The notes under the pieces: model-generated
The model's database searches: none
What the model was told of the DNA's origin: nothing
The model's input: the letters and a program-made list of their open reading frames with translations, nothing else
Shown: piece by piece, positions 1 through 64,000 of the stretch
How positions within the stretch are numbered: position 1 is the stretch's first letter
Layout of the letters: the number at the start of each line of letters is the position of its first letter
Translations under genes and position numbers: made by a program
Origin: Escherichia coli
Lineage (GTDB): Bacteria; Pseudomonadota; Gammaproteobacteria; Enterobacterales; Enterobacteriaceae
Direction: 5' to 3' (one strand)
Length of the DNA: 64,000 nt
Assembly (NCBI RefSeq): GCF_003019035.1
Contig: NZ_CP027447.1

Positions 1-19
1 CACGCAGAAAGAAAAGCGA

Positions 20-742
20 TCAAATTAAGCCAGTAGCGGCCGCGTAACAGGCCACCTGGGTCTTATTCGGTGCATTGATTTTTTTCTGCATGTTTTTCTG
101 ATGGAAATTGACCGTATTCTCAGAGATTGACAAAATCATCGCTATCTCTGCTGATGTCTTCCCTTCCGCCGTCCATTTCAGAATTTCTTTTTCGCGCTTG
201 CTGAAATTCATCTCTGGCGTCATCACTATTTCATCATTTAAACGCATTAGAGCCATCAGACTTTCGCGCACCAGTAACTGCATTTTTAATTGCAGTTCAT
301 CACTAAGAATGGGTATTTCGCGCGTGCTGCAACGGGAAAAGGACAAAAAGCCCAGCGCCCGATTTGGCAGCATTAAATACTGAGTGACACCGCGGCGTAA
401 ACCATGTGCGCGCGCAGCTTCCCATAACGGCTGTGCTTCGCTGAATAAGTCATCATTCCACATTAAATGGCCCTGACTAAAGTTTTCAGGGTTCAGCACA
501 GGATCAATTGCGAGAAAATTTTTTGCCTGATAATAACTAACCCACGACTCAGGGTAATTGGTGTAGAAAGCCACTTTAGGTCGCGTGAATGGTACCGGGT
601 GGCGAACACATAACGAATAGTAATCGTACTCCAGCTGCTGAGCCTGAAGCTCTATTTCATGGTAGACCTCTTCTGCGGCCTCCATCCTCTGAAAACGCAA
701 CAGCATCGTGCGAAGCCAGCTGAAAAAATCCGTATCCTGCAT
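20..742 (-). CDS. sdiA: LuxR-family quorum-sensing regulator SdiA
   Basis: ORF 20..754 translation recognised as SdiA; start trimmed to ATG at 742 (MQDTDFFSW), 240 aa. Confidence 0.93.
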   Translation of the reverse strand: MQDTDFFSWLRTMLLRFQRMEAAEEVYHEIELQAQQLEYDYYSLCVRHPVPFTRPKVAFYTNYPESWVSYYQAKNFLAIDPVLNPENFSQGHLMWNDDLFSEAQPLWEAARAHGLRRGVTQYLMLPNRALGFLSFSRCSTREIPILSDELQLKMQLLVRESLMALMRLNDEIVMTPEMNFSKREKEILKWTAEGKTSAEIAMILSISENTVNFHQKNMQKKINAPNKTQVACYAAATGLI

Positions 743-971
743 AGTAAACCGCAACGCCCCTGAGAGTGAGTATCATTTATAATGATAATTCAAACTATCA
801 CATAAATAAGATTTATATATAATTTATATTATTCAGGCAATGAATTACTTTTGCAAGCCATCGCATTCTCTTATGTTATTAATGAGTTATGCTGATTTGT
901 TAAGCAGTTTTATCACGTTTGAAGTGGCGCACCGCCCCGACTGGTGAATCGTCGGGGCTGATTTTTTCTTA

Positions 972-1724
972 TTATTGCAGCAGAAACTTCTCGAGGAACT
1001 GGCGGGTGCGAGGCTGCTGAGGATCGGCAAATAACGCTTTTGCTACCCCCTGCTCGACTATCCGCCCCTGGTCCATAAAAATCGCCCGGTCCGCAACATC
1101 CCGGGCAAAGCTCATTTCGTGCGTCACAATCACCATCGTGCGCTTTTCCTGCGCCAGCTGACGAATGGTGTTCAGGACTTCGCCCACCAGCTCTGGATCC
1201 AGCGCCGACGTTGGCTCATCAAACAAAATCACTTCAGGACGCATTGCCAGAGCACGCGCAATCGCAACGCGCTGCTGTTGACCGCCAGACAAACGACGTG
1301 GATAACTGGTTTCTTTACCGGCCAGCCCAACTTTCGCCAGCAGCTCGCGAGCGCGCGCCGTGGCCTCTTCTTTCGGTTCGCCTTTGACGATCACCGGCCC
1401 TTCAATAATGTTTTCCAGCACCGTACGATGCGGAAACAGATTAAAGTTCTGGAAGACAAACCCGACGTGCTGACGCAACTGGCGAATCAGCGATTTTTGC
1501 TGACTTAATGAACGTGCAGTATCAATAGTGATATCGCCAACGGTGATGGTTCCCGCTTCCGGTTGTTCCAGCAGATTTATGCTGCGTAGCAACGTGGTTT
1601 TGCCGGAACCACTTGGACCGATAATTGCCACTACTTCGCCAGGCTTTACCTCGAGGTCGATACCGTGCAGCACCGTCTGACCGTGGAATTTTTTCACCAG
1701 GTTCTTAACTTCAATGGCACTCAT
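972..1724 (-). CDS. tcyN: cystine ABC transporter ATP-binding protein
   Basis: 250 aa; Walker A GPSGSGKTT and ABC signature LSGGQQQR; adjacent to permease and dcyD. Confidence 0.93.
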   Translation of the reverse strand: MSAIEVKNLVKKFHGQTVLHGIDLEVKPGEVVAIIGPSGSGKTTLLRSINLLEQPEAGTITVGDITIDTARSLSQQKSLIRQLRQHVGFVFQNFNLFPHRTVLENIIEGPVIVKGEPKEEATARARELLAKVGLAGKETSYPRRLSGGQQQRVAIARALAMRPEVILFDEPTSALDPELVGEVLNTIRQLAQEKRTMVIVTHEMSFARDVADRAIFMDQGRIVEQGVAKALFADPQQPRTRQFLEKFLLQ

Positions 1725-2389
1725 TTGGGTTCCCTCTCCTGGCGATTAAGTTGATTCTCAAAATGGTTCTGCAACGTCGATAACACAGTCGCCATAATCC
1801 AGTAGATGAGCGAAGCCGCCAGGTACATGGTGAACACCTCCAGCGTGCGCGAGGTAATCAACTGCGCCTGACGGAACAGCTCCGGCACCTGGATTGTCGC
1901 GGCCAGCGACGTATCTTTTACCAGGCTGATAAAGCTGTTCGACAGCGGCGGCAACGCCACCCGCGCCGCCTGTGGCAAAATCGCGCGACGCATGGTCTGC
2001 CATGGCGTCATACCAATACTGGCTGCAGCTTCCCACTGACCTTTATCAATAGAAGAAATGGCGGCGCGCAGCGTTTCGGCAGCATAGGCGGCAGTGTTCA
2101 GCGACAGACCAATCATTGCTGACGGAATGGGATCTAGTTCGATGCCAAACTGCGGCAAGCCGTAATAGATCATAAACAGTTGTGCGATGAGTGGCGTACC
2201 ACGAAAAATAGAGATATAAAAACGCGCCAGCCAGCGCACGGGCCAGATTGGCGAAAGGCGCATCAGCGCGAGAATAAACCCTAGCAGTAAGCCAAAAAAC
2301 ATGCCGCCGATACTGAGTTGCAGCGTATACCCAGCCCCTTTCAGCAGGAACGGCAAGGAATCAATAACCAGTTGTATACTTTCTTGCAT
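1721..2389 (-). CDS. tcyL: cystine ABC transporter permease
   Basis: hydrophobic polar amino-acid permease-like protein; 4-nt overlap with tcyN; start trimmed to second ATG. Confidence 0.9.
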   Translation of the reverse strand: MQESIQLVIDSLPFLLKGAGYTLQLSIGGMFFGLLLGFILALMRLSPIWPVRWLARFYISIFRGTPLIAQLFMIYYGLPQFGIELDPIPSAMIGLSLNTAAYAAETLRAAISSIDKGQWEAAASIGMTPWQTMRRAILPQAARVALPPLSNSFISLVKDTSLAATIQVPELFRQAQLITSRTLEVFTMYLAASLIYWIMATVLSTLQNHFENQLNRQEREPK

Positions 2390-2403
2390 GAGCATTTCCG
2401 GAG

Positions 2404-4295
<1,892 letters not shown>

Positions 4296-4382
4296 ATTCA
4301 CCCCGAATGTTGTTATGTCTGTTTGCAGTGTAGAGCCATTGTTTGTAAACACAAAAACAACTCCGCTACATCTTATTCTTAT

Positions 4383-4934
4383 TTAATATATATCAGAAGC
4401 AGGCAGGCTGGAGGATTTCTGCACAAGTCCGGTACACGTTTGACGCTGATAGTGTTGATACTTCCGTAACGCGATGCGGTAATTGTTGGTGCTGGTGGAG
4501 GGCAGCCACGGGGCGAGGATTTCATCAAGGAAACCGTCCTGCAGCTGATCGAAGGAAATATTTTGCTCGTGTAGATGATTCCCCAAACGGCGCAGACGAA
4601 CGACATATTCACGCACCGTACCAGGGCTCATTTCAGTTTGCTCAAAAAGAAATTGCTTAAAGCCGATAATATCGAAAAAATCACTCTGCGTTTTGCAATG
4701 TAAATCACCGCAAAATCGGCACAATGCCGCCCATGATTGTTGTTCCACTTGCCAGCCGTTTTCATCAAGCAGCGTGTCCAGGCGGGAAATCTCGATTTTA
4801 TTCACTATCTTGCCGTCGCGAACGAGGGTAATGCGATCGAGTAATTTACGGCAATGCGCGCAATGGGTCTGGCTGTGTTTAAAGTCTTTAAGATAGCGGC
4901 TTAATGGCCGTCTTTTCAGGTGCTGCACCATCAT
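4383..4934 (-). CDS. fliZ: flagellar regulator FliZ
   Basis: translation recognised as FliZ; sits downstream of fliA; start trimmed to MMVQHLKRRPL. Confidence 0.9.
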   Translation of the reverse strand: MMVQHLKRRPLSRYLKDFKHSQTHCAHCRKLLDRITLVRDGKIVNKIEISRLDTLLDENGWQVEQQSWAALCRFCGDLHCKTQSDFFDIIGFKQFLFEQTEMSPGTVREYVVRLRRLGNHLHEQNISFDQLQDGFLDEILAPWLPSTSTNNYRIALRKYQHYQRQTCTGLVQKSSSLPASDIY

Positions 4935-4979
4935 TAAGAACTCCTGGTAGTCAAAATTAAAGTGCGGCATTTACTGACG

Positions 4980-5699
4980 TTATAACTTACCCAGTTTAGT
5001 GCGTAACCGTTTAATGGCCTGACTGTGTAACTGACTGACCCGCGATTCCCCGACCTCCAGCACCGCGCCAATCTCTTTGAGATTCAGCTCTTCCTGGTAA
5101 TAGAGGGTTAATACCAGTTTTTCGCGCTCCGGCAACGTTTCGATAGCTTCCATCACCCGCTGGCGCAGATTACTGTCCAGCAGTTGTTGTAGCGGGTTTT
5201 CTCGCTGATGATCATCAGTAACCAGTTCGATGCTATCGCCGTGCTCTTCGCGCCACTCATCGTAGGAGAAGAGCTGGCTGTTATTGGTGTCGAGCAACAT
5301 TTGGCGATAATCGGCAATATCGATCCCTAAACGTTCCGCAACCTCAGTTTCCGTGGCGTTGCGGCCAAGTTCCTGCTCCAGTTGCCCTATTGCCTGTGCC
5401 ACTTCACGCGCGTTGCGTCGCACGCTGCGCGGCACCCAGTCACGGCTGCGAAGTTCATCCAGCATAGCGCCACGGATACGCTGCACTGCGTAAGTTGTAA
5501 ATGCCGTTCCTTGTAGGGCGTCATAGCGTTCGACGGCATTAAGTAACCCAATGCCGCCCGCCTGTAGCAGATCGTCAAGTTCCACGCTCGCGGGCAGTCG
5601 AACCTGCAGGCGCAATGCTTCGTGACGCACCAGCGGGACATAACGCTGCCACAGCGAGTGTTTATCCATTACACCTTCAGCGGTATAGAGTGAATTCAC
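4980..5699 (-). CDS. fliA: RNA polymerase sigma-28 factor FliA
   Basis: 239 aa sigma-70-family protein recognised as FliA. Confidence 0.95.
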   Translation of the reverse strand: MNSLYTAEGVMDKHSLWQRYVPLVRHEALRLQVRLPASVELDDLLQAGGIGLLNAVERYDALQGTAFTTYAVQRIRGAMLDELRSRDWVPRSVRRNAREVAQAIGQLEQELGRNATETEVAERLGIDIADYRQMLLDTNNSQLFSYDEWREEHGDSIELVTDDHQRENPLQQLLDSNLRQRVMEAIETLPEREKLVLTLYYQEELNLKEIGAVLEVGESRVSQLHSQAIKRLRTKLGKL

Positions 5700-5821
5700 G
5701 ATAAACAGCCCTGCGTTATATGAGTTATCGGCATGATTATCCGTTTCTGCAGGGTTTTTAATCGGACGATTAGTGGGTGAAATGAGGGGTTATTTGGGGG
5801 TTATCGGTAAATTGCGGACAG

Positions 5822-5844
5822 AAAAAACCCCGCCGGTGGCGGGG
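5822..5844 (-). terminator. intrinsic terminator ending the fliC transcript
   Basis: GC hairpin ccccgccggtggcgggg followed by a T-run on the minus strand. Confidence 0.6.
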
Positions 5845-5876
5845 AAGCACGTTGCTGACAAATTACCATTCATGTT

Positions 5877-5977
<101 letters not shown>

Positions 5978-6018
5978 TTTGGCGTTGCCGTCAGTCTCAG
6001 TTAATCAGGTTACGACGA

Positions 6019-7299
6019 TTAACCCTGCAGCAGAGACAGAACCTGCTGCGGTACCTGGTTAGCTTTGGACAGCACGGAGTTACCTGCCTGCTGGATGATC
6101 TGCGCTTTCGACATGTTGGACACTTCGGTCGCATAGTCGGCGTCCTGAATACGGGACTGCGCTTCGGACAGGTTGGTAGTGGTGTTGTTCAGGTTGGTGA
6201 CTGCGGAATCCAGACGGTTTTGAACGGCACCGAGGGAGGAGCGGAAAGTATCAACCTGTGCAATAGCTTTGTCTAAAAGTGCCAGTGGATCAGCAGTGGA
6301 AGCCCCAGTAAATTCATCAGCCGTATCCAGATCAATGGTCTGAGCAATATCGGTTGGTGCAGCAGTGGACTGGTTTTTTACACCATCTGTAATTTCATAA
6401 TTCTTACCCTGAACGGTAGCGAAACCAACGGCCTCTCCGTCAGAATTAGCAGCAACTTTAATCAACGTATCATCTTTGGTAGCGCCGGTAATATCACCGC
6501 CTGAATAAGTAATATCCGTTTTATTAAGAGTTACAGTCCCGTCATCTGCAACAGATGCAGCGTAATTATCACTACCATAGCTAACAACATAGTTCTCAGT
6601 TGCCGCACCATCTTTGTCTAAGATATTGTGCAACGTTAAAGAACTTGCATTAACCTTTTGCCCCAAAGCAGTACCAATATCTGTTGCTGCTGCATCCAGA
6701 TCCACTTTAACTGGCGCGGCTGAACCATCGCCGACCTGCGTCACTGTATCGCTTAATTTTAGCGCCCCACCGGCAACACTAAAACCACTTAAACCAAGGG
6801 CAGAAGAGTCTATTTTCTGCAAATCGATAGAGATGGTCTGCCCATCATTCGCGCCAACCTGAATATTCAGAGAACCGTTTTTAGCCAGCACGTTCACGCC
6901 GTTGAACTGGGTCTGACCAGAGACACGATCGATTTCAGCCAAGCGGGATTTGATTTCGTCCTGGATTGAAGACAGGTCGGAATCAGAGTTGGTACCAGTG
7001 GTTGCCTGCACAGTCAATTCACGAACACGCTGCAGGTTGTTGTTGATTTCAGACAGTGCGCCTTCAGTGGTCTGCGCCAGAGAGATACCGTCGTTGGCGT
7101 TACGTGCGGCCTGAGTCAGACCTTTGATGTTAGAAGTGAAGCGGTTAGCAATCGCCTGGCCCGCAGCGTCATCTTTAGCGCTGTTAATGCGCAGACCAGA
7201 AGAGAGGCGCTCGATAGAAGTCGACAGCGCAGACTGGTTTTTGTTGATGTTGTTCTGAGTGATCAGCGAGAGGCTGTTGGTATTAATGACTTGTGCCAT
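6019..7299 (-). CDS. fliC: flagellin
   Basis: conserved flagellin N terminus MAQVINTNSLSLITQNN and C terminus SKANQVPQQVLSLLQG with a divergent central domain; 426 aa from ATG at 7299 (ORF-track start 7320 is TTG). Confidence 0.95.
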   Translation of the reverse strand: MAQVINTNSLSLITQNNINKNQSALSTSIERLSSGLRINSAKDDAAGQAIANRFTSNIKGLTQAARNANDGISLAQTTEGALSEINNNLQRVRELTVQATTGTNSDSDLSSIQDEIKSRLAEIDRVSGQTQFNGVNVLAKNGSLNIQVGANDGQTISIDLQKIDSSALGLSGFSVAGGALKLSDTVTQVGDGSAAPVKVDLDAAATDIGTALGQKVNASSLTLHNILDKDGAATENYVVSYGSDNYAASVADDGTVTLNKTDITYSGGDITGATKDDTLIKVAANSDGEAVGFATVQGKNYEITDGVKNQSTAAPTDIAQTIDLDTADEFTGASTADPLALLDKAIAQVDTFRSSLGAVQNRLDSAVTNLNNTTTNLSEAQSRIQDADYATEVSNMSKAQIIQQAGNSVLSKANQVPQQVLSLLQG

Positions 7300-7375
7300 G
7301 ATTTCTTTTCCTGTTTTCAAGTCTACGGTTTAAGTATTGGGCTTCCACCCTTCGGCTTCGTCGCCGTCAACCCTG

Positions 7376-7402
7376 TTATCGTCTGGTCACTCACAACCTT
7401 TA
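7376..7402 (-). promoter_or_regulatory. sigma-28 promoter of fliC
   Basis: minus-strand TAAAGGTT-N11-GACGATAA versus consensus TAAAGTTT-N11-GCCGATAA. Confidence 0.6.
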
Positions 7403-7475
7403 GAATTTTTTTCTAGCGGTCGAAATACTCCCCTTCCTCGTTGCTGTTCGTGTCATTAAACCAAAAAATAAATCG

Positions 7476-7502
7476 TAAACTTTGCCCCGCTTACGCCGAT
7501 AA
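7476..7502 (+). promoter_or_regulatory. sigma-28 promoter of fliDST
   Basis: TAAACTTT-N11-GCCGATAA about 45 nt upstream of fliD. Confidence 0.7.
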
Positions 7503-7544
7503 CCTCGATATTCGTTCTATACGTCGCATGATTAAGGAATCTAT

Positions 7545-8960
7545 ATGGCTAGTATTTCAACGCTTGGGGTTGGGTCGGGGCTGGACTTAAGCAGCATCCT
7601 TGACAGTCTGGAAGCGGCAGAAAAATCTACCCTGACGCCGATATCAAAACAGCAAAGCTCTTATACCGCGAAACTGAGCGCCTACGGGACGCTGAAAAGC
7701 GCACTAGAGAGCTTCCAGACAGCCAACACAGCACTGAACAAAGCCGATTTATTTACCGCCACCTCAACTACCAGCAGTTCATCGGCTTTCAGCGCCACCA
7801 CCACGGGCAGCGCGATTGCCGGGAAATACACCATTAGCGTTAGCCAACTGGCGCAGGCACAGACGCTGACCACCCAAAATAGTCAAAAAGACAGTAAAGC
7901 TGCCATCGCCACCAGCGATAGCGTACTAACCATCCAGCAAGGTGGCGGTAAAGATCCGGTCACGATTGATATCAGCGCGGCTAACTCGTCACTTTCCGGC
8001 ATTCGCGATGCCATTAACAACGCCAAAGCTGGTGTCAGCGCCAGTATCATCCATGTGGGTAACGGCGAGTATCGTCTGTCCATCACTGCTAACGATACGG
8101 GCAGCGATAACGCTATGAAACTTAGCGTCAGCGGCGACAGCGCCCTGGAAAGTTTTATGGGTTACAACGGAACGTCGGGTGATAGCAGCAATGGCATGAT
8201 TGAAAGCGTCACTGCGCAAAACGCCAAACTGACAGTCAATAACGTTGAGATTGAAAACAGCAGTAACACTATCAGCGACGCGCTGGAAGATATCACCCTC
8301 AACCTGAATGACGTCACCACCGGTAATCAGACACTGACCATCAGTAAAGACACATCCAAAGCTGAAAATGCGGTTAAAGCGTGGGTGGATGCCTATAACT
8401 CATTGCAGGATACGTTCAGCAGCTTAACCAAATACACCGCTGTCGATGCCGGAGCAGAGAGTCAGGACTCCAGCAATGGCGCATTACTCGGTGACTCCAC
8501 ACTGCGTACCATCCAGACTCAGCTTAAAACCTTGCTCGCCAATACTCACAGCAGTTCAAACTATAAAACGCTGGCACAGATTGGCATTACCAGCGATGCC
8601 AGTACCGGCAAGCTGGAAATCGCGACCGACAAACTGCAAACGGCGCTAAAAAAAGATGCCGCTGGCATCAGTGAAATGTTTATAGGTGACGGTAAAAGTA
8701 CAGGGGTAACCACCGGCATTAGTAGCAACCTAACCAGTTGGCTCTCTTCCACCGGGATAATCCAGGCCGCAAAAGATGGCGTCAGCAAAACGCTGAATAA
8801 TTTGACCGACCAGTACAACGCAGCCAGTGAGCGTATCGATACCTTAATGACGCGCTATAAAGCCCAGTTCACCCAATTAGATGTGTTAATGAACTCGCTT
8901 AACTCCACCAGTAGCTATCTGACACAGCAATTCGACACATCAAATAGCAACTCGAAATAA
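7545..8960 (+). CDS. fliD: flagellar filament cap protein
   Basis: 471 aa, recognised as FliD; divergent from fliC. Confidence 0.95.
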   Translation: MASISTLGVGSGLDLSSILDSLEAAEKSTLTPISKQQSSYTAKLSAYGTLKSALESFQTANTALNKADLFTATSTTSSSSAFSATTTGSAIAGKYTISVSQLAQAQTLTTQNSQKDSKAAIATSDSVLTIQQGGGKDPVTIDISAANSSLSGIRDAINNAKAGVSASIIHVGNGEYRLSITANDTGSDNAMKLSVSGDSALESFMGYNGTSGDSSNGMIESVTAQNAKLTVNNVEIENSSNTISDALEDITLNLNDVTTGNQTLTISKDTSKAENAVKAWVDAYNSLQDTFSSLTKYTAVDAGAESQDSSNGALLGDSTLRTIQTQLKTLLANTHSSSNYKTLAQIGITSDASTGKLEIATDKLQTALKKDAAGISEMFIGDGKSTGVTTGISSNLTSWLSSTGIIQAAKDGVSKTLNNLTDQYNAASERIDTLMTRYKAQFTQLDVLMNSLNSTSSYLTQQFDTSNSNSK

Positions 8961-8975
8961 TCTTCAGGAGAAACT

Positions 8976-9386
8976 ATGTACGCGGCAAAAGGCACCCAGG
9001 CCTATGCACAAATTGGCGTCGAAAGCGCCGTAATGAGCGCCAGCCAACAGCAGCTGGTCACCATGCTATTTGATGGAGTGCTGAGCGCACTGGTTAGAGC
9101 GCGCCTGTTTATGCAGGACAACAATCAGCAAGGCAAAGGCGTCTCTTTATCAAAAGCGATCAACATCATTGAGAACGGGCTGCGGGTGAGTCTTGATGAA
9201 GAGAGCAAAGACGAATTAACCCAAAACTTGATTGCTCTTTATAGCTATATGGTCAGGCGTTTGCTGCAAGCCAATTTACGCAACGATGTCTCCGCAGTCG
9301 AAGAAGTGGAAGCATTAATGCGCAATATTGCCGATGCCTGGAAAGAGTCTTTACTCTCCCCTTCTTTGATTCAGGACCCAGTCTGA
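8976..9386 (+). CDS. fliS: flagellin export chaperone
   Basis: 136 aa, recognised as FliS. Confidence 0.95.
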
Positions 9387-9751
9387 TGAACCACGCACCG
9401 CATTTGTATTTCGCCTGGCAACAACTCGTCGAAAAAAGCCAGCTCATGTTACGCCTGGCAACGGAAGAACAATGGGACGAACTCATCGCCAGCGAAATGG
9501 CGTATGTGAATGCGGTGCAGGAGATTGCACATCTGACTGAAGAGATTGACCCGTCCATCACGATGCAGGAGCAGCTCCGCCCGATGCTGCGCCTGATTCT
9601 CGACAACGAAAGCAAGGTAAAGCAGTTATTACAGATTCGGATGGATGAACTGGCGAAACTGGTCGGTCAGTCATCGGTGCAAAAATCGGTGTTAAGTGCC
9701 TATGGCGATCAGGGCGGCTTTGTGCTGGCTCCGCAAGATAACTTCTCGTGA
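9386..9751 (+). CDS. fliT: FliD chaperone / anti-FlhDC factor
   Basis: 121 aa; start overlaps fliS stop. Confidence 0.93.
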
Positions 9752-9828
9752 ATCTTAACGAGCTAATGGCTCGCGAATAATCCGATTACGGCTACGCTTC
9801 TAATGTTCCCCTTGAATGGAGTCGAAGA

Positions 9829-11316
9829 ATGCGTAATCCCACGCTGTTACAATGCTTTCACTGGTATTACCCGGAAGGAGGTAAGCTCTGGCCTGAACTG
9901 GCAGAGCGCGCCGACGGTTTTAATGATATTGGTATCAATATGGTCTGGTTACCGCCAGCCTATAAAGGCGCATCGGGCGGGTACTCGGTCGGCTACGACT
10001 CCTATGATTTATTTGATTTAGGCGAGTTTGATCAGAAAGGCAGCATCCCTACTAAATATGGCGATAAAGCACAACTGCTGGCCGCCATTGACGCCCTGAA
10101 ACGTAATGACATTGCGGTGCTACTGGACGTGGTAGTCAACCACAAAATGGGGGCGGATGAAAAAGAAGCTATTCGCGTGCAACGTGTAAATGCTGATGAC
10201 CGTACGCAAATTGACGAAGAAATCATTGAGTGCGAAGGCTGGACGCGTTACACCTTCCCCGCCCGTGCCGGGCAATACTCGCAGTTTATCTGGGATTTCA
10301 AATGTTTTAGCGGTATCGACCATATCGAAAATCCTGATGAAGATGGCATATTTAAAATTGTTAACGACTACACCGGCGAAGGCTGGAACGATCAGGTTGA
10401 TGATGAACTCGGTAATTTCGATTATCTGATGGGTGAGAATATCGATTTCCGCAATCATGCCGTGACGGAAGAGATTAAATACTGGGCGCGCTGGGTGATG
10501 GAACAAACGCAATGCGACGGTTTTCGTCTTGATGCGGTCAAACATATTCCGGCGTGGTTTTATAAAGAGTGGATCGAACACGTACAAGAAGTTGCACCAA
10601 AGCCGCTGTTTATTGTGGCTGAATACTGGTCGCATGAAGTCGATAAGCTGCAAACGTATATTGATCAGGTGGAAGGCAAAACCATGCTGTTTGATGCGCC
10701 GCTGCAGATGAAATTCCATGAAGCATCGCGCATGGGGCGCGACTACGACATGACGCAGATTTTCACGGGTACATTAGTGGAAGCCGATCCTTTCCACGCC
10801 GTGACCCTCGTCGCCAATCACGATACCCAACCGTTGCAAGCTCTCGAAGCGCCGGTCGAACCGTGGTTTAAACCGCTGGCGTATGCTCTAATTTTGTTGC
10901 GGGAAAATGGCGTTCCTTCGGTGTTCTATCCGGACCTCTACGGTGCGCATTACGAAGATGTCGGTGGTGACGGGCAAACCTATCCGATAGATATGCCAAT
11001 AATCGAACAGCTTGATGAGTTAATTCTCGCCCGTCAGCGTTTCGCCCACGGTGTACAGACGTTATTTTTCGACCATCCGAACTGCATTGCCTTTAGCCGC
11101 AGTGGCACTGACGAATATCCCGGCTGCGTGGTGGTCATGTCGAACGGGGATGATGGCGAAAAAACCATTCATCTGGGAGAGAATTACGGCAATAAAACCT
11201 GGCGTGATTTTCTGGGGAACCGGCAAGAGAGCGTAGTGACCGACGAAAACGGCGAAGCAACCTTCTTTTGCAACGGCGGCAGCGTCAGCGTGTGGGTTAT
11301 CGAAGAGGTGATTTAA
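9829..11316 (+). CDS. amyA: cytoplasmic alpha-amylase
   Basis: 495 aa glycoside hydrolase family 13 protein. Confidence 0.95.
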
Positions 11317-11349
11317 ATTCATCCCCGGCGGCAAGCCGGGGAGATTTCA

Positions 11350-11763
11350 TTACGGCAGTGGCGTCGGTAACGGCGCTTTATCCAGCGCGGCGGCACACTC
11401 TGCCGTCGGGCGATCCACACGCTCCATCGTCATACCATCGTACTCAATGGTGTTACCGTCACGCTCAACCTCGTACAGCTCACGTTTTACGGTAACGTTA
11501 GTGAGATCATCAGACATCAATGTCAACTTACCCGGCACAGCAATCACCCGCTGCCACTGACGGCAATCCAGAGTATCGCCCTCTTTAGTGACAATCAGGC
11601 TGCCTATCGCTTCCGGACTGACCAGCGCACGTTGCGGCCCTTTGGTCTGCCAGTAGCCCGCCAGCCAGTCCGGCGCGGGGGTTTTCACGACATTGTTATA
11701 GTTTTCGACTTCGGCACAGCCCGCCAGCAACATGAGCGCGCCTGCAATTGCGAGTTTTTTCAT
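11350..11763 (-). CDS. yedD: lipoprotein YedD
   Basis: lipobox LLAGC signal; start trimmed to MKKLAIAG. Confidence 0.9.
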   Translation of the reverse strand: MKKLAIAGALMLLAGCAEVENYNNVVKTPAPDWLAGYWQTKGPQRALVSPEAIGSLIVTKEGDTLDCRQWQRVIAVPGKLTLMSDDLTNVTVKRELYEVERDGNTIEYDGMTMERVDRPTAECAAALDKAPLPTPLP

Positions 11764-11949
11764 CATTCGTCCTGCATGAGAAGAAAAGAGGATTGTGGCA
11801 TTAAAGCCCTGATGTCGCCAGCCTTTCCAGGTTCAGAGAGAAATTTGATCTAACTATTATTTTTGTGAATTATTACCCCGAAAATAAATGTGCATGATGT
11901 ATGATTCGCGACTCTTGTTTCAAACCTTCTGAGTTCAGAGGCTACATTC

Positions 11950-13155
11950 ATGTCATGGCAGCAATTCAAACACGCCTGGTTGATTAAATTCTGGGCACCC
12001 ATCCCTGCGGTCATCGCGGCGGGTATTCTCTCCACTTACTATTTTGGCATTACTGGCACCTTTTGGGCTGTCACGGGTGAATTTACCCGTTGGGGCGGTC
12101 AGCTCCTGCAGCTGTTTGGCGTCCATGCTGAAGAGTGGGGTTATTTTAAAATTATCCATCTGGAAGGATCGCCATTAACCCGCATCGACGGGATGATGAT
12201 CCTCGGTATGTTTGGCGGCTGCTTTGCCGCAGCGCTGTGGGCCAACAATGTCAAACTACGCATGCCGCGCAGCCGTATCCGCATTATGCAGGCCATCATT
12301 GGCGGCATTATCGCCGGTTTTGGCGCGCGTCTGGCAATGGGCTGTAACCTGGCGGCGTTCTTTACCGGCATTCCTCAGTTCTCGCTGCATGCCTGGTTCT
12401 TTGCCATCGCCACTGCCATTGGTTCATGGTTTGGCGCGCGCTTTACCCTGCTGCCCATCTTCCGTATTCCCGTGAAAATGCAGAAAGTTTCTGCCGCCTC
12501 GCCGCTGACGCAAAAACCGGATCAGGCGCGGCGTCGTTTTCGTCTCGGGATGCTGGTCTTTTTCGGCATGCTGGGCTGGGCGCTGCTGACGGCGATGAAC
12601 CAGCCCAAACTGGGGCTGGCAATGCTGTTTGGCGTCGGCTTTGGTTTACTGATTGAACGTGCGCAAATCTGCTTTACTTCGGCGTTCCGCGATATGTGGA
12701 TCACCGGACGTACCCATATGGCGAAAGCAATCATTATCGGTATGGCGGTAAGTGCCATCGGGATCTTCAGTTACGTACAGTTAGGCGTTGAACCCAAAAT
12801 CATGTGGGCAGGACCAAACGCGGTAATTGGTGGTTTACTGTTTGGTTTTGGCATCGTGCTGGCAGGCGGCTGCGAAACCGGCTGGATGTACCGCGCGGTA
12901 GAAGGCCAGGTGCACTACTGGTGGGTCGGTCTGGGCAACGTGATCGGCTCAACGATTCTGGCGTATTACTGGGATGATTTCGCTCCGGCGCTGGCCACCG
13001 ACTGGGACAAAATCAACCTGCTAAAAACCTTTGGTCCGATGGGTGGCCTGCTGGTGACATATTTGCTGTTGTTTGCAGCTCTAATGTTGATTATCGGCTG
13101 GGAAAAACGCTTCTTCCGCCGTGCGGCACCGCAGACTGCTAAGGAGATCGCATGA
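11950..13155 (+). CDS. yedE: YedE/YeeE-family inner membrane transporter (selenium/sulfur-compound related)
   Basis: 401 aa polytopic membrane protein; followed by overlapping yedF. Confidence 0.93.
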   Translation: MSWQQFKHAWLIKFWAPIPAVIAAGILSTYYFGITGTFWAVTGEFTRWGGQLLQLFGVHAEEWGYFKIIHLEGSPLTRIDGMMILGMFGGCFAAALWANNVKLRMPRSRIRIMQAIIGGIIAGFGARLAMGCNLAAFFTGIPQFSLHAWFFAIATAIGSWFGARFTLLPIFRIPVKMQKVSAASPLTQKPDQARRRFRLGMLVFFGMLGWALLTAMNQPKLGLAMLFGVGFGLLIERAQICFTSAFRDMWITGRTHMAKAIIIGMAVSAIGIFSYVQLGVEPKIMWAGPNAVIGGLLFGFGIVLAGGCETGWMYRAVEGQVHYWWVGLGNVIGSTILAYYWDDFAPALATDWDKINLLKTFGPMGGLLVTYLLLFAALMLIIGWEKRFFRRAAPQTAKEIA

Positions 13156-13385
13156 AAAATATCGTTCCTGATTACCGTCTTGATATGGTGGGTGAACCCT
13201 GCCCTTATCCGGCAGTCGCCACCCTTGAGGCGATGCCGCAGTTAAAAAAAGGTGAGATCCTGGAAGTGGTGAGCGACTGTCCGCAGTCGATCAATAATAT
13301 TCCACTGGATGCGCGTAATCACGGCTATACGGTGCTGGATATTCAGCAAGACGGGCCGACCATTCGTTATTTAATTCAGAAGTAA
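13152..13385 (+). CDS. yedF: TusA-like sulfurtransferase family protein
   Basis: 77 aa with CPYP motif; 4-nt overlap with yedE. Confidence 0.93.
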   Translation: MKNIVPDYRLDMVGEPCPYPAVATLEAMPQLKKGEILEVVSDCPQSINNIPLDARNHGYTVLDIQQDGPTIRYLIQK

Positions 13386-13493
13386 TCCCTCATTCCCGCT
13401 GTGGCCCACAGCGGGAACATCGTTACCTCTGTATCACATAGATTTTACCCGCCCCCTCTCCTATTCTTTTCAGTATGATCTCAGGAGGTTTCT

Positions 13494-14162
13494 ATGTGTG
13501 GACGCTTTGCCCAATCCCAAACGCGTGAAGATTACCTTGCGCTTCTCGCGGAAGATATTGAACGCGATATTCCCTATGATCCCGAACCCATTGGCAGATA
13601 CAACGTCGCGCCGGGAACCAAAGTCCTTCTGCTCAGTGAACGTGATGAACACCTTCATTTGGATCCGGTTTTCTGGGGATATGCTCCCGGATGGTGGGAT
13701 AAACCGCCGCTGATTAATGCCCGCGTAGAAACTGCCGCAACCAGTCGCATGTTTAAGCCGCTCTGGCAACATGGTCGGGCAATCTGTTTTGCCGATGGCT
13801 GGTTTGAGTGGAAAAAAGAAGGCGACAAAAAACAGCCTTATTTTATCTATCGCGCTGACGGACAACCTGTTTTTATGGCCGCGATAGGTAGCACACCGTT
13901 TGAGCGTGGTGACGAAGCCGAAGGATTTTTGATCGTCACTGCGGCGGCAGATCAAGGTCTGGTAGATATTCATAACCGCCGCCCGCTGGTACTGTCGCCA
14001 GAAGCTGCACGGGAATGGATGCGGCAAGATATTGGCGGTAAAGAAGCCTCTGAAATCGCTACCAGTGGCTGTGTGCCAGCAAACCAGTTCACCTGGCACC
14101 CGGTATCGCGCGCGGTGGGTAATGTCAAAAACCAGGGCGCGGAGTTAATTCAACCTGTTTGA
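13494..14162 (+). CDS. yedK: SOS-response-associated peptidase (abasic-site processing)
   Basis: 222 aa starting MCGRFAQ, SRAP family with catalytic Cys2. Confidence 0.93.
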   Translation: MCGRFAQSQTREDYLALLAEDIERDIPYDPEPIGRYNVAPGTKVLLLSERDEHLHLDPVFWGYAPGWWDKPPLINARVETAATSRMFKPLWQHGRAICFADGWFEWKKEGDKKQPYFIYRADGQPVFMAAIGSTPFERGDEAEGFLIVTAAADQGLVDIHNRRPLVLSPEAAREWMRQDIGGKEASEIATSGCVPANQFTWHPVSRAVGNVKNQGAELIQPV

Positions 14163-14272
14163 TAAGCCTGGAGATTATTGATCAACAATACTGCGTCATA
14201 AGAAATCTCTATTAGACAAAGATTTCAGTACCTGTTGGCATATTGCAAAAATAATACCAATACGGAATCGTC

Positions 14273-14752
14273 ATGTTCACGATTAAAACAGATGATCTCA
14301 CCCATCCAGCAGTGCAAGCATTAGTGGCTTACCATATTTCCGGCATGCTGCAGCAGTCTCCCCCCGAAAGCAGTCATGCTTTAGATGTGCAAAAATTACG
14401 TAACCCGACAGTGACATTCTGGTCAGTATGGGAAGGCGAACAACTCGCAGGAATTGGTGCGCTGAAGTTGCTGGATGATAAACATGGCGAGCTGAAATCA
14501 ATGCGTACCGCGCCTAATTATTTACGTCGTGGTGTCGCCAGTCTGATTTTACGCCACATTTTGCAGGTCGCCCATGACAGATGCCTTCATCGCCTGAGCT
14601 TAGAAACGGGTACACAGGCTGGATTTACGGCCTGCCATCAACTTTATTTGAAGCATGGTTTCGTTGATTGCGAACCGTTTGCTGATTATCAACTTGATCC
14701 ACACAGTCGATTTTTGTCATTGACGCTATGCGAAAATAATGAATTGCCATGA
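14273..14752 (+). CDS. yedL: GNAT-family N-acetyltransferase
   Basis: 159 aa acetyltransferase fold. Confidence 0.9.
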   Translation: MFTIKTDDLTHPAVQALVAYHISGMLQQSPPESSHALDVQKLRNPTVTFWSVWEGEQLAGIGALKLLDDKHGELKSMRTAPNYLRRGVASLILRHILQVAHDRCLHRLSLETGTQAGFTACHQLYLKHGFVDCEPFADYQLDPHSRFLSLTLCENNELP

Positions 14753-15169
14753 GCCAGACGCAGCACATTCTTGCATTCGACGAGCTGCGCCTTTATTTAT
14801 TATCAGCCGCAAATGTCTTGTCCTTAGACGCTCTTTCCACATGCGCCACAAGAAACCTCTATTCCAGTGACACAATTATGCCTGATTATTTCCCTAGCCC
14901 GGAATATGAATAAAAACATCAAATAAGATGAAATTATCAAAATATTAATGTTGCGTCTGTGGTCGTAACAACAACCGACCTGGTGATGCGTGTTAAAGGA
15001 GACACTCTGATGTTCAGGGGGGTTATCACGTATACAGATCGTGGATGGCAGAAAACTTTCAGAATCAGGTTTCCATTTTAAACCAGAAATTGAGTGAGTT
15101 TGCCCCATCAATGCCCCACGCTGTGAGTTTGGATGTCATTAAACAAGCACAATCAACACGTAACACAAC

Positions 15170-15484
15170 CTACACCTGCATGCTCATCACTTCCTGATAC
15201 GCCGCTACCAGCTTATTACGCACCTGAATCCCCATTTGCATAGAAACTGAGGCTTTTTGCATATCGGTCATCACATCGTTTAGCGCCACGCCGGGCTCAC
15301 CGAGGGTGAATTTTTCTGCCTGGGTACGGGCGGCTGTTTGTGTATCGCTTATGCGATCGAGCGCGGCGTGCAGCTGCCAGGCAAAACTAATGGTCGGTTG
15401 CGGCAGTGATTCCTGCGCACGCGCACTCATCGCCGTGGTCTGTAACTGGCTGATAACCCCTTCAATCCCCTGTATCGCTGACAT
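15170..15484 (-). CDS. fliE: flagellar hook-basal body protein FliE
   Basis: ORF trimmed to [14 protein letters not shown], 104 aa. Confidence 0.93.
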
Positions 15485-15698
15485 TTTCATCTCCCGGATA
15501 ATTTCTGGTAGCAAAGCCTACCAGTAAGTCAATAAGACAAAGGCGCTAAATAGCAACAAAAAAACGGGTTTATTGGCGGATAGAAAAAAACGAAAGCACA
15601 AATAATGGGAGCGTCAATTTTTCGAGTTTGCTGACCCGGGAGTGAGTCTTGTTCCACTTTGCCAATAACGCCGTCCATAATCAGCCACGAGGTGCGCG
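15485..15698. promoter_or_regulatory. divergent fliE / fliF class-2 flagellar promoter region
   Basis: inferred from divergent gene arrangement and known FlhDC regulation; no motif mapped. Confidence 0.45.
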
Positions 15699-19023
<3,325 letters not shown>

Positions 19024-19024
<1 letters not shown>

Positions 19025-20397
19025 TGACCACGCGCCTGACTCGCTGGCTAACCACGCTGGATAACTTTGAAGCCAAAATGGCGCAGTTGCCTGCGGTACG
19101 TCGCTATGGGCGATTAACCCGCGCTACCGGGCTGGTGCTGGAAGCCACCGGATTACAATTGCCGCTCGGCGCAACCTGTGTCATTGAACGCCAGAACGGC
19201 AGCGAAACGCACGAAGTAGAAAGCGAAGTCGTTGGCTTTAACGGTCAACGGCTGTTTTTAATGCCGCTGGAGGAAGTGGAAGGTGTCCTGCCCGGCGCGC
19301 GTGTTTATGCCAAAAACATTTCGGCTGAAGGGCTGCAAAGCGGCAAGCAGTTGCCGCTCGGTCCGGCGTTATTAGGTCGCGTTCTGGACGGCAGCGGTAA
19401 ACCGCTCGATGGCCTCCCCTCCCCCGATACGACGGAAACCGGTGCGCTGATTACCCCGCCATTTAACCCATTGCAACGTACACCGATTGAACATGTGCTG
19501 GACACCGGCGTGCGCCCAATCAATGCCCTGCTTACCGTCGGGCGCGGGCAGCGCATGGGGCTGTTTGCCGGGTCCGGCGTTGGTAAAAGTGTGCTGCTGG
19601 GGATGATGGCCCGTTACACCCGCGCCGATGTCATTGTCGTGGGTTTGATTGGTGAACGAGGGCGCGAAGTAAAAGATTTTATTGAGAATATCCTCGGTGC
19701 CGAAGGACGTGCACGCTCCGTGGTGATTGCCGCTCCAGCGGACGTTTCTCCGCTCCTGCGAATGCAGGGTGCCGCCTATGCCACGCGCATTGCCGAAGAT
19801 TTTCGCGATCGTGGTCAGCATGTGTTGCTGATTATGGACTCCCTCACCCGCTACGCGATGGCCCAGCGTGAAATTGCGCTGGCGATTGGCGAACCCCCCG
19901 CCACCAAAGGTTATCCACCGTCGGTGTTTGCCAAATTACCGGCACTGGTCGAGCGTGCCGGAAATGGCATTAGCGGCGGAGGCTCGATTACCGCGTTTTA
20001 TACCGTGCTCACCGAGGGCGATGACCAGCAGGACCCCATTGCCGACTCCGCGCGGGCCATCCTCGACGGTCACATTGTGCTGTCTCGCCGACTGGCGGAA
20101 GCCGGGCACTATCCGGCTATCGATATTGAAGCGTCGATCAGCCGCGCAATGACGGCGTTGATCAGCGAGCAACATTATGCGCGAGTGCGCACCTTCAAAC
20201 AGCTGTTGTCGAGTTTTCAGCGTAACCGCGATCTGGTTAGCGTCGGTGCGTATGCCAAAGGCAGCGATCCAATGCTCGATAAAGCCATCGCCCTGTGGCC
20301 GCAGCTGGAGGGCTATTTGCAACAAGGCATTTTTGAACGCGCGGACTGGGAAGCGTCTCTCCAGGGGCTGGAGCGTATTTTCCCGACAGTGTCATAA
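19024..20397 (+). CDS. fliI: flagellum-specific ATPase FliI
   Basis: 457 aa; Walker A GSGVGKS. Confidence 0.95.
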
Positions 20398-20415
20398 CCC
20401 AGGAGATAACGGCAG

Positions 20416-20859
20416 ATGGCAGAACATGGTGCGCTGGCGACCCTGAAAGATCTGGCAGAAAAAGAGGTAGAGGATGCCGCGCGCCTGCTGGGTGAAATGC
20501 GTCGCGGATGTCAGCAGGCGGAAGAACAGCTCAAAATGCTGATCGATTATCAGAATGAATATCGCAATAACCTCAATAGCGATATGAGTGCCGGGATGAC
20601 CAGCAACCGCTGGATCAACTATCAGCAGTTTATCCAGACGCTGGAAAAAGCCATTACTCAGCATCGCCAGCAACTTAATCAGTGGACGCAGAAAGTTGAC
20701 ATTGCCCTGAACAGCTGGCGAGAAAAGAAACAACGTTTGCAGGCCTGGCAGACACTGCAGGAACGGCAATCCACGGCGGCACTGCTTGCAGAAAACCGCC
20801 TCGATCAGAAAAAGATGGATGAGTTCGCCCAGCGCGCCGCCATGAGGAAACCTGAATGA
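20416..20859 (+). CDS. fliJ: flagellar export protein FliJ
   Basis: 147 aa coiled-coil protein. Confidence 0.95.
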
Positions 20860-21983
20860 TTCGCATAGCGCCCTTGATTACCGCTGACGTTGATAACGCC
20901 ACATTGCCTGGCGGCAAAGCCAGCGATGCTGCACAAGATTTTCTCGCGTTGTTGAGCGAAGCATTAACAGGCGAGGCAACAACCGACAAAGCGGCCCCTC
21001 AGTTGCTGGTGGCAACAGATAAGCCCACGGCAAAAGGCGAGCCGCTGGTCAGCGATATTGTTTCCGACGCGCAACAAGCAGATTTACTGATCCCTGTGGA
21101 TGAAACACCGCCTGTCATCAACGACGAACAATCCACATTAACACCGTTAACCACCGCTCAGACGATAACGTTGGCTGCGGCGGCTGACAACAATACGGCA
21201 AAAGACGAAAAAGCGGATGATCTGAATGAAGACGTCACCGCAAGCCTGAGTGCCCTTTTTGCGATGTTGCCGGGTTTTGACAATACGCCCAAAGTGACTG
21301 ATGCACCGTCAACCGTGTTACCGACAGAGAAACCAACGCTTTTCACAAAACTGACTTCTGCGCAACTCACTACAGCACAGCCTGATGACGGCCCCGGCAC
21401 GCCAGCTCAGCCATTAACAGCGCTGGTAGCAGAAGCCCAGAGTAAAGCGGAAGTCATCAGCACACCTTCACCGGTGACCGCTGCCGCCAGCCCGCTAATC
21501 ACTCCACACCAGACACAGCCACTGCCCACCGTCGCCGCGCCTGTCTTGAGTGCACCGCTGGGTTCTCACGAATGGCAACAATCATTAAGCCAGCATATTT
21601 CGCTGTTCACCCGCCAGGGGCAACAAAGTGCAGAGTTGCGTCTGCACCCACAGGATTTAGGTGAAGTGCAAATTTCCCTCAAAGTGGATGATAACCAGGC
21701 GCAAATCCAGATGGTTTCACCGCATCAGCACGTACGCGCCGCCCTGGAAGCAGCGCTGCCGGTACTGCGTACGCAGTTGGCCGAAAGTGGCATTCAGTTA
21801 GGGCAAAGCAACATCAGTGGCGAAAGCTTTAGTGGTCAGCAGCAGGCCGCTTCCCAACAACAGCAAAGCCAACGCACAGCAAACCATGAACCTCTGGCGG
21901 GGGAAGACGACGATACGCTTCCGGTTCCCGTCTCTTTACAAGGGCGTGTAACAGGCAACAGCGGCGTTGATATTTTCGCCTAA
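20856..21983 (+). CDS. fliK: flagellar hook-length control protein
   Basis: 375 aa, Pro/Ala/Thr-rich. Confidence 0.95.
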
Positions 21984-22087
21984 CGTCAGAGGTAGCACCG
22001 TAATCCGCGTCTTTTCCCCGCTTTGTTGCGCTCAAGACGCAGGATAATTAGCCGATAAGCAGTAGCGACACAGGAAGACCGCAACAC

Positions 22088-22552
22088 ATGACTGATTACG
22101 CGATAAGCAAGAAAAGCAAGCGATCGCTTTGGATCCCGATTCTGGTATTCATTACCCTCGCGGCCTGTGCCAGCGCAGGTTACAGCTACTGGCATTCGCA
22201 TCAGGTTGCCGCTGAAGACAAAGCGCAGCAACGCGTCGTGCCCTCCCCGGTCTTCTATGCGCTGGATACCTTTACAGTCAATCTGGGCGATGCGGATCGC
22301 GTGCTTTATATCGGCATAACCCTGCGACTCAAAGATGAAGCTACCCGCTCGCGGCTGAGTGAGTATTTGCCGGAAGTCCGTAGCCGTTTGCTGTTACTGT
22401 TTTCGCGTCAGGATGCTGCCGTACTGGCGACAGAAGAAGGCAAGAAAAACCTGATTGCCGAGATTAAAACCACACTTTCCACCCCGCTTGTTGCCGGGCA
22501 ACCGAAACAGGATGTCACCGACGTGCTGTATACCGCTTTTATTCTGCGATAA
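22088..22552 (+). CDS. fliL: flagellar basal-body-associated protein FliL
   Basis: 154 aa with one N-terminal TM helix. Confidence 0.95.
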
Positions 22553-22556
22553 CGAC

Positions 22557-23561
22557 ATGGGCGATAGTATTCTTTCTCAAGCTGAAATTGATGCGCTGTT
22601 GAATGGTGACAGCGAAGTCAAAGACGAACCGACAGCCAGTGTTAGCGGCGAAAGTGACATTCGTCCGTACGATCCGAATACCCAACGACGGGTTGTGCGC
22701 GAACGTTTGCAGGCGCTGGAAATCATTAATGAGCGCTTTGCTCGCCATTTTCGTATGGGGCTGTTCAACCTGCTGCGCCGTAGCCCGGATATTACCGTCG
22801 GGGCCATCCGCATTCAGCCGTACCATGAATTTGCCCGCAACCTGCCGGTGCCGACCAACCTGAACCTTATCCATCTGAAACCGCTGCGCGGCACAGGGCT
22901 GGTGGTGTTCTCACCGAGTCTGGTGTTTATCGCCGTGGATAACCTGTTTGGCGGCGATGGACGCTTCCCGACCAAAGTGGAAGGTCGCGAGTTTACCCAT
23001 ACAGAACAGCGCGTCATCAACCGCATGTTAAAGCTGGCGCTTGAAGGCTATAGCGATGCCTGGAAGGCGATTAATCCGCTGGAAGTTGAGTACGTGCGTT
23101 CGGAAATGCAGGTGAAATTTACCAATATCACCACCTCGCCGAACGACATTGTGGTTAACACGCCGTTCCATGTGGAGATTGGCAACCTGACCGGCGAATT
23201 TAATATCTGCCTGCCATTCAGCATGATCGAGCCGCTACGGGAATTGTTGGTTAACCCGCCGCTGGAAAACTCGCGTAATGAAGATCAGAACTGGCGCGAT
23301 AACCTGGTGCGCCAGGTGCAGCATTCACAGCTCGAGCTGGTCGCCAACTTTGCCGATATATCGCTACGCCTGTCGCAGATTTTAAAACTGAAACCCGGTG
23401 ACGTCCTGCCGATAGAAAAACCCGATCGCATCATCGCCCATGTTGACGGCGTTCCGGTACTGACCAGTCAGTACGGCACCCTCAACGGTCAGTATGCGTT
23501 ACGGATAGAACATTTGATTAACCCGATTTTAAATTCTCTGAACGAGGAACAGCCCAAATGA
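22557..23561 (+). CDS. fliM: flagellar motor switch protein FliM
   Basis: ORF 22455..23561 trimmed to ATG at 22557 (MGDSILSQAEIDALL), 334 aa. Confidence 0.95.
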   Translation: MGDSILSQAEIDALLNGDSEVKDEPTASVSGESDIRPYDPNTQRRVVRERLQALEIINERFARHFRMGLFNLLRRSPDITVGAIRIQPYHEFARNLPVPTNLNLIHLKPLRGTGLVVFSPSLVFIAVDNLFGGDGRFPTKVEGREFTHTEQRVINRMLKLALEGYSDAWKAINPLEVEYVRSEMQVKFTNITTSPNDIVVNTPFHVEIGNLTGEFNICLPFSMIEPLRELLVNPPLENSRNEDQNWRDNLVRQVQHSQLELVANFADISLRLSQILKLKPGDVLPIEKPDRIIAHVDGVPVLTSQYGTLNGQYALRIEHLINPILNSLNEEQPK

Positions 23562-23971
23562 GTGACATGAATAATCCGGCCGATGACAACAACGGCGCAA
23601 TGGACGATCTGTGGGCTGAAGCGTTGAGCGAACAAAAATCAACCAGTGGCAAAAGCGCTGCCGACGCGGTGTTCCAGCAATTTGGCGGTGGTGATGTCAG
23701 CGGAACGTTGCAGGATATCGACCTGATTATGGATATTCCGGTCAAGCTGACCGTCGAGCTGGGCCGCACACGAATGACCATCAAAGAGTTATTGCGTCTG
23801 ACGCAAGGATCAGTCGTGGCGCTGGACGGTCTGGCGGGCGAACCGCTGGATATTCTGATCAACGGTTATTTAATTGCTCAGGGCGAAGTTGTCGTAGTCG
23901 CTGATAAATATGGCGTGCGGATCACCGATATCATTACTCCGTCTGAGCGGATGCGCCGCCTGAGCCGTTAG
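23558..23971 (+). CDS. fliN: flagellar motor switch protein FliN
   Basis: 137 aa. Confidence 0.95.
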   Translation: MSDMNNPADDNNGAMDDLWAEALSEQKSTSGKSAADAVFQQFGGGDVSGTLQDIDLIMDIPVKLTVELGRTRMTIKELLRLTQGSVVALDGLAGEPLDILINGYLIAQGEVVVVADKYGVRITDIITPSERMRRLSR

Positions 23972-23973
23972 TG

Positions 23974-24339
23974 ATGAATAACCACGCTACTGTGCAATCT
24001 CCCGCGCCGGTTTCTGCTGCGCCACTGCTGCAGGTGAGCGGCGCACTCATCGCCATTATTGCCCTGATCCTCGCTGCTGCCTGGCTGGTAAAACGGCTGG
24101 GATTTGCCCCGAAACGCACTGGCGTTAACGGTCTGAAAATTAGCGCCAGTGCTTCGCTGGGCGCGCGTGAACGGGTTGTGGTGGTCGATGTGGAAGATGC
24201 ACGGCTGGTGCTCGGCGTTACCGCAGGGCAAATCAATCTGCTGCATAAACTTCCCCCTTCAGCACCAACGGAAGAGATACCGCAGACCGATTTTCAGTCG
24301 GTCATGAAAAACTTGCTTAAGCGTAGCGGGAGATCCTGA
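23974..24339 (+). CDS. fliO: flagellar biosynthesis protein FliO
   Basis: ATG at 23974 (MNNHATVQ); ORF-track start 23971 is GTG. Confidence 0.9.
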
Positions 24340-25076
24340 TGCGTCGTTTGTTGTCTGTCGCACCTGTCCTTCTCTGGCTGGTTACGCCCCTCGCCTTCGC
24401 GCAACTACCGGGTATCACCAGCCAGCCGCTGCCTGGCGGTGGACAAAGCTGGTCGCTCCCGGTGCAGACGCTGGTGTTCATCACCTCGTTGACGTTTATT
24501 CCGGCAATTTTACTGATGATGACCAGTTTCACCCGCATCATCATTGTTTTTGGTTTATTGCGTAACGCGTTGGGAACACCCTCCGCGCCACCTAACCAGG
24601 TATTGCTGGGACTGGCGCTGTTTTTGACCTTTTTTATTATGTCGCCGGTGATCGATAAAATTTATGTCGATGCGTACCAGCCATTCAGCGAAGAGAAAAT
24701 CTCAATGCAGGAGGCGCTGGAAAACGGGGCGCAGCCGCTGCGTGAGTTTATGCTGCGTCAGACCCGTGAGGCGGATTTAGGGTTGTTTGCCAGACTGGCG
24801 AATACTGGCCCGTTGCAGGGACCTGAAGCTGTGCCGATGCGCATTTTGCTCCCGGCCTACGTGACCAGCGAGTTGAAAACCGCATTTCAGATAGGCTTCA
24901 CGATTTTCATTCCTTTTTTGATTATCGACCTGGTGATTGCCAGCGTGTTGATGGCATTGGGGATGATGATGGTTCCCCCAGCCACCATTGCTCTGCCCTT
25001 TAAACTGATGCTGTTTGTACTGGTGGATGGCTGGCAATTGCTGGTCGGTTCGCTGGCGCAGAGCTTTTACAGCTAG
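24339..25076 (+). CDS. fliP: flagellar export apparatus protein FliP
   Basis: 245 aa. Confidence 0.95.
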
Positions 25077-25085
25077 AGAGGCAAA

Positions 25086-25355
25086 ATGACACCTGAATCG
25101 GTCATGATGATGGGGACTGAAGCGATGAAAGTCGCGCTGGCACTGGCTGCCCCACTGTTGCTGGTGGCGCTGGTCACGGGTCTTATCATCAGTATTTTGC
25201 AGGCCGCCACCCAGATTAACGAAATGACGCTGTCGTTTATTCCGAAAATCATCGCCGTATTTATCGCCATTATTATTGCCGGACCGTGGATGCTCAATCT
25301 GTTGCTGGATTACGTCCGCACCTTGTTCACTAACCTGCCGTATATCATCGGGTAG
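25086..25355 (+). CDS. fliQ: flagellar export apparatus protein FliQ
   Basis: 89 aa. Confidence 0.95.
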
Positions 25356-25363
25356 GCCGTACA

Positions 25364-26149
25364 ATGATGCAGGTAACAAGCGATCAATGGCTTTCCTGGT
25401 TAAGCCTGTACTTCTGGCCGTTACTGCGCGTGCTGGCGCTCATTTCTACCGCACCAATTCTGAGCGAACGCAGCGTGCCGAAACGGGTAAAACTGGGTCT
25501 GGCAATGATGATCACGTTCGCTATTGCCCCATCATTACCTGCCAACGATGTTCCTGTTTTTTCGTTCTTTGCTCTGTGGCTGGCCGTGCAGCAGATCCTG
25601 ATCGGCATTGCGCTTGGTTTTACCATGCAATTTGCCTTTGCCGCTGTGCGAACCGCTGGTGAAATTATCGGTCTGCAAATGGGGCTGTCATTTGCGACGT
25701 TTGTCGATCCGGCCAGCCATCTCAATATGCCCGTTTTAGCGCGTATCATGGATATGCTGGCGTTACTGCTGTTCCTGACATTTAACGGTCATTTATGGTT
25801 GATTTCACTGCTGGTCGATACCTTTCACACCCTGCCAATTGGTGGCGAACCGTTGAACAGCAATGCGTTTCTGGCACTCACCAAAGCAGGGAGTTTGATT
25901 TTCCTTAACGGGCTGATGCTGGCATTACCGCTCATTACTCTGCTGCTGACCCTGAATCTGGCATTAGGCTTACTTAATCGTATGGCCCCGCAATTATCCA
26001 TTTTTGTTATTGGATTTCCATTAACTCTGACTGTCGGTATCTCTTTAATGGCGGCATTAATGCCGTTAATTGCGCCTTTTTGCGAACATTTATTCAGTGA
26101 AATATTTAATTTGCTGGCTGATATTATTAGCGAATTACCATTAATATAA
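25364..26149 (+). CDS. fliR: flagellar export apparatus protein FliR
   Basis: 261 aa. Confidence 0.95.
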
Positions 26150-26174
26150 TTCCGTAACGTTTATCATGTTATCC

Positions 26175-26188
26175 TAAGGATTATCCGA
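26175..26188 (+). promoter_or_regulatory. candidate RcsAB box upstream of rcsA
   Basis: TAAGGATTATCCGA resembles the RcsAB-box consensus; rcsA autoregulation is established knowledge. Confidence 0.45.
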
Positions 26189-26438
26189 AAAATAATACCT
26201 ACGAACATCTTCCAGGATACTCCTGCGGCGAAATATTTGTTTTAAGCTCACTCACATATCGCAACATTTACTTTACTTTAAGACAATTCCAGGCAAATTA
26301 TACAACACTTTACGGGATAGTAAGTCCGCCTGAAAAATCGCGAGAGTGGCGCATTAGGTGACCCATGTTGTTCCGTTTAGTCATGATGAAATATTCAGGT
26401 AAGGGGAATTATCGTTACGCATTGAGTGAGGGTATGCC

Positions 26439-27062
26439 ATGTCAACGATTATTATGGATTTATGTAGTTACACCCGACTAGGTTTAACCGGGTATCTGTT
26501 GAGTAGAGGGGTTAAAAAAAGAGAAATCAACGATATTGAAACCGTTGATGACCTTGCCATAGCTTGTGATTCACAGCGCCCTTCAGTGGTGTTTATTAAT
26601 GAGGACTGTTTCATCCACGATGCTTCTAACAGTCAGCGTATCAAGCTCATCATTAATCAACATCCCAATACGTTATTTATCGTTTTTATGGCAATTGCCA
26701 ATGTTCATTTTGATGAATATCTATTGGTCAGAAAAAATTTATTGATCAGTTCTAAATCGATCAAACCGGAATCTCTCGACGATATCCTTGGCGATATTCT
26801 GAAAAAAGAGACAACGATAACCTCGTTTTTAAATATGCCGACGTTATCATTGAGCCGAACCGAATCGAGTATGTTGCGAATGTGGATGGCAGGTCAGGGA
26901 ACCATTCAAATCTCTGACCAAATGAATATCAAAGCCAAGACCGTTTCATCGCATAAAGGTAATATTAAACGTAAGATCAAAACGCATAATAAACAGGTTA
27001 TCTACCATGTCGTCCGACTGACGGATAATGTGACTAATGGTATTTTTGTCAACATGCGCTAA
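26439..27062 (+). CDS. rcsA: capsule synthesis regulator RcsA (LuxR-type)
   Basis: 207 aa. Confidence 0.95.
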
Positions 27063-27105
27063 CACATTCTGACTGGTGGTTTCCCACCAGTCAGGCTGAA
27101 TTAGA

Positions 27106-27384
<279 letters not shown>

Positions 27385-27456
27385 CTATACTTAAGAGATG
27401 CCAGGCGGACTTAACGACTGGCGGCAACAACAGAGTAACGGTTGCGAGGAAAGATG

Positions 27457-27684
27457 ATGAAAACCGCAAAAGAGTACAGCGATACCGCAAAACGTGAGGT
27501 CAGCGTCGATGTCGATGCCCTGCTGGCGGCGATCAATGAAATTAGCGAAAGCGAAGTTCATCGCAGCCAGAACGATTCTGAACACGTTAGCGTCGATGGA
27601 CGTGAATATCATACATGGCGTGAATTGGCGGATGCCTTCGAACTGGATATTCATGACTTCAGCGTCTCTGAAGTGAATCGTTGA
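27457..27684 (+). CDS. yodD: small stress protein YodD
   Basis: ORF trimmed to MKTAKEYSDTAK, 75 aa. Confidence 0.88.
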   Translation: MKTAKEYSDTAKREVSVDVDALLAAINEISESEVHRSQNDSEHVSVDGREYHTWRELADAFELDIHDFSVSEVNR

Positions 27685-27697
27685 ATGCACAATAAAA

Positions 27698-27784
27698 AAA
27701 TCCCGACCCTGAGGGGGTCGGGATGAAACTTGCTTAAGCAAGAAGCACTTAAAAAATTCGTTACACCAGGAAATCTGATGTGTT
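27698..27784 (-). ncRNA. dsrA: DsrA small regulatory RNA
   Basis: minus-strand 87 nt AACACATCAGATTTCCTGGTGTAACG...CCCGACCCCCTCAGGGTCGGGATTT matches DsrA as I recall it, ending in its terminator hairpin. Confidence 0.92.
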
Positions 27785-27963
27785 CATCACCTTATCCGCA
27801 ATTTTTTTCGCTGACAAGAAAATATTCGTGATATGAATGATTAACGCTGCTTATGAATAGAAATGTGACGCGCGTCACCCCTTGGTGGCTCTGGTGTCAA
27901 CGGGATCGCTCCCGAAAAAATCATCTTTGATTATTTGTGCTGTTTTGAGAATCATCCTGGTAA

Positions 27964-30488
<2,525 letters not shown>

Positions 30489-30658
30489 CCTGACGACTCC
30501 CAACCTGCTTTTTTATGATTCTGGCATAACCCGGCGATAACGTACCGCAAAACAGCGATAATTTTATAATGGTGGCATGATAAGACGCGACTATCATTCA
30601 TTGCAGGCATTGGCACACCAGGCCGGATGTGATCCGGCCTGGTGTTAATGATACCCTT

Positions 30659-30841
30659 TCAAACTTCTTCCGCAGAACGACTCCCCTCCCCCGGAACAAG
30701 ATCGGTTTCATGAAAAGCTTCCCGCTTGACCCCGTAACCGTCATACCAACGACACTCAACCATACCGCTGGAGTATCCGGTGACAATCATCCGCGGGCCG
30801 CCCTCTTTAACCGTAACTTCCTCACTAACCATAAAGCTCAT
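30659..30841 (-). CDS. yodC: small protein YodC
   Basis: 60 aa. Confidence 0.85.
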   Translation of the reverse strand: MSFMVSEEVTVKEGGPRMIVTGYSSGMVECRWYDGYGVKREAFHETDLVPGEGSRSAEEV

Positions 30842-30919
30842 ACTCGCCTCCTTTTTTCGAGTGAAACTTGTTCACCTTAGTTGAAGATGGCGAATTTTGC
30901 ATAATAGCCAGTGCGAGTA

Positions 30920-31837
30920 TTAATGTGCATGACCGCGCATTTTCGCTACTGCTTTCACTCCCAGCACCACGATGCCGCCGATGATAAATCCAAGAATCAG
31001 ATTTAAAACAGTCGGTAATATCATCGCCACCACTGCACTTTGCTGCCCGGCGATATGTTCAATAGCGTGATGCAGCGGCGCAATACCATGTACCACAATC
31101 CCGCCGCCGACGAGGAACATCGCCAGCGTGCCGACAATCGATAATGCTTTCATCAGCCAGGGCGCGATAATCAATAACCCTTTACCTAATGCCTGCATCA
31201 GCGCGCTGGATTTTTCCGCCAGCCAATACCCCAGGTCATCAATCTTAACGATAACCCCTACCAGACCGTAGACGCCCACGGTCACTACCAGCGCGATGCC
31301 TGAAAGCACCAGCACCTGATTAAGCAACGGCGCCTCTGCCACAATCCCCAGCGTGATGGCGACGATTTCCGCAGACAAAATAAAATCGGTACGAATCGCC
31401 CCTTTAATTTTGTCCTTTTCAAACTTCAGCGGATCCTGCGCCGCCAGCTTCTCCAGACGCTGCTGGCTCTGCGCTGGATCTTCTTTATGTTTACGCGCCT
31501 CCAGCATATGCAGCACTTTCTCTACCCCTTCAAAGCAGAGAAACGCGCCACCAATCATCAACAGTGGCGTAATCGCCCACGGGATAAACGCACTGATGAT
31601 CAGCGCCAGCGGCACCAGAATCACTTTATTGATCAGCGATCCTTTCGCCACGCCCCAGACCACGGGAAGTTCCCGGTTGGCCCGCACGCCTGAAACTTGT
31701 TGCGCATTGAGCGATAAATCATCCCCTAATACACCGGCGGTTTTCTTCGCCGCCAGTTTGCCCATCACGGAGATATCGTCCAGCAGTGTGGCGATATCAT
31801 CGAGCAACGTCAGTAAACTACTCCCGGCCAAAAGCAT
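30920..31837 (-). CDS. yedI: DUF808-family inner membrane protein
   Basis: 305 aa. Confidence 0.92.
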
Positions 31838-32009
31838 TCCCTCTCATTTTTATTGTTGAAGGGTGTAAGTATGAAGCAAAAACGGCAGCTCTGATACTTG
31901 CTTCACAGATCAACATTTATTTAACAATCAAGTGCAATTATATCTCTCGCCAGCAGAATGATTTTCACGTTTACTATGACCCACCTTTTTATTTCCACCG
32001 TGAGGGATT

Positions 32010-32930
32010 ATGCGTTTCCGCCAGTTGTTACCGCTTTTTGGCGCGCTGTTTGCGTTGTATATCATTTGGGGCTCAACCTATTTTGTCATTCGGATTGGCG
32101 TGGAAAGCTGGCCGCCGTTAATGATGGCGGGCGTGCGATTCCTGGCAGCCGGTATTTTATTGCTGGCATTTTTGCTACTGCGCGGACACAAACTTCCCCC
32201 GCTACGTCCGCTGCTCAATGCCGCGCTGATTGGCCTGTTATTGCTGGCTGTCGGTAATGGCATGGTGACGGTTGCCGAACATCAAAATGTTCCTTCCGGC
32301 ATCGCCGCCGTTGTGGTTGCAACCGTGCCCCTCTTTACCCTGTGCTTCAGCCGCCTGTTTGGCATTAAAACGCGCAAACTGGAATGGGTGGGTATCGCCA
32401 TTGGGCTTGCCGGAATCATCATGCTCAATAGCGGTGGAAATTTAAGCGGCAATCCGTGGGGCGCGATTCTGATTTTAATCGGCTCGATTAGCTGGGCGTT
32501 TGGCTCGGTTTATGGCTCGCGCATTACATTACCTGTAGGGATGATGGCGGGTGCGATTGAGATGCTGGCGGCTGGCGTGGTGTTAATGATTGCGTCGATG
32601 ATTGCGGGTGAAAAACTAACGGCGCTCCCTTCCCTGTCAGGCTTCCTTGCGGTCGGCTATCTGGCGCTGTTTGGTTCGATTATCGCCATTAACGCTTATA
32701 TGTATTTAATCCGCAACGTCAGTCCGGCTCTCGCCACCAGCTACGCCTACGTTAACCCGGTGGTCGCGGTCTTGCTGGGTACGGGACTGGGTGGCGAAAC
32801 GCTGTCGAAGATTGAATGGCTGGCGCTCGGCGTAATTGTTTTCGCGGTGGTACTGGTCACGTTGGGAAAATATCTCTTCCCGGCCAAACCCGTTGTCGCG
32901 CCAGTTATTCAGGATGCATCAAGCGAGTAA
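32010..32930 (+). CDS. yedA: EamA/DMT-family transporter
   Basis: 306 aa, ten predicted TM helices. Confidence 0.93.
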   Translation: MRFRQLLPLFGALFALYIIWGSTYFVIRIGVESWPPLMMAGVRFLAAGILLLAFLLLRGHKLPPLRPLLNAALIGLLLLAVGNGMVTVAEHQNVPSGIAAVVVATVPLFTLCFSRLFGIKTRKLEWVGIAIGLAGIIMLNSGGNLSGNPWGAILILIGSISWAFGSVYGSRITLPVGMMAGAIEMLAAGVVLMIASMIAGEKLTALPSLSGFLAVGYLALFGSIIAINAYMYLIRNVSPALATSYAYVNPVVAVLLGTGLGGETLSKIEWLALGVIVFAVVLVTLGKYLFPAKPVVAPVIQDASSE

Positions 32931-33389
32931 ATGAATCCCCTGCGTGTCGATCTGCGCGCTGGCACCTTCGCCGCAGATCCACTCTTCCAGACGCTCGGTA
33001 AGCGCCGCATCCGTCAGCTTCTCGCGCCCACGTAACGCACACTCCCAGACAATCAGTACGCGCCAGCCGAGTTCCTGCAAGCGACTGATATCGCGGCGAT
33101 CGCGTTCAACATTTTTACCTATCTTCTCCAGCCAGAACTCGGTTCGAGTCGCTGGCACTTTAAACAGATAGCAGTGATGATGATGCCAGAAGCAGCCGTG
33201 GGTAAATATCACGCAGCGATATTCATCAACGACAAAATCCGGGCGTCCGGGGAGATCCGCGTCCTGAACGCGAAACGCCAGGCCCTGCCCGGTTAACAAA
33301 CTGGCGAGGCGCTTCTCAATCGCCGTATCACGCGTGGCAATCGCGCGCATATTTTTGCTACGAGTGGCCTTATCGTGAACGTCGGCCAT
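32919..33389 (-). CDS. vsr: very-short-patch-repair endonuclease
   Basis: ORF trimmed to [17 protein letters not shown], 156 aa; start overlaps 3-prime end of dcm. Confidence 0.93.
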
Positions 33390-34788
33390 GTTGTGCCTCT
33401 TGCTGACGCAACGCCACCGCCTGTTTGATTTTTGGCTCAAGCAGTTTTGCCACCGCGGCAAAGACCGGCACGACCACCGAGTTACCGAACTGGCGATAGG
33501 CCTGAGTGTCCGAAACCGGAATGCGGAATTTCACTTCTCCTGGCGCTTCAAAACCCATTAAGCGCGCACATTCCCGAGGCGTTAACCGACGTGGGCGATG
33601 TTGCTGATTCAGCGGATCGTCAAAGTCTTTCTCACCCGTTGCCATATCCCAGCCGCGGTCGATTAAAATTTCCGCGCCATCTTTGTAATAACGCGCAGAC
33701 AGTGTACGGGTGACGCTTTGCGGATTGTTCGGATAAACCATTCCATAGCCGAAGCCGTTACCGCGCGCCTGATGTTTTTTCGCATATCGATAGAGGTACT
33801 TCCACAGCACCGGCGTCAGGATATATTTCGCCTCGACCATCGGGTCCAGCAGCTGGGCCAGCGTCACTCGCTGCGCAGGGAAACATTCGCTGATATCACG
33901 CAGGGTAAAATCGGCTTTCAGATTCAGATCGCGACGAAAACCCACCAGCACGATGCGTTCACGGTGCTGCGGCAGGAAATGTTTGCCATCGATGATTTTC
34001 GGATCGTCCGGCCCGTTATCTTCTGCATCAGCCACGTCATAGCCCAGTTCGTCCAGCGTCTGCATGATGATGCGGAACGTTTTACCCTGGTCGTGACTTT
34101 TCAGGTTTTTGACGTTTTCGAGCACAAACATCGCCGGACGACGCGCGTCGATAATGCGCACCACATCAAAGAACAGCGTGCCCTGGGTATCGCAGGCAAA
34201 ACCGTGCGCCCGCCCGAGCGAGTTCTTTTTCGATACGCCAGCCAGCGAAAATGGCTGACAAGGAAAACCCGCCAGTAATACATCGTGTTCAGGAATGTGT
34301 TGACGAATATGTTCCGCCGCCGCCTCATCACTCACGCCTTCTTTATGGCTGAGGGTGATGTCGCGGATATCTTCATTAAAATGATGCGTCGCCGGGTCGC
34401 AATAATGATTGGCTTTATAAGTGCGTACCGCATGTTTGTTCCATTCGCTGGTAAAGACGCACTGTCCGCCAATCGATTCAAAACCGCGACGGATGCCGCC
34501 AATTCCGGCAAATAGATCGATAAAGCGAAACGCATAATGCGGATGATGTGCCGGTGGTTTGGGTAACAACGTTTGCAGATGGGCGAACTCTTTCTCACTT
34601 AAACGGTGCCATACCGAGTCATTCGCCAGCGCACGTTTTAAAATTGCCGCGCTCCAGTGATTCTCACCCACACCATTAAGCTGCGCCACCAGCGTTTTAA
34701 CATCATAAATTTGCAGCAGTTTCTCCAGCATTGCCTGTGCGGCATTCCCGGTGCTGTATGAATCGGTTACTGATATATTTTCCTGCAT
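33370..34788 (-). CDS. dcm: DNA-cytosine C5 methyltransferase
   Basis: 472 aa with PC catalytic motif (GFPCQPFS) and ENV motif. Confidence 0.95.
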
Positions 34789-34854
34789 AGATTTAACCGG
34801 CCATCTGAGATGGCCGACAGGTTAACATAATTACAGCCATTTAGGGCCACGCGC

Positions 34855-35550
34855 TCAGCCCGCGGGTGAAAACGCATCTATCACCTTGTGATCGACACCT
34901 TCATTCTCCCCCGCCAGTTCGGCACTGAGCTTCGCCATAAACTCGACTAAAAATTGCGCGTTGTGCTGCGCCAGCTGCTTGCCTCTTGCGGTTTGCATGG
35001 TTTGCGGTAGCTTCAGCAACTTAGTCTGGAAATGATCCAGCGCGTAGCGTTTATCATCAAGCGGACGATGCTGTGCGAACGGATCTTCACCATCAAACAG
35101 CGCCACGCCCAATGCCCCTGAAACGGCAAACACGCGCGCCAGGCCAATCGCCCCCAGGGCTTCCAGCCGATCCGCATCCTGGACGATTTTAGCTTCCGTT
35201 GTTAAGGGGGCGATTTGCGCGCTGAAACTGTGAGCGGCAATGGCATGACAAACGGCCTCGATTTTCTCCGCCGGAAATTGCACGAACTCTTCACGGAGCA
35301 GGCGACGCGTCTCTTCTGCCGCCAGGATTGAAGAACGCTGCCGTTGTGGATGATCTTTCGCCAGGCTCACAATATCGTGAAAATAACAGGCGGTTAAAAT
35401 CACCAGCATATCGACATCGTCATCTGCCGCCAGCTTCTGTGCCGTAGCCCAGACGCGGCGAAAATGACATACGTCATGGGCCGCGTCCTGGTGCTGATGA
35501 TGGTTTTTTAACCAGTTTTCGAACTGTGCCTGCCAGTGTTGTAAGTCCAT
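34855..35550 (-). CDS. yedJ: HD-domain phosphohydrolase
   Basis: ORF trimmed to ATG at 35550 ([10 protein letters not shown]); HD motif present. Confidence 0.9.
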
Positions 35551-35589
35551 ACGCGCTCCGTTGCCAAAGAGTCGCAACCTTAGCAGTTT

Positions 35590-35955
35590 TTATTCATAGC
35601 GTCTGCTACGTGCGGGACGAGGTCGGGTGTACCAGGCAATGCTGCCTAACAATGCCCCGACCAGAGCCATAAATAAAAAGCCGACCAGTGCCCCTAACCA
35701 CTTTCCCGCGGTAGAGCCTAAATCGCTTTCAAATCCCGACACGGGGGCATCGGGGATCCGGCTCATCACCCAGATGTAACGCGCCATTGCCCAGACGAAA
35801 TAGCCACACCATGTATAGAAAGCCCACAAAGCCAGTTTGCCACCAGGACTGCGAGAGAGTCTCTCTTCCATCTTTGTCGAACCGTATTCCATTTTGAGAT
35901 AACCCGGAAAATTCAGACTTAGTACTATTATGTGATAAAAGTCACATTTTTCCAC
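35590..35955 (-). CDS. yedR: inner membrane protein YedR
   Basis: two predicted TM helices; start uncertain (GTG 35955 chosen, TTG 35973 possible). Confidence 0.8.
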   Translation of the reverse strand: MEKCDFYHIIVLSLNFPGYLKMEYGSTKMEERLSRSPGGKLALWAFYTWCGYFVWAMARYIWVMSRIPDAPVSGFESDLGSTAGKWLGALVGFLFMALVGALLGSIAWYTRPRPARSRRYE

Positions 35956-36185
35956 ATTGGATGAGCCAGTCAAGACTCAATCATTTTTTGAACAAATAGA
36001 TAATTTTTGCGCAACGGCAATAATTACCGGAAAAACAGCAATAAAGATTTATTATTATCTATGGTAATGGTTTTATTAATTCACCTAAACAATATATTAG
36101 CACCGAATTCAATTATACCTTTTTTGATTTCTGTGTCATGATAACCCCGTTATTAGCCTTTTATCGTCTTGTTTATATTTTTTGG

Positions 36186-36209
36186 GCCGGCATGATGCCG
36201 GCTTTTTTT
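36186..36209 (+). terminator. orphan intrinsic terminator-like hairpin
   Basis: gccggcatgatgccggc followed by seven T on the plus strand; no annotated plus-strand gene upstream. Confidence 0.4.
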
Positions 36210-36371
36210 ATGTCTTCATTAATGTGCGCGTGATCACATCAGCCGTTTAGCGCAGCAATCATTGATACTTCCTATCTTTCCAATCAACTCATAACATATT
36301 GATATATATTCATAATCTTCATGAATATTTATATCTAGAATTCATAATTTTGAATTATATTAAATAGATTA

Positions 36372-36412
36372 GAAACATTTTGAAATCTTTTAAATACATT
36401 TGTTACATGTAA
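36372..36412 (+). promoter_or_regulatory. OmpR-box-like AT-rich repeats upstream of the porin gene
   Basis: gaaacattttgaaatcttttaaatacatttgttacatgtaat resembles ompC/ompF OmpR sites (TTTACATTTTGAAACATCTA-type); by eye only. Confidence 0.35.
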
Positions 36413-36520
36413 TCCTTAAAATAAAATGAACTTCATAGAATAGTATCCAAATGTGCTTTTTTTTGGATAACGGCACTTATTGATATATTCATGAAGATTA
36501 TAATCACAAGGGAATACATA

Positions 36521-37636
36521 ATGAAAAGAAAAGTTCTGGCAATGCTGGTCCCGGCGTTATTAGTTGCTGGCGCAGCAAATGCGGCTGAAATTTATAATAA
36601 AGATGGCAATAAAGTTGATTTCTACGGCAAGATGGTTGGCGAACGCATCTGGTCAAATACTGATGATAATAACAGCGAAAACGAAGATACATCCTATGCT
36701 CGTTTCGGTGTTAAAGGTGAAACCCAAATCACCAGCGAACTGACTGGTTTCGGTCAGTTTGAATACAACCTCGACGCCAGCAAACCTGAAGGTGAAAACC
36801 AGGAAAAAACCCGTTTAACCTTCGCCGGTTTGAAATATAACGAGTTAGGATCATTTGACTATGGCCGTAACTACGGTGTTGCTTATGATGCCGCAGCTTA
36901 TACCGATATGTTAGTTGAATGGGGTGGCGATTCCTGGGCTTCCGCTGACAACTTCATGAATGGTCGTACCAACGGTGTTGCAACCTACCGTAACTATGAT
37001 TTCTTTGGCCTGGTTGATGGTCTTGATTTTGCGATTCAGTACCAAGGCAAAAACAGCAACCGTAGCACTAAGAAACAAAATGGTGACGGCTATGCGTTGT
37101 CTGTAGACTATAACATCAATGGTTTTGGTATCGTTGGTGCATATAGCAAATCTGATCGCACCAACGATCAAGTTGCCGATGGAAACGGTTCAAATGCTGA
37201 ACTGTGGTCATTGGCTGCAAAGTATGACGCGAACAATGTCTACGCAGCTGTAATGTACGGTGAAACTCGTAATATGACTCCGGGTTCTATTGATACAGGT
37301 GTTGCCGATCGAGAAGGCAATACAATAATGCGTGATCAACTTATCAATGAAACCCAGAACTTTGAAGCGGTTGTTCAGTATCAATTCGACTTTGGTCTGC
37401 GTCCGTCCTTAGGTTATGTGTATTCTAAAGGTAAAGATATCAAAGGTGTACCTGGACATAGATATGTTGACGCTGACCGTGTGAACTACATTGAAGTTGG
37501 TACCTGGTACTACTTCAATAAGAACATGAACGTTTATACTGCATACAAATTCAACATGCTGGATAAAGATGACGCCGCCATTACTGGCGCAGCAGCTGAT
37601 GACCAGTTTGCAGTTGGTATCGTCTACCAGTTCTAA
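36521..37636 (+). CDS. yedS: OmpC/OmpF/PhoE-family general porin (yedS position, intact)
   Basis: signal peptide [22 protein letters not shown]-terminal ...VGIVYQF; 371 aa from ATG 36521 with SD aaggga. Confidence 0.88.
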
Positions 37637-37678
37637 TCAGCCAACGCGCCGCGGCGTGTTACTGTAAAACTTAACAAT

Positions 37679-37716
37679 AGCCTGAGTTCGTCCCTCATCG
37701 AACTCAGGCTTTTTTA
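37679..37716 (+). terminator. intrinsic terminator of the porin gene
   Basis: 12-bp stem agcctgagttcg / cgaactcaggct followed by a T-run. Confidence 0.65.
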
Positions 37717-38227
37717 TTGGCATTTCATCTCGATCTGCGGCGCACGCAATTGCCAAAGCATATCGATACAGCACCTTACCCCGCCCCCCTGGCTCAATAA
37801 AATCTACCAGCGTCTCTTCCAGCCAACACCCAAATGCATTTCTTTATAAATTTAATCTGTAACAAAACCGCTTCCCATATAGAAATATTTGCAAAAATAG
37901 TGCATGAAAAAAGCTTTTTCTCTGCCAATCCGGGATATAAATATTCATCCGTACCACAATATTCCACAGCACTAAATCTCTCCCCGCCCCCCCGGACTTC
38001 TGATAATGGTCTAAAATCATTGAGGCCACTTGCGACGACGTTGCTCAATAAGGAAAATTTGGCGTGAATAATATTCAACACCAGTGCAGCATCATCATTA
38101 CATACTTACACCCGCCGACTACCGCTTTCGATATATTGACTCAATTTTCCAGCCTGGTTAAAAATAGCGACCAGCTCAGTCGCAAATATAGTGACTACCC
38201 TAACTAAGCAACAATAAGGAATACACT

Positions 38228-39079
38228 ATGACTGTTCAAAAAAGTAAAAATCCGCAGGTCGATATTGCTGAAGATAATGCATTCTTCCCTTCAGAATATT
38301 CGCTTAGCCAATATACCAGTCCTGTCTCTGATCTTGATGGCGTGGACTATCCAAAACCGTATCGCGGTAAACATAAAATTCTGGTGATCGCCGCGGACGA
38401 ACGTTATTTGCCGACCGATAACGGCAAACTGTTTTCGACCGGTAACCATCCGATTGAAACGTTGCTGCCGTTGTATCATCTCCATGCTGCAGGTTTCGAA
38501 TTCGAAGTGGCGACCATTTCCGGTCTGATGACCAAGTTTGAATACTGGGCTATGCCGCACAAAGATGAAAAAGTAATGCCATTCTTTGAGCAGCATAAAT
38601 CGTTGTTCCGCAATCCGAAGAAACTCGCGGATGTTGTCGCCAGCCTCAACGCTGACAGCGAATATGCAGCAATCTTTGTTCCTGGTGGTCATGGCGCACT
38701 TATTGGTTTACCTGAAAGCCAGGACGTAGCTGCCGCTTTACAGTGGGCAATCAAAAATGACCGTTTTGTTATCTCCCTTTGCCACGGCCCGGCGGCATTT
38801 CTGGCGCTTCGCCACGGCGATAACCCACTGAATGGTTATTCCATTTGCGCATTCCCAGACGCCGCAGACAAACAAACGCCAGAGATAGGCTATATGCCGG
38901 GTCATCTCACCTGGTACTTCGGCGAAGAGCTGAAGAAAATGGGCATGAACATCATTAATGACGACATCACCGGGCGAGTACATAAGGACCGTAAAGTTCT
39001 CACCGGCGACAGTCCTTTCGCAGCGAATGCGTTGGGTAAACTGGCGGCGCAGGAAATGCTGGCCGCTTACGCGAGTTAA
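38228..39079 (+). CDS. hchA: Hsp31 glyoxalase / chaperone (DJ-1/PfpI family)
   Basis: 283 aa. Confidence 0.95.
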   Translation: MTVQKSKNPQVDIAEDNAFFPSEYSLSQYTSPVSDLDGVDYPKPYRGKHKILVIAADERYLPTDNGKLFSTGNHPIETLLPLYHLHAAGFEFEVATISGLMTKFEYWAMPHKDEKVMPFFEQHKSLFRNPKKLADVVASLNADSEYAAIFVPGGHGALIGLPESQDVAAALQWAIKNDRFVISLCHGPAAFLALRHGDNPLNGYSICAFPDAADKQTPEIGYMPGHLTWYFGEELKKMGMNIINDDITGRVHKDRKVLTGDSPFAANALGKLAAQEMLAAYAS

Positions 39080-39186
39080 TCCCTGTTACATTGTAATGTA
39101 AGCGCATAATCAATCGCAGCCACGTTAATACTCACGACGTGGCTGCGTTTTTTCATGGTTAATTTATGGCGTACTGAAGCCCTATG

Positions 39187-40545
39187 TTAATTTCTTTGCG
39201 GTAACGTAATCCGGAACACATTATGCTTATTGAGATAGTGATACGTAGCACTTCCCCCATGCAATTCGGCAATCGCTTTGACTAAAGAAAGACCAAGTCC
39301 CTGACCTACGGAATGACGCGAATTATCTCCCCGCCAAAATCTACGGAAGAGTTTTTCAGGCTCATGAATTTTCGTTCCAGGACTGGCGATATCAATATTA
39401 AGAGAACCGTTGGTATCAAGAAAACTGGTTATCTGAATACGCGATTTTTCTGGCGAATATCGAATAGCGTTAACAATAAGATTCGATAACATTCGTTGCA
39501 GTAAAATTTTATCCGCAAAGATTTGCTGATTGCACTCGACCTTAAAGCAAATCTCTTTCTCGTCTGAAAGGTATTCAAGATAGTCCAACAAATTTTCGAC
39601 TTCCTTATTGAGAGAAAGCGAGTCCAGTTTCACCAAAACATTATTTTTATCTGCCCTGGCAAGAAACAGTATGTTCTCTGTTAACCGCGAAATATTTTCC
39701 AGCTCTTCAATGTTTCCGGCAATTGTTTTTTGATATTCAGCGATACTTCTGGTTTGACTGAGCGTAACCTGATTCTGACCCAGTAATGCATTAATTGGCG
39801 TTCTAAGTTCATGAGCGAGATCGTCAGCAAACTGACTTAGACGCTCAAAATCTTTGACTAAAGCTTGGTGCATTTTATTCAACGCCTGCCCAAGAGGTTT
39901 TAGTTCTCTCGGTAATGCGCTAACCTCAACAGGCTCCCGGTTATCGTTATAATTCAGCGCTTCCGTTACACCACTCAACTTTTTGATCTCTCGTAACCCC
40001 GTTCTGATTAACAACGGACTTAATACTGAGCACAGTATAATGGCAACAATGCAAATTATAATGCTATTAATTTTATACTGTTCAAGCATGTTATGTCTGG
40101 CTGAAGCCAATTTAGCCACAGTAACCGTTAATGATGGCGAAACTTCATCAATATTAATTCGTAAAGCATCTATCTCTGTGTCATTAATAATGCTTCTGTA
40201 AATGCCAGCTGCGCTGATTGTCTCACTAGCAGGTATGTTATTTAACATGCCATCACTGACATTTGTCCGGTTAACAATTTTATTGATGCCATCACCATGA
40301 ATGAGCAAGATATCCTGACTAACATCCATCATCCGGTTAAAGTACACAGGTAACGTATCTGGATTTACCCCATCAATTAACAACTGCTTGATCTGCGCTG
40401 TCCGGTTAATGAGTGTTGTATCATCGCGCCATTTCAACTCACTTGCCAGGCCATTATAGAGAGTCCAGACAATTCCAGCGCCAGCAACAGACAGCAGCAA
40501 TATAAAAAGCAAGGTTAAACGGACGGTTATAGATAATCTTTTCAT
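39187..40545 (-). CDS. hprS: two-component sensor histidine kinase
   Basis: 452 aa; His-kinase H-box HELRTP. Confidence 0.93.
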   Translation of the reverse strand: MKRLSITVRLTLLFILLLSVAGAGIVWTLYNGLASELKWRDDTTLINRTAQIKQLLIDGVNPDTLPVYFNRMMDVSQDILLIHGDGINKIVNRTNVSDGMLNNIPASETISAAGIYRSIINDTEIDALRINIDEVSPSLTVTVAKLASARHNMLEQYKINSIIICIVAIILCSVLSPLLIRTGLREIKKLSGVTEALNYNDNREPVEVSALPRELKPLGQALNKMHQALVKDFERLSQFADDLAHELRTPINALLGQNQVTLSQTRSIAEYQKTIAGNIEELENISRLTENILFLARADKNNVLVKLDSLSLNKEVENLLDYLEYLSDEKEICFKVECNQQIFADKILLQRMLSNLIVNAIRYSPEKSRIQITSFLDTNGSLNIDIASPGTKIHEPEKLFRRFWRGDNSRHSVGQGLGLSLVKAIAELHGGSATYHYLNKHNVFRITLPQRN

Positions 40546-41216
40546 TATTTTTTTACCGCTACGAATGAATAGCCCATCCCCCGGATTGTGGCGATTAGCT
40601 TTTCAGGAAAAGGATCATCAACTTTTGCGCGGAGCCTGCGAATGGCGACGTCCACCGTATTGGTATCACTATCAAAGTTGATTCCCCAAATTTCACTCGC
40701 AATAACCGTTCTGGGGATAATCTCGCCAGCTCTGGAGGCCAGTAGCCAAAGTAACTGAAACTCCTTGCGCGTCAGTGTAATACTGATATTGTCCCTGCTC
40801 ACACTTTGACTAACAGAGTCCATTCTTAAGCCGCTGATTTCTAATGATGAATTCAGAGCGTGATGTTGCCTTAATTGTGCCCGAACCCTTGCCAGCAACT
40901 CAGAAAATGAAAAAGGTTTTACCAGATAATCATTTGCTCCACTGTCCAGCCCTCTGACTCTGTCATCGACAGAATCCCTTGCAGTAAGGCAAATAACAGG
41001 GGTTTGCTTTGCTGTTCTTAACGTTTGTAAGATCTGCCAGCCATCCATACCCGGAAGCATAATATCCAGAATGATCAATGCATAATCATCCTTCAGCGCA
41101 AGATAAAGCCCATCTCTGCCATCTGAAACGGCATCAATGACATAACCCGCTTCGGAAAGCCCCTGCGTTACCCATTCCTGGGTCCTTTGATTATCTTCAA
41201 TAAGTAGAATCTTCAT
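40545..41216 (-). CDS. hprR: OmpR-family response regulator
   Basis: ORF trimmed to MKILLIEDN, 223 aa. Confidence 0.93.
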   Translation of the reverse strand: MKILLIEDNQRTQEWVTQGLSEAGYVIDAVSDGRDGLYLALKDDYALIILDIMLPGMDGWQILQTLRTAKQTPVICLTARDSVDDRVRGLDSGANDYLVKPFSFSELLARVRAQLRQHHALNSSLEISGLRMDSVSQSVSRDNISITLTRKEFQLLWLLASRAGEIIPRTVIASEIWGINFDSDTNTVDVAIRRLRAKVDDPFPEKLIATIRGMGYSFVAVKK

Positions 41217-41348
41217 GAAAATAATATGCCATAAATCATATGTTATAGAAACAGCCTGGTTCATTACAAAATTGTAATGCTGCTGTAAGGTTACCCTGGA
41301 CGTTTTTTCGCTATCCTCAAAACTCATTCACATGACAAGGATATAAAC

Positions 41349-41762
41349 ATGTTAAAGCGTTATTTAGTACTCTCCGTAGTAACGGCTGCATTTTCATTAC
41401 CTTCTTTGGTCTATGCTGCACAACAAAACATTCTTAGCGTGCACATTTTGAACCAGCAAACAGGAAAACCCGCTGCCGACGTGACAGTCACTCTTGAAAA
41501 GAAAGCGGATAACGGCTGGTTACAACTTAATACCGCCAAAACAGATAAGGATGGACGAATTAAGGCACTGTGGCCCGAGCAAACTGCGACTACGGGCGAT
41601 TACCGTGTCGTATTTAAAACCGGGGACTATTTCAAGAAACAAAATCTTGAAAGTTTCTTCCCTGAGATCCCCGTTGAATTTCATATTAATAAAGTGAACG
41701 AGCATTATCATGTGCCTTTGTTACTCAGCCAATATGGGTATTCAACCTATCGTGGCAGTTAA
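41349..41762 (+). CDS. hiuH: 5-hydroxyisourate hydrolase (transthyretin-like)
   Basis: 137 aa with signal peptide and YRGS C terminus. Confidence 0.93.
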
Positions 41763-41864
41763 TGCGTAAATATGTAAAAGCTGATCTCTGCTACTGTTAG
41801 GGAGGTGACTCCCTGACAGATTAACAGTAAACGGCTCTTGTTGGCTAACGACAAAAAAGTGTGA

Positions 41865-42875
<1,011 letters not shown>

Positions 42876-43511
42876 ATGCGTCTGACAGCAAAACAGGTGA
42901 CATGGCTGAAAGTTTGCCTGCATCTTGCCGGATTGTTGCCGTTTCTCTGGCTGGTCTGGGCGATTAATCACGGTGGACTGGGTGCCGATCCGGTGAAAGA
43001 TATTCAGCATTTTACCGGTCGCACTGCACTGAAATTTTTGCTGGCGACCTTGTTAATCACACCTCTGGCACGCTACGCAAAACAGCCGTTATTGATACGC
43101 ACTCGCCGCCTGTTAGGATTATGGTGCTTTGCCTGGGCGACACTGCATTTAACCAGTTACGCATTGCTGGAGCTGGGCGTGAATAATCTGGCGTTATTAG
43201 GTAAGGAGTTAATTACCCGGCCTTATTTAACGTTAGGTATTATCAGCTGGGTAATTTTGCTTGCGTTAGCGTTCACTTCAACCCAGGCGATGCAGCGAAA
43301 ACTCGGCAAACACTGGCAACAGTTGCATAACTTCGTCTATCTTGTCGCGATCCTGGCCCCAATACATTATCTGTGGTCAGTGAAGATTATTTCACCGCAG
43401 CCACTCATCTACGCTGGGCTGGCTGTACTGCTTTTAGCCTTACGGTATAAGAAGTTGCTTTCCCTTTTCAACCGGTTACGCAAGCAGGTTCACAACAAAT
43501 TATCTCTATAA
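42876..43511 (+). CDS. msrQ: methionine sulfoxide reductase heme-binding membrane subunit
   Basis: 211 aa. Confidence 0.93.
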
Positions 43512-43544
43512 CTTGATATTGCCGACAAAGTACGCGTTATCCCT

Positions 43545-43577
43545 GCCGGATGCGGCGCGAGCGCCTTATCCGGCCCA
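43545..43577. repeat. REP element
   Basis: gccggatgcggcgcgagcgccttatccggcc. Confidence 0.7.
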
Positions 43578-43708
43578 CACAGATCGCATCAGGTTATGTT
43601 TCGTTTGTCATCAACCTCAAATCATCGACATAATTTATGTCATTTCAATAAGATAGGAAAATATACCTGAGGTAACTTTGCACTCGTTTCCTAAGAGTTG
43701 TTGCATTT

Positions 43709-43732
43709 TGTTATATGTTACAATATAACATT
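43709..43732 (+). promoter_or_regulatory. Zur box in the zinT promoter
   Basis: palindrome tgttatatgttacaatataacatt versus Zur consensus GAAATGTTATAWTATAACATTTC. Confidence 0.6.
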
Positions 43733-43767
43733 ACACATCATGTACATTAACTCTGGAGGAAACTGTT

Positions 43768-44418
43768 TTGGCGATTCGTCTTCATAAACTGGCTGTTGCT
43801 TTAGGTGTCTTTATTGTTAGCGCTCCTGCCTTTTCGCATGGTCATCACTCACACGGCAAACCCTTAACAGAGGTCGAACAAAAAGCTGCTAATGGTGTTT
43901 TTGATGATGCCAATGTACAAAACCGAACACTAAGTGACTGGGATGGAGTCTGGCAATCCGTTTATCCTTTACTGCAAAGTGGCAAACTTGACCCCGTCTT
44001 TCAGAAGAAAGCGGATGCAGATAAAACCAAAACATTTGCTGAAATTAAAGATTATTATCACAAAGGTTATGCGACAGATATCGAGATGATTGGCATTGAG
44101 GACGGCATTGTTGAATTTCATAGAAATAATGAAACAACATCCTGTAAATATGATTACGATGGATACAAAATACTCACCTATAAATCAGGTAAGAAAGGCG
44201 TTCGTTACTTATTCGAATGTAAAGATCCTAAAAGCAAAGCCCCTAAATATATTCAATTTAGCGATCATATAATTGCACCACGAAAATCATCTCATTTTCA
44301 CATTTTTATGGGTAATGATTCACAGCAATCTTTATTAAATGAAATGGAAAACTGGCCAACGTATTATCCCTATCAGTTGAGTAGCGAAGAAGTGGTCGAG
44401 GAAATGATGTCTCATTGA
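43768..44418 (+). CDS. zinT: periplasmic zinc/cadmium-binding protein
   Basis: 216 aa; TTG start with SD ggagga; His-rich N terminus HGHHSHGK. Confidence 0.93.
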
Positions 44419-44506
44419 TTTTTTTGCGCTGACTTCAATTATTTAACAGAACAGTGCCTGGTAGTAACGACAATAATTTACCAAGACAAATAAATAAGAC
44501 AAACTC

Positions 44507-44538
44507 AGACACGCTCATGCTTGAGACGTGTCTTTTTT
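44507..44538 (+). terminator. intrinsic terminator downstream of zinT
   Basis: stem agacacg / cgtgtct followed by a T-run. Confidence 0.6.
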
Positions 44539-45087
44539 ATTATGTCTGTAGAATAAAACTGAGAAAACGGCGAACAATAAATACACAACTCACCAATACA
44601 GACTGGCTGCGCCAATGTCTCCAGGAGCAAGTCATCTGTCATGGTAAAGCTAACCAGAAATATAGGTTAATTTTGGTATTTAAACCTTTTTTACTTGTTA
44701 GTATGATACAAAGGCTTTCAAAAAAGCTGGGAAATTCAACAACTCTTGGAAATTATGGACTTTGTCCCGCGGCTTTAATCTGACGGCCGCGTTCCTTTTT
44801 TTGCTCAATTATTGACCCCTTCTCTACGCAACTTCAGTTCCCACCACCAACTTTGCGGCAGCTTTGTAGGATCAATGTCTAAAAGAATAATGGTGACCGA
44901 TAAGAAAACGACTGAATAATTGCAGATTTTCGCTCGAAACCTTCCTGTCAGATCCATAGCGAATCAAGTGCTGAATGTCACAGTATCGAACAGAAAACAG
45001 TGACGATCTAACCCTTCAAGAATATTCTACGATTGTTCTGTTTAGGAAAAGCAAGGCGGGAAGTCGGGAGATAAGTCATTGATAAAG

Positions 45088-45149
45088 TGGCGGAGAGAGG
45101 GGGATTTGAACCCCCGGTAGAGTTGCCCCTACTCCGGTTTTCGAGACCG
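45088..45149 (-). other. 3-prime 62 nt of tRNA-Ser(CGA) (serU-type): prophage att junction
   Basis: minus strand reads CGGTCTCGAAAACCGGAGTAGGGGCAACTCTACCGGGGGTTCAAATCCCCCTCTCTCCGCCA (anticodon loop to CCA end); tRNA 5-prime half absent, match stops at 45150. Confidence 0.8.
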
Positions 45150-45494
45150 ATGATACAGAGTCGAAAAATCAAAGAGTTAAAAATTTTTCTTGGAATAAAT
45201 GTCTTAAAATCGTACACGAAAAATCAATGAATTACATAAATTAAAGAAGAATATTCCAAGCCTTCTTAAGTCCACCACCTGTTTTCAGGTGTCATTCAGA
45301 CGTGATTTGCCCCATATTGGGAAAGCACGCTTTTTTCTCAGCTTATTCCGTTTTGCCTGTGTGTTGAATAATTCCACTGCAGTTATATAAAATCGGTAAC
45401 GGCTGGAAATCATTCAATACTCGCACTATCGGAAGTTCACCAGCCAACCGCAGCACGTTCTTGCATACGACGTGCTGCGGCATAATCCCAATGA

Positions 45495-46079
45495 TTACTC
45501 CCTGACAGGGTTCGTAGGCCACTCAATATCAGGTGCAGTTGATGTATCAACACGGTTCAGCAACACCCGATACTTCTTCCAGGCTTCCAGCAACGAGTTT
45601 TCTTCCTCCGTTGCAATTTCCAGATCTACAGCATCCTGAAGCGGCGCAATATGCTCACTGGCTACCTGCATCAGGCTTTTTTTTGTTTCTTCCGCCTCCC
45701 GGATCCGGAACAGTTTTTCTGCTTCCGTATCCTTCACCCAGGCTGTGCCGTTCCACTTCTGATATTCCCCTCCCGGCGATAACCAGGTAACATTTTCCGG
45801 TAACGGACCGAGTTCAGAAATAAATAACGCGTCGCCGGAAGCCACGTCATAGACGGTTTTACCCCGATGGTCTTCAACGAGATGCCACGATGCCTCATCA
45901 CTGTTGAAAACAGCCACAAAGCCAGCCGGAATATCTGGCGGTGCAATATCGGTACTGTTTGCAGGCAGACCGGTATGAGGCGGAATGTATGCATCACCTT
46001 CACCAATAAATTCACTGGTTCCGGCCAGCAGATTATAAATTTTTATGGTCCGTGGTTGTTCACTCATTCTGAATGCCAT
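45495..46079 (-). CDS. tfa: tail fiber assembly protein (lambda Tfa-like)
   Basis: 194 aa, matches lambda Tfa as I recall it. Confidence 0.9.
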
Positions 46080-48403
46080 TATGCAAGCCTCACAATATAG
46101 TTAAATGCGATGTTTTTGACGGTGTTTTCCGCGTTACCAGCAGCGTTAACGGTGATGGTGTGTCCGTGTGAACCAATACTGAAAGAATGGGCATGAGCAC
46201 CGATAACAACCGGATGCTGGTGCGCACCAATACCAACTGTATGCGCATGTGCACCGGCACTCACAGCTGTACCGGACAATGAGTGACTGTGGTTGCCCTG
46301 ACTGTCCGTTTTCGATAAATAAGCAATACCCTGTGTGTTGGTTCCTTTAACTGTGGATAAACTTCCTGTAATGGTTGCTGTTCCATACTGACTCCAGCCA
46401 GAACTGTTCATCCTTAAACCACTTGTGTGGGCATGAGCACCCGCGGCCCCTGTTGAACCGCTCAGACTGTGAGCATGAGCCCCCGTGTTATTCGTCGATT
46501 TGGTGCCGTAATCGAAACTGCCTGTTGTTTTCGTCCCGTAATCAAACGACGATGTGGTTTTCGTCCCCAAATCCGTACCGGATGCACTGGCACTGTGGGT
46601 GTGCGACTTAATTCCATCCTGTTCCTGAGACAATACAGCACGACCGCTGGCGGGTTTCCCCTTGATTGTCCAGCCTCGCATATCAGGAAGCACACCCGAT
46701 GGATACGCGACAGCAAGTTTTGGGTAGGCTGATTTGTCAAACGCCTGCCCCTGCATCAGGACGTAGCCAGACGGAACGATATCTGATGGCCACGGGATCG
46801 GCGCACCTGCCGGAAAGGCCGAATTCTCTCCGGCTCCAAGGTATTCAAGAACATCTGCAACAGAATTTTTTGCCAGAATATCCCTGCCAACCTGAGTCAG
46901 TTCAGTCAGGCTGGCGGCATCATTTTCCGCAAAATACGGTAATTTATTTTTCGCCGTGGAAAGCCCTGCCAGCGCCGTCAGTGTCGCATTCTTCGGTTGT
47001 TTACCCGCAAGCGCGTTAGTCATGGTGGTAGCAAAATCTGGATCATTCCCGAGCGCTGCGGCCAGTTCATTCAGCGTATTCAGTGCGTCAGGTGACGCGT
47101 CGATAACATCTGCAATCGCGGCCAGTACAAAAGCGGTGTTCGCAATCTGGGTATTGTTTGTTCCCCTGAGCGCGGTTGGTGCTGTTGGCGTTCCGGTCAG
47201 TGCCGGACTATCCAGTGGGGCTTTTCTGTTCGTTTCATCCATTACCACCTTAACCGCCTTTGGCGTTGCAGCAAGCGTTTCAGACGTGCTGTTGGTTGCA
47301 CTGCTGAGCTGCACTATCCCCTTTCTCGTTGTGTCCGCATCCTCAAGCGCGACAGCTGAAGCTATATCTTCTGCACGTTTTGCCGAGTTTTCTGCACGTA
47401 TTGCCGCCGCTTCTGCCGCACTTTTGCTCTGCGATGCTGATACCGCACTTCCCGCAGCCTCTGTCGCCTTCGTGGATGCCGTTGACGCACTCCCCGCCGC
47501 CGCTGTTTTTGCGTCTGCCGCGGCAGAGGCGCTCCGTTCCGCTGCTGTTTCAGATGACCTGGCATTCGTCTCGGACGTTTTTGCCGCCCTGGCAGAATTT
47601 TCTGCCGCCGTTGCCGAGGAAGCTGCACGACCGGCACTTGATGATGCGTTCGTTTCTGATGATTTTGCTGCCTCTTTTGAGGCCACCGCATCTCGTGCTG
47701 AAGTGGCGGCCTCTGACGCTTTAGTGGTCGCGGTGGAGGCAGACGTGGCGGCTGATTGTTGTGACGCTGCAGCATTCGTTTCTGACGTTTTCGCCGCACC
47801 GGCACTGGTGGCCGCCGCGCTTTTTGAGGACTCTGCAGCGGCAGCACTTTTTTCCGCTTCAGTGGCCTTTGTTGATGCCGTTCCTGCGCTGGAAGACGCT
47901 GACTGAGCCGACGAAGCGGCCTGTCCGGCTGACGTGCTGGCTGCGCGTGCTGAGCCTGCAGCATCAGTCGCATGGGTTGCCGCCTCACGGGCTGATGTGC
48001 TGGCATCGCCGGCTGACTTCTTCGCGGCTGCCGTGTTCTGTGCCACCACGGACGCGTTACGCGCCACCTCTTCCACCATCAGTTCAAAACGGCGCAGTGC
48101 CTCAGGACGGGCATCATCCTCCGTCATGGCACCGAGAAAATCATTCAGCGTACCGGGTCGGGAATCTTCATACACGGTGATGGTCCCGGCATGTGACGGC
48201 GGGAATCCTTCCACCAACAGAATAACGCTGTACTGACCGTACTCAACGTCCATGCTGTAACGCCCGGCTTCATCCGGATTTTCTGAGGCCAGCGTGTTCA
48301 CCACCACCGTGGTACTGTTACGTTTTGCTTTCAGCTGGATTGTGCAGTTCTGTACCGGTTTTCCTGTGCCGTCTTTCAGTACACCTGAAATCTTTACTGC
48401 CAT
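46079..48403 (-). CDS. stf: side tail fiber protein (lambda Stf-like, full length)
   Basis: N terminus [20 protein letters not shown]; Ala/Ser-rich repeats; C-terminal GAHAH repeats; ATG at 48403 (ORF-track start 48409 is GTG). Confidence 0.9.
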
Positions 48404-48414
48404 ATTCACCCCAC

Positions 48415-48440
48415 AAAAAAGCCCGCCTGAACCGGCGGGC
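48415..48440 (-). terminator. intrinsic terminator after lom
   Basis: gcccgcc/ggcgggc hairpin followed by a T-run on the minus strand. Confidence 0.6.
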
Positions 48441-48467
48441 TGTCATAACACTGTGTTACCTGGCTAA

Positions 48468-49067
48468 TCAGAATTTATAACCGACACCCACGATGAAACC
48501 GTCAGTGCGCCAGTCGCCACTGCCGGAACCTTCATAAGCGACATCAACGGCCACGGATTCGGTCGGGTTAAACTGCACGCCAGCCCCCCACGCCAGAGAC
48601 GTGTTGCTGTGGCGACCGTCATCACTTCCGATCAGCACATCGTGCGTTTTCCCCGTATTGTCGGTCACCTGCAGATAATCCCCGGAGAAAGTCGACACAC
48701 GGCTGTAAGCCACACCCGCCATCGCATACGCGCTGAACCATTCATTCACGCGCACAGACGGCCCCGCCATCACGCTGAACCAGCGGTTACGCACGGAATC
48801 TTCATGCCAGCGGGTATCGCTGTAATGCGTTTTTTGCTCATCTTCAGCGTTGGCATAACTGAATGACGTAATCAGCCCCAGCGTGTCCGTAAACTCATAA
48901 CGGTATTTCACGTTAATCCCGTTCAGATTATCGCTGCCGGGAGCGTTCGTACGGGCATGAAGATACCCTGCGCTCAGTGTGGCCTGCTGCTCAGACGCCC
49001 ATGCAGGCGCACCGGATACGGCCAGACAGATGGCTGCGGACAAAATGGCTGCACAAACTTTACGCAT
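48468..49067 (-). CDS. lom: Lom-family outer membrane beta-barrel protein (Ail/OmpX-like)
   Basis: 199 aa with signal peptide and C-terminal GVGYKF. Confidence 0.9.
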
Positions 49068-49091
49068 AATTACCTCTCGCTTTTCTGCAAT

Positions 49092-49115
49092 AAAAAAGGC
49101 GCCATTTCTGGCGCC
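49092..49115 (-). terminator. intrinsic terminator after J
   Basis: ggcgcc atttct ggcgcc hairpin followed by a T-run on the minus strand. Confidence 0.55.
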
Positions 49116-49134
49116 CGTATATGGGTTATAAAAT

Positions 49135-52100
49135 TCAGCTGATACTGATGCCTGCGGTGGCTTTCTTCATCACCACAACCAGCAAATCGCTGATACTTGC
49201 TGTGGGATACCAGTCATTTACCAGCCATGCTGACACCGAAAACTCCAGCGTCATGTGGCCGTGACCAGCTGGCATATCAATAACACCACTGTAAATCAGC
49301 GTATTATCCAGCGCGGTACGGTTATAAATTTCAGCACCATTTTTCTTCACTATCAGGCGGCATGACGAATAAATATCGTTATTCTCCCGCTCATGTTTAG
49401 CGCCGCAGAATGCCACCGCCGGAATAACAATTTGCCTGTCAAAAGGCTGATCGTCATAAATCCTGACGGTAATGGTCCCTGATGGCCACCGCTCCGGTGC
49501 CCGGGAGTCCCGCGGGAAAGCCTTACCCACTGTTTTGACAATATCGCCTTCAATCTGGTTGGCTGACAGTTTCCCTTTAATCTGACAGTTCTCATTTATC
49601 GTAACGTTGTTGAGCGTCCCGGAGTTCGCATTCACACTGCCACTGATATCCGCATTTTTAGCGGTCAGCTTTCCGTCTGATGTCAGGGAAAATACCGGAG
49701 GACTGCCTCCGCTGGTAATGGTGGGTGCCGTCAGGCGTTTCAGGAACACGTCGTTCATGAATATCTGGTTGCCCTGCGCCACAAACATCGGCGTTTCATT
49801 CCCGTTTGCCGGGTCAATAAACGCGATACGGTTAGCGGCAACCAGAAACTGGCTCAGTTTGCCTTCCTCCGTGTCCTCCATGCTGAGGCCAATACCCGCG
49901 ACATAATGTTTGCCGTCTTTGGTCTGCTCAATTTTGACAGCCCACATGGCATTCCACTTATCGTTGGCGTCCTTCCACTCTTTCGAAAACTCCTCCAGTC
50001 TGCTGGCGTTATCCTCCGTCAGCTCGACTTTTTCCAGCAGCTCCTTGCCGAGATGGGATTCGGTTATCTTGCCTTTGAAAAAATCCAGGTAACCTTCCGC
50101 ATCATCGCTCGCCCGACCGACGGCCTCCACGAATGCCGATTTGCCAACGGTGTTCACACTGCGGATATAAAAGTAATAATCATGGCCCGGTTTGATATTG
50201 ATACTGGCGGCTATCCAGTACAGCCCCGTGCCAAGATAGCGGGCTGTGGTTTCAACCTGCCTGATATCAGTAATCCGCGTTTCCGAGAACCAGAACTCAA
50301 ACTGTACCGTCGGATCGTAAACCGCAAGATGCGGCGTGGCGGTTATCTGAAAATAGCCCGGCGTCAGCTCAATCCGCGACGGCGCTGCCGGTGCGGCAAT
50401 CCGGAACGATACCGACGCCGGATCGCCCTGCTGTCCCCACGCATTTACCGCCCGGACTGTCAGCCTGTAGTTCCCTGGCGCCAGTTGCGTGAAGCGGTAT
50501 GTGGTTTCCGTCGTCCGGGCCGTGCTGACCAGCCGCTCACTGCCGTCATCCGCTGCCACGGTCAGGCGAAGCAGGAAGCTCACGCCCTTCACCACTTTCG
50601 GCGTGTCCCAGCGGGCCAGCACCTGATATTCTCCGCTGTCTGCGGTGACTTCGGCAGTCAGGTGCTGCACCGCTGGCGGCGTGACACCATTCACCGTGCC
50701 GCTCTGGTCGCCGTCAAAGTGCGCCCCGTTATCCACGATGGCCTCTTTTTCCGGCACATGCTGCACGGCGGTGATGGCATACGTGCCGTCATCGTTCTCA
50801 CGGATACTCACGCAGCGGAACAGTCGCTGGCGCAGCGTCGGCAGCTTCAGCCCCCATACGCTGTATTCAGCAACACCGTCAGGAACACGGCTCACTTTTA
50901 CCTTCACGCCGTCGGTGACGGACTGAACCTCCACGCTGACCGGATTGCCACTTCCGTCAACCAGGCTTATCAGCGCGGTACCGGAGGATGGCAGCGTGAT
51001 TTCACGGTCGAGCGTCAGCGTCCGGGTCTGGCTGTTCACCGCCAGCACGCGACCACCGGTACTGATACCGGCATAGTCATCATCGCAGACTTCAATGACG
51101 TCACCCGGTACATGGCGAAGCCCTTCTGCACCCACGCTGAAGTCCACCGTCTGCGTCTCCAGCAGTTCCGTTTTAATCAGCCACAGCCCGGCGCGGTGCG
51201 CCTGCCCCCGGCTGGTACAGCCAAAGGCATCCATCTTCGTGACGTTACGACCGTAACGGGCAATAGCCTGCGTATCTTCAACCAGCTCCGTCGCCGTCTC
51301 CCAGCCGTTGTTCGGGTCAATCCAGTTCACCTCAACGGCATTATGGCGGTCCTTCAGGGCGCTGAAGCTGTAGCGGAACGGCGCGCCATCATCCGGCATC
51401 ACCACATTACTGCGGTTATAGGTCCACACCTTATCTGATGGTCGGTCCTGCACGAACGTCAGCGTCTGCCCGTTCCATACCGGCATACAGCGCATCGCCG
51501 AGCAGAAATCACTGAGCACATCCCACGCCTTGCGCTGCGTGGTCAGGTACGCATTACAGGTGATGCGCGGCTCCGTGCCGCCAAAGCCGTCCGGCACTGA
51601 CTGGTCGCAGTACTGGCCGATGACATACAGCGCCCATTTATCCACATCCGCCGCACCAAGACGTTTCCCCATGCCGTAGCGCGGATGGGTCAGCATATCC
51701 CACAGACACCAGGCCATGTTGTTGCTGTATGCCGGTTTAAACGTTCCGTCCCAGATACCGCTGTATTGCCGCGTCTGCGGGTTATAGTTCGACGGCACCT
51801 GCAGAATGCGCCCGCGAAGATGATAATTACGACTCACCTGCTGGCTGCCGAACTGCTCCGAGTCCACCTGTACACCGACCAGTGCCGTGTTCGGGTAGCC
51901 CTGTTTCACATCGATGATTTCGGTGTATGACGACCAGAGCGTTTTGTTCTGCAGCTGGTCTGTAGTGCTGTCCGGCGTCATCCTGCGCATCCGGATACTG
52001 AACGGGCGCGGCGGCAGGTTACCCACCACCACCGAGGCCAGATACTGCGAGGTGGTTTTACCCTTAATGGTGATGTCTTTTTCTGTCACCCAGGCACCGT

Positions 52101-52530
52101 TACGCTGTATCTGAACCAGCAGGCGGACTTCCGACGGATTCCGGTCACCCTTTGAGGTGGTTTCCACCAGAGCCTGCACACCGAAGGTAAAGCGCAGTCG
52201 GTCGATGTTTGCCGACGTGATGGTCCGGGTGATCGGCGTGTCATATTTCACTTCCGTACCCAGCACCGTCTCGGAGCCGGAGGATTCAAACCCCTCCGGC
52301 GGTGTCTGCTCCTGCTCACCTGCCCGGAACACCACCGTGACACCGGAGATGTTGGTATTCCCCTCAGTGTCCAGCACCGGCGTACTGTTCAGCAGCACGC
52401 TTTTTAATCCATCCACCGGACCTTCAATCGGTCCTTCACTGATGGCATCAATCACACTCAGCAACTGCGTGGACTTCAGGTTGTCCTTCGCTTCGCGCGG
52501 GGTATGCCCCTTACTGCTGCCTTTACCCAT
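49135..52530 (-). CDS. J: tail tip / host specificity protein J
   Basis: 1131 aa; N terminus [24 protein letters not shown] matches lambda J; C-terminal ~150 aa diverge. Confidence 0.93.
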
Positions 52531-52590
52531 TCGTCATGCTCCATAAACGACAAAACCGCCCTGAGGCGGTTTCACATAAAACGTTTTTCA

Positions 52591-53238
52591 TCATCGACCA
52601 ATCACCACAACCTGACCACCGTCCCCTTCGTCTGCCGTGCTGATTTCCTGAGAAACCACACGAGACCCCACACGCATTTCACCGTACAGAACAGGCAGAA
52701 CATTGCCCTGGGCAACCATGTTATCCAGTGATGAAAAATAGGTGTTCTGCTTACCGTTATCCGTGCTGGTCGCTGTGGGCGTCCGGGCTTTCGGTGCCAG
52801 CATCTGGGCCACACCACCCAGGATCATACTGGCCCCTGCCGCATACATGCCCGATACAGCCGCGGCACCCAGCCAGCCCACAGGGTTCCACCATGCCACA
52901 GCAATCAGCGCCGCCCCCAGCACCACCTGAAACACACCGCCACTTTTAGCTCCCGCCAGACGCGGCACGATGTGGATCACGGCACCATTTGCCAGCGGCT
53001 CATTAAGACGGGCAGATAATTCGGTTTCACCTGCATCACGCCCGGCAATGCGCACCTGATACCAGCCGTCATTCAGTTTCTGACGAAACGCCGGGAGCTG
53101 TGTGGACAACGCCAGGATGGCTTCAGCCCCCGTTTTTACACGAAGGTCGATGCGGCGGCCAAATCGTTGTAAATCCCCGTAAAGGCAGATGCGTGCCATG
53201 CCCGGTGACGCCAGAGGGAGTGTGTGCGTCGCTGCCAT
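52591..53238 (-). CDS. I: tail assembly protein I
   Basis: 215 aa, lambda I-like. Confidence 0.9.
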   Translation of the reverse strand: MAATHTLPLASPGMARICLYGDLQRFGRRIDLRVKTGAEAILALSTQLPAFRQKLNDGWYQVRIAGRDAGETELSARLNEPLANGAVIHIVPRLAGAKSGGVFQVVLGAALIAVAWWNPVGWLGAAAVSGMYAAGASMILGGVAQMLAPKARTPTATSTDNGKQNTYFSSLDNMVAQGNVLPVLYGEMRVGSRVVSQEISTADEGDGGQVVVIGR

Positions 53239-53879
53239 TTGTCGGTATACCTCTCTCGTTTGCTCAGTTGTTCAGGAATATGGTGCAACAGCTCACCGTC
53301 GCCGCAGTAAATGGCGGCATGATTCGGCACCGATGAACCAAAACAGCACAACAGCACATCGCCCGGTTGTGCTGATGACAACGGCACCTGATACAGCCCC
53401 GTGGCCTCCAGATTATCCAGATAGAGATTCTGACCGTGACGCCACCAGTCATCCCCGCGATGAAAATCCGGCATCTCAATCCCCGCCAGATGATAAGCAT
53501 CCCGGAACAGCGTGTAACAGTCCGTCACCCCGTGATCAAAGCGCCTTCCGGTCAGATGTGGCACGCAGCGGAATTTATGGAGAGCCCCCCGACAGACCAG
53601 CCACCACGGCAAATCACTCTGTACCTGCAGCTGACGGTCGGCTTCACTCAGCCAGGGCAGACCACCGGGATGGCTGTGGACCAGCGCCACCACCTCGCCC
53701 TGTATTTGTGCCCGCAGCCAGTCTTCCGGTACCATCCGGAAACACGCCTCCGGAGTACCGGAGATATTCACGCAGGGAAGATACCTTTCCCCCTCCGGCG
53801 TTCTCACCACGAAGCCGCACGACTCCGCTGGCGCACATCGCCGGGCGTGCGCCAGAATCGCTGATTCAGTCTCTGTCAT
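53136..53879 (-). CDS. K: tail tip assembly protein K (NlpC/P60 + JAB/MPN)
   Basis: ORF trimmed to MTETESAIL; lambda K-like; overlaps start of I. Confidence 0.88.
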   Translation of the reverse strand: MTETESAILAHARRCAPAESCGFVVRTPEGERYLPCVNISGTPEACFRMVPEDWLRAQIQGEVVALVHSHPGGLPWLSEADRQLQVQSDLPWWLVCRGALHKFRCVPHLTGRRFDHGVTDCYTLFRDAYHLAGIEMPDFHRGDDWWRHGQNLYLDNLEATGLYQVPLSSAQPGDVLLCCFGSSVPNHAAIYCGDGELLHHIPEQLSKRERYTDKWQRRTHSLWRHRAWHASAFTGIYNDLAAASTFV

Positions 53880-53883
53880 GGAT

Positions 53884-54582
53884 TTACTGCGAAAGTTTGT
53901 TAATGGAAAGGAAGCCGCCAAAGTTGCCGACGTTATTGCGAAACTTACAGCCACTCAGGCATTTGCTGCATTTATCCTTCGTGATATCGGACGTCGGCTG
54001 GTCATATTCATCCGCGACCGCCGGACCGTTATAACCGCACTCATCGCCTCGATAGGTCCAGGTGCAGGTGTTGGCCAGCATGATACGGCCCGGAAAAACA
54101 GCGCCATCCGTTTCCGTCGGTGTGGACAGTACAAAAGAGGCACTGACCGCACTCAGTTCGCTGCACTGCTCGATGCGCCAGCGGCTGATCACCTCCTGCT
54201 CCGGATCGGCGTCACTGTTTCCGTTGACGAAGTTCACCGCATCCAGAAAACGGGCGTAAACCTTACGCCGGACCACCGTTCCGCCGACCAGACTCTGCAG
54301 ATCTTCCGCCATCCCGGTGACCATGCCGTGCAGATTAGAGACTTTCAGCGTTGGCCTTGCACTGGCTCCTTTGCCGTTCATCTCAAATCCACTTCCCTGA
54401 ATGGGATAGGCCTGATACTGCCGCCCCTGCCAGGTGACTGGTTCACCTTTTTCGTTCTGCTCATTACAGAAGAAATAACGATCTCCGCCGACCTCTGTCA
54501 GATCAATTTCCCAGAGCACGACCAGCGCGGATTGCTCCGCTTTTGTACACTCATTCAGTGTTTCCTGCTGTATATCCTGCAT
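53884..54582 (-). CDS. L: minor tail protein L
   Basis: 232 aa, lambda L-like. Confidence 0.92.
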   Translation of the reverse strand: MQDIQQETLNECTKAEQSALVVLWEIDLTEVGGDRYFFCNEQNEKGEPVTWQGRQYQAYPIQGSGFEMNGKGASARPTLKVSNLHGMVTGMAEDLQSLVGGTVVRRKVYARFLDAVNFVNGNSDADPEQEVISRWRIEQCSELSAVSASFVLSTPTETDGAVFPGRIMLANTCTWTYRGDECGYNGPAVADEYDQPTSDITKDKCSKCLSGCKFRNNVGNFGGFLSINKLSQ

Positions 54583-54881
54583 CAGTGAGTGACCTCTTCA
54601 AAGGTACAGTTAAAATCGGTATACATGGCATTATCCGAAATACTCCACTCCCTGCAGACAACCCGGACGATTCTGTTGTGTTTTGGCGGACGCCACAAAA
54701 AAGCACGTATCCCGGCATGACGGGATAAAAAACTGTCCAGCGCAGCACGGGAATATTCATCTGTGACACGAAACACCGGTTTAAACGTTTTCAGATCCGC
54801 ATTCAGACCACCAGCCCGTCGCTGTTCATATCCGTCACCGAACTTTACCGTAATAACAGATGGCTTTCGTGTCGTCTCCAT
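54582..54881 (-). CDS. M: minor tail protein M
   Basis: lambda M-like motif VKFGDGYEQRRAGGLNADLKTF; start trimmed to ATG 54881, downstream of the H stop. Confidence 0.85.
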   Translation of the reverse strand: METTRKPSVITVKFGDGYEQRRAGGLNADLKTFKPVFRVTDEYSRAALDSFLSRHAGIRAFLWRPPKHNRIVRVVCREWSISDNAMYTDFNCTFEEVTH

Positions 54882-54915
54882 CCCCTCGCGGGGGATCCAG
54901 TTAAAAACTTCAGGC

Positions 54916-57900
54916 TCAGGCACTGTATAATCCTCCGTCCCGACGTGATGACTGCATAATTGACACAACCCTGCTGTCGATCAGATCCACCAGCCCCCTG
55001 GCTGACTGCGTATCTATCTCGCCATTGCTCCCTTTATTCTGAATACTGATGTGATACACGGGAGAATAGACAAATCCGCCGCCACCATTCACATTGCCAA
55101 TGGCTCTGACCCCAAGAGAGCCGTCCGCTGCCCGCGTCAGTGGCATGATAGCTTCAGGCCCGGCCTCGCCCATCAGTCCGGCACCTTTCGCAAAAGCAAA
55201 ATACGTCGGCGTATCCACAATAGTGTTACTGTAAGCACTCAGATTTGCCGATGTGTAAACACCACCTTTTGCGTTTGCTACTGCCCCCGAAATCCATCCG
55301 CCTACCGTACCAAGCCACCCTCCGGCGCCGGAGAGTGATTTCAGTCCGTTAACAATGGCCGCATTCATCAGAATTTTTGAAACTTCCTGGAGAACTGAAC
55401 TCCCCCAGTTCCTCCAGTCAACAACATTCCCGGCCAGTGCATCGGAAATATTTGATACCAGCCCGTCCATGGTGGAAACGACAGCATCTGCCGCCTGCGA
55501 AGCATAATCAGTGGCACTGTCTGCCCAGTTCGTCAGCCCCTCCTGGAGTCCGGCATTCCAGTTACTGCGTAAAGCATCAGCCTTTGCATAATAATCCTGC
55601 TGATCGCTGAGACGCTCTTCCAGATATTTTTTATTCAGTTCTTTCTCCTGTTTCCACAGGGCTTCTTCAATTTCTCCGGCCTGATACTGTCTCAGCAGCT
55701 CGTTATTTTTCTGCTCAAACGTCTGCCGGATACTCCACATTTCCTGGAGTCGTTCACGCATCCGTGAGCCTTCACCATATCCCAGCAACTGCGCGTCGTC
55801 AGATGCCCGGGCACTGGCATTACTGTCCGCCAGACTGCTCTCATACGCAGCAAGCTGCTCACGAATCTTTTTCTGGTCGATGAGTGCTGCATTCTGCAAA
55901 AGCGTTTTTTTCTGCGCTTCTGACAGGGTTGATAATTCGCCCTGACTGACCTGATATTTCATCTTAGCCAGTTCAGTATTCTGCCCTGCCAGTGCTATCT
56001 GCTCTTTCTGCTGTTTAATCAGCCGTTTATAAATATCTTCTGTTTTTTCCGCCTCGGTCTTTTTATGCGCTTTGGGTTTATTTGCCTGATTATTTCGCCA
56101 TGCATCCAGTGAGTTATTTATATAATTCAGTCTTGCTGTCTGATATGCCTCTCCCACAAAGCCGAGATCATCCGCAGCATAACCCAGGCGGGCACGCTCA
56201 CGGGCTTCCCCCTTCAGGCGGGACAGAGCCAGTTCGCGCTCGCTGTTATTCAGTGCGGTCTGCTGTTTATCATCCAGGGTTGCCTGTGGCAGCCGTAACG
56301 GTACATTCACCAGCCCCTGACGCTGCTGAAGTAACTCATTACCAAGCCCGAGAAGGCGATTAAACTCGGTATGCTGCCCATTCATGATCAACAGGGACTG
56401 ATACGCTTTGTTTTGTTCCGCTGCCTGTTGACGGATCAACGCAACCCGCCGCTCCTCCAGCCCGGCAAGCACATCCTGAATGGATTGCGCTTTGCCCTGC
56501 ATTTGTGTGAGGCGAGACTGTTCAACTGCCAGTTGATTTGTTGCTTCGGCAAGCCCTTCTGTGACAGTTTTTACCGACGTCATGTGGTTAATCATAAAAC
56601 CGTTATCGGTTGTCCAGCCCGGGTTTGCCAGCACGTACTGATAGCCAGCAATTTTTTCCTGTAAGGATTTAATCTTACTTTTCTGCTCGTCAATTAACCT
56701 GTTCTGCTCCTTCAGTGCCTGCCGCGTCTTTTCCTCATTATCTGACGCTTCAGGAAGCGACATTGCCGACGTTTTCTGGCGAATTTCGTCGATTGTTGCG
56801 GCATACTGGCGTGCAGATTCTCTGGCCTGCTCCTGATTCTGATACATCGTGTACCAGGCCGCGGCCCCCAGCATGACAAGCCCCGGCACACCCCCAACCA
56901 GTCCCAGTGCTCCACTTAACAGACGACTCCCCGCTGACGTGACAGTATTCAGCGTTGTCTGTGCTGCTGTTCTGGCCGCAATATTACGGGTAAGTGATGC
57001 CTGGGCAGCAGCCAGTTTCGCTTCTGCGGCTGCCTGCCTTTCGGTACCGCGAGCAGCAACAACCGCCTGTTGCGCACGATAAACCGCCGCACGCGCCCTG
57101 GCTGTTGCTATCTGTGTCCCCCGAAGTTGCGCTTCCGCAAGAGCCACTTCGTTTCTGGCTGCAGTAATTAATCCGGCAGTTGCAGATCCAGCAGAAGACG
57201 CCATATTGCCAAAATATCGGGCTACCCCGACGGCAACCAGAGCACCGGCAGCGGTTGCCACAGTGTCAATATTGCCTGCAATACCATTCAGCACACCAGA
57301 GAGCGTCTTTGTCACTCCGCTTGCCTCGTTCGCACCACCAACCCAGGCCATAAAGGCGTTTTCAACTTTGGTTGCAGAGGATGAAACAGTATCAGGCATT
57401 GCTGCATATTCATCACGTAACGCCCCAAGCTGACTAATCAGTGCAGGAACAACCTTATCGGCGGTCAGTTTTCCGTTATCCGCCATGGCCTTCAGATCCT
57501 TACGGGCAACACCCATTCCCGCAGCCAGCGCACGAATAACACGATCGCCGTTCTCATTCACAGAGTTAAATTCTTCACCGCGCAGCACTCCCTGCGCCAG
57601 TGCCTGACTGAACTGCGTGATCACCGAACTGGCTTCTGCTGTACTGGCACCGGATAATTTCAGCCCCGTGGAGATCGCCTCGGTGACTTTCAGTACCTCC
57701 TCAGAACTGTAGCCATACTCCCGCATGGAAGCTGCAGAGCGGGCAAAAAGGCTGGCGTTATCCGAAAACGCCGTCCCCGTTCTCTGGCTGATTGCCATTA
57801 ATTCACGTTGTGATGCCTGAAAATCATCACTGGACTGCGTGGCCTGCTTCAGACGGGCATTGACTGAATTCCACTCATCGGCGAGAGAAATAAGATGACC

Positions 57901-58149
57901 GGTAGCAAAAGCCCCGGCAAATGCCTCCGCCATATTCAGTGCCGAAGACTTAGCTGTATTTATCTGATCCGTCACTTCTACCAGTGCACGCCGCATTTCA
58001 CGGGATGCTGCAGCGGACTGTCGGCCTCCGTTCTGCATGGTGCGGTAGTAATCCTGCCCCATGCGCGAAGCCCGGGCGATCTCTGACTGGAATGACCGGG
58101 AGTTTGCCGAGATTTTAATAATCAGTTCACGTAATGTCGCCACACTCAT
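54916..58149 (-). CDS. H: tail tape measure protein
   Basis: 1077 aa, Ala/Gln-rich coiled-coil, position between GT and M. Confidence 0.92.
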   Translation of the reverse strand: MSVATLRELIIKISANSRSFQSEIARASRMGQDYYRTMQNGGRQSAAASREMRRALVEVTDQINTAKSSALNMAEAFAGAFATGHLISLADEWNSVNARLKQATQSSDDFQASQRELMAISQRTGTAFSDNASLFARSAASMREYGYSSEEVLKVTEAISTGLKLSGASTAEASSVITQFSQALAQGVLRGEEFNSVNENGDRVIRALAAGMGVARKDLKAMADNGKLTADKVVPALISQLGALRDEYAAMPDTVSSSATKVENAFMAWVGGANEASGVTKTLSGVLNGIAGNIDTVATAAGALVAVGVARYFGNMASSAGSATAGLITAARNEVALAEAQLRGTQIATARARAAVYRAQQAVVAARGTERQAAAEAKLAAAQASLTRNIAARTAAQTTLNTVTSAGSRLLSGALGLVGGVPGLVMLGAAAWYTMYQNQEQARESARQYAATIDEIRQKTSAMSLPEASDNEEKTRQALKEQNRLIDEQKSKIKSLQEKIAGYQYVLANPGWTTDNGFMINHMTSVKTVTEGLAEATNQLAVEQSRLTQMQGKAQSIQDVLAGLEERRVALIRQQAAEQNKAYQSLLIMNGQHTEFNRLLGLGNELLQQRQGLVNVPLRLPQATLDDKQQTALNNSERELALSRLKGEARERARLGYAADDLGFVGEAYQTARLNYINNSLDAWRNNQANKPKAHKKTEAEKTEDIYKRLIKQQKEQIALAGQNTELAKMKYQVSQGELSTLSEAQKKTLLQNAALIDQKKIREQLAAYESSLADSNASARASDDAQLLGYGEGSRMRERLQEMWSIRQTFEQKNNELLRQYQAGEIEEALWKQEKELNKKYLEERLSDQQDYYAKADALRSNWNAGLQEGLTNWADSATDYASQAADAVVSTMDGLVSNISDALAGNVVDWRNWGSSVLQEVSKILMNAAIVNGLKSLSGAGGWLGTVGGWISGAVANAKGGVYTSANLSAYSNTIVDTPTYFAFAKGAGLMGEAGPEAIMPLTRAADGSLGVRAIGNVNGGGGFVYSPVYHISIQNKGSNGEIDTQSARGLVDLIDSRVVSIMQSSRRDGGLYSA

Positions 58150-58160
58150 TCTCCGGACGA

Positions 58161-58185
58161 AAAAAAACCGCCGAAGCGGTTTTTG
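58161..58185 (-). terminator. intrinsic terminator closing the moron, immediately upstream of the tape measure start
   Basis: minus strand aaccgc ttcg gcggtt hairpin followed by seven T. Confidence 0.65.
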
Positions 58186-58191
58186 TATTCT

Positions 58192-58344
58192 TTAAAGAAG
58201 TCCGGCCTTACGCCTTGCTTCCTGAAGATATTCATCATCCGTTTTTTGTGAAACGGAACTATCTGCATTGCAAATTAAATCACTACCGCAATGCTTACAT
58301 TTAATCACCTCTTCTTTGTTCGGGTCTGCACAGGGATTCTTCAT
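58192..58344 (-). CDS. hypothetical small Cys-rich protein (50 aa), moron gene
   Basis: MKNPCADPNKEEVIKCKHCGSDLICNADSSVSQKTDDEYLQEARRKAGLL; starts 8 nt after the upstream ORF stop; no clear SD. Confidence 0.4.
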   Translation of the reverse strand: MKNPCADPNKEEVIKCKHCGSDLICNADSSVSQKTDDEYLQEARRKAGLL

Positions 58345-58352
58345 GTCATTGT

Positions 58353-58526
58353 TTACCATTTGTTATTCATATGGCTTCTCATTTCCAGGATTACAAGTGA
58401 ATGGATCAGAGCAACAATAAAGATCATCGAGCCATATATCCACCACCTTAAAAATGAGCAACCTTTGCTTTTCGTGATAATCGCCGGAATCAGCCCTAAA
58501 ATTATTGAAATAAGTACGAATTCCAT
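58353..58526 (-). CDS. hypothetical small membrane protein (57 aa), moron gene; candidate superinfection-exclusion protein
   Basis: SD AAGGAGG 5 nt before ATG; product MEFVLISIILGLIPAIITKSKGCSFLRWWIYGSMIFIVALIHSLVILEMRSHMNNKW with two hydrophobic segments. Confidence 0.55.
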   Translation of the reverse strand: MEFVLISIILGLIPAIITKSKGCSFLRWWIYGSMIFIVALIHSLVILEMRSHMNNKW

Positions 58527-58583
58527 CGATGCCTCCTTACTTACTCAATAAAACGGGAATAATAATTCAGTTATGTGGAAAAT

Positions 58584-58874
58584 TCATCGGGATGCAACAA
58601 ATAACGCCCTCTCAATCTCAGCAAGTGGATCGCCCATATTATTTTCACAGGCGCATTCCCACTGAAGAAGTGCATCATTCAGTGGAACTTTAACCCCCTG
58701 CGCACCGTAAACAGCTGAAACAATCTGGGCAGCACGGATATCAGCCCGTTCGTCCCCCAGCGGGCTGAACCTGTCAAATTCTGCCCACATCATGATTTCT
58801 GATGCGGACATTTCCCGGCGTAATTCTGACAATGTACGCCCCATCCTGAGTGCCAGCATCATCAGAAAACGCAT
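58584..58874 (-). CDS. T: tail assembly chaperone T segment (made as G-T fusion by -1 frameshift)
   Basis: ORF in the -1 frame relative to G, open from the slippery site; lambda G/GT paradigm. Confidence 0.8.
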   Translation of the reverse strand: MRFLMMLALRMGRTLSELRREMSASEIMMWAEFDRFSPLGDERADIRAAQIVSAVYGAQGVKVPLNDALLQWECACENNMGDPLAEIERALFVASR

Positions 58875-58885
58875 CCCCGGAAGCG

Positions 58886-59272
58886 CTACTTTTTTTTAAC
58901 CTCGCCGGCATCACTGATCAGTTCCAGAGACTGCCGAAGAAGCCGCGCATGCACCGGGCCATACACGGCAATCACCTGTTCACGATCATCCTCTGAAAAT
59001 ACAGGTTGCAGTCCGGTATCACACAGAACATCAATGAACAGTTCAACATCTGCCTCCAGATTTCGGCGGGCGCGCTCCGCAACGGATAACGGTGTCTCAT
59101 CATCTTTTGCTTTAACGATCTCCTGCCAGCGCAACCAGGCTTCTGCAGAAGGTTCCCGTAATACAACCGTTGCTCCTTCCCATTCAGGCACATCAACAGT
59201 TTTATGGCGAAACCCCGACATCGTTGCCAGTGCCAGATTACGGATATTTTTAGTCATCACACCCATCCTCAT
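58886..59272 (-). CDS. G: tail assembly chaperone G
   Basis: 128 aa acidic protein between the major tail gene and T. Confidence 0.85.
   Translation of the reverse strand: MRMGVMTKNIRNLALATMSGFRHKTVDVPEWEGATVVLREPSAEAWLRWQEIVKAKDDETPLSVAERARRNLEADVELFIDVLCDTGLQPVFSEDDREQVIAVYGPVHARLLRQSLELISDAGEVKKK
58889..58895 (-). promoter_or_regulatory. programmed -1 ribosomal frameshift slippery heptamer A AAA AAG
   Basis: G frame ends GAG GTT AAA AAA AAG TAG; shifting back one nt reads AAA GTA GCG CTT CCG GGG ATG into the T ORF. Confidence 0.75.
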
Positions 59273-59976
59273 TAACTGACGGTTACAGTGCAGGAAGTGG
59301 AGGTCACTTTGTTAACCGGGCTTGCTGAATCAGAAATCTCGCAGGTATATGCGCCCGCATCACCGGATACTGCCAATGCCTTACTGAACGTTGCCGCCGT
59401 CTGTCCGGAAACAGGAGAACTACCTTTCTTCCAGACATAAGAATAAGGCGGCACACCTCCGGCAGCCTCAACCACCATTTCGAGTTTCGCTCCGGCAGAA
59501 ACCTGCAGCGTGCTGTTTAAATCGACCTTCACTTTCAGCGGCTCTGTCGCCAGCACAGGTTTACCTTTCAGGCGCAGGGAAAACGTTGCAGCCACAACAC
59601 CATTGGTTCCTGCAGACCAGGTATGCTGACGCACCTCTGCCATAAAGGTAAATCCGTTTCCTGACGGAAAAATAACTTTAAAGCCATACGTGGTGTCATT
59701 GTCATAGGCACTGCGCAACGCGTTCTGGGCAGCATTGAGGTAAAAGTTGCCTGACATGGAAATCTCTGACGCGGCACCAAGACCGTTAATATTTTCCTGC
59801 TCAACAGAACACAGCGTGGTGACATCAATATCCTGCTTTTGTCCTGCGGTAAACTGCACCTCTTTGATTGTACAGCTCAGGCCAAGATAGCTGGCAGAAT
59901 CCAGGGTTTCTGCTGTTACCGGTGCAGACGAAATCATAATTTTCGTCAGTTGCGAACGCTCAAAATTAGAGGACAT
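59272..59976 (-). CDS. major tail protein with C-terminal Ig-like domain
   Basis: 234 aa; position upstream of G/GT; Ig-like assignment is by eye. Confidence 0.8.
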   Translation of the reverse strand: MSSNFERSQLTKIMISSAPVTAETLDSASYLGLSCTIKEVQFTAGQKQDIDVTTLCSVEQENINGLGAASEISMSGNFYLNAAQNALRSAYDNDTTYGFKVIFPSGNGFTFMAEVRQHTWSAGTNGVVAATFSLRLKGKPVLATEPLKVKVDLNSTLQVSAGAKLEMVVEAAGGVPPYSYVWKKGSSPVSGQTAATFSKALAVSGDAGAYTCEISDSASPVNKVTSTSCTVTVS

Positions 59977-59993
59977 ACTCGTCTCCTGAAAAT

Positions 59994-60015
59994 AAAAAAA
60001 CCCGCCAGCGGCGGG
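59994..60015 (-). terminator. terminator-like hairpin upstream of the major tail gene
   Basis: cccgcc agcg gcggg hairpin followed by a T-run on the minus strand. Confidence 0.45.
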
Positions 60016-60036
60016 TGGGTAAAATCATTAACGACC

Positions 60037-60381
60037 TCAGGCTATTACCTGAAATTCAAGCGTGGCTCTGCTCAGACGGGAATCAGGATCATAACCCTGA
60101 GTTTTAGAAATAACGGAGGGTACAAGTTGCCTTACCGCATCAAGCGCCTGTTCCCGGATATCATCTGCGTCATCAGGCACCGTTGCCCAGACATCGATCT
60201 GCACGGTAATTCTGGATTCAGCCTGACCATCAAGCACATCAGACGCCGTGTCAGACACCACAGAAAACACCAGCCACGGCGGAGATACCGCAGGCTTTCC
60301 CTCCGTCAGCGGGACCACATAAGGATAAACCTGTCCTCCGGCCAACTGAGACAGCAGGGAATACAGTGTGGCTTCCCTCAT
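60037..60381 (-). CDS. tail terminator / tail completion-like protein
   Basis: 114 aa; call is positional (immediately upstream of major tail gene). Confidence 0.6.
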   Translation of the reverse strand: MREATLYSLLSQLAGGQVYPYVVPLTEGKPAVSPPWLVFSVVSDTASDVLDGQAESRITVQIDVWATVPDDADDIREQALDAVRQLVPSVISKTQGYDPDSRLSRATLEFQVIA

Positions 60382-60827
60382 TTACTTAAGACCTCATCAA
60401 TAGCCTGATTCATTCGCTGTATGGCAACCTGCGCCGCCAGCTCCTCTGTCGTATCGAAAGCCGGGCGAATGAATGGATGCGCGGGCATGTTTATCGTTCC
60501 CAGCTCCACAAAGCGCCAGTAAAACGCATTTCGGGGATCGCTGGCTTTCATGCTGTTATCACTGTTTCCGGTTCGTAGGTTCCGTCCGCGAATGTGGACA
60601 CCCGAGATAATTTCCCCCCGACGCTTTGAACGCTGCGTGAGAACAACCACATTTTTCTTCAGTTTCCCGGTTCGCTCCGGCGCACGTTCAACAACTGCAT
60701 CCCGCATAACTTCAGCACCTGCACGGGTGGCATCGCGCAGAACCTTATTGTTTTCTGCCCTGCTGAGCGTCTCCAGATCCCGTGCAATATCCGCCAGGCC
60801 TGAAAAATCAAGACTGAAATCCATCAC
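60378..60827 (-). CDS. HK97 gp10-like head-tail joining protein
   Basis: 149 aa; position and size in an HK97-type module. Confidence 0.6.
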   Translation of the reverse strand: MMDFSLDFSGLADIARDLETLSRAENNKVLRDATRAGAEVMRDAVVERAPERTGKLKKNVVVLTQRSKRRGEIISGVHIRGRNLRTGNSDNSMKASDPRNAFYWRFVELGTINMPAHPFIRPAFDTTEELAAQVAIQRMNQAIDEVLSK

Positions 60828-61162
60828 ACATTCCCCTTCAGGCTGCAGAGTATTTCAAGCCGGGTGGCGCGTGCATCCGGTATTGGTGGCCCTTCTATAC
60901 CAAGAGTGGCCCCTTTAAATGCACCGGTCAGCACTTTCAGACGTGAAGTCGCTGTCACATCGTGCCGAAATCGCATCCAGACTCTGACCGTAGCCTGAGC
61001 GGTTTCTGCACCTCCTGATATTCTCTCCCTCCCGCTGATACCCTTAACTTCTGCCCATACGGTAGCTCCCTCCGTCACCGTCTCCACCGGATGCCCTGAC
61101 GGAGAGCGGGCGGTGGTGACATTCAGAATAGTTACGCGATCACGTAATCTGCCCGCCTGCAT
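60824..61162 (-). CDS. head-tail adaptor / head closure protein
   Basis: 112 aa; positional call. Confidence 0.6.
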   Translation of the reverse strand: MQAGRLRDRVTILNVTTARSPSGHPVETVTEGATVWAEVKGISGRERISGGAETAQATVRVWMRFRHDVTATSRLKVLTGAFKGATLGIEGPPIPDARATRLEILCSLKGNV

Positions 61163-61170
61163 GGTTCCTC

Positions 61171-61533
61171 CTACAAAGGAATAAAACGATAAGGCTCCAG
61201 CAGAGAAGAAAAACCAAACGGGACTGGTGCCTTGCTGACATCTGAGGAATTTTCCCGGTTTTCGTACCAGTGTCCGACCAGCAACATGAGCGCCAACAAA
61301 ACATCATCAGCTATAAGCACCCCTTCAGGATCACCTTCCGGCACCATCTCCTCATAAAGCTTACGGTTGATAAAATTTTCTGCCTTGCGGCAGGCAGCCC
61401 GGAAATACAGCATCAGTAACTCATCATCAGTTGCATCATCTGTATCAATACGGCACTGCGCCCTGAGTTTTTCCACTATTGCTGCCATCAGAAACTCCTG
61501 CCCGTAACACTGTGCGGGCATAAAAAACTGCAT
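61171..61533 (-). CDS. gp6-like head-tail connector protein
   Basis: 120 aa directly downstream of the capsid gene; start may be an internal Met. Confidence 0.6.
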   Translation of the reverse strand: MQFFMPAQCYGQEFLMAAIVEKLRAQCRIDTDDATDDELLMLYFRAACRKAENFINRKLYEEMVPEGDPEGVLIADDVLLALMLLVGHWYENRENSSDVSKAPVPFGFSSLLEPYRFIPL

Positions 61534-62756
61534 TACGCAGCGGCTTTCTGGCGGGTTGCAGCACCGATCTTCATCAGCTTAATCGCCTGAGAATCCACCA
61601 GCATACCGCCGGTTCGTTTGGTTGTATAAAAGCCCACAAACGGTTTGTTGGTGTAAGGATCGCGCAGGATGCGGGTGCCGATACGATCAACGATGGTATA
61701 GCCGCGTTTGAAGTTACCAAACGCAATAGCTTTTGCATCGGCAGCAATATCCGGCATCTGCTCATTCTCAACGATGCCATACCCCGCCAGTGAAGAAGGC
61801 TGACCCAGCTCAATGCCCGGACGCCACAGATAATTTCCGTCGTTATCCTTCAGCAGGCGAATGGCAAACAGGCTGCTGTTATTCATCATGAACTTCGCGC
61901 CGCTGCGATGCGCCTTGCGCAGGGTGTAAATCAGTTTAATGATCGCATCGGCAGTCGCGCCAGAAGCCACACCGGAAGCGATGTGCTGAAGTTTGCCAAA
62001 CGCACGGGTCTTGTCATCTTCATCGGTGGACTCATAAGCCAGAAAACCTTTTGGTTTTTTGCTGCCGTCGCCACTGGTAAAGGCAATTTCTTCCTGTTCG
62101 GCAAATTCCAGCGCCAGCTCACTGTTGATCCAGTCTTCCACATTGAAGAAAGCGTCATCGAGCATTTTCTGGGTGGCCTGCGGGTTGCCGTAGATTTCCC
62201 CCATAAAGGGTTCAATCAGCCCCAGTTTTGAGGTGGCGGTTTCCGGACGTGCATCCGTTTCCCCCACCCATCCGGACGTTGTGCCGCCCAGATTCACCAG
62301 TTTTTTATAATCCGAGCCCCCGAGGGTGATCACAGTGGCTTCCTGGCGCATCACCACCTCATCTTTCAGTAGCGTCAGAATGGTGCGATCCAGTTCTTCC
62401 GGAATGGCATAACCGCCATCTTCATCATTGCCCACCTGCAGCGCCTTACGCTCCAGCTCACGCAGGCCGTCTTCACGCCCCTTGCGCATAAATCCGATAA
62501 ACGCTTCTTTGTGTTCACTGGCAACTTTATTTTGCGTGCCGCCTGCCGGACGCTTGATGTCTGCCAGCTCTTTTTCCAGGTCGCTTTTCAGGTTCTCCAG
62601 CTCGCTGATTTGCCCGTTCAGGCTTTCCACCTGTTCGGCCAGCTTGCCTTTTTCCTGTTCGATCGCGTCAATGCGCTTGTCGTTTTTTGCCTTAAAATCG
62701 TCAAACTTCTGCTGCAGCTCCTGCGCGACCTGCTCCACATCTTTAATGTCAGCCAT
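61533..62756 (-). CDS. HK97-family major capsid protein
   Basis: 407 aa with N-terminal coiled-coil delta domain then HK97-fold-like body. Confidence 0.88.
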   Translation of the reverse strand: MADIKDVEQVAQELQQKFDDFKAKNDKRIDAIEQEKGKLAEQVESLNGQISELENLKSDLEKELADIKRPAGGTQNKVASEHKEAFIGFMRKGREDGLRELERKALQVGNDEDGGYAIPEELDRTILTLLKDEVVMRQEATVITLGGSDYKKLVNLGGTTSGWVGETDARPETATSKLGLIEPFMGEIYGNPQATQKMLDDAFFNVEDWINSELALEFAEQEEIAFTSGDGSKKPKGFLAYESTDEDDKTRAFGKLQHIASGVASGATADAIIKLIYTLRKAHRSGAKFMMNNSSLFAIRLLKDNDGNYLWRPGIELGQPSSLAGYGIVENEQMPDIAADAKAIAFGNFKRGYTIVDRIGTRILRDPYTNKPFVGFYTTKRTGGMLVDSQAIKLMKIGAATRQKAAA

Positions 62757-62770
62757 TATTTTTCTCCTGG

Positions 62771-63451
62771 TTAAAATTTAAGATTTTTCAGTGCATTCAG
62801 TGCGGCATCCACATCCTCAGCATCACGCAGGGATAAAGCGCCATATCCCCCGGCCATGAATGCTTTGGCCTGGGTTCGCGAGAGTCCAACATCGCGCAGG
62901 ACTCGCTCAATAATTTTCTGATCAGGGATCTCCCCACGCGCCAGCGCATTTTTCACATCGCTGATGCGTGCCTCATCATTGGAAGGAAACGTCACCAGAC
63001 TGACCTCCCACAGGTCGATCTCTTTCAGCAGGAATACCCCTTTTTCACGGTCGTACTCCCAGTCTTTCAGGATGTAGCCAATAGAAAGGCCGGTTAAAGA
63101 ACCGGCCTTCATATGAGCATGTGCACGTTTTGCCAGGGGATCATCATCAACGAGTAATCGCCCCCTGACATAAAGCCCGACATCATCTTCTTTCATTTCG
63201 GTGTACACACCGATGGGCTCATCCATGCGGTGCTGCCAGAGCAACGCAGGCAGCGCCTTTTTTTCGCTCCATTTCTGGAGTGTTGTGGTAAAGGCACCGG
63301 GGACCACCACATCATCATGGCTGTCCTTAACACCAAAAACAGAGCCGTAACCTTCAAACTCCCCGGAATCACTGACTGATTTCAGGTTCAGCGGTATATC
63401 AAGACGCTGTTTTGTCTGCATCTCCACTCTCCTTTTTCTTACCGTTGCCAT
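62771..63451 (-). CDS. HK97-family prohead maturation protease
   Basis: 226-aa ORF between portal and capsid genes; true start may be ATG at 63421. Confidence 0.8.
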   Translation of the reverse strand: MATVRKRRVEMQTKQRLDIPLNLKSVSDSGEFEGYGSVFGVKDSHDDVVVPGAFTTTLQKWSEKKALPALLWQHRMDEPIGVYTEMKEDDVGLYVRGRLLVDDDPLAKRAHAHMKAGSLTGLSIGYILKDWEYDREKGVFLLKEIDLWEVSLVTFPSNDEARISDVKNALARGEIPDQKIIERVLRDVGLSRTQAKAFMAGGYGALSLRDAEDVDAALNALKNLKF

Positions 63452-64000
63452 TGCCAGCAGAGGGACTGGTGGTCATGTTCATCGGTGTCAGATACACATC
63501 ACCACCCGGTCGGGGATTCATATCCTCCAGATCACGGCAGTCATTAGGGGAATAAATCCCCCAGTTGATCCCCGTGGCATACGCTTCAAAGCGGGATTTC
63601 ATGTCACCACGCAACAACGCCCCGGCATTAAATTTGGCGTAAAATTTTCCCTTTTTATTCTCCCTCACCAGCCCTGTATTGATCCGCTGTTCAATACGGG
63701 TCAGATACGGCACAAGGGAATAGTTAATGAAGCCAAGCCCCAGCTCTTCAATATTGTTGAAGGTGGCGCGGTCAGTGTTCTGCACCATATGCAGTGGCAC
63801 GCGGAAAAGACGACAGATTTCTTCCAGCTGAAACTTGCGGGTTTCCAGGAACTGGCTGTCCTCGGCATTTAGTGCCACCGGCTTCCAGTCCAGCCCCATT
63901 TCCAGAATCATCGGACGGTGCGCATTACCCAGCCCAAGATGACGCTCCTCAAAATCCCTCTTCATGCGCTCATAAGCATCCGGCGTGAGCTTTTGTTCCG
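63399..64000 (-). CDS. portal protein, C-terminal part (5-prime end beyond window)
   Basis: HK97-type portal C-terminal region; frame appears open to position 64000. Confidence 0.75.
   Translation of the reverse strand, partial: EQKLTPDAYERMKRDFEERHLGLGNAHRPMILEMGLDWKPVALNAEDSQFLETRKFQLEEICRLFRVPLHMVQNTDRATFNNIEELGLGFINYSLVPYLTRIEQRINTGLVRENKKGKFYAKFNAGALLRGDMKSRFEAYATGINWGIYSPNDCRDLEDMNPRPGGDVYLTPMNMTTSPSAGNGNGKKKESGDADKTAS

Follow-up and report, generated by a model that had tools for sequence, protein, structure and literature searches.

A chromosomal fliC gene of Escherichia coli that very probably carries the H42 flagellar antigen allele

The flagellin gene described here lies in a stretch of E. 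coli DNA of 64,000 nucleotides (the window, meaning the whole stretch that was analysed) and is, with little room for doubt, the chromosomal fliC of a strain with the H42 flagellar antigen allele (Table 1). The open reading frame is not due to chance, since its product carries both flagellin domains of Pfam: Flagellin_N (PF00669) at residues 5–141 (E = 6e-46, 156.4 bits against a cutoff of 26.6) and Flagellin_C (PF00700) at residues 340–424 (E = 7.8e-32, 109.9 bits against a cutoff of 23). The protein also scores well above the cutoff of the NCBIfam FliC/FljB subfamily model NF005294 (503.6 bits, cutoff 387) and slightly below that of the longer model NF005953 (612.4 bits, cutoff 619). Translation from the ATG at 7299 to the TAA at 6019–6021 yields a protein that runs from MAQVINTNSL to SLLQG. 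A mechanical list of open reading frames offers a longer version of 433 aa beginning with a TTG at 7320; the MAQVIN start is shared with the FliC of K-12, and RefSeq annotates the gene in strains SCU-301 and CLSC36 as 1281 nt. The gene occupies the canonical enterobacterial locus, with fliA on one side and the divergent fliD-fliS-fliT on the other. Downstream, on the fliC strand, tcyJ lies together with fliZ and fliA, while in the other direction amyA, also divergent from fliC, follows fliD, fliS and fliT, with fliE to fliR farther along.

Table 1. Features of the fliC locus and other mapped elements of the window, in order of position
Feature	Position	Strand	Basis and remarks
fliZ	4383-4934	minus	ORF, annotation; downstream of fliC, same strand
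fliA (sigma-28)	4980-5699	minus	ORF, annotation; downstream of fliC; amino acids 100% identical to K-12
fliC 3'UTR, equivalent of the K-12 FliX sRNA	5822..6015	minus	about 195 nt, about 97% identical to K-12
fliC coding sequence	6019..7299	minus	ORF and translation; 1281 nt = 426 aa plus TAA stop
fliC, conserved 3' part (C2) and stop codon	6019..6273	minus	C-terminal halves of D1 and D0
fliC, hypervariable middle, about residues 176-342	6274..6774	minus	501 nt; putative surface-exposed H42 antigen determinant
fliC, conserved 5' part (C1), residues 1-175	6775..7299	minus	N-terminal halves of D0 and D1
sigma-28 (FliA) class 3 promoter of fliC, TAAAGGTT-N11-GACGATAA	7376..7402	minus	pattern search and K-12 alignment
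divergent sigma-28 promoter of fliD-fliS-fliT, TAAACTTT-N11-GCCGATAA	7476..7502	plus	pattern search; conserved with K-12
fliD, filament cap, 471 aa	7545..8960	plus	ORF; FliD WP_000146835.1 in SCU-301, CLSC36 and WB61
fliS (flagellin export chaperone)	8976-9386	plus	ORF, annotation; 98.3% nucleotide identity to K-12
fliT	9386-9751	plus	ORF, annotation; 97.5% nucleotide identity to K-12
DsrA sRNA	27698-27784	minus	Rfam gathering-score match
RseX sRNA	36120-36209	plus	Rfam gathering-score match
IS009	45538-45736	minus	Rfam gathering-score match; just inside prophage end

Comparison with the fliC of K-12 MG1655 (H48; 1497 nt, 498 aa) separates two conserved ends from a middle of a different kind. 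In the global alignment residues 1–175 are 92% identical to K-12 (161/175) and residues 337–426 are 93% identical (84/90); the middle has 49 of 161 residues in common with K-12 over 242 gapped columns. At the DNA level the blastn blocks against K-12 comprise window positions 1–6273 (97.5%) and 6775–11673 (87.5%), and for the 501 nt between them (6274–6774) blastn aligns nothing with the 717 nt that lie at this place in K-12. The difference of 216 nt between these two segments means that exactly 72 codons are missing relative to K-12. When the two middles were compared by blastp the sole similarity was a motif of 21 residues. The G+C content of the coding sequence is about 45% in the middle and 50–54% in the ends. 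In its position, gene order, sigma-28 boxes, 3'UTR and terminator the K-12 locus is as found here; it differs in having a middle without DNA similarity and a flagellin 72 residues longer. An earlier, sequence-only reading of this stretch had described a flagellin with canonical termini and a central region that differs from, and is shorter than, that of K-12, and had given the lengths as 426 versus 498 aa. That description is borne out on each point, including both lengths. Nor is the gene the K-12 H48 fliC, an identity that would have refuted that reading, since the middle is not homologous at the DNA level and the proteins differ in length.

We call the allele H42 because it matches strains labelled H42 and because the H antigens of E. 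coli, which combine conserved ends with a hypervariable region, occur in discrete forms without intermediates (PMC7018530). The assignment is by genotype, and the H42 labels on the compared records are the depositors' own strain names, possibly derived from in-silico typing. Full-length matches to the gene are present in 34 of the 5426 complete E. coli genomes searched by megablast, and 23 genomes are 100% identical. The fliC of 'Escherichia coli O1:H42 strain CLSC36', a label given by the depositor, is 99.9% identical in nucleotides with a single, synonymous difference, and one protein record, WP_033869938.1, represents the FliC of the window, of CLSC36 and of SCU-301. The fliC of 'APEC-O117H42' is 98.7% identical, with 17 differences that all fall in the conserved ends and none in the middle; only one amino acid, S411A, distinguishes the FliC of the window from that of APEC-O117H42 (WP_000079766.1, the same as UniProt Q842B2). 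The 90% protein cluster to which the protein belongs also contains Q842B2_ECOLX and an NCBI entry named 'O83:H42'. Q842B2 is probably the H42 type-strain reference sequence; a literature search for an H42 reference with AY2500 accessions found nothing. The exact protein is recorded on 989 contigs, and the allele is already known, being a catalogued H type with hundreds of occurrences in public genomes.

The middle by itself tells the same story. In a sensitive blastn search the 501 nt were found in 35 of 5426 complete E. coli genomes, at 99–100% identity throughout, and were 99.8–100% identical to those of O1:H42 CLSC36 and APEC-O117H42; no other alleles resembling this middle were detected among the 5426 genomes. 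Because so few complete genomes carry it, the fliC middle helps in typing the source strain, as had been anticipated from the letters alone, and the non-K-12 H antigen proposed at the same time can, judging from genotype, be given the name H42. The value of the finding is that of routine typing, in that the source strain is assigned to H42, which is rare among complete E. coli genomes (0.6%).

In flagellin the middle is displayed on the outside and determines the H antigen (PMC7018530). By analogy with known flagellar systems, the FliC monomer would be chaperoned by FliS, exported by the flagellar type III apparatus and polymerised under the FliD cap, with its conserved ends forming D0 and D1, the inner coiled-coil core of the filament, and its H42 middle forming the outer filament surface that antibodies would see as the H antigen. 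Residues 88–97 (LQRVRELTVQ) of the predicted core, which presumably correspond to the region of Salmonella FliC recognised by TLR5, are identical in K-12. A full-length AF2 model based on an alignment of 17 sequences has a mean pLDDT of 73, with values of 81–93 in the middle and low values at the D0 ends, as is usual for a monomer; long helices are predicted in the conserved N-terminal part at residues 9–33, 41–101 and 106–129. The middle modelled alone (residues 168–342) reaches a pLDDT of 85.7 and a pTM of 0.82 and consists of one short helix and about eleven strands.

Structural comparisons suggest how this short middle may be built. The best PDB match of the full-length model in Foldseek is 9iwq (E = 3.9e-27, 429 columns, 53% identity), an engineered Salmonella Typhimurium FliC(G426A) delta(204-292) from which D3 has been deleted, a match consistent with a D0-D1-D2 arrangement without D3 in the H42 protein. 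By sequence, the best match among solved structures is the K-12 filament, PDB 8cxm (phmmer, E = 1.1e-138), and among the six best solved chains (E <= 1e-115) only 9iwq aligns in a single stretch, 2–424. For the middle-alone model the meaningful Foldseek matches in the PDB are to Salmonella FliC and FljB only (E = 1e-4 to 1e-2, TM 0.36–0.46, about 20% identity), the weaker matches being noise; the sequence of the middle alone, compared with solved structures, gave nothing beyond a chance match (E = 0.63). From these models, which were built on shallow alignments, we propose with moderate confidence that the H42 middle is a single compact, beta-rich outer domain that is distantly D2-like and has no D3. 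Such a domain would have about the mass of D2 without D3, and this predicted architecture would account for the shortfall of 72 residues relative to K-12.

Divergence from K-12 at this locus extends from the fliC middle into fliD. The fliD gene is 73% identical to that of K-12 in nucleotides and 80% in amino acids, as against 97–99% nucleotide identity for tcyJ, fliZ, fliA, fliS, fliT and amyA, and we therefore regard the fliC middle, the intergenic region and fliD as one variable block. The same FliD protein accompanies the H42 fliC in CLSC36, SCU-301 and WB61, and in CLSC36 and SCU-301 the locus and its neighbours are also the same as here, with nothing of substance that differs. Two H42 sub-alleles can be told apart, their middles identical and their differences confined to the conserved ends. 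From this pattern it seems that homologous recombination, with its end points in the conserved flanks, may both maintain the allele and move it among lineages. The locus again shows the textbook pattern in which the ends of flagellin are conserved, its middle is hypervariable and fliD varies along with it; it is not surprising and poses no challenge to current understanding.

The regulatory elements around the gene are those expected from K-12. The sigma-28 pattern occurs twice in the window, where chance would give 0.35 matches, and the two stand back to back in the intergenic region between fliC and fliD. Both boxes of the fliC promoter are the same as in K-12, within surrounding spacer DNA that has diverged and is 19 nt shorter. 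As in known flagellar systems, fliC would be transcribed late by FliA-RNA polymerase, as a class 3 gene. Its 3'UTR contains REP elements (two REP-like palindromes), and a terminator scan finds an intrinsic terminator with a GC-rich stem at 5844..5828 followed by a T run. In the K-12 annotation the ncRNA fliX comes immediately after fliC; this sRNA is processed from the 3'UTR and is reported to reduce both the amount of fliC mRNA and the number of flagella (PMC10578931).

The name given to the allele would mislead if the H type were new or mis-labelled, that is, if the antigen were other than serological H42 and the names on the matching genomes were wrong. Those names were indeed supplied by depositors, and yet we judge an error of this kind to be very improbable: three independent records bear the H42 label, each with an O group of its own (O1, O117, O83), their cluster includes an early UniProt entry, Q842B2, that is identical to the APEC-O117H42 protein, and the middle is practically invariant (99–100% identity) wherever a complete genome has it in full, which is the case in 34 of them. 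Fainter still is the chance that the short middle arose by internal deletion from a longer flagellin such as that of K-12 H48. A deletion would fit the 72-residue deficit relative to K-12, the one long gap that MAFFT opens opposite K-12 residues about 207–292, and a short motif common to both proteins (YAASVADDGTVTL vs YAVTVANDGTVTM). It is at odds with a 501-nt middle that has no DNA similarity to K-12 at all, with protein similarity of the two middles confined to 21 residues, and with the native full lengths of 410, 426 and 434 aa seen in flagellins from elsewhere whose middle is related to that of H42. These relatives include a Pantoea piersonii / Erwiniaceae flagellin and metagenomic flagellins, with 40–56% identity over the whole middle; several have E. 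coli-like C-termini and at least one adjoins a divergent fliD-fliS-fliT. An exhaustive search of 1.84 billion cluster representatives (50% clustering) recovers only 27 at E <= 0.001, which makes this a small family. Its members belong to other species or come from unknown sources and have diverged too far to represent the H42 antigen, and because their lengths are similar we consider the short middle to be the native architecture of this family. With native-length relatives in existence and DNA similarity lacking, deletion of a K-12-like gene is effectively refuted. We also dropped the idea that the H42 middle is one copy of a module duplicated in K-12 (YA..V...G.V motifs); blastp of the K-12 halves against each other, and of H42 against each half, returned marginal short matches only.

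Of greater weight, though still improbable, is that the fliC is present without being the expressed H antigen, either because the strain is non-motile or because a second flagellin locus is in use with fliC repressed. There is precedent for this in E. coli strains with flk-, fll- or flm-type loci, and PMC7018530 cites both alternative flagellin loci and phase variation for this species. Even E210, the reference strain for H42, gave a negative serotyping result before a motility-induced derivative was taken (PMC3578835), from which it follows that carriage of the gene does not guarantee the phenotype. Against non-expression, the fliC reading frame, its sigma-28 promoter and its terminator are all intact here, as are fliA, fliZ, fliD, fliS and fliT; fliE to fliR are intact in the stretch of SCU-301 that is 99.993% identical; and a genome-wide megablast of SCU-301 reveals a single flagellin-like place. 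Typing practice, moreover, assigns H42 to fliC (a 'fliC allele H42' table is given in PMC12306158).

The DNA flanking the H42 allele narrows the lineage of the source strain. Positions 1–45149 of the window match E. coli SCU-301 at 99.993% identity; SCU-301 is a commensal from humans that belongs to phylogroup F and ST967 (PMC11251922). Over its first 25 kb the window shares 99.7% identity with some twenty other H42 genomes, and an ST648 isolate with fliC H42 has been reported (PMC12306158). The DNA comes from a relative of SCU-301 and not from that strain itself: identity stops at 45149, inside a tRNA-Ser gene of which the 3' 61 nt are left (45089–45149), and from there to the end of the window at 64000 lies lambdoid prophage DNA absent from SCU-301. 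The best match to positions 45089–64000 is strain JNEC-KY180 (98% coverage, 98.2% identity). ARAGORN found no tRNA genes in the whole window.

Several minor observations were made along the way. In WB61 (NZ_CP020025.1) a 975-nt 'flagellin' is the H42 fliC with 311 nt of its middle replaced by 5 nt; we rejected it as a natural H42 deletion variant, because the 5 nt include ambiguous bases and the junction probably reflects an error of assembly. The prophage genes past 45149 include those for tail tip protein J, tape measure and major capsid. At the neighbouring tRNA-Asn, SCU-301 has an island that encodes integrases, an RHS core protein and a very large protein with Ig-like domains, and in the window's strain this island has been replaced or displaced by the prophage. 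Finally, the equivalent of yedL, at about 14273–14753 of the window, is annotated as a frameshifted pseudogene in SCU-301.

Follow-up and report, generated by a model that had tools for sequence, protein, structure and literature searches.

The steady-state 3′ termini of Rho-dependent Escherichia coli transcripts adjoin stable stem-loops, which have no U-rich tail and no upstream A-tract and are followed by sequence enriched in C over G (Dar and Sorek, 2018; PMC6061677). Dar and Sorek argued that such stem-loops block PNPase and RNase II (PMC6061677). Canonical intrinsic terminators place a GC-rich hairpin, with a U-tract and an A-tract, a few nucleotides past the stop codon at the end of an operon, and REP elements, which are 3′ mRNA stabilisers, are extragenic palindromes just past a stop codon. 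Shared or bidirectional hairpins between convergent genes have reportedly been described for E. coli by full-length RNA profiling.

The palindrome considered here lies directly behind yedF in a 64-kb stretch of E. coli DNA (the window, to which positions refer unless MG1655 is named), and it resembles each of these systems in part. With the class of Dar and Sorek it shares a stable stem-loop directly before a precise steady-state 3′ end, the lack of a U-rich tail and of an upstream A-tract, and an excess of C over G downstream; unlike that class, the site is missing from the Rho-region table of Adams et al. (2021), and Rho dependence is here something that we infer. Like a canonical intrinsic terminator, it is a GC-rich hairpin a few nucleotides past the stop codon at an operon end, with one 3′ end 6 nt after the stem, but the E. 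coli version has neither a U-tract nor an A-tract. As with REP elements, it is an extragenic palindrome just past a stop codon, and REP-like sequences replace it in about 11 loci; in contrast to REP/BIME elements, it is found at one locus per genome, is shorter, and lacks a GCCGGATG-type consensus. The homologue in Citrobacter braakii, located in the 45-nt gap between yedF and fliE, would fold on both strands, in the manner of hairpins shared by convergent genes, whereas in E. coli yedK-yedL separates the hairpin from fliE, the neighbouring genes are co-directional, and no hairpin was found after the fliE stop. We show below that the palindrome corresponds to a hairpin with covarying pairs, that hairpins are conserved at this position, and that yedF RNA 3′ ends map in vivo to the hairpin foot.

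Results

A perfect palindrome between yedF and yedK

The gene order in the window is amyA-yedD-yedE-yedF-yedK-yedL-fliE-fliF, and yedEF, without yedK, has been identified as an anaerobically active operon in an iModulon study (PMC7888660). The features of the locus are as follows.

11950–13155, + strand: yedE coding sequence, heading the yedEF unit, which ends in the hairpin (open reading frame; RefSeq annotation YedE/FdhT).
13152–13385, + strand: yedF coding sequence, TusA-like, with its TAA stop at 13383–13385 (open reading frame; Pfam TusA match, 9e-21; RefSeq annotation).
13393–13417, + strand: palindrome and RNA hairpin in the yedF 3′ UTR, with stem 13393/4–13403 paired to 13407–13416/7 and loop 13404–13406 (sequence, fold, covariation).
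13416–13425, + strand: peak of mapped yedF RNA 3′ termini (MG1655 2009743–2009752; Supplementary Data 2, 3 and 4 of PMC10687069).
13418–13493, + strand: spacer from the hairpin to the yedK start, C-rich, G-poor and predicted to be unstructured; candidate Rho-utilisation (rut) tract.

On the + strand the palindrome reads TTCCCGCTGTGG-C-CCACAGCGGGAA, a perfect 12+1+12 arrangement in which the 12-nt arms are 100% complementary around a single C. An initial annotation, made from the sequence, had placed a palindrome with 12-bp arms at 13393–13417, starting 8 nt after the yedF stop and without a T-run, and each of these statements is borne out: 7 nt follow the TAA, the palindrome starts at the eighth, no T-run follows the arms on either strand, and a scan for consensus terminators gives no call here. 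The + strand tail, ACATCGTTAC, contains 3 T among the first 8 nt after the stem, and there is no A-tract upstream of the E. coli hairpin. On the downstream side, 76 nt separate the palindrome from the yedK ATG at 13494.

Chance does not explain the palindrome. The 64-kb window has 3 loci with perfect inverted repeats whose arms reach 12 nt or more and whose loops do not exceed 8 nt, compared with 0.03 per first-order Markov shuffle of the same window. Five further inverted repeats of hairpin type, also perfect and with 10–14-nt arms (0.7 expected per shuffle), are located at 27069–27094, 27700–27724, 30615–30645, 37679–37710 and 63086–63109; the repeat at 30615 has a REP-like GCCGGATG core, and all five probably represent REPs or terminators.

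When transcribed, the 25-mer reaches a folding energy of −18.4 kcal/mol (z = −5.4 relative to dinucleotide shuffles) as a stable, GC-rich stem of 10–11 bp closed by a 3-nt loop, the stem being shorter than the 12-bp arms in DNA because a 1-nt loop cannot form. A search of 11800–14400 with the Rfam covariance models, at E values up to 10, returned zero matches. A LexA box at CTGTATCACATAGA, 3′ of the hairpin, was considered and rejected, with the CTGT half alone being recognisable by eye.

The spacer that follows the hairpin is of unusual composition, with 20 C and 6 G between 13418 and 13477, which places this segment at the 98th percentile of 60-nt windows on the + strand. Its fold is no better than that of shuffles (z = −0.7), and a consensus promoter scan found no sigma-70-like promoter between the hairpin and yedK. 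A perfect inverted repeat of 8 nt, CACATAGA / TCTATGTG, lies at 13435–13442 and 13491–13498, with its second arm spanning the yedK start codon; it may block initiation of yedK or have arisen by chance.

Variation within E. coli

A query of 221 nt surrounding the site matched 5377 of 5426 complete E. coli genomes, once in each. A 40-nt query centred on the palindrome matched a median of two places per genome, the number to be had when one palindrome matches itself on both strands, and a dispersed repeat was rejected, the locus being single in each E. coli genome. Variation within the species was examined in 8 haplotypes drawn from across the identity range, not in all genomes; they cover the identity classes of 100, 97.5, 97.4, 94.9 and 92.3% into which the matches to the 40-nt query fall. 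In these haplotypes the palindrome varies only at 13404 (G, A or T; A in K-12) and 13407 (C or A), that is, in the loop and the innermost pair, with the outer 10 pairs invariant, and the flanks of the palindrome have several variable positions.

Some E. coli genomes, H20 (NZ_CP116929.1) and H16/L089 (NZ_CP027701.1), have a truncated or pseudogenised yedK or a region broken by a DUF4158 (transposase-type) gene, and the hairpin still adjoins yedF in both.

Compensatory change and conservation of position across species

For comparison between species we used the best 80 of 252 species-representative YedF loci, giving 81 with the window. Directly 3′ of the yedF stop, 16 loci from Escherichia, Salmonella and Citrobacter, including the window, share the stem base (C/T)TCCCG...CGGGA(G/A); one Enterobacter locus (L039) also has a hairpin with the shared base and was left out of the alignment. 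The 13 distinct 27-nt versions from the three genera align without gaps, and standard pairs occupy 96.5% of cells, compared with 38–60% when the 3′ partner column is slid by 1–3 positions. Both sides have changed in 5 of the 11 pairs, with T-A replaced by C-G at the base of the stem and with C-G/T-A and T-A/A-T/G-C alternatives inside it, and three loop columns differ among the aligned versions. RNAalifold, which was not given the helix, predicts the same 11-pair helix. The covariation counts derive from related sequences, so that shared ancestry supplies part of the signal. The hairpin is a real RNA structure under selection.

In more distant genera most loci have a hairpin at the same place, but the sequences belong to unrelated families. 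Perfect Watson-Crick stems of 7 bp or more, lying no further than 50 nt from the yedF stop, occur in 57% of the 81 loci, compared with 0–1% in the controls (dinucleotide shuffles, yedE/yedF coding windows and windows displaced by +200 nt), and hairpins of −15 kcal/mol or better are present at 68 of 81 loci, compared with 15 of 81 shuffles. These two measures replaced a cut-off of −10 kcal/mol, which does not discriminate, since 59 shuffles and 76 coding windows, out of 81 each, also passed it. The initial annotation had named conservation across the Enterobacteriaceae as a check on the palindrome; outside the lineage of the window the structure is kept, but the exact sequence is not.

The type of structure also differs between loci. 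At 10 of the 81 loci the 8 nt behind the hairpin include 5 or more T, the form of a canonical terminator. The homologous hairpins of Salmonella arizonae/diarizonae are followed by a run of 5–6 T (ACCTTTTTA, ACATTTTTTA); one of these two Salmonella homologues is included in the ten, and in the other the six-T run starts 3 nt past the stem and was absorbed by the extended helix used in the automated count. At about 11 loci, mostly from Citrobacter, a REP-like element (GCCGGATG...) occupies the position of the hairpin. Conservation thus applies to the presence of a structure at this position, with turnover of both its sequence and its type.

The REP-like palindrome, GCCGGATG...CTTATCCGGC, is located just past the yedF stop in ten Citrobacter and one Pseudescherichia vulneris (L005, L006, L010, L011, L016, L018, L019, L023, L030, L036 and L051), and relatives of these carry the CTCCCGC hairpin there. 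One 3′ structure has been swapped for another in the REP-bearing loci.

The hairpin as an old element of yedF

The distribution of yedK bears on which gene the hairpin serves. Within 2.5 kb downstream of yedF, yedK is found in E. coli and in two Franconibacter loci, and it is missing from this interval in the other 78 of the 81 loci. The four other Escherichia species have the homologous hairpin with yedK absent from the 2.5 kb past yedF, and in C. braakii, where the stops of the convergent genes yedF and fliE are 45 nt apart, the hairpin takes up the space between them. In blastn alignments, the match of the window to the four other Escherichia species runs as far as the hairpin's last paired base, 13416; the match to C. 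braakii breaks off at the yedF stop and picks up again at the fliE stop (15170). Because similarity breaks at these points and species without yedK keep the hairpin, we assign the hairpin to yedF and yedK-yedL to a later segment: the hairpin is an old 3′ element of yedF that predates yedK at this position, and yedK-yedL (13418–15169) is a lineage-specific segment placed directly behind it.

The gap between yedF and fliE is variable in content (13416–15170 compared with L021, L009, L013, L022 and L007). In E. coli it contains yedK and yedL, in L009 a yedL homologue and no yedK, and in Escherichia sp. E1V33 genes for DUF1398 and DUF2846 proteins. In the two Franconibacter loci (L044 and L046, ~2735–2815) yedK (~69% identity) follows yedF with an unrelated GC-rich hairpin between them, so that the yedF-hairpin-yedK layout occurs in a second, distant lineage.

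The initial annotation had offered two roles for the palindrome, one of them a protein-binding site ahead of yedK. A palindromic operator, bound by a dimeric DNA-binding protein that regulates yedK, would account for the perfect dyad symmetry 76 nt upstream of the yedK start, but this is scarcely credible on the present evidence. Escherichia, Salmonella and Citrobacter species with no yedK in the 2.5 kb downstream have the hairpin after yedF all the same, C. braakii with its short yedF/fliE gap among them; the changes between versions are compensatory and not sequence-preserving, with the loop and inner stem free to change at what would be the centre of the operator; and other genera have unrelated hairpins or REP elements in its place. 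In the window the half-site shows no enrichment (8 matches with 2 mismatches or fewer, compared with 5.6 expected), and the promoter scan called no sigma-70-like promoter between the palindrome and yedK. We rule out an operator for yedK because the hairpin is an older element of yedF and because its changes are compensatory.

It is very unlikely, if less so, that the palindrome matters as DNA in another way, either as a REP- or MITE-like remnant or as a recombination target or boundary for the insertion of yedK-yedL. Such a reading would fit the fact that similarity to the four other Escherichia species ceases exactly where the hairpin has its 3′ end (13416), as well as the different genes that follow in different lineages and the REP-like elements at the same spot in several Citrobacter species. 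The palindrome is, however, single-copy in each genome and does not fit the REP consensus, and the far side of the segment, close to fliE, carries neither another copy of it nor a direct repeat. Insertions are tolerated at terminators that lie between convergent genes, so a boundary at such a place is in any case expected.

Mapped 3′ ends at the foot of the hairpin

Mapping of RNA 3′ ends was the second check named in the initial annotation, and published MG1655 data place a yedF terminus 2 and 6 nt past the palindrome. A TRS analysis of MG1655 RNA lists a ‘Primary’ yedF 3′ terminus at 2009750 from RNAtag-seq in LB, and a second, re-analysed data set has a peak at 2009743–2009752 with its dominant position at 2009746 (signal 0.96, adjusted p 1e-73 to 1e-87; PMC10687069). 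With the offset of 1,996,327 obtained from yedF (2009479–2009712 in MG1655, 13152–13385 in the window), 2009750 corresponds to 13423 and 2009746 to 13419, which lie 6 and 2 nt, respectively, past the palindrome. The fold given in the TRS table, ....(((((((((((...)))))))))))...., has an energy of −18.9 kcal/mol, and the longest U run is 3 (PMC10687069).

In the work of Adams et al. (2021), the curated tables from Term-seq contain no 3′ end in MG1655 2,009,200–2,010,399 and the bicyclomycin read-through table has no Rho region after yedF; the TERMITe supplements have no yedF entry. The bicyclomycin table does list a Rho region inside yedE, at MG1655 2008838 (window ~12511), ~560 nt into the gene, which suggests premature Rho-dependent termination of yedEF in aerobic laboratory conditions. 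Low expression under aerobic conditions is the most likely reason why the site is absent from the tables of Adams et al., yet the absence lends the proposed model no support.

The mapped ends, together with the compensatory changes and the hairpins at the same position elsewhere, support the other role offered by the initial annotation, that of an RNA-stabilising hairpin. They also bear on the main rival to our preferred reading, a weak non-canonical intrinsic terminator in which the hairpin alone would release the RNA 6–7 nt downstream, with substantial read-through into yedK. What makes it the main rival is a mapped end at the usual distance for release and the T-run retained by a Salmonella homologue: a stable, GC-rich stem is present, the dominant 3′ end at 13423 is 6 nt past the palindrome, and the T-runs of S. 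arizonae/diarizonae imply that the ancestral element may have been a canonical terminator. Such a terminator nevertheless seems rather unlikely as the whole explanation in E. coli, where T makes up 3 of the 8 nt after the stem and the longest U run in the TRS table is likewise 3, where there is no upstream A-tract and the consensus scan does not call the site, and where the mapped end at +2 is too near the stem for release and is better explained by trimming.

A further possibility is that the hairpin ends an RNA of ~120 nt from the yedF 3′ region, or that it is a leader hairpin controlling read-through into yedK. The TRS table records a published TSS at MG1655 2009631, inside yedF and 119 nt upstream of the mapped 3′ end (PMC10687069). 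In the window this candidate TSS is at 13304, with a −10-like AATAAT at 13293–13298, and the lack of a called promoter between the hairpin and yedK would also be in keeping with a transcript that starts within yedF. The AATAAT hexamer, however, falls on synonymous codon positions and varies freely in other genera, and yedF is no outlier in the TRS 3′-UTR-versus-CDS analysis in any of the 3 libraries (PMC10687069); moreover, the hairpin is older than the arrival of yedK at this position. We consider this reading improbable, and the narrower proposal that the E. coli hairpin is additionally the 3′ end of a separate ~120-nt RNA from 13304, or a leader terminator of yedK, a long shot. The candidate TSS at 13304 may in its own right be a yedK promoter or the start of a short RNA.

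Discussion

A proposed route to the mature 3′ end

We propose, with a probability of about 0.78, that the hairpin acts as RNA, not as a site in DNA, and defines the 3′ end of the yedEF mRNA, most likely by way of Rho-dependent termination followed by trimming. A structural role at the 3′ end is well supported by the evidence above, and the parts given to Rho and to exonucleases are ones that we infer from the features of the site. As the last element of the yedE-yedF mRNA, the hairpin would fold just past the yedF stop and set the mature 3′ end. RNA polymerase would pass the hairpin, Rho would load on the C-rich spacer, and termination would follow before yedK or early within it; 3′-to-5′ exonucleases (PNPase, RNase II) would then trim the tail back to the hairpin foot, where they would be blocked and the message thereby stabilised. 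Inefficient termination driven directly by the hairpin at +6/+7 may add to this. The net effect would be a yedEF mRNA that is both ended and protected, and a yedK-yedL segment insulated from yedEF transcription.

We favour this sequence of events because the hairpin has no U-tract and is followed by a tract that is unstructured, C-rich and G-poor; the combination of a stable stem, a missing U-tract and a downstream excess of C over G matches the traits described by Dar and Sorek. The hairpin probably protects and stabilises the yedEF messenger. A Rho-type model and a weak intrinsic terminator are not mutually exclusive.

Meaning for yedEF and its relatives

The hairpin is of a textbook kind, and the yedF 3′ end was already present in a published table. 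The 3′ boundary of the yedEF transcription unit is now fixed at about 13419–13423, which has little reach beyond annotation. The comparison also shows yedK-yedL to be a lineage-specific segment directly behind an older terminator hairpin; if the reading with a ~120-nt RNA or a leader were true, it would couple the recently acquired yedK, which encodes an SRAP abasic-site crosslinking protein, to that older terminator. For the Enterobacteriaceae, the locus provides a small, clean example of an operon 3′-end structure that is kept across the family as its sequence and type turn over, the types seen at the yedF 3′ end being a hairpin that lacks a U-tract, a terminator of canonical form and a REP element.

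Follow-up and report, generated by a model that had tools for sequence, protein, structure and literature searches.

A 39-nt imperfect palindrome occurs twice in a 64,000-nt stretch of the Escherichia coli contig NZ_CP027447.1 (hereafter the window), once behind the chromosomal gene yedL and once behind the tail fibre assembly gene tfa of a prophage. This raises the question of what kind of element is found behind two such different genes and what it may do there. Copy A (14753-14791, + strand) starts with the base that directly follows the yedL stop codon (14750-14752). Copy B (45443-45481, + strand) is separated from the tfa stop codon by 13 nt (45482-45494) and not by 14 nt, as first annotated. 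Both copies lie where the initial annotation had placed them and are identical at 33 of 39 positions (6 of 39 differ) in the same orientation, forming direct repeats 30.7 kb apart. The degenerate 31-mer CGCAGCACNTTCTTGCATNCGACGNGCTGCG matched the window at exactly these two places, even when 3 mismatches were allowed, and had no match in any of 100 dinucleotide-preserving shuffles of the window. With zero occurrences expected by chance, the pair is not a chance likeness.

The two copies stand in different surroundings. Copy A is preceded by yedL (14273..14752, + strand), an ORF encoding a GNAT acetyltransferase (Pfam Acetyltransf_1, E 1e-13) that carries the yedL annotation in matching genomes, and is followed after 380 nt by fliE (15170..15514, - strand). 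The DNA between copies A and B is ordinary chromosome, including fli genes, msrPQ and zinT. Copy B is faced by the converging gene tfa (45495..46079, - strand), an ORF to which lambda tfa is 96% identical and which is the last late gene of the prophage. To its left lie the 3' 62 nt of the tRNA-Ser gene serU (45088..45149, - strand), where homology to prophage-free strains stops at 45149; at the prophage-free locus the tRNA-Ser spans 2190-2279 and the match to the window stops at 2251. The host/prophage junction is located inside serU at 45149/45150, and copy B is situated 294 nt inside the prophage. No intact tRNA was detected in the window by ARAGORN. The lambdoid prophage sits in serU with its tail-fibre end here, and the intact tRNA copy must lie past the right end of the window. 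At the same prophage end, a strong match to the Rfam family IS009 (RF02111; 45538-45700, - strand) falls wholly within the tfa coding sequence and recurs in tfa genes at other loci, so that this 'RNA family' looks like conserved coding sequence.

Copy B is an intact stem-loop, longer than the 9-bp stem with a 13-nt loop that was initially assigned to it. Positions 45448-45459 pair with 45469-45480, forming 12 pairs (11 Watson-Crick and one G-U) around a 9-nt loop (45460-45468), with a folding energy of -21.7 kcal/mol on the + strand (z -4.3) and of -28.7 kcal/mol on the - strand (z about -4). Copy A, an orphan, is a partly decayed version whose core palindrome lies at 14759-14789 and which is followed by the T-rich tract CCTTTATTTATTAT. 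Its + strand fold is weak (-10.0 kcal/mol, z 0.06) and no better than that of shuffled sequences; the - strand folds better (-19.4 kcal/mol, z -2.1). The K-12 allele of copy A is better formed, with -14.7 kcal/mol on the + strand and -24.1 kcal/mol on the - strand. The remark that only copy A is followed by a T-rich run was correct within the window, copy B being devoid of such a tract. The flanks of A and B are unrelated to each other, as had been stated; the sequence to the right of copy A is, however, akin to that found right of the stem-loop in another subclass of the family described below.

A stem-loop family of E. coli lambdoid phages

Copies A and B belong to one stem-loop family of about 35 nt that is carried by lambda-like phages and prophages of E. 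coli, and we hold this membership with higher confidence than the functional reading given further below. A 53-nt query around copy B matched 5,415 of 5,426 complete E. coli genomes at a median of 4 and a maximum of 13 places, and the strains listed with 9-11 places were O157:H7 or other pathogenic isolates. Moreover, 220 phage records matched, including lambda, HK97, phiP27 and Stx1/2 phages, the majority of these matches falling within a stretch of about 93 nt (window 45388-45480). Copies across E. coli genomes and phages number in the thousands. It had been considered that the element might be a local terminator without other copies, but nearly all E. coli genomes carry further ones, and the stem-loop was found after tfa in lambda and after yedL in other strains. 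The thousands of copies and the compensatory stem changes presented below support the proposal of a dispersed structured element; the dispersal is real but not independent, the copies being carried by lambdoid prophages.

REP/BIME elements occur in hundreds of copies per genome and occupy core intergenic regions. A REP/BIME element was excluded, in line with the initial view that the palindrome is not REP, since the family has a median of only 4 and a maximum of 13 places per genome and all copies inspected for their surroundings are in prophage DNA or next to it.

In many members the stem-loop is preceded by a conserved block of about 55 nt (TAAAATCGGTAACGGCTGGAAATCATTCAATACTCGCACTATCGGAAGTTCACCAGCC; 45388..45445, + strand), and the homology of the window to phages starts at this block. 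Units of block plus stem-loop are present in the b region of lambda (24161-24259), in HK97 (20946-21039), in Stx phages and in Qin, and homologues of the block were found in others. The lambda unit is located between ea47 and ea31. Another lambda copy lies directly after tfa, between the convergent genes tfa and ea47, and its stem is distinguished from that of copy B by a C-G to A-T swap and one bulged T. As a consequence of this layout, ea47 in the lambda sequence (J02459) is bracketed by direct stem-loop repeats (22,570-22,610; 24,161-24,259), as if it were an inserted or exchangeable cassette. In K-12, copies reside at the yedL locus directly after the stop codon, in DLP12 between tfaD and ybcY, in Rac about 200 bp from attR, and in Qin, together with the block, about 255 bp from the left end.

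When one genome per species (100,044 species) was scanned for the exact pattern, the only matches were in E. coli and three short metagenome-bin contigs, two with the phage block and the third with the yedL junction, all with E. coli-type flanks. These contigs (L236, L237 and L238, labelled Bacillota, Lachnospiraceae and Collinsella) look like mis-binned E. coli DNA. Because the species-wide scan yielded nothing beyond E. coli and three such contigs, the canonical form of the stem-loop is essentially confined to E. coli. In Gifsy-2, a Hamming-distance scan found no stem-loop copy at up to 6 mismatches in 27. No description of the stem-loop family was found in the literature searched, and the conservative reading is that it represents ordinary biology.

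To avoid bias in the analysis of base pairing, units were gathered by an anchor in the upstream block, outside the hairpin, which resulted in 84 distinct sequences (alignment A1). Changes on both sides were found in 9 of the 12 stem pairs of the hairpin helix, and standard pairs occupied 93.5% of the cells in these 84 units. None of 500 shuffles reached any of five pairing measures, and sliding the partner column by 1-3 positions reduced pairing to 24-62%. Stem variants comprised CCGTGGCACGT/ACGTGCTACGG, CCGCGGTACGT/ACGTGCCGCGG, CCGCCG/CGGCGG, CCGCAATCATGC/GCATGGTTGCGG and CCGCAGTA/TACTGCGG. Given compensatory changes in 9 of 12 stem pairs, the structure is selected, i.e. base pairing is under selection.

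Of 57 distinct hairpins, 35 have a single bulged base in the 3' arm and 22 lack it. Because this 1-nt bulge varies among copies, no reading frame can cross the stem-loop. Several frames looked tolerable when copies A and B alone were compared; a protein-coding fragment was ruled out by the 1-nt indels among members, frames through the element not being conserved. In RefSeq, a 45-aa 'nucleocapsid protein' (WP_071592174.1) is annotated across the K-12 DLP12 stem-loop (L004 2945-3082), and the equivalent ORF of the window is 45343..45522 (- strand). This gene call is probably spurious, its frame being broken by 1-nt indels in other members.

The edge of the tail-fibre module

The position of the stem-loop relative to neighbouring genes is strongly oriented. 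Among 126 instances from viral contigs, a tfa-like gene converged on the stem-loop from the right flank in 62 and was found on the left in none. In other classes the converging gene encodes a Pin-type serine invertase, whose stop codon lies 4 nt (L093) or about 35 nt (L012, L069) from the stem. The + strand genes that end shortly before the stem-loop include a DinI-like gene (after an integrase), GIY-YIG and DUF2971 genes, ea47, ybcY and yedL, and in HK97 the unit is found 6 nt past a strong terminator downstream of int. The right-hand genes of Rac and Qin (ynaM/ynfT, ynaE/ydfK, pinR/pinQ) read away from the stem-loop. In every case the stem-loop marks the boundary between the late tail-fibre module and outside DNA, the place where inward-directed transcription runs up against the late operon. 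One side of this boundary is occupied by the gene that closes the late operon (tfa, or one for a Pin-type invertase), and the other side, on the other strand, by cargo genes, int or host DNA. As a separate feature, the commonest right-flank class without tfa (L005, L009, L030, L048) carries a perfect 14-bp palindrome, CCAATCATGATTGG, about 25 nt past the stem-loop.

The window matches APEC O1 from zinT to the right edge of copy B (query 1-1081), and from the left edge of that copy on it matches the tfa region of lambda (query 1047-1701). When the flanks in 83 distinct contexts were classified, right flanks of at least 14 classes were found combined with the block; the tfa flank occurred with at least 5 classes of left flank and the TTCAACTCC flank with three. 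Since the flanks re-assort freely on both sides, the stem-loop is a mosaic joint. A short conserved sequence of this kind would serve phages as a homology patch for swapping cargo and tail-fibre modules, and a shared patch of 35-95 bp is within the size range usable by phage recombination (Red/RecET recombineering).

This raises the possibility that the sequence has no RNA function and is a linker kept only through Red/RecET-type homologous exchange at shared patches. The re-assortment of flanks on both sides is consistent with such a linker, as are the direct repeats around ea47 in lambda, given that the window prophage resembles the crossover product of such copies, and the confinement of the one-genome-per-species scan to E. 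coli and three E. coli-flanked contigs. However, neutral persistence does not predict 9 compensated pairs of 12 or 93.5% pairing, and we consider a pure linker improbable. Boundary or linker sequences of lambdoid mosaics and moron terminators were reportedly described by Juhala et al. in 2000 and by Clark et al. in 2001. The present element resembles these in being a short conserved patch at module joints with unrelated flanks, where cargo genes each bring their own terminator, but differs in that the patch is a specific hairpin with demonstrated covariation.

The earlier suggestion of a recombination site holds only in the sense of a mosaic joint and finds no support with regard to a site-specific recombinase or att site, the junction in serU being 294 nt off. 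An att core, an invertase crossover site or an integron-like attC might be suspected from the imperfect palindrome with its frequent extra-helical base, from the location near prophage ends and, in some phages, beside invertase genes, and from the arrangement of the window copies as direct repeats 30.7 kb apart. Nevertheless, we regard a recombinase site of any of these kinds as very unlikely. Apart from the position of the junction (45149/45150), the stem-loop occurs in phages of differing integrases and integration sites, it is located at the 3' end of the invertase gene and not at the borders of the invertible segment, and its compensatory stem variation would be intolerable for a protein-recognised half-site. 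Invertase crossover sites (pix/gix/cix/hix) are 26 bp long with a 2-bp core and border the tail-fibre segment in inverted orientation, and tyrosine-recombinase spacers measure 6-8 bp; the arms of 11-12 bp and the spacer of 9-11 nt observed here misfit either geometry.

Two specific versions were rejected. The copies are not attL and attR of the 30.7-kb interval: the serU junction is elsewhere, the intervening DNA is ordinary chromosome and copy A lies outside any prophage here. Neither are they invertase crossover sites: the element stands beyond the invertase 3' end or tfa, each module contains only one, and those of the window form a direct repeat.

Copy A and the yedL-fliE interval

Copy A was initially thought to sit where K-12 carries an integrase remnant. 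This had to be revised, K-12-like strains having kept copy A directly after yedL. Most E. coli have an island that begins about 100 nt past copy A (window ~14891, to ~15022) and contains yedN/espR and DUF5503 genes and, where annotated, an integrase fragment beside fliE. In an O157-like strain the island is composed of espR3, a duplicated yedL 3' end with hairpin, espR4 and an integrase fragment, and in a K-12-like strain it is a DUF5503 pseudogene. The short yedL-fliE layout of the window (about 380 nt, 14792-15170) is common to just 161 of 5,426 complete E. coli genomes. A tandem duplication of the yedL 3' end, hairpin and espR was noted in E. coli ERL04-3476 (L126 7149-10863), and O157-like strains have the stem-loop twice at this locus.

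In K-12-like and O157-like strains, the counterpart of copy A directly behind yedL has a better stem (ACGCAGCACATTCTTGCATTCGACGTGCTGCG); the window allele shows one further stem-breaking change. To the right of copy A, the - strand contains a probable relic of the 3' end of a Pin-type invertase gene (14792..14835), which would formerly have converged on the stem-loop and is strongly decayed here. The - strand reading ends in DKAFPVGDK-stop in O157 and in DKAFPAGDK-stop in K-12, compared to YKKFPVGDK-stop of the invertase in the same register. When the 45 nt after the stem were aligned at the DNA level, the O157 and K-12 alleles scored 12-14, against a shuffle mean of about 3.6 and a shuffle maximum of 10-13; the score of 9 obtained for the window allele is inside the null range of the shuffles. 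Next to fliE, the integrase fragment faces outward, which is the orientation that the far end of a lambdoid prophage should show.

The cargo of Gifsy-2 has a similar layout, with tfa, the type III effector gene sseI and then a convergent YedK-like SRAP gene. This SRAP gene is unannotated (L127 ~7447-8028), is located near the Gifsy-2 end and encodes a product with 79% amino-acid identity to the YedK of the window. No YedL homologues were found in enterobacterial phages. From the sequence comparisons we consider it probable, and more so than the function proposed below for the hairpin, that copy A and about 12 decayed invertase codons are the remains of an old lambdoid prophage between yedL and fliE. 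Under this assumption yedL, and perhaps yedK, would be former prophage cargo, or yedL would have been fused to the hairpin by a deletion. In the strains examined (K-12-like, O157-like and the window), copy A is plausibly kept by now terminating yedL, for which it would use its T-rich tail.

Terminator, message 3' end or small RNA

The best reading of the stem-loop, which we put at a probability of about 0.5, is that of a factor-independent terminator hairpin doubling as a homology patch. Such a hairpin would stop + strand transcription heading toward the tail-fibre genes. At copy A this would be the yedL transcript and at copy B read-in from host or cargo DNA, and termination would prevent antisense transcription from entering the late operon. 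A stable G+C-rich stem-loop is evident from the fold of copy B and from the family-wide pairing, copy A of the window being weak on the + strand. On this strand T occupies on average 3.6 of the 8 nt after the stem and reaches 4 or more in 45 of the 84 units, with typical tails such as GGTTTTTCTTTTT, GGTTTCATTTAT and GGCTTTTTACTTTTT. A U-rich tail on the opposite (-) strand was seen in none of the 84 block-bearing units. A U-tract is present at copy A (CCTTTATTTATTAT) and absent on both strands at copy B and all tfa-adjacent copies; with its U-tract absent, copy B in its present context is probably a weak terminator.

Intrinsic terminators share with the family the G+C-rich stem-loop between converging units and, in about half of the family and at copy A, the T-rich tract. 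In contrast to them, family members have a long loop (9-13 nt) and no U-tract where they adjoin tfa, as at copy B, and the same hairpin is reused in dozens of unrelated gene contexts, often with the 55-nt upstream block attached. Further points count against a terminator: pairing may instead be selected at the DNA level, and a plain terminator leaves the conserved 55-nt block and the loop centre (GCATA) unexplained. A generic terminator scan reported nothing at either copy, its loop limit being 8 nt and these loops being at least 9 nt long. No experimentally mapped 3' end was found for any copy: the Term-seq supplements of Adams et al. 2021 list no 3' ends at the K-12 copies, which is uninformative because cryptic prophages are poorly expressed, and a literature search on the lambda late-operon terminator retrieved nothing.

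If the stem-loop is a terminator only, its value is chiefly one of annotation. It would explain a recurrent unannotated patch in lambda, HK97, Stx phages and four K-12 loci, flag the apparently spurious 'nucleocapsid protein' call, and make it possible to recognise the tail-fibre end of decayed prophages by sequence. By this mark, the yedL-fliE locus would be the scar of an ancient prophage, and yedK/yedL may once have been its cargo. Moreover, it would pinpoint a preferred joint for swaps of cargo or effector genes beside tail-fibre genes.

The strand on which the hairpin may act was approached through its pairs and its folding energy. Among the distinct hairpins, whose sequences are related, G-U pairs outnumbered A-C pairs 34:17 on the + strand, an excess that favours this strand but is suggestive only. 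Mean folding energy across the family is equal on both strands (-17.2 vs -17.3 kcal/mol), and strand assignment by folding energy was dropped, the strands being alike. Against the + strand, copy A folds better on the - strand in both the window and the K-12 alleles.

Alternatively, the - strand might be the active one, with the stem-loop placed at the 3' terminus of the late or tail-fibre mRNA as a barrier to 3' exonucleases or a processing site; it would stabilise the message where antiterminated polymerase fails to stop. In most copies the stem-loop is indeed found 4-70 nt past the stop codon of tfa or of the invertase gene, and the better - strand fold of copy A is pronounced in K-12 (-24.1 vs -14.7 kcal/mol). 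However, no - strand gene ends at the stem-loop in Rac and Qin, where the right-hand genes read away from it, the block-bearing units have no U-rich - strand tail, and for every two + strand G-U pairs there is only one A-C mismatch, which would be a G-U pair on the - strand. Taken together, these observations make a role on the - strand rather unlikely.

An RNA that ends in this hairpin on the - strand is CssrB, for which a Northern band of about 180 nt was reported in Shigella flexneri 301 (PMC3071730). Positions 149-180 of the CssrB model (Rfam RF02799), i.e. all 32 positions of the terminal hairpin, align to the - strand of copy B and of the DLP12 copy, which also agrees with an activity at a message 3' end. 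The match is restricted to the hairpin, though, and with covariance-model scores of 28.2 bits for copy B and 16.2 for copy A it is far under the gathering score of 76. Model positions 1-148 had no match in the window regions of both copies, in DLP12 or in 12 phage loci. CssrB is the only published RNA ending in this hairpin and runs in the tfa direction, opposite to the + strand; apparently it is a single local transcript whose terminal hairpin happens to belong to the family.

Since a plain terminator does not account for the block, a small RNA is considered as a less probable alternative. The block, stem-loop and U-tract could constitute a small RNA gene on the + strand, about 85 nt in length and converging on the late operon, whose product would act in trans, or antisense to read-through late transcripts with formation of an RNase III-type 3' end as in OOP/cII. 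Conservation on the left starts exactly at TAAAAT, about 57 nt before the stem-loop, and runs through GGAAATCATTCAATACTCGCACTATCGRAAGTTCACCAGCC, and the block is kept behind at least 5 unrelated sequence classes upstream of TAAAAT. This -10-like start is maintained whatever lies upstream, even with the HK97 terminator 6 nt upstream, and the window contains the promoter-like site TTGAAT-18-TAAAAT. The layout resembles that of a terminator-ended sRNA, with a candidate 5-bp 5' stem (GCUGG/CCAGC, 97% paired with almost no covariation), a single-stranded conserved core, the hairpin and the U-tail, and the 2:1 preference of G-U pairs for the + strand points in the same direction.

Several observations nevertheless render this small RNA doubtful. 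No conserved -35 is visible among the block-bearing units, one promoter-like site such as that of the window equals the chance expectation, and about 10 of the 84 units have CAAAAT. In one class a DinI-like stop codon lies 11 nt before the block, which may make the block a mere 3' UTR. Copy B of the window is without a U-tail and copy A is without the block altogether. Furthermore, no Rfam family matches the block, which is not a Pas, EcOnc, AgvB or AsxR sRNA, and neither block nor loop sequence was found printed in the literature searched. Among the candidates rejected, PasB of the Pas sRNAs, an IS009 neighbour as here, has a different sequence and, in E2348/69, a location between the tail assembly gene and J; EcOnc, AgvB and AsxR sit at the PR' moron site, and the supplements contained no sequence match.

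A more specific proposal is that block and stem-loop (about 85-95 nt) represent an unannotated sRNA of E. coli lambdoid phages that fixes the 3' end of the read-through late message. The convergent RNA would pair with read-through late transcripts made by terminator-resistant, Q-modified polymerase. On the sequence features available, this appears something of a long shot. If block and stem-loop did form a functional RNA, the best-studied phage would turn out to hold a new conserved non-coding element, with a bearing on how terminator-ignoring late transcription is ended. Among known lambda elements, sib/tI and OOP are RNA hairpins that decide what becomes of convergent or read-through phage transcripts. 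They are likewise structured RNA elements between int/att and the late genes, and the placement of the unit in HK97 recalls lambda tI. In contrast, the stem-loop differs from these elements in sequence and position, the lambda copies being located 3.3 and 5 kb from attP.

Follow-up and report, generated by a model that had tools for sequence, protein, structure and literature searches.

The 417-bp spacer between yedL and fliE in this Escherichia coli window, by which we mean the whole 64,000-nucleotide stretch of DNA that was analyzed, is best read as a composite prophage scar that lacks one gene and not as an empty site, a reading to which we assign a probability of about 0.8. The right third (~14995-15189) is the decayed left junction (attL) of a lambdoid or P22-like prophage that used a lambda-type tyrosine integrase to enter a 19-nt core, made up of the last codons and the stop of fliE. 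Of that prophage, nothing survives but the 49 terminal codons of the integrase gene and the short piece that separates this gene from the core. The middle (14825-14994) was presumably left after the loss of a 1.2-kb yedN/espR leucine-rich-repeat effector block together with 80 bp upstream, a loss that would have joined the 3' flank of the gene to its orphaned, AT-rich upstream segment. The left 72 bp (14753-14824) accompany yedL; among them is one copy of a palindromic repeat that is dispersed in the genome. On this evidence, nothing in the spacer would need a function beyond providing the fliE stop codon, the fliE 3' flank, and a usable attB. The coordinates of all features are collected in Table 1.

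Table 1. Features of the yedF-fliF region and related elements elsewhere in the window
Feature	Position	Strand	Description
yedE	11950-13155		
yedF	13152-13385		
yedK	13494-14162		
Left direct repeat	14192-14213		22 nt, TGCGTCATAAGAAATCTCTATT; brackets the yedL unit
yedL	14273-14752	+	Left flank, intact; GNAT acetyltransferase gene, 159-aa ORF
Palindrome copy A	14759-14789		Imperfect hairpin; starts 6 nt after the yedL stop
95-aa ORF	14824-15111	-	TTG start; spans the probable deletion junction, antisense to the integrase remnant
Shared spacer	14825-14891		Present in all alleles; 3' flank of yedN/espR in espR+ strains
Right direct repeat	14842-14863		22 nt, TGCGCCACAAGAAACCTCTATT; brackets the yedL unit
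espR junction	14888-14896		K-12 has 1,212 extra bp here; probable deletion scar
AT-rich orphan segment	14897-14994		G+C ~0.40; lies 80-180 bp upstream of the espR/yedN start in espR+ strains
intG remnant	15003-15149	+	Lambda-type tyrosine integrase, 49 terminal codons (residues 386-434 of 434)
23-codon ORF	15010-15081	+	AAGGAG at 14997-15002; +1 frame of the integrase C terminus
Proximal P' arm	15150-15170		Phage DNA between integrase stop and core; aligns to the integrase 3' flank in attP and in the UTAK-1 lysogen
att core	15171-15189		19 nt; last two bases of the fliE stop plus coding bases (V-M-S-M-Q-V*)
Crossover CATCA	15185-15189		From the attP/attL/attR alignment
fliE	15170-15484	-	Right flank; 3' end from the phage side of the junction
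fliF	15699-17357		
Palindrome copy B	45449-45479		28/31 bases identical to copy A

The spacer occupies positions 14753-15169, the fliE stop codon beginning at 15170 on the minus strand. An earlier sequence-only reading of the window had estimated its length at ~420 bp, close to the 417 bp measured, and had described copy A of a palindrome, an AT-rich stretch, a 23-codon ORF preceded by AAGGAG, and a 95-aa minus-strand ORF, all of which were found at the positions claimed. It had also put yedN, yedM, and intG at this place in K-12. The RefSeq record of MG1655 bears this out for two of them, listing yedL, a yedN pseudogene (1,129 bp, minus strand), an intG pseudogene, and fliE in this order; yedM is no longer in the current record and was likewise placed between yedL and fliE by a 2016 paper (PMC5122947). 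The K-12 spacer measures 1,620 bp, which disposes of the concern that K-12 might be equally short. A composition scan gave a G+C content of ~0.40 across 14650-15100. Alignment to K-12 by blastn produced two blocks, the left one pairing window 14200-14891 with positions 5528-6219 of the K-12 locus L001 (96.8% identity) and the right one pairing window 14888-15700 with L001 7432-8231 (93.1%). The K-12 intG region falls on the retained side of the junction at 14888-14896, and therefore the window still has this region.

The stretch of the window from yedL to fliF was unusually divergent from K-12 (93% DNA identity). Its FliE carries a tryptophan at position 35 (15380-15382), where K-12, other Escherichia, and Citrobacter have glycine, and an A16T substitution (15437-15439); both changes are also present in strain CFSAN061771.

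The conclusion that the spacer holds no island remnant, drawn in the sequence-only reading, is contradicted by the intG integrase remnant and by phage-derived DNA that reaches the last codons of fliE. The closest match of the remnant was the integrase of phage IdasGreatGrand (PP925829), with 82% protein identity and an E value of 5.6e-19 in a tblastn search of the window. Conversely, the translated remnant matched the C terminus of the annotated IdasGreatGrand integrase among 50,697 phage records (E 9e-19). At the DNA level, the phage was 87% identical over window 14995-15189, a match that overruns the integrase stop of the phage by 37 bp and enters fliE by 20 bp. Just ahead of the matched codons there is an in-frame TAA, and the former integrase stop is now CAA.

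The intact 434-aa integrase comprises an Arm-DNA-bind_2 and a Phage_integrase domain (PF00589), the catalytic domain spanning residues 203-396 according to Pfam. The window has kept the last 11 residues of the catalytic domain and the C-terminal tail. A complete integrase frame with arm-binding, core-binding, and catalytic domains is absent from the window, and 49 of the 434 codons remain. Pfam searches with the remnant alone and with K-12 IntG returned non-significant matches only; the remnant goes unrecognized because it is too short, overlapping the catalytic domain by 11 residues. Judging by what is left of the frame, the remnant is a pseudogene fragment and not a gene, and PGAP labels the equivalent stretch in genomes with the short junction "integrase, incomplete."

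The 3' remnant of the integrase was found in 5,159 of 5,426 complete E. coli genomes. A near-complete xis-int pair occurred in eight of the 5,426, six of which have it annotated next to fliE. We also observed that the motif TTTGCCCCAT(N)ATGCCCCAC at the integrase 3' end (window 15096-15119) recurs in the P arm of the phage (L004 2798-2822), and that TTTGCCCCAT is present near the end of the tRNA-Ser prophage of the window (45306-45315). The motif may be an arm-type binding site of the integrase, or its recurrence may be due to chance.

We mapped the attachment site by aligning the phage attP, the attL and attR of the E. coli UTAK-1 lysogen, K-12, and the window. All five sequences are alike up to CATCA and then diverge, either into fliE or into the phage P arm. 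A marker within a serine codon (GA in the phage, CT in the host) segregates with the fliE side in attL and with the remnant side in attR. This segregation, together with the divergence after CATCA, places the exchange in or next to the crossover sequence. The 19-nt block TACACCTGCATGGACATCA is identical in the IdasGreatGrand attP and in the empty site of Citrobacter amalonaticus; the window differs from attP at two of the 19 core positions, both in the serine codon, and the core is identical in the window and K-12.

The reverse complement of the phage attP encodes ...MSMQV*, the end of FliE. The phage therefore brings its own copy of the last codons of fliE, leaving FliE intact, and the protein is full length in the window and in lysogens. 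A blastn search of 14700-15000 with the phage att region revealed no degenerate second copy of the fliE end or of the phage P arm beyond the integrase 3' end. By eye, a weak resemblance to a second att junction was seen at 14838-14851.

Intact prophages indicate that the site still works. In E. coli UTAK-1, a P22-like prophage of 38.7 kb lies intact between fliE and an old intG remnant, and intact prophages occupy the fliE site in five more E. coli genomes and in 11 species representatives. That a few E. coli strains have prophages with this type of integrase here shows, as far as genome sequences go, that the last codons of fliE are still usable as an attachment site. For the serine codon third from the fliE end (15182-15184), the window and K-12 have AGC, as do strain E1V33 and one Pseudenterobacter lysogen; phage IdasGreatGrand has TCN, which is also found in Citrobacter, E. 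whittamii, and E. albertii. The change from AGC to TCC is synonymous, and AGC and TCN are two mutational steps apart. The alternation has the look of alleles replaced by recombination at the phage att site, not of point mutation.

To see what unoccupied sites look like, we used FliE as a query against species-representative genomes, which yielded 80 loci, and aligned empty and occupied sites in 19 species. In 16 of the 80 loci, among them many Citrobacter and other Enterobacteriaceae, yedF lies within ~50-200 bp of fliE. Homology between the window and three empty Citrobacter loci breaks off at the stop codon of fliE (15167-15171) and picks up again at that of yedF (13384-13386), and the gap between the two stops in those loci is 50-90 bp. 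An empty site is thus fliE followed by yedF, and therefore yedK, yedL, and the 417 bp are all extra DNA in the window. Non-phage DNA directly after the fliE stop would characterize an empty site; in the window this position is taken by phage-type sequence.

Eleven of the 80 loci (from Citrobacter, Enterobacter, Kosakonia, and Pseudenterobacter) have an intact integrase and excisionase directly after fliE. A phage-type flank follows fliE in every Escherichia representative retrieved, namely E. albertii, E. whittamii, E1V33, and two divergent genomes labeled "E. coli," and the cargo beyond this flank varies among them. From these comparisons, the fliE-yedF interval is, in all appearance, a cargo hotspot across the genus Escherichia. 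In other Escherichia lineages (L009, L012, and L024; 5313-8400), different small cargo genes lie between fliE and yedF, whose putative products resemble YagU, DUF1398, and PerC proteins by reading of the ORF translations; one of these lineages carries a yedL only 80% identical to that of the window. Strain EC190486 (NZ_CP143092; L006 1-3647) has emrE, ybcL, and ybcM with IS2 and IS200 fragments adjoining the integrase scar and fliE. This block, whose genes belong to the DLP12 prophage in K-12, replaces yedL and yedK. Many genomes belong to the same class, whose match to the spacer is confined to its last 148 bp.

The middle of the spacer differs from K-12 by a single large indel. The 1,212-bp block of K-12 consists of the yedN/espR coding sequence and 80 bp upstream of its start. 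On one side of the junction, the alignment of the 14825-14891 segment to L001 ends at 6219, where the yedN stop is still 4 bp away, and strains EC-10 and 1303 match from 14825; on the other, the AT-rich segment aligns to L001 from 7432, the yedN start being at 7352. The AT-rich segment showed no homology to phage or to other Escherichia species. A tblastn search of the whole 64-kb window with the UTAK-1 EspR, which carries DUF5503, detected no EspR homologue at an E value of 1e-3 or below.

The espR-less junction is present in 1,146 of the 5,426 complete E. coli genomes, and the K-12-type junction upstream of espR in 1,419. The exact allele of the window (yedL+, espR-less) was counted with a 201-bp probe in 148 genomes, 88 of which are at least 99% identical to the window. 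Ninety genomes reached 95% identity or higher with this probe, all of them espR-less, and no espR+ genome was seen with flanks matching the haplotype of the window at 97% or above. A count of 482 genomes was not used; it joined pieces up to 1,214 bp apart and may merge K-12-type matches, with their 1,212-bp gap. About 1,000 other espR-less genomes are also without yedL, such as EC-10 and 1303, in which yedK is followed by 392 bp and then fliE. The flanks of the alleles differ by 7-10%, and therefore the polymorphism is either old or has been reshuffled by recombination, which blurs the history of the alleles.

Comparison of these alleles suggests that espR was probably lost by deletion in the lineage of the window and not gained by insertion elsewhere. 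The 1,212-bp block bears no signature of a mobile element, espR+ alleles occur in the distantly related K-12, O157:H7, ST69, and UTAK-1, and the 98 bp kept at 14897-14994 are, in espR+ strains, the distal part of the region upstream of espR. The weak microhomology at the breakpoint speaks against a deletion. The opposite polarity, in which the short spacer is the older state and ancestors of K-12, O157, and other strains acquired the yedN/espR block by a later insertion, seems unlikely to us, yet it deserves some weight. None of the outgroups among the 80 species-representative loci, be they Escherichia or other genera, has espR near fliE; the short junction is widespread, its flanks in the 1,146 genomes differing by up to ~9%, which argues for an old age; and the breakpoint offers no clear repeat of the kind that a slippage deletion would use. 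However, no mechanism for an insertion is visible, the block having neither insertion-sequence ends nor a target duplication, an att site, or a phage homologue. The spread of espR+ alleles over several distantly related strains also speaks against it, and loss of a single gene by deletion is commoner than gain. Searching the 50,697-record phage collection by tblastn likewise yielded no EspR homologue. With neither an outgroup espR nor a phage EspR homologue, espR is therefore not tied to the ancient prophage, and a later gain could still account for it.

We then considered whether the spacer might be functional in its own right, through a 23-codon peptide, a 95-aa minus-strand protein, or a small RNA, and found this very improbable. 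What speaks for it is the AAGGAG located 7 nt before the ATG at 15010, along with a 23-codon frame that is open in K-12 and in the phage too. This frame is, however, merely the +1 frame of the conserved integrase C terminus. The AAGGAG motif occurs only in the window and EC-10 among the loci compared; its place is taken by AAATGAG or AAATGGG in most of the rest, K-12, O157, and the phage among them. In the phage, its position falls within the Met384 codon (ATG) of the integrase, and strain 1303 has a 1-nt deletion between the motif position and the ATG of the ORF. In espR+ alleles, the 95-aa ORF is interrupted by 1.2 kb and therefore cannot exist. Pfam returned nothing significant for either ORF (best E value for the 95-aa ORF, 0.24), an Rfam scan of 14500-15400 gave no match at E values up to 1, and a consensus scan of 14600-15300 detected neither promoters nor terminators. 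Taken at the level of their frames, the 23-codon ORF is apparently an out-of-frame by-product inside the remnant and the 95-aa ORF a chance ORF, and neither is a plausible gene.

On the left side of the spacer, the segment 14753-14824 (72 bp, including copy A) travels with yedL. The yedL product matched Acetyltransf_1 in Pfam (E 1.1e-13) and aligns to K-12 yedL. A repeat search identified the pair of 22-nt direct repeats around the yedL unit, with 86% identity and a spacing of 650 bp. Alleles without yedL are of two types: UTAK-1 and Ecol_545 have a single hybrid copy of the repeat, and EC-10 and 1303 have the junction 14221|14825 and keep both copies. Two kinds of yedL-less junction imply that at least two separate events affected yedL, which thus behaves as a small cassette that has undergone two or more losses or gains. 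Neither yedL nor copy A was found as phage cargo in the 50,697 phage records. Over the matched stretch, each of the 23 closest genomes exceeds the window by one base. A base-by-base comparison, made with CFSAN061771 alone, traced this base to an additional C in the C-run of yedL at 14354-14359, and PGAP calls the yedL of that strain frameshifted. A genuine frameshift shared by the clade, a reversion, or a sequencing difference in the homopolymer could each explain the C-run.

Copy A matched only itself in a 35-nt pattern search allowing up to three mismatches; copy B required blastn-short, which paired the two within the window at an E value of 9e-5. Copy A is conserved after yedL in K-12 and O157 and lies inside the segment that both types of yedL-less allele are missing. 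Folding gave it no gain in stability over shuffled sequence (z 0.56). A T-rich run follows it and its stem is mismatched in the window, the K-12 stem being better; the consensus scan reported no terminator at this place. Copy B is located 15 nt downstream of a prophage tail-fiber-assembly (tfa) gene of the window, and one K-12 copy of the element again adjoins tfa pseudogenes. A 49-nt element built on copy B is present in 5,414 of the 5,426 E. coli genomes, at a median of four and up to 13 places per genome, amounting to roughly 23,000 copies. The multiple copies beside tfa genes indicate that the family of copy A is a dispersed prophage-associated repeat and therefore not the att core of this site. 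Copy B also lies ~300 bp inside the prophage end that abuts the tRNA-Ser gene (45440-45488; about 44900-45150). The number of elements appears to rise with the load of lambdoid prophages, the O157 strains listed having eight to nine copies.

Two roles were considered for copy A and rejected: that of the att core, which the sequence-only reading had put forward for checking and which lies inside fliE, ~400 bp away, and that of an indel boundary, from which it is separated by ~100 bp, being positioned within the yedL segment to the left of the espR junction. The view of the spacer as an unoccupied or cleanly deleted att site without island remnant, possibly marked by copy A, is right about the shortness of the spacer and the absence of yedN, the largest K-12 feature, but is otherwise scarcely tenable, given an integrase remnant still in place, true empty sites that look different in having fliE directly followed by yedF, and a copy A that comes and goes with yedL and belongs to a dispersed repeat with a median of four places per genome.

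Beyond the composite scar itself, a wider scenario can be offered tentatively, at somewhat less than even odds. The end of fliE would be a live att site across many genera for one family of lambdoid integrases, and the intG scar of E. coli would still act as that site. Cycles of integration and decay would have stacked yedK, yedL, espR, and the different cargo of other Escherichia between yedF and fliE, swapping the terminal codons of fliE on the way, and the whole of yedK-yedL-yedN-intG, beyond intG itself, would be an islet built by prophages. Swapping of terminal codons, if true, would explain the AGC/TCN serine alternation.

For annotation, the point is that a short yedL-fliE spacer does not imply an untouched site. 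In all of the Escherichia examined, the integrase fragment comes from phage, and so does the stop codon of fliE. Phages can use the 3' end of fliE for attachment in E. coli and its relatives. Between yedF and fliE lies a multiallelic hotspot in which the effector-like espR/yedN is present in some lineages and absent from others, a point to bear in mind when genome surveys score espR3/espR4 as "virulence genes." The locus and the remnant are already annotated in K-12 and by PGAP, and the variation is ordinary strain polymorphism, of little significance for biology at large. The att core inside fliE is a tidy detail that follows a well-known pattern; our search of the accessible literature found no paper describing fliE as an attachment site and one incidental description of the K-12 gene order.

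Among known systems, the nearest is K-12 itself, whose intG (b1936) and yedN (b4495) occupy the same locus and include the same integrase remnant; the start of intG is marked "cryptic prophage PR-G" in RefSeq. The window differs from K-12 in being without the 1,212-bp yedN block, in not sharing an 11-bp deletion that K-12 has at the former integrase stop, and in the in-frame TAA that precedes the matched codons of its remnant. The espR3-espR4 locus of O157:H7 has the same flanks, spacer segments, and fliE-adjacent integrase remnant. It differs in carrying two intact espR genes, encoding leucine-rich-repeat type III effectors, in a tandem duplication, whereas the window has none. The repeated unit there consists of part of yedL, espR, and the integrase remnant, joined at the equivalent of window 15161|14421, which gives the order yedL, espR3, integrase remnant, partial yedL, espR4, integrase remnant, fliE.

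Phage 21 and e14 are temperate phages that integrate in the 3' end of a gene, icd, and supply a replacement copy. The fliE system resembles them in having the core in the last codons of its target, the integrase beside attP, and the protein sequence (MSMQV*) preserved. It is unlike them in its target, in replacing only ~6 codons, and in that the window retains nothing but the decayed junction. The closest intact relatives of the remnant are the integrase of IdasGreatGrand and the related prophage of UTAK-1; the phage has the intact 434-aa integrase and an attP that contains the fliE end, whereas the window keeps 49 codons.

Follow-up and report, generated by a model that had tools for sequence, protein, structure and literature searches.

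The Rho-independent terminator between drpB and a yedS-type porin gene of Escherichia coli is very probably that of the small RNA gene rseX

Small RNAs (sRNAs) that regulate outer-membrane proteins can be encoded beside a porin gene, as in the pairs MicF/ompC and MicC/ompN, and the rseX-porin arrangement described here resembles them. While micF and ompC are divergent, as are micC and ompN, rseX stands in tandem with its porin gene, upstream of it. A second point of comparison is the Hfq-binding module found in sRNAs, which consists of a U-rich sequence, a hairpin and a poly-U tail, according to a passage of PMC4509938 citing Ishikawa 2012; another passage of the same source, citing Otaka 2011, assigns tails of at least seven U/T to the module, and runs of at least seven T are typical at the terminators of Hfq-binding sRNA genes, according to a passage of PMC5558911. 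A third comparison is with SdsR+44 and ArrS, which repress fepA via the terminator loop, as K-12 RseX+52 does (PMC11979758).

RseX is best described in K-12, and the size of the RNA, its dependence on Hfq, its targets, its silencing by H-NS and the function of its terminator loop are all taken here from published K-12 work. The RNA is 91 nt long and lowers OmpA and OmpC (PMC7648144). It binds and represses fimB, ihfB and ompA (PMC8313858), and one passage of that paper places the predicted ompA site in an internal segment, 'region 5'. According to a passage of PMC8313858 citing Douchin 2006, 5' RACE data support a sigma-70 promoter for the gene. It is silenced by H-NS, with StpA as backup; in wild-type K-12 no tested condition gave detectable RseX, and on Northern blots the ~91-nt band, together with a shorter ~75-nt form, appeared only in hns mutants (PMC8313858). 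The last 40 nt of the RNA (RseX+52, approximately the U-rich stretch plus the terminator) are sufficient for fepA repression, which depends on nucleotides in the terminator loop as well as on Hfq and RNase E; pairing to fepA was not detected (PMC11979758).

We analysed a 64,000-nt stretch of E. coli DNA (the window) in which the initial annotation had reported an orphan plus-strand terminator at 36186-36209; identity, coordinates, structure, synteny and the conservation of seed and terminator come from the present analysis. Rfam searches of 35500-37000 and of the whole window both gave rseX at this place. The family RF01401 (rseX, "Hfq binding RNA"; gathering score 50) matched 36120-36209 on the plus strand with 97.8 bits (E = 7e-14), untruncated over model positions 1-94 of 94, and the match ends precisely at the T-run. 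In the K-12 record NC_000913.3, the ncRNA gene rseX (b4603) lies at 2033649-2033739 on the plus strand, with drpB (formerly yedR) on one side and the pseudogene yedS on the other. In a pairwise alignment, b4603 maps base for base onto 36120-36209, with eight substitutions and one U fewer, giving an rseX gene of 90 nt in the window allele. We conclude, with a probability of about 95%, that the hairpin and the seven T form the Rho-independent terminator of rseX, the gene for the Hfq-dependent sRNA RseX. The RF01401 match and the b4603 alignment thus give the supposed orphan an owner. The proposal that a short unannotated plus-strand transcript ends here is essentially right, as the terminator belongs to a plus-strand RNA of 90 nt, but that RNA is the known RseX. 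RseX is already known and the terminator holds no novelty; a prediction of the RNA reportedly dates from 2002, its characterisation from 2006 and renewed work on it from 2021 and 2024.

The terminator had seemed orphan because automatic annotation (RefSeq/PGAP) omits rseX. Among 5,426 complete E. coli genomes, 4,879-4,902 carry the drpB-yedS region. RefSeq/PGAP places no feature under the rseX match in any of ~4,900 E. coli genomes; only the curated K-12 record annotates the gene. Essentially every E. coli genome save curated K-12 is therefore left without rseX by the standard pipeline, and as a consequence readers of raw sequence will keep "rediscovering" it. Four other Rfam families, STnc430, RyhB, AniS and Bp1_781, gave sub-threshold matches that cover the generic terminator only and were rejected; STnc430, the sole minus-strand match at the hairpin, scored 26.6 vs 47 bits, far under threshold.

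The terminator hairpin occupies 36184-36204 on the plus strand (GGGCCGGCAUGAUGCCGGCUU). Its core stem (36186-36192 with 36196-36202) has seven pairs, six of them G-C, around the loop UGA (36193-36195), and two G-U pairs (36184-85 with 36203-04) could extend it. Directly 5' of the hairpin and internal to RseX lies a U-rich stretch, GUUUAUAUUUUUU (36171-36183), and on the other side follows a poly-U tail of exactly seven T (36203-36209; eight in K-12), so that the plus strand reads UAUAUUUUUU-GG-GCCGGCA-UGA-UGCCGGC-UUUUUUU-AUG. As had been claimed, then, a GC-rich hairpin (36186-36202) is followed by seven T (36203-36209). The claim of plus-strand specificity was also confirmed, in that reading the hairpin on the minus strand leads into CCAAAAAA instead of a T-run. 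A stable GC-rich stem-loop directly followed by a T-run that is confined to the transcribed strand is the make-up of an intrinsic terminator, and an independent terminator scan recovered both the hairpin and the T-run. T-runs flank the hairpin because a U-rich sequence, a hairpin and a poly-U tail constitute the Hfq-binding module typical of sRNAs. All three parts are present in order, first GUUUAUAUUUUUU (36171-36183), then the hairpin (36184-36204) and T7 (36203-36209), and the window shares with the SgrS/RyhB-type module its U-rich sequence, GC-rich terminator hairpin and tail of at least seven U. Identity of sequence with the Hfq-dependent K-12 RseX suggests that the window allele would bind Hfq. 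K-12 RseX+52 has a hairpin and loop identical in sequence to those of the window, whose tail is one U shorter.

Terminator-like arrangements do arise by chance: a scan for them found nine sites in 4 kb compared with 4.0 +/- 1.9 in shuffled sequence, and some of the nine are chance. It could accordingly be asked whether a functionless GC-rich inverted repeat simply happens to lie beside a T-run. The 33-nt terminator segment, however, folds at -14.6 kcal/mol, compared with -6.3 +/- 2.4 kcal/mol in dinucleotide shuffles (z = -3.5), and only 1 of 200 such shuffles matched it. In addition, the terminator is unchanged across Escherichia species though its flanks diverge, the hairpin sits inside a full-length covariance-model match, and it coincides with the 3' end of the mapped K-12 RNA. 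A chance repeat is already refuted by conservation, the Rfam match and the correspondence with K-12, and its probability is practically nil.

The distribution of rseX was assessed in GTDB species representatives by a pattern scan requiring an exact match to an invariant 13-nt core, followed by an Rfam check. The scan returned 41 loci, seven of which are real rseX genes (Escherichia and Citrobacter amalonaticus); the rest, in unrelated phyla, were taken as chance matches to so short a pattern. Above-threshold matches came from E. coli, E. albertii, E. whittamii, two further Escherichia species and C. amalonaticus, and among matches to the exact 13-nt core no rseX was found outside Escherichia beyond that of C. 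amalonaticus. The order drpB (minus), rseX (plus), porin (plus) is kept in all seven further E. coli genomes sampled and also in C. amalonaticus. The C. amalonaticus homologue (locus L028, 1944-2040) scored 70.9 bits in the same yedJ-drpB-rseX-porin context; it carries a 7-nt insertion 5' of the terminator, and the stem base has a compensatory A-U pair.

Mean pairwise identities over 13 Escherichia sequences define a conserved rseX block reaching from ~45 nt before the 5' end of RseX to a point shortly past the terminator. Far upstream of rseX, identity is 0.63; it rises to 0.84 in the promoter, is 0.82-0.89 in the 5' tail and hairpin 1, reaches 0.945 in the seed and U-rich segment and 0.970 in the terminator, and downstream of the terminator is 0.88, then 0.79. 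Seed and terminator are thus the best-conserved intergenic parts outside a porin-proximal island, with flanks at 0.63-0.88, and the seed is nearly invariant across Escherichia. The terminator stem is identical in 14 Escherichia sequences and shows a compensatory change from G-C to A-U in Citrobacter. Covariation support is minimal, amounting to this one compensatory pair, as the sequences are too similar for statistics. A departure was seen in E. coli P276M (locus L050, 553-635), where a 7-nt deletion in the seed changes TTAGCCTTTTATCGTC to TTACCTTCC and the GGG 5' of the terminator is lost; from its sequence, this copy of rseX has probably decayed.

As a whole, the drpB-yedS intergenic region (35950-36530) is unusually polymorphic for E. 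coli. One paper, in which rseX is nowhere mentioned, uses the spacer as a polymorphic marker informative of the host (PMC11267920). It may be of modest specialist interest that a hyper-variable "host-informative" marker nonetheless holds a near-invariant sRNA core and terminator. Past the terminator, 36210-36265 on the plus strand is moderately conserved in Escherichia and contains the palindrome TGATCA (of which GATCAC is invariant) and AATCATTGA; this segment might serve in the regulation of the porin gene or of rseX.

Compared with K-12, the window has the same locus (drpB-rseX-yedS), the same strand and aligned 5' and 3' ends, and the two alleles are identical in the seed and core (nt 28-83), the terminator stem-loop and the module of U-rich stretch, hairpin and poly-U. 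They differ at nt 6-9 (UGAU in the window, AUUA in K-12), at nt 24-27 in the hairpin-1 loop (AACC vs GCUU), in the tail (U7 vs U8) and in the -10 box (TTCAAT vs TACAAT); the downstream porin gene is intact in the window and a pseudogene in K-12. Hairpin 1, the 5' hairpin of RseX (36139-36155, plus strand; stem UGAUAAC/GUUAUUA, loop CCC in the window allele), appears in the MFE and centroid folds and in the Rfam consensus structure, and alignments show that its loop region differs between alleles. The window allele is a minority form, carried by ~3% of the complete genomes of E. coli. When 201 nt are compared, identity to the window reaches at least 99% in only 99 genomes and is 80-95% in most. 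By analogy, we infer that the allele of this strain behaves like K-12 RseX, and rseX may be silent here, as RseX is undetectable in wild-type K-12.

The -10 hexamer of the rseX sigma-70 promoter was assigned by position, at -12 to -7 from the K-12 5' end mapped onto the window, which makes TTCAAT (36108-36113, plus strand) the putative element. Compared with the TACAAT of K-12 and of the majority of alleles, it lacks the A at -11, and the change generates an EcoRI site, GAATTC (36105-36110). Of 5426 complete E. coli genomes, 156-158 contain the promoter-proximal 41-mer in its TTCAAT form and 2504-2776 contain the K-12 form with TACAAT. The -11 A is critical for sigma-70 promoters. Its loss should weaken the rseX promoter, and the window allele could be transcribed still more weakly or from another start; the overlapping AATTAT could substitute as the rseX -10.

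On the opposite strand, a near-consensus sigma-70-like site, ATGACA-16-TATAAT (11 of 12 positions; 36139-36112, minus strand), lies across the start and the 5' end of rseX. Its two hexamers fall in blocks conserved across Escherichia, and the site is distinct from the mapped drpB promoter (between 35955 and 35892). It is the only site in the 64 kb with at most one mismatch, where 0.19 were expected; at least one such promoter-like site arose in 17 of 100 shuffles, so that taken alone it is not significant. That rseX, with its -11 A lost, is controlled through competing, overlapping convergent promoters or through antisense RNA towards drpB, or alternatively that RseX and the intact porin form a cassette co-regulated by read-through, appears quite unlikely to us; neither promoter competition or antisense control nor a read-through cassette is known to have been described for RseX.

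Target pairing was evaluated by a windowed duplex scan with opening energies, a crude stand-in for IntaRNA. The putative seed, RseX nt 37-50 (GCCUUUUAUCGUCU; 36156-36169, plus strand), is identical to that of K-12 and is predicted to pair with ompA from -21 to -7, over the Shine-Dalgarno sequence, at -13.5 kcal/mol after correction for accessibility. None of 25 shuffled sRNAs gave so good an ompA duplex, and the K-12 allele performed alike. The fimB duplex, formed via nt 29-50, is essentially unchanged between the window and K-12 alleles (-17.1 vs -17.9 kcal/mol), and both it and the ompA duplex are unchanged because they use the invariant core. For the translation start of ihfB (RseX nt 12-31, corresponding to 36131-36150), predicted pairing is weaker in the window allele, at -7.9 kcal/mol compared with -14.0 kcal/mol in K-12, because that duplex involves the variable hairpin-1 loop. 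A plausible ompC duplex joins RseX nt 29-44 to ompC from -15 to +1 with a hybridisation energy of -16.4 kcal/mol; it is not significant after the cost of opening the hairpin, and in the windowed scan with opening energies ompC pairing was no better than that of shuffled sRNAs. A minority allele of ~3% with an altered -10 box, an altered hairpin-1 loop and weakened predicted ihfB pairing may likewise be of modest specialist interest.

These data are best explained by the following scheme. Transcription of rseX would start at a weak sigma-70 promoter just upstream, in an AT-rich intergenic region which, as in K-12, H-NS with StpA as backup would silence, so that RseX would normally be undetectable; the GC content of the intergenic region, 20-38%, is consistent with H-NS binding. 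Transcription would stop at the hairpin, yielding an RNA of ~90 nt whose 3' end is fixed by the terminator, and the U-rich stretch, hairpin and U7 tail would act as an Hfq-binding module that stabilises RseX. The single-stranded core (nt 37-50) would pair with the Shine-Dalgarno region of ompA, and overlapping parts of the core with ompC and fimB; such pairings would block translation and lower outer-membrane protein synthesis. For fepA, the terminator loop nucleotides would be required, as in K-12, where pairing to the fepA mRNA was not detected.

The neighbours of rseX bear on other possible owners of the terminator. Upstream, on the minus strand, lies the gene for DrpB, a protein of 100 aa (family score 151.6 bits, cutoff 50), and a YedJ-type phosphohydrolase is also among the neighbours. 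The starts given for yedR at 35955/35973 derive from outdated annotation: the DrpB ATG is at 35892, the old codon 22 (PMC7648144; K-12 annotation). The drpB promoter has been placed between the old GTG and the current ATG (PMC7648144), a position that fits the promoter-like site TGGAAA-16-CATAAT at 35954-35927 (minus strand). The outdated yedR start codon thus still misleads. On the plus strand, an ATG-started ORF of 31 codons (36138-36233) overlaps the region, which might suggest that the terminator serves a small protein gene. This ORF, however, starts within RseX and extends through the terminator past the RNA 3' end, leaving the terminated RNA without a stop codon; moreover, no Shine-Dalgarno sequence precedes the ATG, the T7/T8 polymorphism changes the frame among alleles, and the ORF has no family match. 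The initial annotation was right to dismiss the small plus-strand ORFs as non-coding, and a small-gene role for the terminator is scarcely credible.

Downstream, an intact yedS-type porin gene (36521-37636, plus strand; 371 aa, OmpC/OmpF-like) begins with the ATG at 36521 (MKRKVLAML...), 312 nt from the terminator, in agreement with the ~310 bp noted initially. The porin scores under the OmpF, OmpC and PhoE family cutoffs and is therefore a distinct general porin. The gene is a pseudogene in K-12 and CE10, and in WB61, where the intergenic sequence shows 100% identity to the window, it is frameshifted; in the window a strong terminator (37679-37710) follows it. Terminator and porin gene share a strand with no gene between them, and it had also been proposed that the hairpin attenuates transcription within a long leader of the porin gene. 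On that view, porin mRNA would start upstream of 36120 and the hairpin would be a regulated premature terminator. It is also the case that sRNA terminators are often read through (PMC4509938) and that RNA-seq of hns mutants showed RseX 'and surrounding areas' rising together (PMC8313858). The pattern of conservation argues against such a leader. The porin has an island of its own at 36360-36540 (plus strand; identity 0.93-1.00), with a block of ~150 nt before its ATG that is near-invariant even in E. albertii, and a variable trough at 36240-36360 (identity 0.70-0.83) separates rseX from it. Within the island lies a promoter-like sequence, TTGTTA-16-TAAAAT (36400-36427), preceded by the repeats GAAACATTTTGAAATC ... 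GTTACATGTAATC, which we take to resemble OmpR boxes. The porin leader also contains the inverted repeat AUCCAAA...UUUGGAU (36445-36468). Further against an attenuator, no Rfam leader or riboswitch matched in the region, a structure that would compete with the terminator was absent from the MFE, centroid and consensus folds, the terminator, at -14.6 kcal/mol and with U7, is a strong one, and K-12 makes a discrete ~91-nt RNA (PMC8313858). An attenuator is, in our view, very unlikely.

A looser connection would tie RseX to the intact 371-aa porin, through partial read-through of the RseX terminator or through base-pairing between RseX and the porin mRNA. This idea can draw on the co-orientation of the two genes, on synteny held from Citrobacter to Escherichia, on the leakiness of sRNA terminators (PMC4509938) and on two precedents: micF adjoins ompC in K-12, and a passage of PMC5745476 describes co-regulation of MicC and the quiescent porin OmpN. 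Some read-through into the porin region may indeed occur, because sRNA terminators leak. Pairing of RseX with the leader and translation initiation region of the neighbouring porin (36430-36550) was nevertheless rejected, since it did not exceed chance (88% of shuffled sRNAs paired equally well), and conservation falls between rseX and the porin unit. No significant pairing of RseX with its own neighbouring porin leader is predicted, and we regard a coupling of this kind as unlikely. The reading we prefer is that of a terminator belonging to rseX.

Elsewhere in the window, the Rfam scan matched DsrA at 27698-27784 (minus strand; 102.5 bits) and the IS009 RNA family at 45538-45736 (minus strand; 223.2 bits). 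Between the porin gene and hchA lies an ORF of 95 aa (37794-38081, minus strand), whose equivalent in WB61 is annotated 'hypothetical protein'.

Follow-up and report, generated by a model that had tools for sequence, protein, structure and literature searches.

The porin gene yedS of Escherichia coli lies downstream of an AT-rich intergenic region in which two related repeats, R1 (distal) and R2 (proximal to the gene), stand on either side of what looks like a promoter. The locus raises the question of how yedS is controlled and whether the two repeats act as a pair. In a 64,000-nucleotide stretch of E. coli DNA (hereafter, the window), the preferred reading, to which we give a probability of roughly 0.6, is that the region would be the OmpR-activated, H-NS-silenced promoter of a quiescent porin of the ompS1 type, with R1 belonging to the upstream AT-rich control DNA and R2 to the mRNA leader.

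The window has the gene order dcm–yedJ–drpB, rseX, yedS, hchA. A 581-bp stretch around the R1/R2 region was 100% identical to the RefSeq record of E. coli strain CFSAN061771 and, used as a query, was matched in 4,900 of 5,426 complete E. coli genomes. In the annotation of both CFSAN061771 and MG1655, the genes run yedA, vsr, dcm, yedJ, drpB, rseX, the porin gene yedS, hchA, and hprS, with rseX at the same place in MG1655 as ncRNA b4603 and yedS a pseudogene in K-12. The features delimiting the region are as follows.

35590–35871, − strand: drpB, from annotation
36120–36209, + strand: rseX small RNA including its intrinsic terminator (Rfam RF01401, 97.8 bits; gathering score, 50)
36184–36204, + strand: rseX terminator hairpin, a terminator-like site found by scan
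36508–36523, + strand: Shine-Dalgarno sequence AAGGGA (36508–36513) and yedS ATG (36521–36523), the start annotated in the identical RefSeq record

Because 36293–36507 fills the gap between the rseX terminator and the yedS ATG, the yedS promoter and leader must lie here. The yedS control region is bounded upstream by the terminator end at 36209, and AAGG and ATAATG around the yedS start are invariant across genera. Hence, the description of this interval in the first-pass annotation, as the regulatory region of the downstream porin, is borne out by its position between 36209 and 36521; it is the yedS promoter and mRNA 5′ leader, the E. coli counterpart of that of Salmonella ompS1.

The surrounding DNA varies in its own right. 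No match to the 581-bp query was found in 526 of the 5,426 complete E. coli genomes (about 10%), and in E. coli Res13-Lact-PEB21-38-A (L006 3001–3900) an IS1A stands in place of the region from just upstream of rseX through yedS, hchA, and hprSR to hiuH. Within E. coli, the drpB–rseX spacer (35872–36119), with both promoters inside it, shows 58 to 86% identity per 100-nt bin, versus ~99% for drpB. Two CRP-like sites were also recorded: a perfect TGTGA-N6-TCACA at 35931–35946, upstream of drpB, and TGTGC-N6-TCACA at 36223–36238, just past the rseX terminator, the latter with invariant arms and a variable 6-bp spacer among 11 Escherichia sequences.

Orthology with ompS1 was established through the neighboring gene. 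Using drpB/DrpB as the anchor, the locus was fetched from Escherichia, Citrobacter, Klebsiella, Raoultella, and Salmonella; searching proteins with the window porin had yielded relatives resembling OmpF and OmpK35 and nothing named OmpS1. At all fetched loci, the porin gene is divergent to the adjoining drpB and encodes a signal peptide of the form MKRKVLA… or MNRKVLA…. The order in S. enterica is umuC–cspB–porin (403 aa)–drpB–yedJ–dcm. Upstream of that porin gene, the boxes, TAGTAT, the R2 core, and the Shine-Dalgarno sequence each align with yedS nucleotide by nucleotide. ‘yedS (ompS1) b1964’ is listed in PMC2731931. Salmonella ompS1, a quiescent porin gene that is OmpR-dependent and LeuO-induced against H-NS, thus resembles yedS in adjoining drpB and in its aligned GAAAC…TTGAAAT…TTTGTTACATG, TAGTAT, ATTCA…ATTAT leader core, and Shine-Dalgarno sequence. 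Unlike Salmonella ompS1, yedS is a pseudogene in K-12, and the E. coli OmpR sites are putative. In an alignment of 17 sequences from six genera, the conserved blocks were GAAACA…TTGnAAT (36372–36386), TTACAT (36403–36408), TTTAAA…AATGAAC, TAGTAT (36441–36446), ATTCA (36487–36491), ATTAT (36497–36501), AAGG, and ATAATG.

OmpR half-sites of the ompC/ompF kind had been proposed between the repeats. The strings in question lie at 36372–36387 and 36391–36409, in the part of the region that Escherichia, Salmonella, Citrobacter, Klebsiella, and Raoultella conserve best, and the proposal holds up. The block and its upstream flank can be read as three boxes.

36352–36371, + strand: S1, putative distal OmpR box (GAATTATATTAAATAGATTA), a weak match in 10-bp register with S2 and S3 and part of a 30-bp repeat, D1
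36372–36391, + strand: S2, putative OmpR box (GAAACATTTT GAAATCTTTT), top-scoring in the region (8.4 bits) with an OmpR matrix made from six sites
36392–36411, + strand: S3, putative OmpR box (AAATACATTT GTTACATGTA), containing TGTTACAT at 36401–36408

S2 and S3 carry AC cores at the positions expected of tandem 20-bp boxes with 10-bp half-sites; S1 has no AC cores and may be a further, distal box. The S2 score falls within the leave-one-out range of real OmpR sites, and its GAAACA is nearly invariant across the six genera, as is the TTACAT of S3, which carries TGTWACAW on both strands. For comparison, the box sequences of ompF (F1 to F3) and ompC (C1 to C3) were used; both 60-mers were found at 100% identity, the ompF one ending 150 bp before its start codon and the ompC one 120 bp. 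An 11-nt string, ACATTTTGAAA, is common to S2 and ompC box C1, and GTTACAT (7 nt) is common to the yedS block and ompF F1. The six-site matrix discriminates poorly (leave-one-out scores of −11 to +11 bits), gave 18 hits of at least 8 bits in the 64-kb window, and was used in a supporting role only; TGTWACAW occurs across the window at chance level. The region also shows a 9–10/19-bp periodicity (z = 3.3 at lag 19). D1 (36347–36376 versus 36377–36406, 77% identity) came from the repeat search only and without support from Tandem Repeats Finder, which reported no repeat scoring 30 or more in the region.

For the orthologue, published work settles the role of OmpR. The overlapping two-strand TGTWACAW pair stands at −110/−111 from the ATG in S. 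enterica and at −120/−121 (36400–36408) in the window. In S. Typhi, an OmpR ChIP-seq peak lies upstream of ompS1 with two TGTWACAW copies (Perkins et al. 2013, PMC3586657), and the motif that reads TGTTACAT in yedS is under that peak (PMC3586657). Furthermore, ompS1 is down-regulated in ompR mutants of both Typhi and Typhimurium (PMC3586657; PMC2704369). Together, the ChIP-seq peak, the down-regulation seen by RNA-seq and microarray, and the motif at the orthologous position give good support, by orthology, to OmpR control of yedS, and OmpR would be expected to bind the yedS promoter in E. coli. The idea of osmoregulated control thus divides: the OmpR part agrees with TGTWACAW at the orthologous position of OmpR-bound ompS1, whereas osmoregulation itself is unsupported, because Oropeza et al. 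(1999) called the orthologue non-osmoregulated in their title.

Like ompC and ompF, yedS combines tandem 20-bp boxes of 10-bp half-sites with a weak −35 and a box-to-−10 gap of 28 to 29 nt. It differs in having only two convincing boxes and a weak third, in a far lower GC content, and in being silent under laboratory conditions; no counterpart of the distal F4 site of ompF was identified.

Two features place the core promoter and the start of the transcript.

36441–36446, + strand: likeliest −10, TAGTAT, invariant in 17/17 sequences from six genera
36453–36476, + strand: 5′-proximal leader hairpin (GUGCU…GGCAC), from individual folds

TAGTAT is most likely the yedS −10, favored because of its invariance, because the ompC/ompF geometry is reproduced, and because in each genus a hairpin starts within a few bases on its 3′ side. 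S3 and TAGTAT are separated by 29 nt, compared with 28 nt between C3 or F3 and the −10 in ompC and ompF. An alternative −10, TAGAAT at 36436–36441, overlaps TAGTAT and is lost in Klebsiella, and a simple promoter scan preferred another pair, TTGTTA-16-TAAAAT (36400–36427), with 9/12 matches. With TAGTAT as the −10, transcription would start at about 36453.

Do the repeats, then, belong to this promoter as a pair? As sequence, they are real.

36297–36328, no strand assigned: R1, distal repeat, with a direct part TATTGATATAT (36297–36307) and a 17-bp arm ATAATCTTCATGAATAT (36312–36328)
36478–36505, + strand: R2, proximal repeat, with a direct part TATTGATATAT (36478–36488) and an arm ATATTCATGAAGATTAT (36485–36501)
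36338–36357, no strand assigned: second small palindrome, GAATTCA-N6-TGAATTA, which repeats the R1 core in diverged form at a spacing of 32 bp

Both repeat strings reported by the first-pass annotation are present, each one base earlier than it had given: R1 is tattgatatatattcataatcttcatgaat at 36297–36326 and R2 is tattgatatattcatgaagattataatc at 36478–36505, 181 bp apart from start to start and with TTCATGAA in common. The inverted cores are likewise genuine and longer than had been noted, ATAATCTTCATGAATAT being the exact reverse complement of ATATTCATGAAGATTAT at 17/17 positions. In 300 dinucleotide-preserving shuffles of 36210–36520, the longest exact inverted match was 13, versus the 17 observed, and the inverted match is far beyond chance. 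The direct match, TATTGATATAT, is 11 bp exact (13/14 if extended); a direct match of at least 11 bp was reached in 17 of the 300 shuffles, and the significance of the direct repeat alone is borderline. R1 is also palindromic in itself, with ATATTCA (36306–36312) and TGAATAT (36322–36328) separated by 9 bp, and TGAATTATATTAAATA of the 36338–36357 palindrome is invariant in 11 Escherichia sequences. Short motifs recur here, TTCAT and TGAA each having at least five copies in 200 bp. On the inferred start, R1 would span roughly −156 to −125 and R2 roughly +26 to +53, in the mRNA leader and ~16 nt 5′ of the yedS ATG.

Separately, a third copy of the R1 motif, CTTCATAGAATA, was seen at 36431–36443, over the −10 region, and the S. 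enterica counterpart of R1, TCATAGAA, is even closer to this core-promoter copy. R1 may be an old duplicate of the core promoter.

Conservation separates the two repeats. When 11 Escherichia sequences, taken from five E. coli strains, cryptic clades, E. whittamii, and E. albertii, were aligned, a sharp boundary appeared near 36350: upstream of it, 9 to 16 columns in every 20 are variable, versus 0 to 5 from 36360 to the ATG. R1 is among the most variable patches, with only TGATAT, ATAA, and TGAAT fixed, while R2 is invariant in all but one strain and no more conserved than the rest of the leader. The R1 arm of K-12 (ATAATTTTCATGAATAT) matches R2 at 16/17 positions, that of B2 strains (ATAATATTCGTGAATAT) at 15/17, and that of E. 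albertii (ATAATCACGCTGAATAA) at 12/17; over all ten Escherichia alleles compared with that of the window, these included, the range is 11 to 16 of 17, and among the alleles compared a change in R1 was never matched by one in R2. Across genera, only ATTCA (36487–36491) and ATTAT (36497–36501) of R2 are kept, and R1 is barely alignable outside Escherichia, with only CATAAC, ATTGATA, and ATAAT…GAA persisting in Salmonella and one Citrobacter. Salmonella ompS1 lacks the 17-bp R1/R2 complementarity; its arms, ATAAT…GAAYAT, are present and differently spaced.

Complete E. coli genomes gave the same picture. A 65-mer over R1 was at least 99% identical in 22 of 4,859 genomes (0.45%) and 90 to 95% identical in 3,856, a 65-mer over R2 was at least 99% identical in 3,851 of 4,879 (79%), and a 96-mer with the boxes and the −10 was at least 95% identical in 4,851 of 4,879. 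The perfect 17-bp pair is thus a trait of a rare allele and probably not a selected pairing. The R1 zone (85% AT) is polymorphic, and polymorphism of the yedR–yedS spacer is already in empirical use as a host-source marker (PMC11267920); the polymorphisms of that marker cluster in the upstream R1 zone.

Perfect 17-bp inverted repeats flanking 156 bp that hold the boxes and the −10 could suggest an invertible promoter segment (36329–36484) and a phase-variable porin of the fimS type. We regard this as hardly credible: the repeats are imperfect in most alleles, the orientation is the same in all six genera, and no recombinase gene lies within ±4 kb, the neighbors being yedA, vsr, dcm, yedJ, drpB, hchA, and hprS. 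The junction that inversion would create was found in 0 of 4,879 complete E. coli genomes, all of which match its two halves separately, and the switch is ruled out at the assembly level.

Pairing could instead occur in RNA, with R1 and R2 annealing in transcripts that read through from rseX or start upstream, occluding the leader and blocking translation. Several R1 variants are indeed wobble-compatible in + strand RNA (C→U opposite G, A→G opposite U), but about half of the possible transitions in the R1 arm would be so by chance. The predicted fold of 36285–36530 puts R1 in a local hairpin, unpaired with R2, transversions break the pairing in B2-type alleles, E. albertii keeps only 12/17, and the long transcripts are purely hypothetical. 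This alternative is accordingly very improbable.

The leader offers a simpler origin for part of the likeness. At the leader position 36453–36476, each genus folds a hairpin built of its own sequence: Citrobacter, for instance, has AUGUGCUUU/GAGCACAU, and K. indica has CACC.GUCACU-UCGG-AGUGAGGUG. RNAalifold on a MAFFT alignment of the multigenus leaders returned no consensus pairs; MAFFT misaligns the nonhomologous stems. R2 lies between this hairpin and the Shine-Dalgarno sequence. The leader of Escherichia and C. amalonaticus S646 is 9 to 10 nt longer than that of other genera, and the TTATTGATAT half of R2 is inside the insertion; compared with ompS1, these extra bases make the direct-repeat half of R2. 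ATTGATA in R1 also occurs in Salmonella and one Citrobacter, which suggests that the R1 copy is older than that of R2, and in both repeats it directly precedes ATTCAT. Given the greater age of the R1 copy and the shared position right before ATTCAT, the simplest account would be a templated insertion that copied the TATTGATAT preceding ATTCAT in R1.

Looping between the repeats, as the first-pass annotation had envisaged, finds no support, since R1 is polymorphic and unconserved outside Escherichia, R2 is invariant without compensation, and the direct-repeat half of R2 is a lineage-specific 9–10-nt leader insertion. The pattern suggests that R1, in a putative, polymorphic upstream silencer, and R2, in a conserved mRNA leader, are not maintained as a pair.

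Three further observations concern the leader and the start of the gene. Duplex predictions for RseX and MicF against the leader were no better than those for shuffled sRNAs. An in-frame upstream ATG lies within R2 (36491–36520, giving an ORF of 36491–37636); it probably is not used, since no Shine-Dalgarno sequence precedes it and Citrobacter, Klebsiella, and Salmonella lack this ATG. At codons 2 to 4 of yedS, AAAGAAAAG (36525–36533) is conserved in all genera and is complementary to what we take to be the 5′ seed of RybB. Such complementarity would fit the σE-dependent down-regulation of yedS (PMC2731931).

Another view is that the likeness of R1 and R2 has no function, having arisen in low-complexity AT-rich DNA through templated insertion or gene conversion at ATTCAT spots, with drift making it perfect in one allele. 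The perfect allele is confined to about 0.5% of genomes, the others matching at 11 to 16 of 17, compensatory changes are absent, the direct repeat has borderline significance, the leader carries a lineage-specific insertion, and TTCAT/TGAA recur at least five times each in 200 bp, including the third copy, CTTCATAGAATA. However, most E. coli alleles still match at 13/17 or better, and TGAAT and ATAA of R1 are invariant in 11 Escherichia sequences amid variable flanks, suggesting constraint on R1. We rate a wholly functionless origin as distinctly unlikely.

As for silencing, GC content is 15 to 19% at 36300–36449, versus 45 to 58% in the flanking genes, forming an AT-rich island over the promoter. 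Work from the Calva laboratory is said to have shown that ompS1 is derepressed on removal of −310 to −88 and that LeuO binds upstream of ompS1 over an H-NS nucleation site. In window terms, the −310 to −88 interval would contain R1. LeuO induces Salmonella ompS1 against H-NS (review, PMC4264507), and in E. coli, loss of hns derepresses rseX ‘and surrounding areas’, with a greater effect in hns stpA (PMC8313858). H-NS and LeuO may both bind at yedS in E. coli.

The arrangement resembles the H-NS silencer pairs of proU and bgl, with AT-rich elements on both sides of the start and the adjoining rseX silenced by H-NS/StpA, but the downstream element of yedS lies only 26 to 53 nt into the transcript and its H-NS motif match is at chance level. 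If the proU-type high-affinity H-NS 10-mer is taken to be TCGATATATT, TTGATATATT in R2 matches it at 9/10 positions, and the window contains four such matches versus 3.1 expected. The only exact copy of TCGATATATT in the window is at 38128–38137, ~90 bp upstream of hchA.

The LeuO core site has been described as a 19-bp palindrome with 7-bp half-sites and a 5-bp spacer, at cas and leuO (Fragel et al. 2019, PMC6698644). Scanning the LeuO-footprinted cas and leuO regions of MG1655, we found ATATTCA-TACTG-TGAATAT at cas, where the regulatory region holds no other perfect 7-5-7 palindrome, and ATATTGA-TTTGG-TGAATAT at leuO; these probably represent the LeuO core site, of which the text of PMC6698644 prints no sequence. 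The R1 half-sites, ATATTCA and TGAATAT, are identical to those of the cas-region palindrome, yet the R1 spacer is 9 bp, not 5, and the left half-site is unconserved among E. coli alleles (ACATTTA, ACACCCA, ATATCCA). No LeuO 7-5-7 site occurs in the region within 3 mismatches. R2 has one half-site; ATATTCA occurs 32 times in the 64-kb window, and three of these occurrences lie in the 200 bp considered here. R1 as a LeuO site is a lead, not a case of membership.

R1 and R2 could also be paired protein-binding sites that bracket the promoter, bridged by H-NS filaments that nucleate on each of them or occupied together by a LeuO tetramer, a repression loop trapping the promoter or releasing it as at proU and bgl. 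Such bracketing would explain a 17-bp inverted match exceeding all 300 shuffles, ATATTCA in both repeats, R1 half-sites equal to those of the cas palindrome with a near-twin at leuO, the concentration of ATATTCA in 200 bp, and the 9/10 match of TTGATATATT. It would also fit the conserved islands of R1 (ATAA, TGAAT), which mirror the cross-genus islands of R2 (ATTCA, ATTAT), and the control of the orthologue ompS1 by LeuO and H-NS. The mirrored islands and an inverted match far beyond chance could reflect one protein site present in both repeats in opposite orientations. Several points speak against bracketing: the spacer of R1 is wrong for LeuO with no N5 version within 3 mismatches, the left half-site of R1 is unconserved even within E. 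coli, the H-NS motif match is at chance level, R2 is no more conserved than the rest of the leader, and the sequence of the LeuO palindrome was itself deduced. We consider paired bracketing sites unlikely. A more specific version, in which the R1 and R2 half-sites would serve one LeuO-like or H-NS regulator that clamps the promoter, with R1 variation tuning porin shut-off, is a long shot. If it were true, the rare allele in the window, with perfect R1 half-sites and the 17-bp match, would be a naturally ‘rewired’ version, and the host-informative polymorphism (PMC11267920) would be linked to porin expression and possibly to carbapenem susceptibility.

We return to the preferred reading of an ompS1-type promoter, which would operate as follows. 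Phosphorylated OmpR would bind the phased half-sites at 36372–36411, and possibly weaker ones further upstream, recruiting RNA polymerase to a weak promoter with the −10 TAGTAT (36441–36446) in the geometry of ompC/ompF. AT-rich DNA from ~36290 to 36450, R1 included, would be coated by H-NS/StpA, leaving the gene silent until an antagonist such as LeuO relieves the silencing. The transcript would begin near 36453 with a protective 5′ hairpin, and R2 would form a single-stranded AU-rich stretch from the hairpin to the ribosome-binding site. R1 and R2 would then be elements of different kinds with a common short motif (ATATTCA/TGAATAT around TTCATGAA); some of the resemblance probably stems from the 9–10-nt Escherichia leader insertion that copied the TATTGATAT before ATTCAT of R1.

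The coding region downstream (36521–37636) behaves as a hypervariable cassette under a fixed promoter. Compared with the K-12, E69, SCPM, and B2.3 alleles, yedS of the window is mostly 44 to 80% identical per 100-nt bin, with one bin at 35%, and the protein is 52 to 64% identical; in the same comparison, the promoter and leader are 97 to 100% identical, and identity downstream returns to ~95% in K-12 and B2.3. The upstream haplotype is unlinked to the porin class, ST131 and B2.3 having the same upstream type and different porins.

The repeat pair adds little to this picture, being mostly an allele-specific coincidence on a common short motif. On the best reading, the yedS promoter would represent in E. 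coli an already known class, that of OmpR-dependent, H-NS-silenced promoters of the ompS1 type. YedS is an alternative general porin; Warner et al. (2013) reportedly found that it can let carbapenems enter again in cells that have lost OmpC and OmpF, and secondary sources state that yedS is involved in carbapenem resistance, without saying more. The ompS1-type OmpR core, the polymorphism of the R1 zone, and the swappable coding cassette may together serve as a map for when E. coli turns yedS on.

Follow-up and report, generated by a model that had tools for sequence, protein, structure and literature searches.

Results

An intact porin gene lies between drpB and hchA

The window, a 64,000-nucleotide stretch of Escherichia coli DNA, contains a porin coding sequence of 371 aa on the plus strand at positions 36521..37636 (stop codon included), which we designate the yedS/ompS1-slot porin of cassette class I. 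In the ORF listing the containing frame runs from 36491 to 37636 (+), and translation from its in-frame ATG at 36521 continues for 371 codons to a sole, terminal stop. We placed the start at this ATG, where the translation opens with the MKRKVL N-terminus common to all homologs; a Shine-Dalgarno sequence, AAGGGA (36508..36513, +), can be read from the sequence 7 nt 5' of it. Over this region the complete E. coli genome CFSAN061771 matches at 100%, and its PGAP annotation has the very same CDS as 'porin' (WP_000824355.1), with drpB (yedR) upstream and hchA downstream. Of these two names for the upstream gene, drpB is the newer (PMC7648144).

The first-pass annotation had claimed an uninterrupted 371-aa porin frame with a typical signal peptide between yedR and hchA, and this description holds in each of its parts: in addition to the codon count and the single stop, the Porin_1 family is matched over its full length, the N-terminus is of the Sec type with an A-x-A site, and the neighbours are those annotated as drpB and hchA. 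We searched the frame for a frameshift or stop that might have been missed and found none. The yedS pseudogene that the first-pass annotation placed at this locus in K-12 is likewise present in the K-12 annotation, flagged 'frameshifted; internal stop', and an in-frame TAG is seen in the alignment; we take this pseudogene to be b1964-b1966. As an intact gene, the window's porin is a catalogued, common member of a thoroughly known kind of protein, and it is of little import in that capacity.

Porin family, fold and pore features

The match of the protein to the Pfam family Porin_1 (PF00267) is far beyond chance (E 2.1e-118; 396 bits against a cut-off of 23.7; model positions 1-337 of 337). The signal peptide is encoded at 36521..36583 (+) and is identical in all of the E. 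coli cassette classes described below, the DNA of 36500-36600 being 100% identical across classes. Cleavage before AEIYNK, at an A-x-A site typical of a Sec signal, was read from the translation without a dedicated predictor; the translation also ends in VYQF, with the terminal aromatic residue for outer-membrane assembly. Among solved structures, the best sequence match is Klebsiella OmpK35 (E 9e-145), ahead of Omp35/PhoE and OmpF; OmpC-type porins rank further down. An AF2 model computed from a 38-sequence alignment gave, at moderate confidence (pLDDT 76, pTM 0.73), a barrel with short L3 helices, and Foldseek matched it best to OmpK35 (5o77; TM 0.91, 63% identity) and next to OmpF (TM 0.88, 55%). 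Both the model and these matches (TM 0.88-0.91) present a 16-stranded beta-barrel with L3 folded into the lumen.

The constriction loop L3, located by alignment to OmpF and by the AF2 secondary structure, spans precursor residues ~115-152 (36855..36968, +). In the OmpF alignment the eyelet is kept: K16, R40, R77 and R128 (mature numbering) lie opposite D108 and E112 of L3, the OmpF counterparts being K16/R42/R82/R132/D113/E117. The GGD motif is conserved as well (G114-G115-D116). It forms part of a VEWGGD motif shared with OmpK35, in place of which OmpF, OmpC, PhoE, OmpN and the K-12-type alleles carry PEFGGD. The external loop L6 is extended (precursor residues ~252-277; 37274..37351, +), with 14 residues inserted in comparison with the sister allele I'.

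The assignment to the OmpC family made in the first-pass annotation did not survive these comparisons. The protein scores below the cut-offs of the NCBIfam OmpF equivalog NF007446 (450 bits against 583), the OmpC subfamily NF007841 (417 against 484) and PhoE (414 against 599). Its identity to K-12 OmpC is 57.5%, and it departs from OmpC both in score and in having VEWGGD in place of PEFGGD. From OmpF itself it departs in score, in locus (drpB-hchA, not asnS-aspC) and in MicF pairing (see below). Judged by its solved relatives, its modelled fold and its L3 motif, the protein belongs to an OmpF/OmpK35-like lineage and not to an OmpC-like one. OmpK35 and OmpF, as the closest solved structures, have the same eyelet charge constellation, but they are encoded at the asnS-aspC locus and have a much stronger codon bias, and the window's porin has a longer L6 loop than either. 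Against every relative, dN/dS was 0.07-0.21. With its pore-lining residues retained and a dN/dS of ~0.1-0.2, the gene is probably functional.

Upstream region, neighbours and candidate regulation

Directly upstream of the porin gene and on the same strand lies the sRNA gene rseX (36120..36209, +; Rfam RF01401, 97.8 bits against a gathering score of 50), which has its own terminator at 36184-36204. A CRP-type palindrome, TGTGA-N6-GCACA (36223..36238, minus strand), is the counterpart of a K-12 in-vitro CRP footprint; the in-vitro site assigned to yedS in K-12 is ggTGTGAtcaggcGCACAtta (PMC12871828). The composition profile revealed a very AT-rich upstream regulatory region at 36250..36500 (GC 0.20-0.27), which is a candidate H-NS target. 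Within it, a promoter scan gave candidate -35 and -10 elements, TTGTTA-16-TAAAAT (36400..36427), in a scan in which the count of sigma-70-like sites was not above that of shuffles. Overlapping the candidate -35 is a palindromic match to the OmpR-associated motif TGTWACAW (36400..36408), which is a weak lead; the motif is not enriched in the window (7 matches against 7.8 expected). The same motif lies upstream of Salmonella ompS1 (PMC3586657). Downstream, the porin gene is followed by a strong intrinsic terminator (37679..37716, +) with a 12-bp stem, 7 GC pairs and a T-run.

It has been reported that rseX is repressed by H-NS, RseX being undetectable in wild-type cells unless hns is removed (PMC8313858), and that Salmonella ompS1 is silenced by H-NS/StpA, derepressed by LeuO and dependent on OmpR (PMC4264507, PMC3586657). 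The codon adaptation of the window's porin gene (Fop 0.67, Nc 43) is close to that of the quiescent OmpN (0.68, 40); Fop is 0.81 for OmpF, 0.92 for OmpC and 0.37-0.61 for the flanking genes. Taken together, the low GC of the upstream region, the adjacent rseX, the parallel with ompS1 and this middling, OmpN-like codon bias suggest that expression is conditional and H-NS-silenced, instead of the extra expressed porin considered in the first-pass annotation. Quiescent porins of the OmpN/OmpK37 type offer a further likeness, as minor porins with similar codon adaptation (Fop 0.67 vs 0.68) and an adjacent sRNA gene, micC being the sRNA gene next to ompN. OmpN differs from the window's porin in sequence (59% identity), in locus (uspF-ompN-nifJ) and in the PEFGGD motif of its L3.

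We also examined the region from -70 to +45 of the gene with RNAduplex. Pairing was predicted neither with MicF(1-40) (z = +0.4 against shuffled targets) nor with RseX (z = -0.5 against shuffled targets), and the positive control, MicF-ompF, gave z = -4.5. Warner and colleagues in 2013 reportedly named MicF as a regulator of YedS.

Cassette classes in E. coli

When the window was compared with seven other alleles, sliding identity fell from 100% to 10-80% at ~36600 and recovered at ~37600-37650, and these boundaries are the same for every class. Sliding identity and dS together delimit a variable cassette, the mature-porin coding part, at 36600..37620 (+; boundaries +/- 30 nt). Upstream of it, 36350-36600 is 96-100% conserved across all classes, and the signal peptide is identical in the fetched representatives of all classes, whereas the mature parts differ widely.

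To count the classes, we searched the cassette cores in 5,426 complete E. coli genomes and binned the matches by bands of identity and coverage, which give approximate figures. Class I, that of the window (371 aa), serves as the reference; it was found in ~900 genomes (the band of at least 95% identity), 775 of them at no less than 99%, and accounts for about 17% of complete E. coli genomes. Class I' (357 aa, 90% identical to I) was found in ~720 genomes, class II (352 aa, 67% identical to I) in ~1,140, and class IV (387 aa, 62% identical to I and 71% to III) in ~366; the family of class III, the K-12 type (395-397 aa, 62% identical to I), accounts for ~1,660. Of the 4,890 genomes in which the locus is present, the five classes together cover ~4,790.

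The divergence among these alleles equals that among OmpF, OmpC, PhoE and OmpN. Class I and class I' are separated by a dS of 0.56, class I and an intact K-12-type allele by 1.47, and between classes dS runs from ~1.5 to saturated; for ten flanking genes compared between the window's strain and K-12, dS is 0.05-0.13. Broken down by topology, the identity of class I to class III is 63% for the strands and turns, 76% for L3 and 39% for the external loops. The corresponding values for classes I and I' are 96%, 100% and 67%, with L6 at 33% identity and 14 gapped columns (a 14-residue indel). On the evidence of these alignments and of the tree described below, the locus holds some five cassettes of deep divergence, all with the same promoter, 5'UTR and signal peptide, and these represent two or more well-supported porin lineages.

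An intact gene at this locus is the norm in E. coli. Class I is annotated as intact in five of seven sampled genomes (the window's strain, GPEC128-620, JJ1887, strain 736 and ST131 strain 4224), three ST131-type strains being among them. The remaining two, ES6 and O15_8X, were sampled on purpose for their truncated coverage of the cassette and are disrupted, with a frameshift plus, at the 3' end, a transposase. Among the class III genomes sampled, four have an intact gene, and K-12, strain 142 and an O157:H7 strain have a frameshifted one; the sampled copies of the remaining classes were mostly intact as well. At 90% clustering the window's protein falls in a cluster of 1,321 sequences, every one of which bears the plain name 'porin'. 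Because it has been pseudogenised repeatedly (in K-12, O157:H7, strain 142, ES6 and O15_8X), the gene is dispensable.

Relation to K-12 yedS

Aligned to K-12, the locus keeps 98-100% identity through the flanking DNA, the promoter-proximal region, the 5'UTR and the codons of the signal peptide, as far as ~36590, with 36350-36590 covering the upstream region and signal peptide. In the mature coding part, identity drops to ~40-80% per 100 nt, with several indels, and it is regained at the last codons. By position, the window's gene is yedS: it occupies the drpB/rseX-hchA slot and shares the upstream region and signal peptide with its K-12 counterpart. In the sense of sequence it is not, as it does not group with the K-12-type alleles, and the 97.5%-supported clade to which it belongs excludes classes III and IV. 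Intact K-12-type alleles exist (397 aa), for example in strain 4238, whose cassette DNA is 93.9% identical to that of K-12; the proteins of these alleles are 62% identical to that of the window. The earlier label 'yedS-type' is therefore right for the locus, upstream region and signal peptide and wrong for the mature protein, which is of another porin lineage. In the same way, the alignment that had been proposed, to K-12 yedS and to OmpC/OmpF/PhoE, returned the same slot with a deeply diverged mature part that is OmpF/OmpK35-like. A repaired K-12 yedS is ruled out by the 62% identity, the saturated dS and the different clade.

E. coli YedS, as represented by K-12, belongs to the general porin family, as does the window's protein, and the two have the same slot and an identical promoter-proximal region, 5'UTR and signal peptide. 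Their regulation is plausibly the same, as is a role in giving beta-lactams an alternative way into the cell. K-12-type YedS differs in having PEFGGD in L3 and 395-397 aa against 371, and the window's porin has much shorter external loops.

The same slot in other genera

We scanned for relatives using one genome per species. All relatives at 65-78% identity adjoin yedJ/drpB and thus occupy the same slot; they come from Atlantibacter, Enterobacter, Citrobacter braakii, Kosakonia, Phytobacter, Leclercia, the K. oxytoca group, Raoultella and Silvania. The relatives with no more than 65% identity map between asnS and aspC; these are the true OmpF orthologs, K. pneumoniae OmpK35 (64%) among them. 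The slot gene of E. fergusonii is 82-85% identical to the window's porin. In a bootstrapped NJ tree, class I, class I' and E. fergusonii form a clade with 100% support inside a larger group, slot lineage A, which is monophyletic at 97.5% and whose members lie next to yedJ(/drpB) in 22 loci and in E. fergusonii. The VEWGGD motif is also present in the Enterobacter and Citrobacter slot porins that we examined.

Class IV has its nearest non-E. coli relatives (79-82% identical) in the Enterobacter cloacae complex, Lelliottia and Trabulsiella. These relatives occupy the same yedA-vsr-dcm-yedJ-porin slot and join class IV in a clade with 100% support; class III groups with class IV at weak support (59% bootstrap). 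A lineage A porin is found in the same slot in E. cloacae M-7. Comparison of two Enterobacter loci gave identities of 80-90% in the flanks, 90-92% in the signal-peptide region and 33-80% in the mature part. Since Enterobacter holds either a class IV-type or a lineage A porin in the same slot, lineage A and the class IV lineage, as defined by the tree and by synteny, alternate in one slot in two genera, Escherichia and Enterobacter, a pattern that may stem from a long-term balanced polymorphism or from repeated exchange.

A tandem-paralog origin of the cassettes was considered and rejected, with no second porin within 3 kb in 22 other slot loci. E. fergusonii carries a second porin just downstream of its slot gene, with an NmpC/OmpD-like signal peptide and 57-59% identity to classes III/IV.

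Discussion

We consider it probable that the window's gene encodes a functional, Sec-exported general-diffusion porin, one of about five interchangeable cassettes, and that H-NS/StpA silencing probably keeps its expression low in the laboratory. The product would be a 16-stranded beta-barrel, presumably trimeric, encoded in the yedS/ompS1 slot. Because its eyelet resembles that of OmpF and OmpK35, the basic residues K16/R40/R77/R128 lying across from D108/E112 on L3, the porin is predicted to admit small hydrophilic solutes, including beta-lactams, whenever it is made. Of the five cassettes, class IV, which has R42E/R82K/E117V, is expected to stand furthest apart in its channel properties. Silencing of the AT-rich upstream region by H-NS/StpA would account for low expression under laboratory conditions, and the example of Salmonella ompS1 and the adjacent rseX suggests that it may be relieved under particular conditions. 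The cassettes (I, I', II, III and IV) would replace one another between fixed boundaries, one just past the signal-peptidase site and the other at the last codons of the gene, and selection by phages, colicins and antibodies may keep several of them in the population. We hold a broader form of this proposal only tentatively, rating it somewhat below an even chance: that the slot is a trans-generic porin cassette locus, in which a fixed expression module of silenced AT-rich promoter, 5'UTR and signal peptide serves about five cassettes whose polymorphism is under frequency-dependent selection by phages, colicins or antibodies and is not a product of neutral drift or occasional gene transfer.

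An alternative that we regard as unlikely is that the gene is cryptic, an intact ORF that is permanently silent, physiologically irrelevant and on its way to a K-12-like pseudogene state. Such a gene would fit the independent inactivations in several lineages, the AT-rich and probably silenced upstream region, the codon bias well below that of the major porins, and the neighbouring RseX that is undetectable in wild-type cells (PMC8313858). However, the dN/dS of 0.07-0.21 over saturated dS indicates sustained purifying selection, all of the eyelet residues are retained, the cassette is near-identical in intact copies across hundreds of genomes, and a slot porin is conserved in many genera. Furthermore, papers that cite Warner et al. 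(2013) ascribe to YedS a role in carbapenem susceptibility, and proteomics of STEC O26:H11 detected a porin with '50% homology to YedS', a possible product of this locus (PMC9731836).

That an OmpK35/OmpF-type gene recently entered the yedS site by horizontal transfer from Klebsiella or Enterobacter is a far poorer account, and we think it very improbable. It would agree with Klebsiella OmpK35 being the best solved relative, with a cassette GC of 0.435, below that of the flanking genes, and with the sharp boundaries between cassette and flanks. Yet identity reaches at most 78% in the species sampled (85% in E. fergusonii), dS to the slot genes of Enterobacter, Citrobacter and Atlantibacter is saturated, the true OmpK35 of the asnS-aspC locus is only 64% identical, and the closest relatives are positional orthologs, with class I, class I' and E. 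fergusonii in a fully supported clade. Divergence of this extent outside Escherichia excludes a recent arrival, and it fits a long residence of the cassette in Escherichia. That the gene is K-12 yedS in its ancestral state, before the mutations that made it a pseudogene, as the first-pass annotation implicitly read it, is scarcely credible despite the same locus and the identical signal peptide and 5'UTR, given that intact K-12-type alleles exist with proteins only 62% identical to the window's, a 26-residue length gap, another L3 motif and a place in another clade.

The functional porin that we favour can be set beside several known systems. Warner et al. (2013, AAC 57:1935) are said to have linked the intact YedS of a clinical isolate to carbapenem entry. 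Salmonella ompS1 has been described as the counterpart of yedS, and it is from the literature that this status comes (PMC2731931). OmpS1 is a minor or quiescent porin whose regulatory region is likewise AT-rich, and an OmpR-type motif lies upstream of both genes, in the window near the candidate promoter and not above chance. Some database sources label class III proteins 'outer membrane protein S1', and no class I protein is so labelled among the matches listed. Surface-antigen genes of the fliC type are another parallel, as they too have near-identical ends and flanks, a diverged centre and several discrete allele classes per species. The parallel is an analogy only: in fliC the exposed domains alone differ, whereas the alleles of the yedS slot differ across the whole barrel and come from at least two porin lineages.

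In the literature that we searched on yedS, ompS1 and porin diversity, we did not find the cassette classes at this locus described, an absence that is no proof of novelty. Touchon et al. placed the ompA and ompC regions among recombination-incongruent regions, with the yedS locus not listed (PMC2617782), and the yedS-yedR intergenic region is in use as a host-source marker (PMC11267920). What the analysis adds is the demonstration that, in two genera or more, this slot accommodates porin cassettes of ancient divergence that are interchangeable downstream of a single conserved expression module.

These findings bear on how the locus is read in practice. 'yedS' is not one gene, and results on carbapenem entry obtained with one allele are not transferable to cassettes that are ~60% identical and that also differ in their external loops. 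Because PGAP names the K-12-type cassettes at the yedS locus 'ompC: porin OmpC', pseudogenes included, annotation-based pipelines for porin loss can mistake this locus for the real ompC. Class I is carried by ST131 and other clinically important clones. If selection does maintain the polymorphism, the locus would offer a compact natural system in which to follow how pressure from phages, colicins and antibodies shapes a surface protein whose expression is conditional.

A divergent cassette with changed eyelet residues

One of the alternative mature-porin versions found in the slot between drpB (yedR) and hchA, the class IV cassette, has substitutions at the pore constriction. The E. coli class IV allele (WP_000824375.1; L008:623-1786) is carried by approximately 366 E. 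coli genomes, and every copy is at least 99% identical. We found that three canonical eyelet positions are changed in this allele (in OmpF numbering, R42 to E, R82 to K and E117 to V), and these substitutions are predicted from sequence to change both the charge and the selectivity of the pore. In Lelliottia and the Enterobacter cloacae complex, the slot is likewise filled by the class IV lineage. In E. fergusonii (GCA_002965935.1), a second porin gene encoding 369 amino acids lies directly downstream of the slot porin (L103:5163-6272); its product has an NmpC/OmpD-like signal peptide (MKKLTVAVSAVAASILMAMSAQA), and the gene 3' of it is of the TrkH family, not hchA.

Sequences flanking the porin gene

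An in vitro CRP footprint at K-12 yedS has been listed in a 2026 preprint (PMC12871828). Its counterpart in the window is a candidate CRP-type palindrome, TGTGATCACGCGCACA (36223-36238, minus strand), located directly after the terminator of the sRNA gene rseX. A second variable zone was seen at 36000-36150, upstream of rseX and inside its 5' end, where two haplotypes share 70-84% identity and the RseX differences between them fall in the 5' tail (36125-36128) and in the loop of the first hairpin (36143-36146). Which haplotype a strain has does not follow its porin class: that of the window is present in a class III strain (L009) and absent from a class I' strain (L003).

On the 3' side, the porin-hchA intergenic region is unusually variable among strains (80-94% identity in 37750-37950), and PGAP calls a predicted 95-aa hypothetical protein there (WP_157698605.1; 37794-38081, minus strand). 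Several unrelated strains have IS elements (IS5-family, IS30 and partial transposases) inserted directly downstream of the porin gene (L009:3070-3827; L010:2933-4354; L099:1234-1372), and in two class I strains such 3' IS elements or transposases are associated with a truncated end of the porin gene.

Among RNA genes in the 64-kb window, we found the DsrA sRNA (27698-27784, minus strand; 102.5 bits against Rfam) and an IS009 RNA element (45538-45736, minus strand; 223 bits), and no tRNA genes.

Public records and naming of the locus

Two public records are likely mis-binned or mislabelled. The 2.1-kb contig JAIJJM010000575.1 ("MAG: Collinsella sp.") is 100% identical to the E. coli locus, covering the porin and the start of hchA; CACSKA010000002.1 ("Chryseobacterium sp. 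18061") carries an enterobacterial asnS-ompF-aspC region, with AsnS 93% identical to that of E. coli, that is almost the same as in Citrobacter sp. 18056, which was part of the same study.

PGAP labels the class III and IV genes at this slot "ompC: porin OmpC" (L002:5323-6515, L006, L007, L008, L009, L100-L102; E. coli RefSeq), and extends the label to the K-12 and O157:H7 pseudogenes there. The real ompC sits elsewhere (L012:12105-13208), and other sources name the class III/IV proteins "yedS", "outer membrane protein S1" or "protein N". The PGAP label at the yedS slot is a hazard for calls of ompC loss that are based on annotation.
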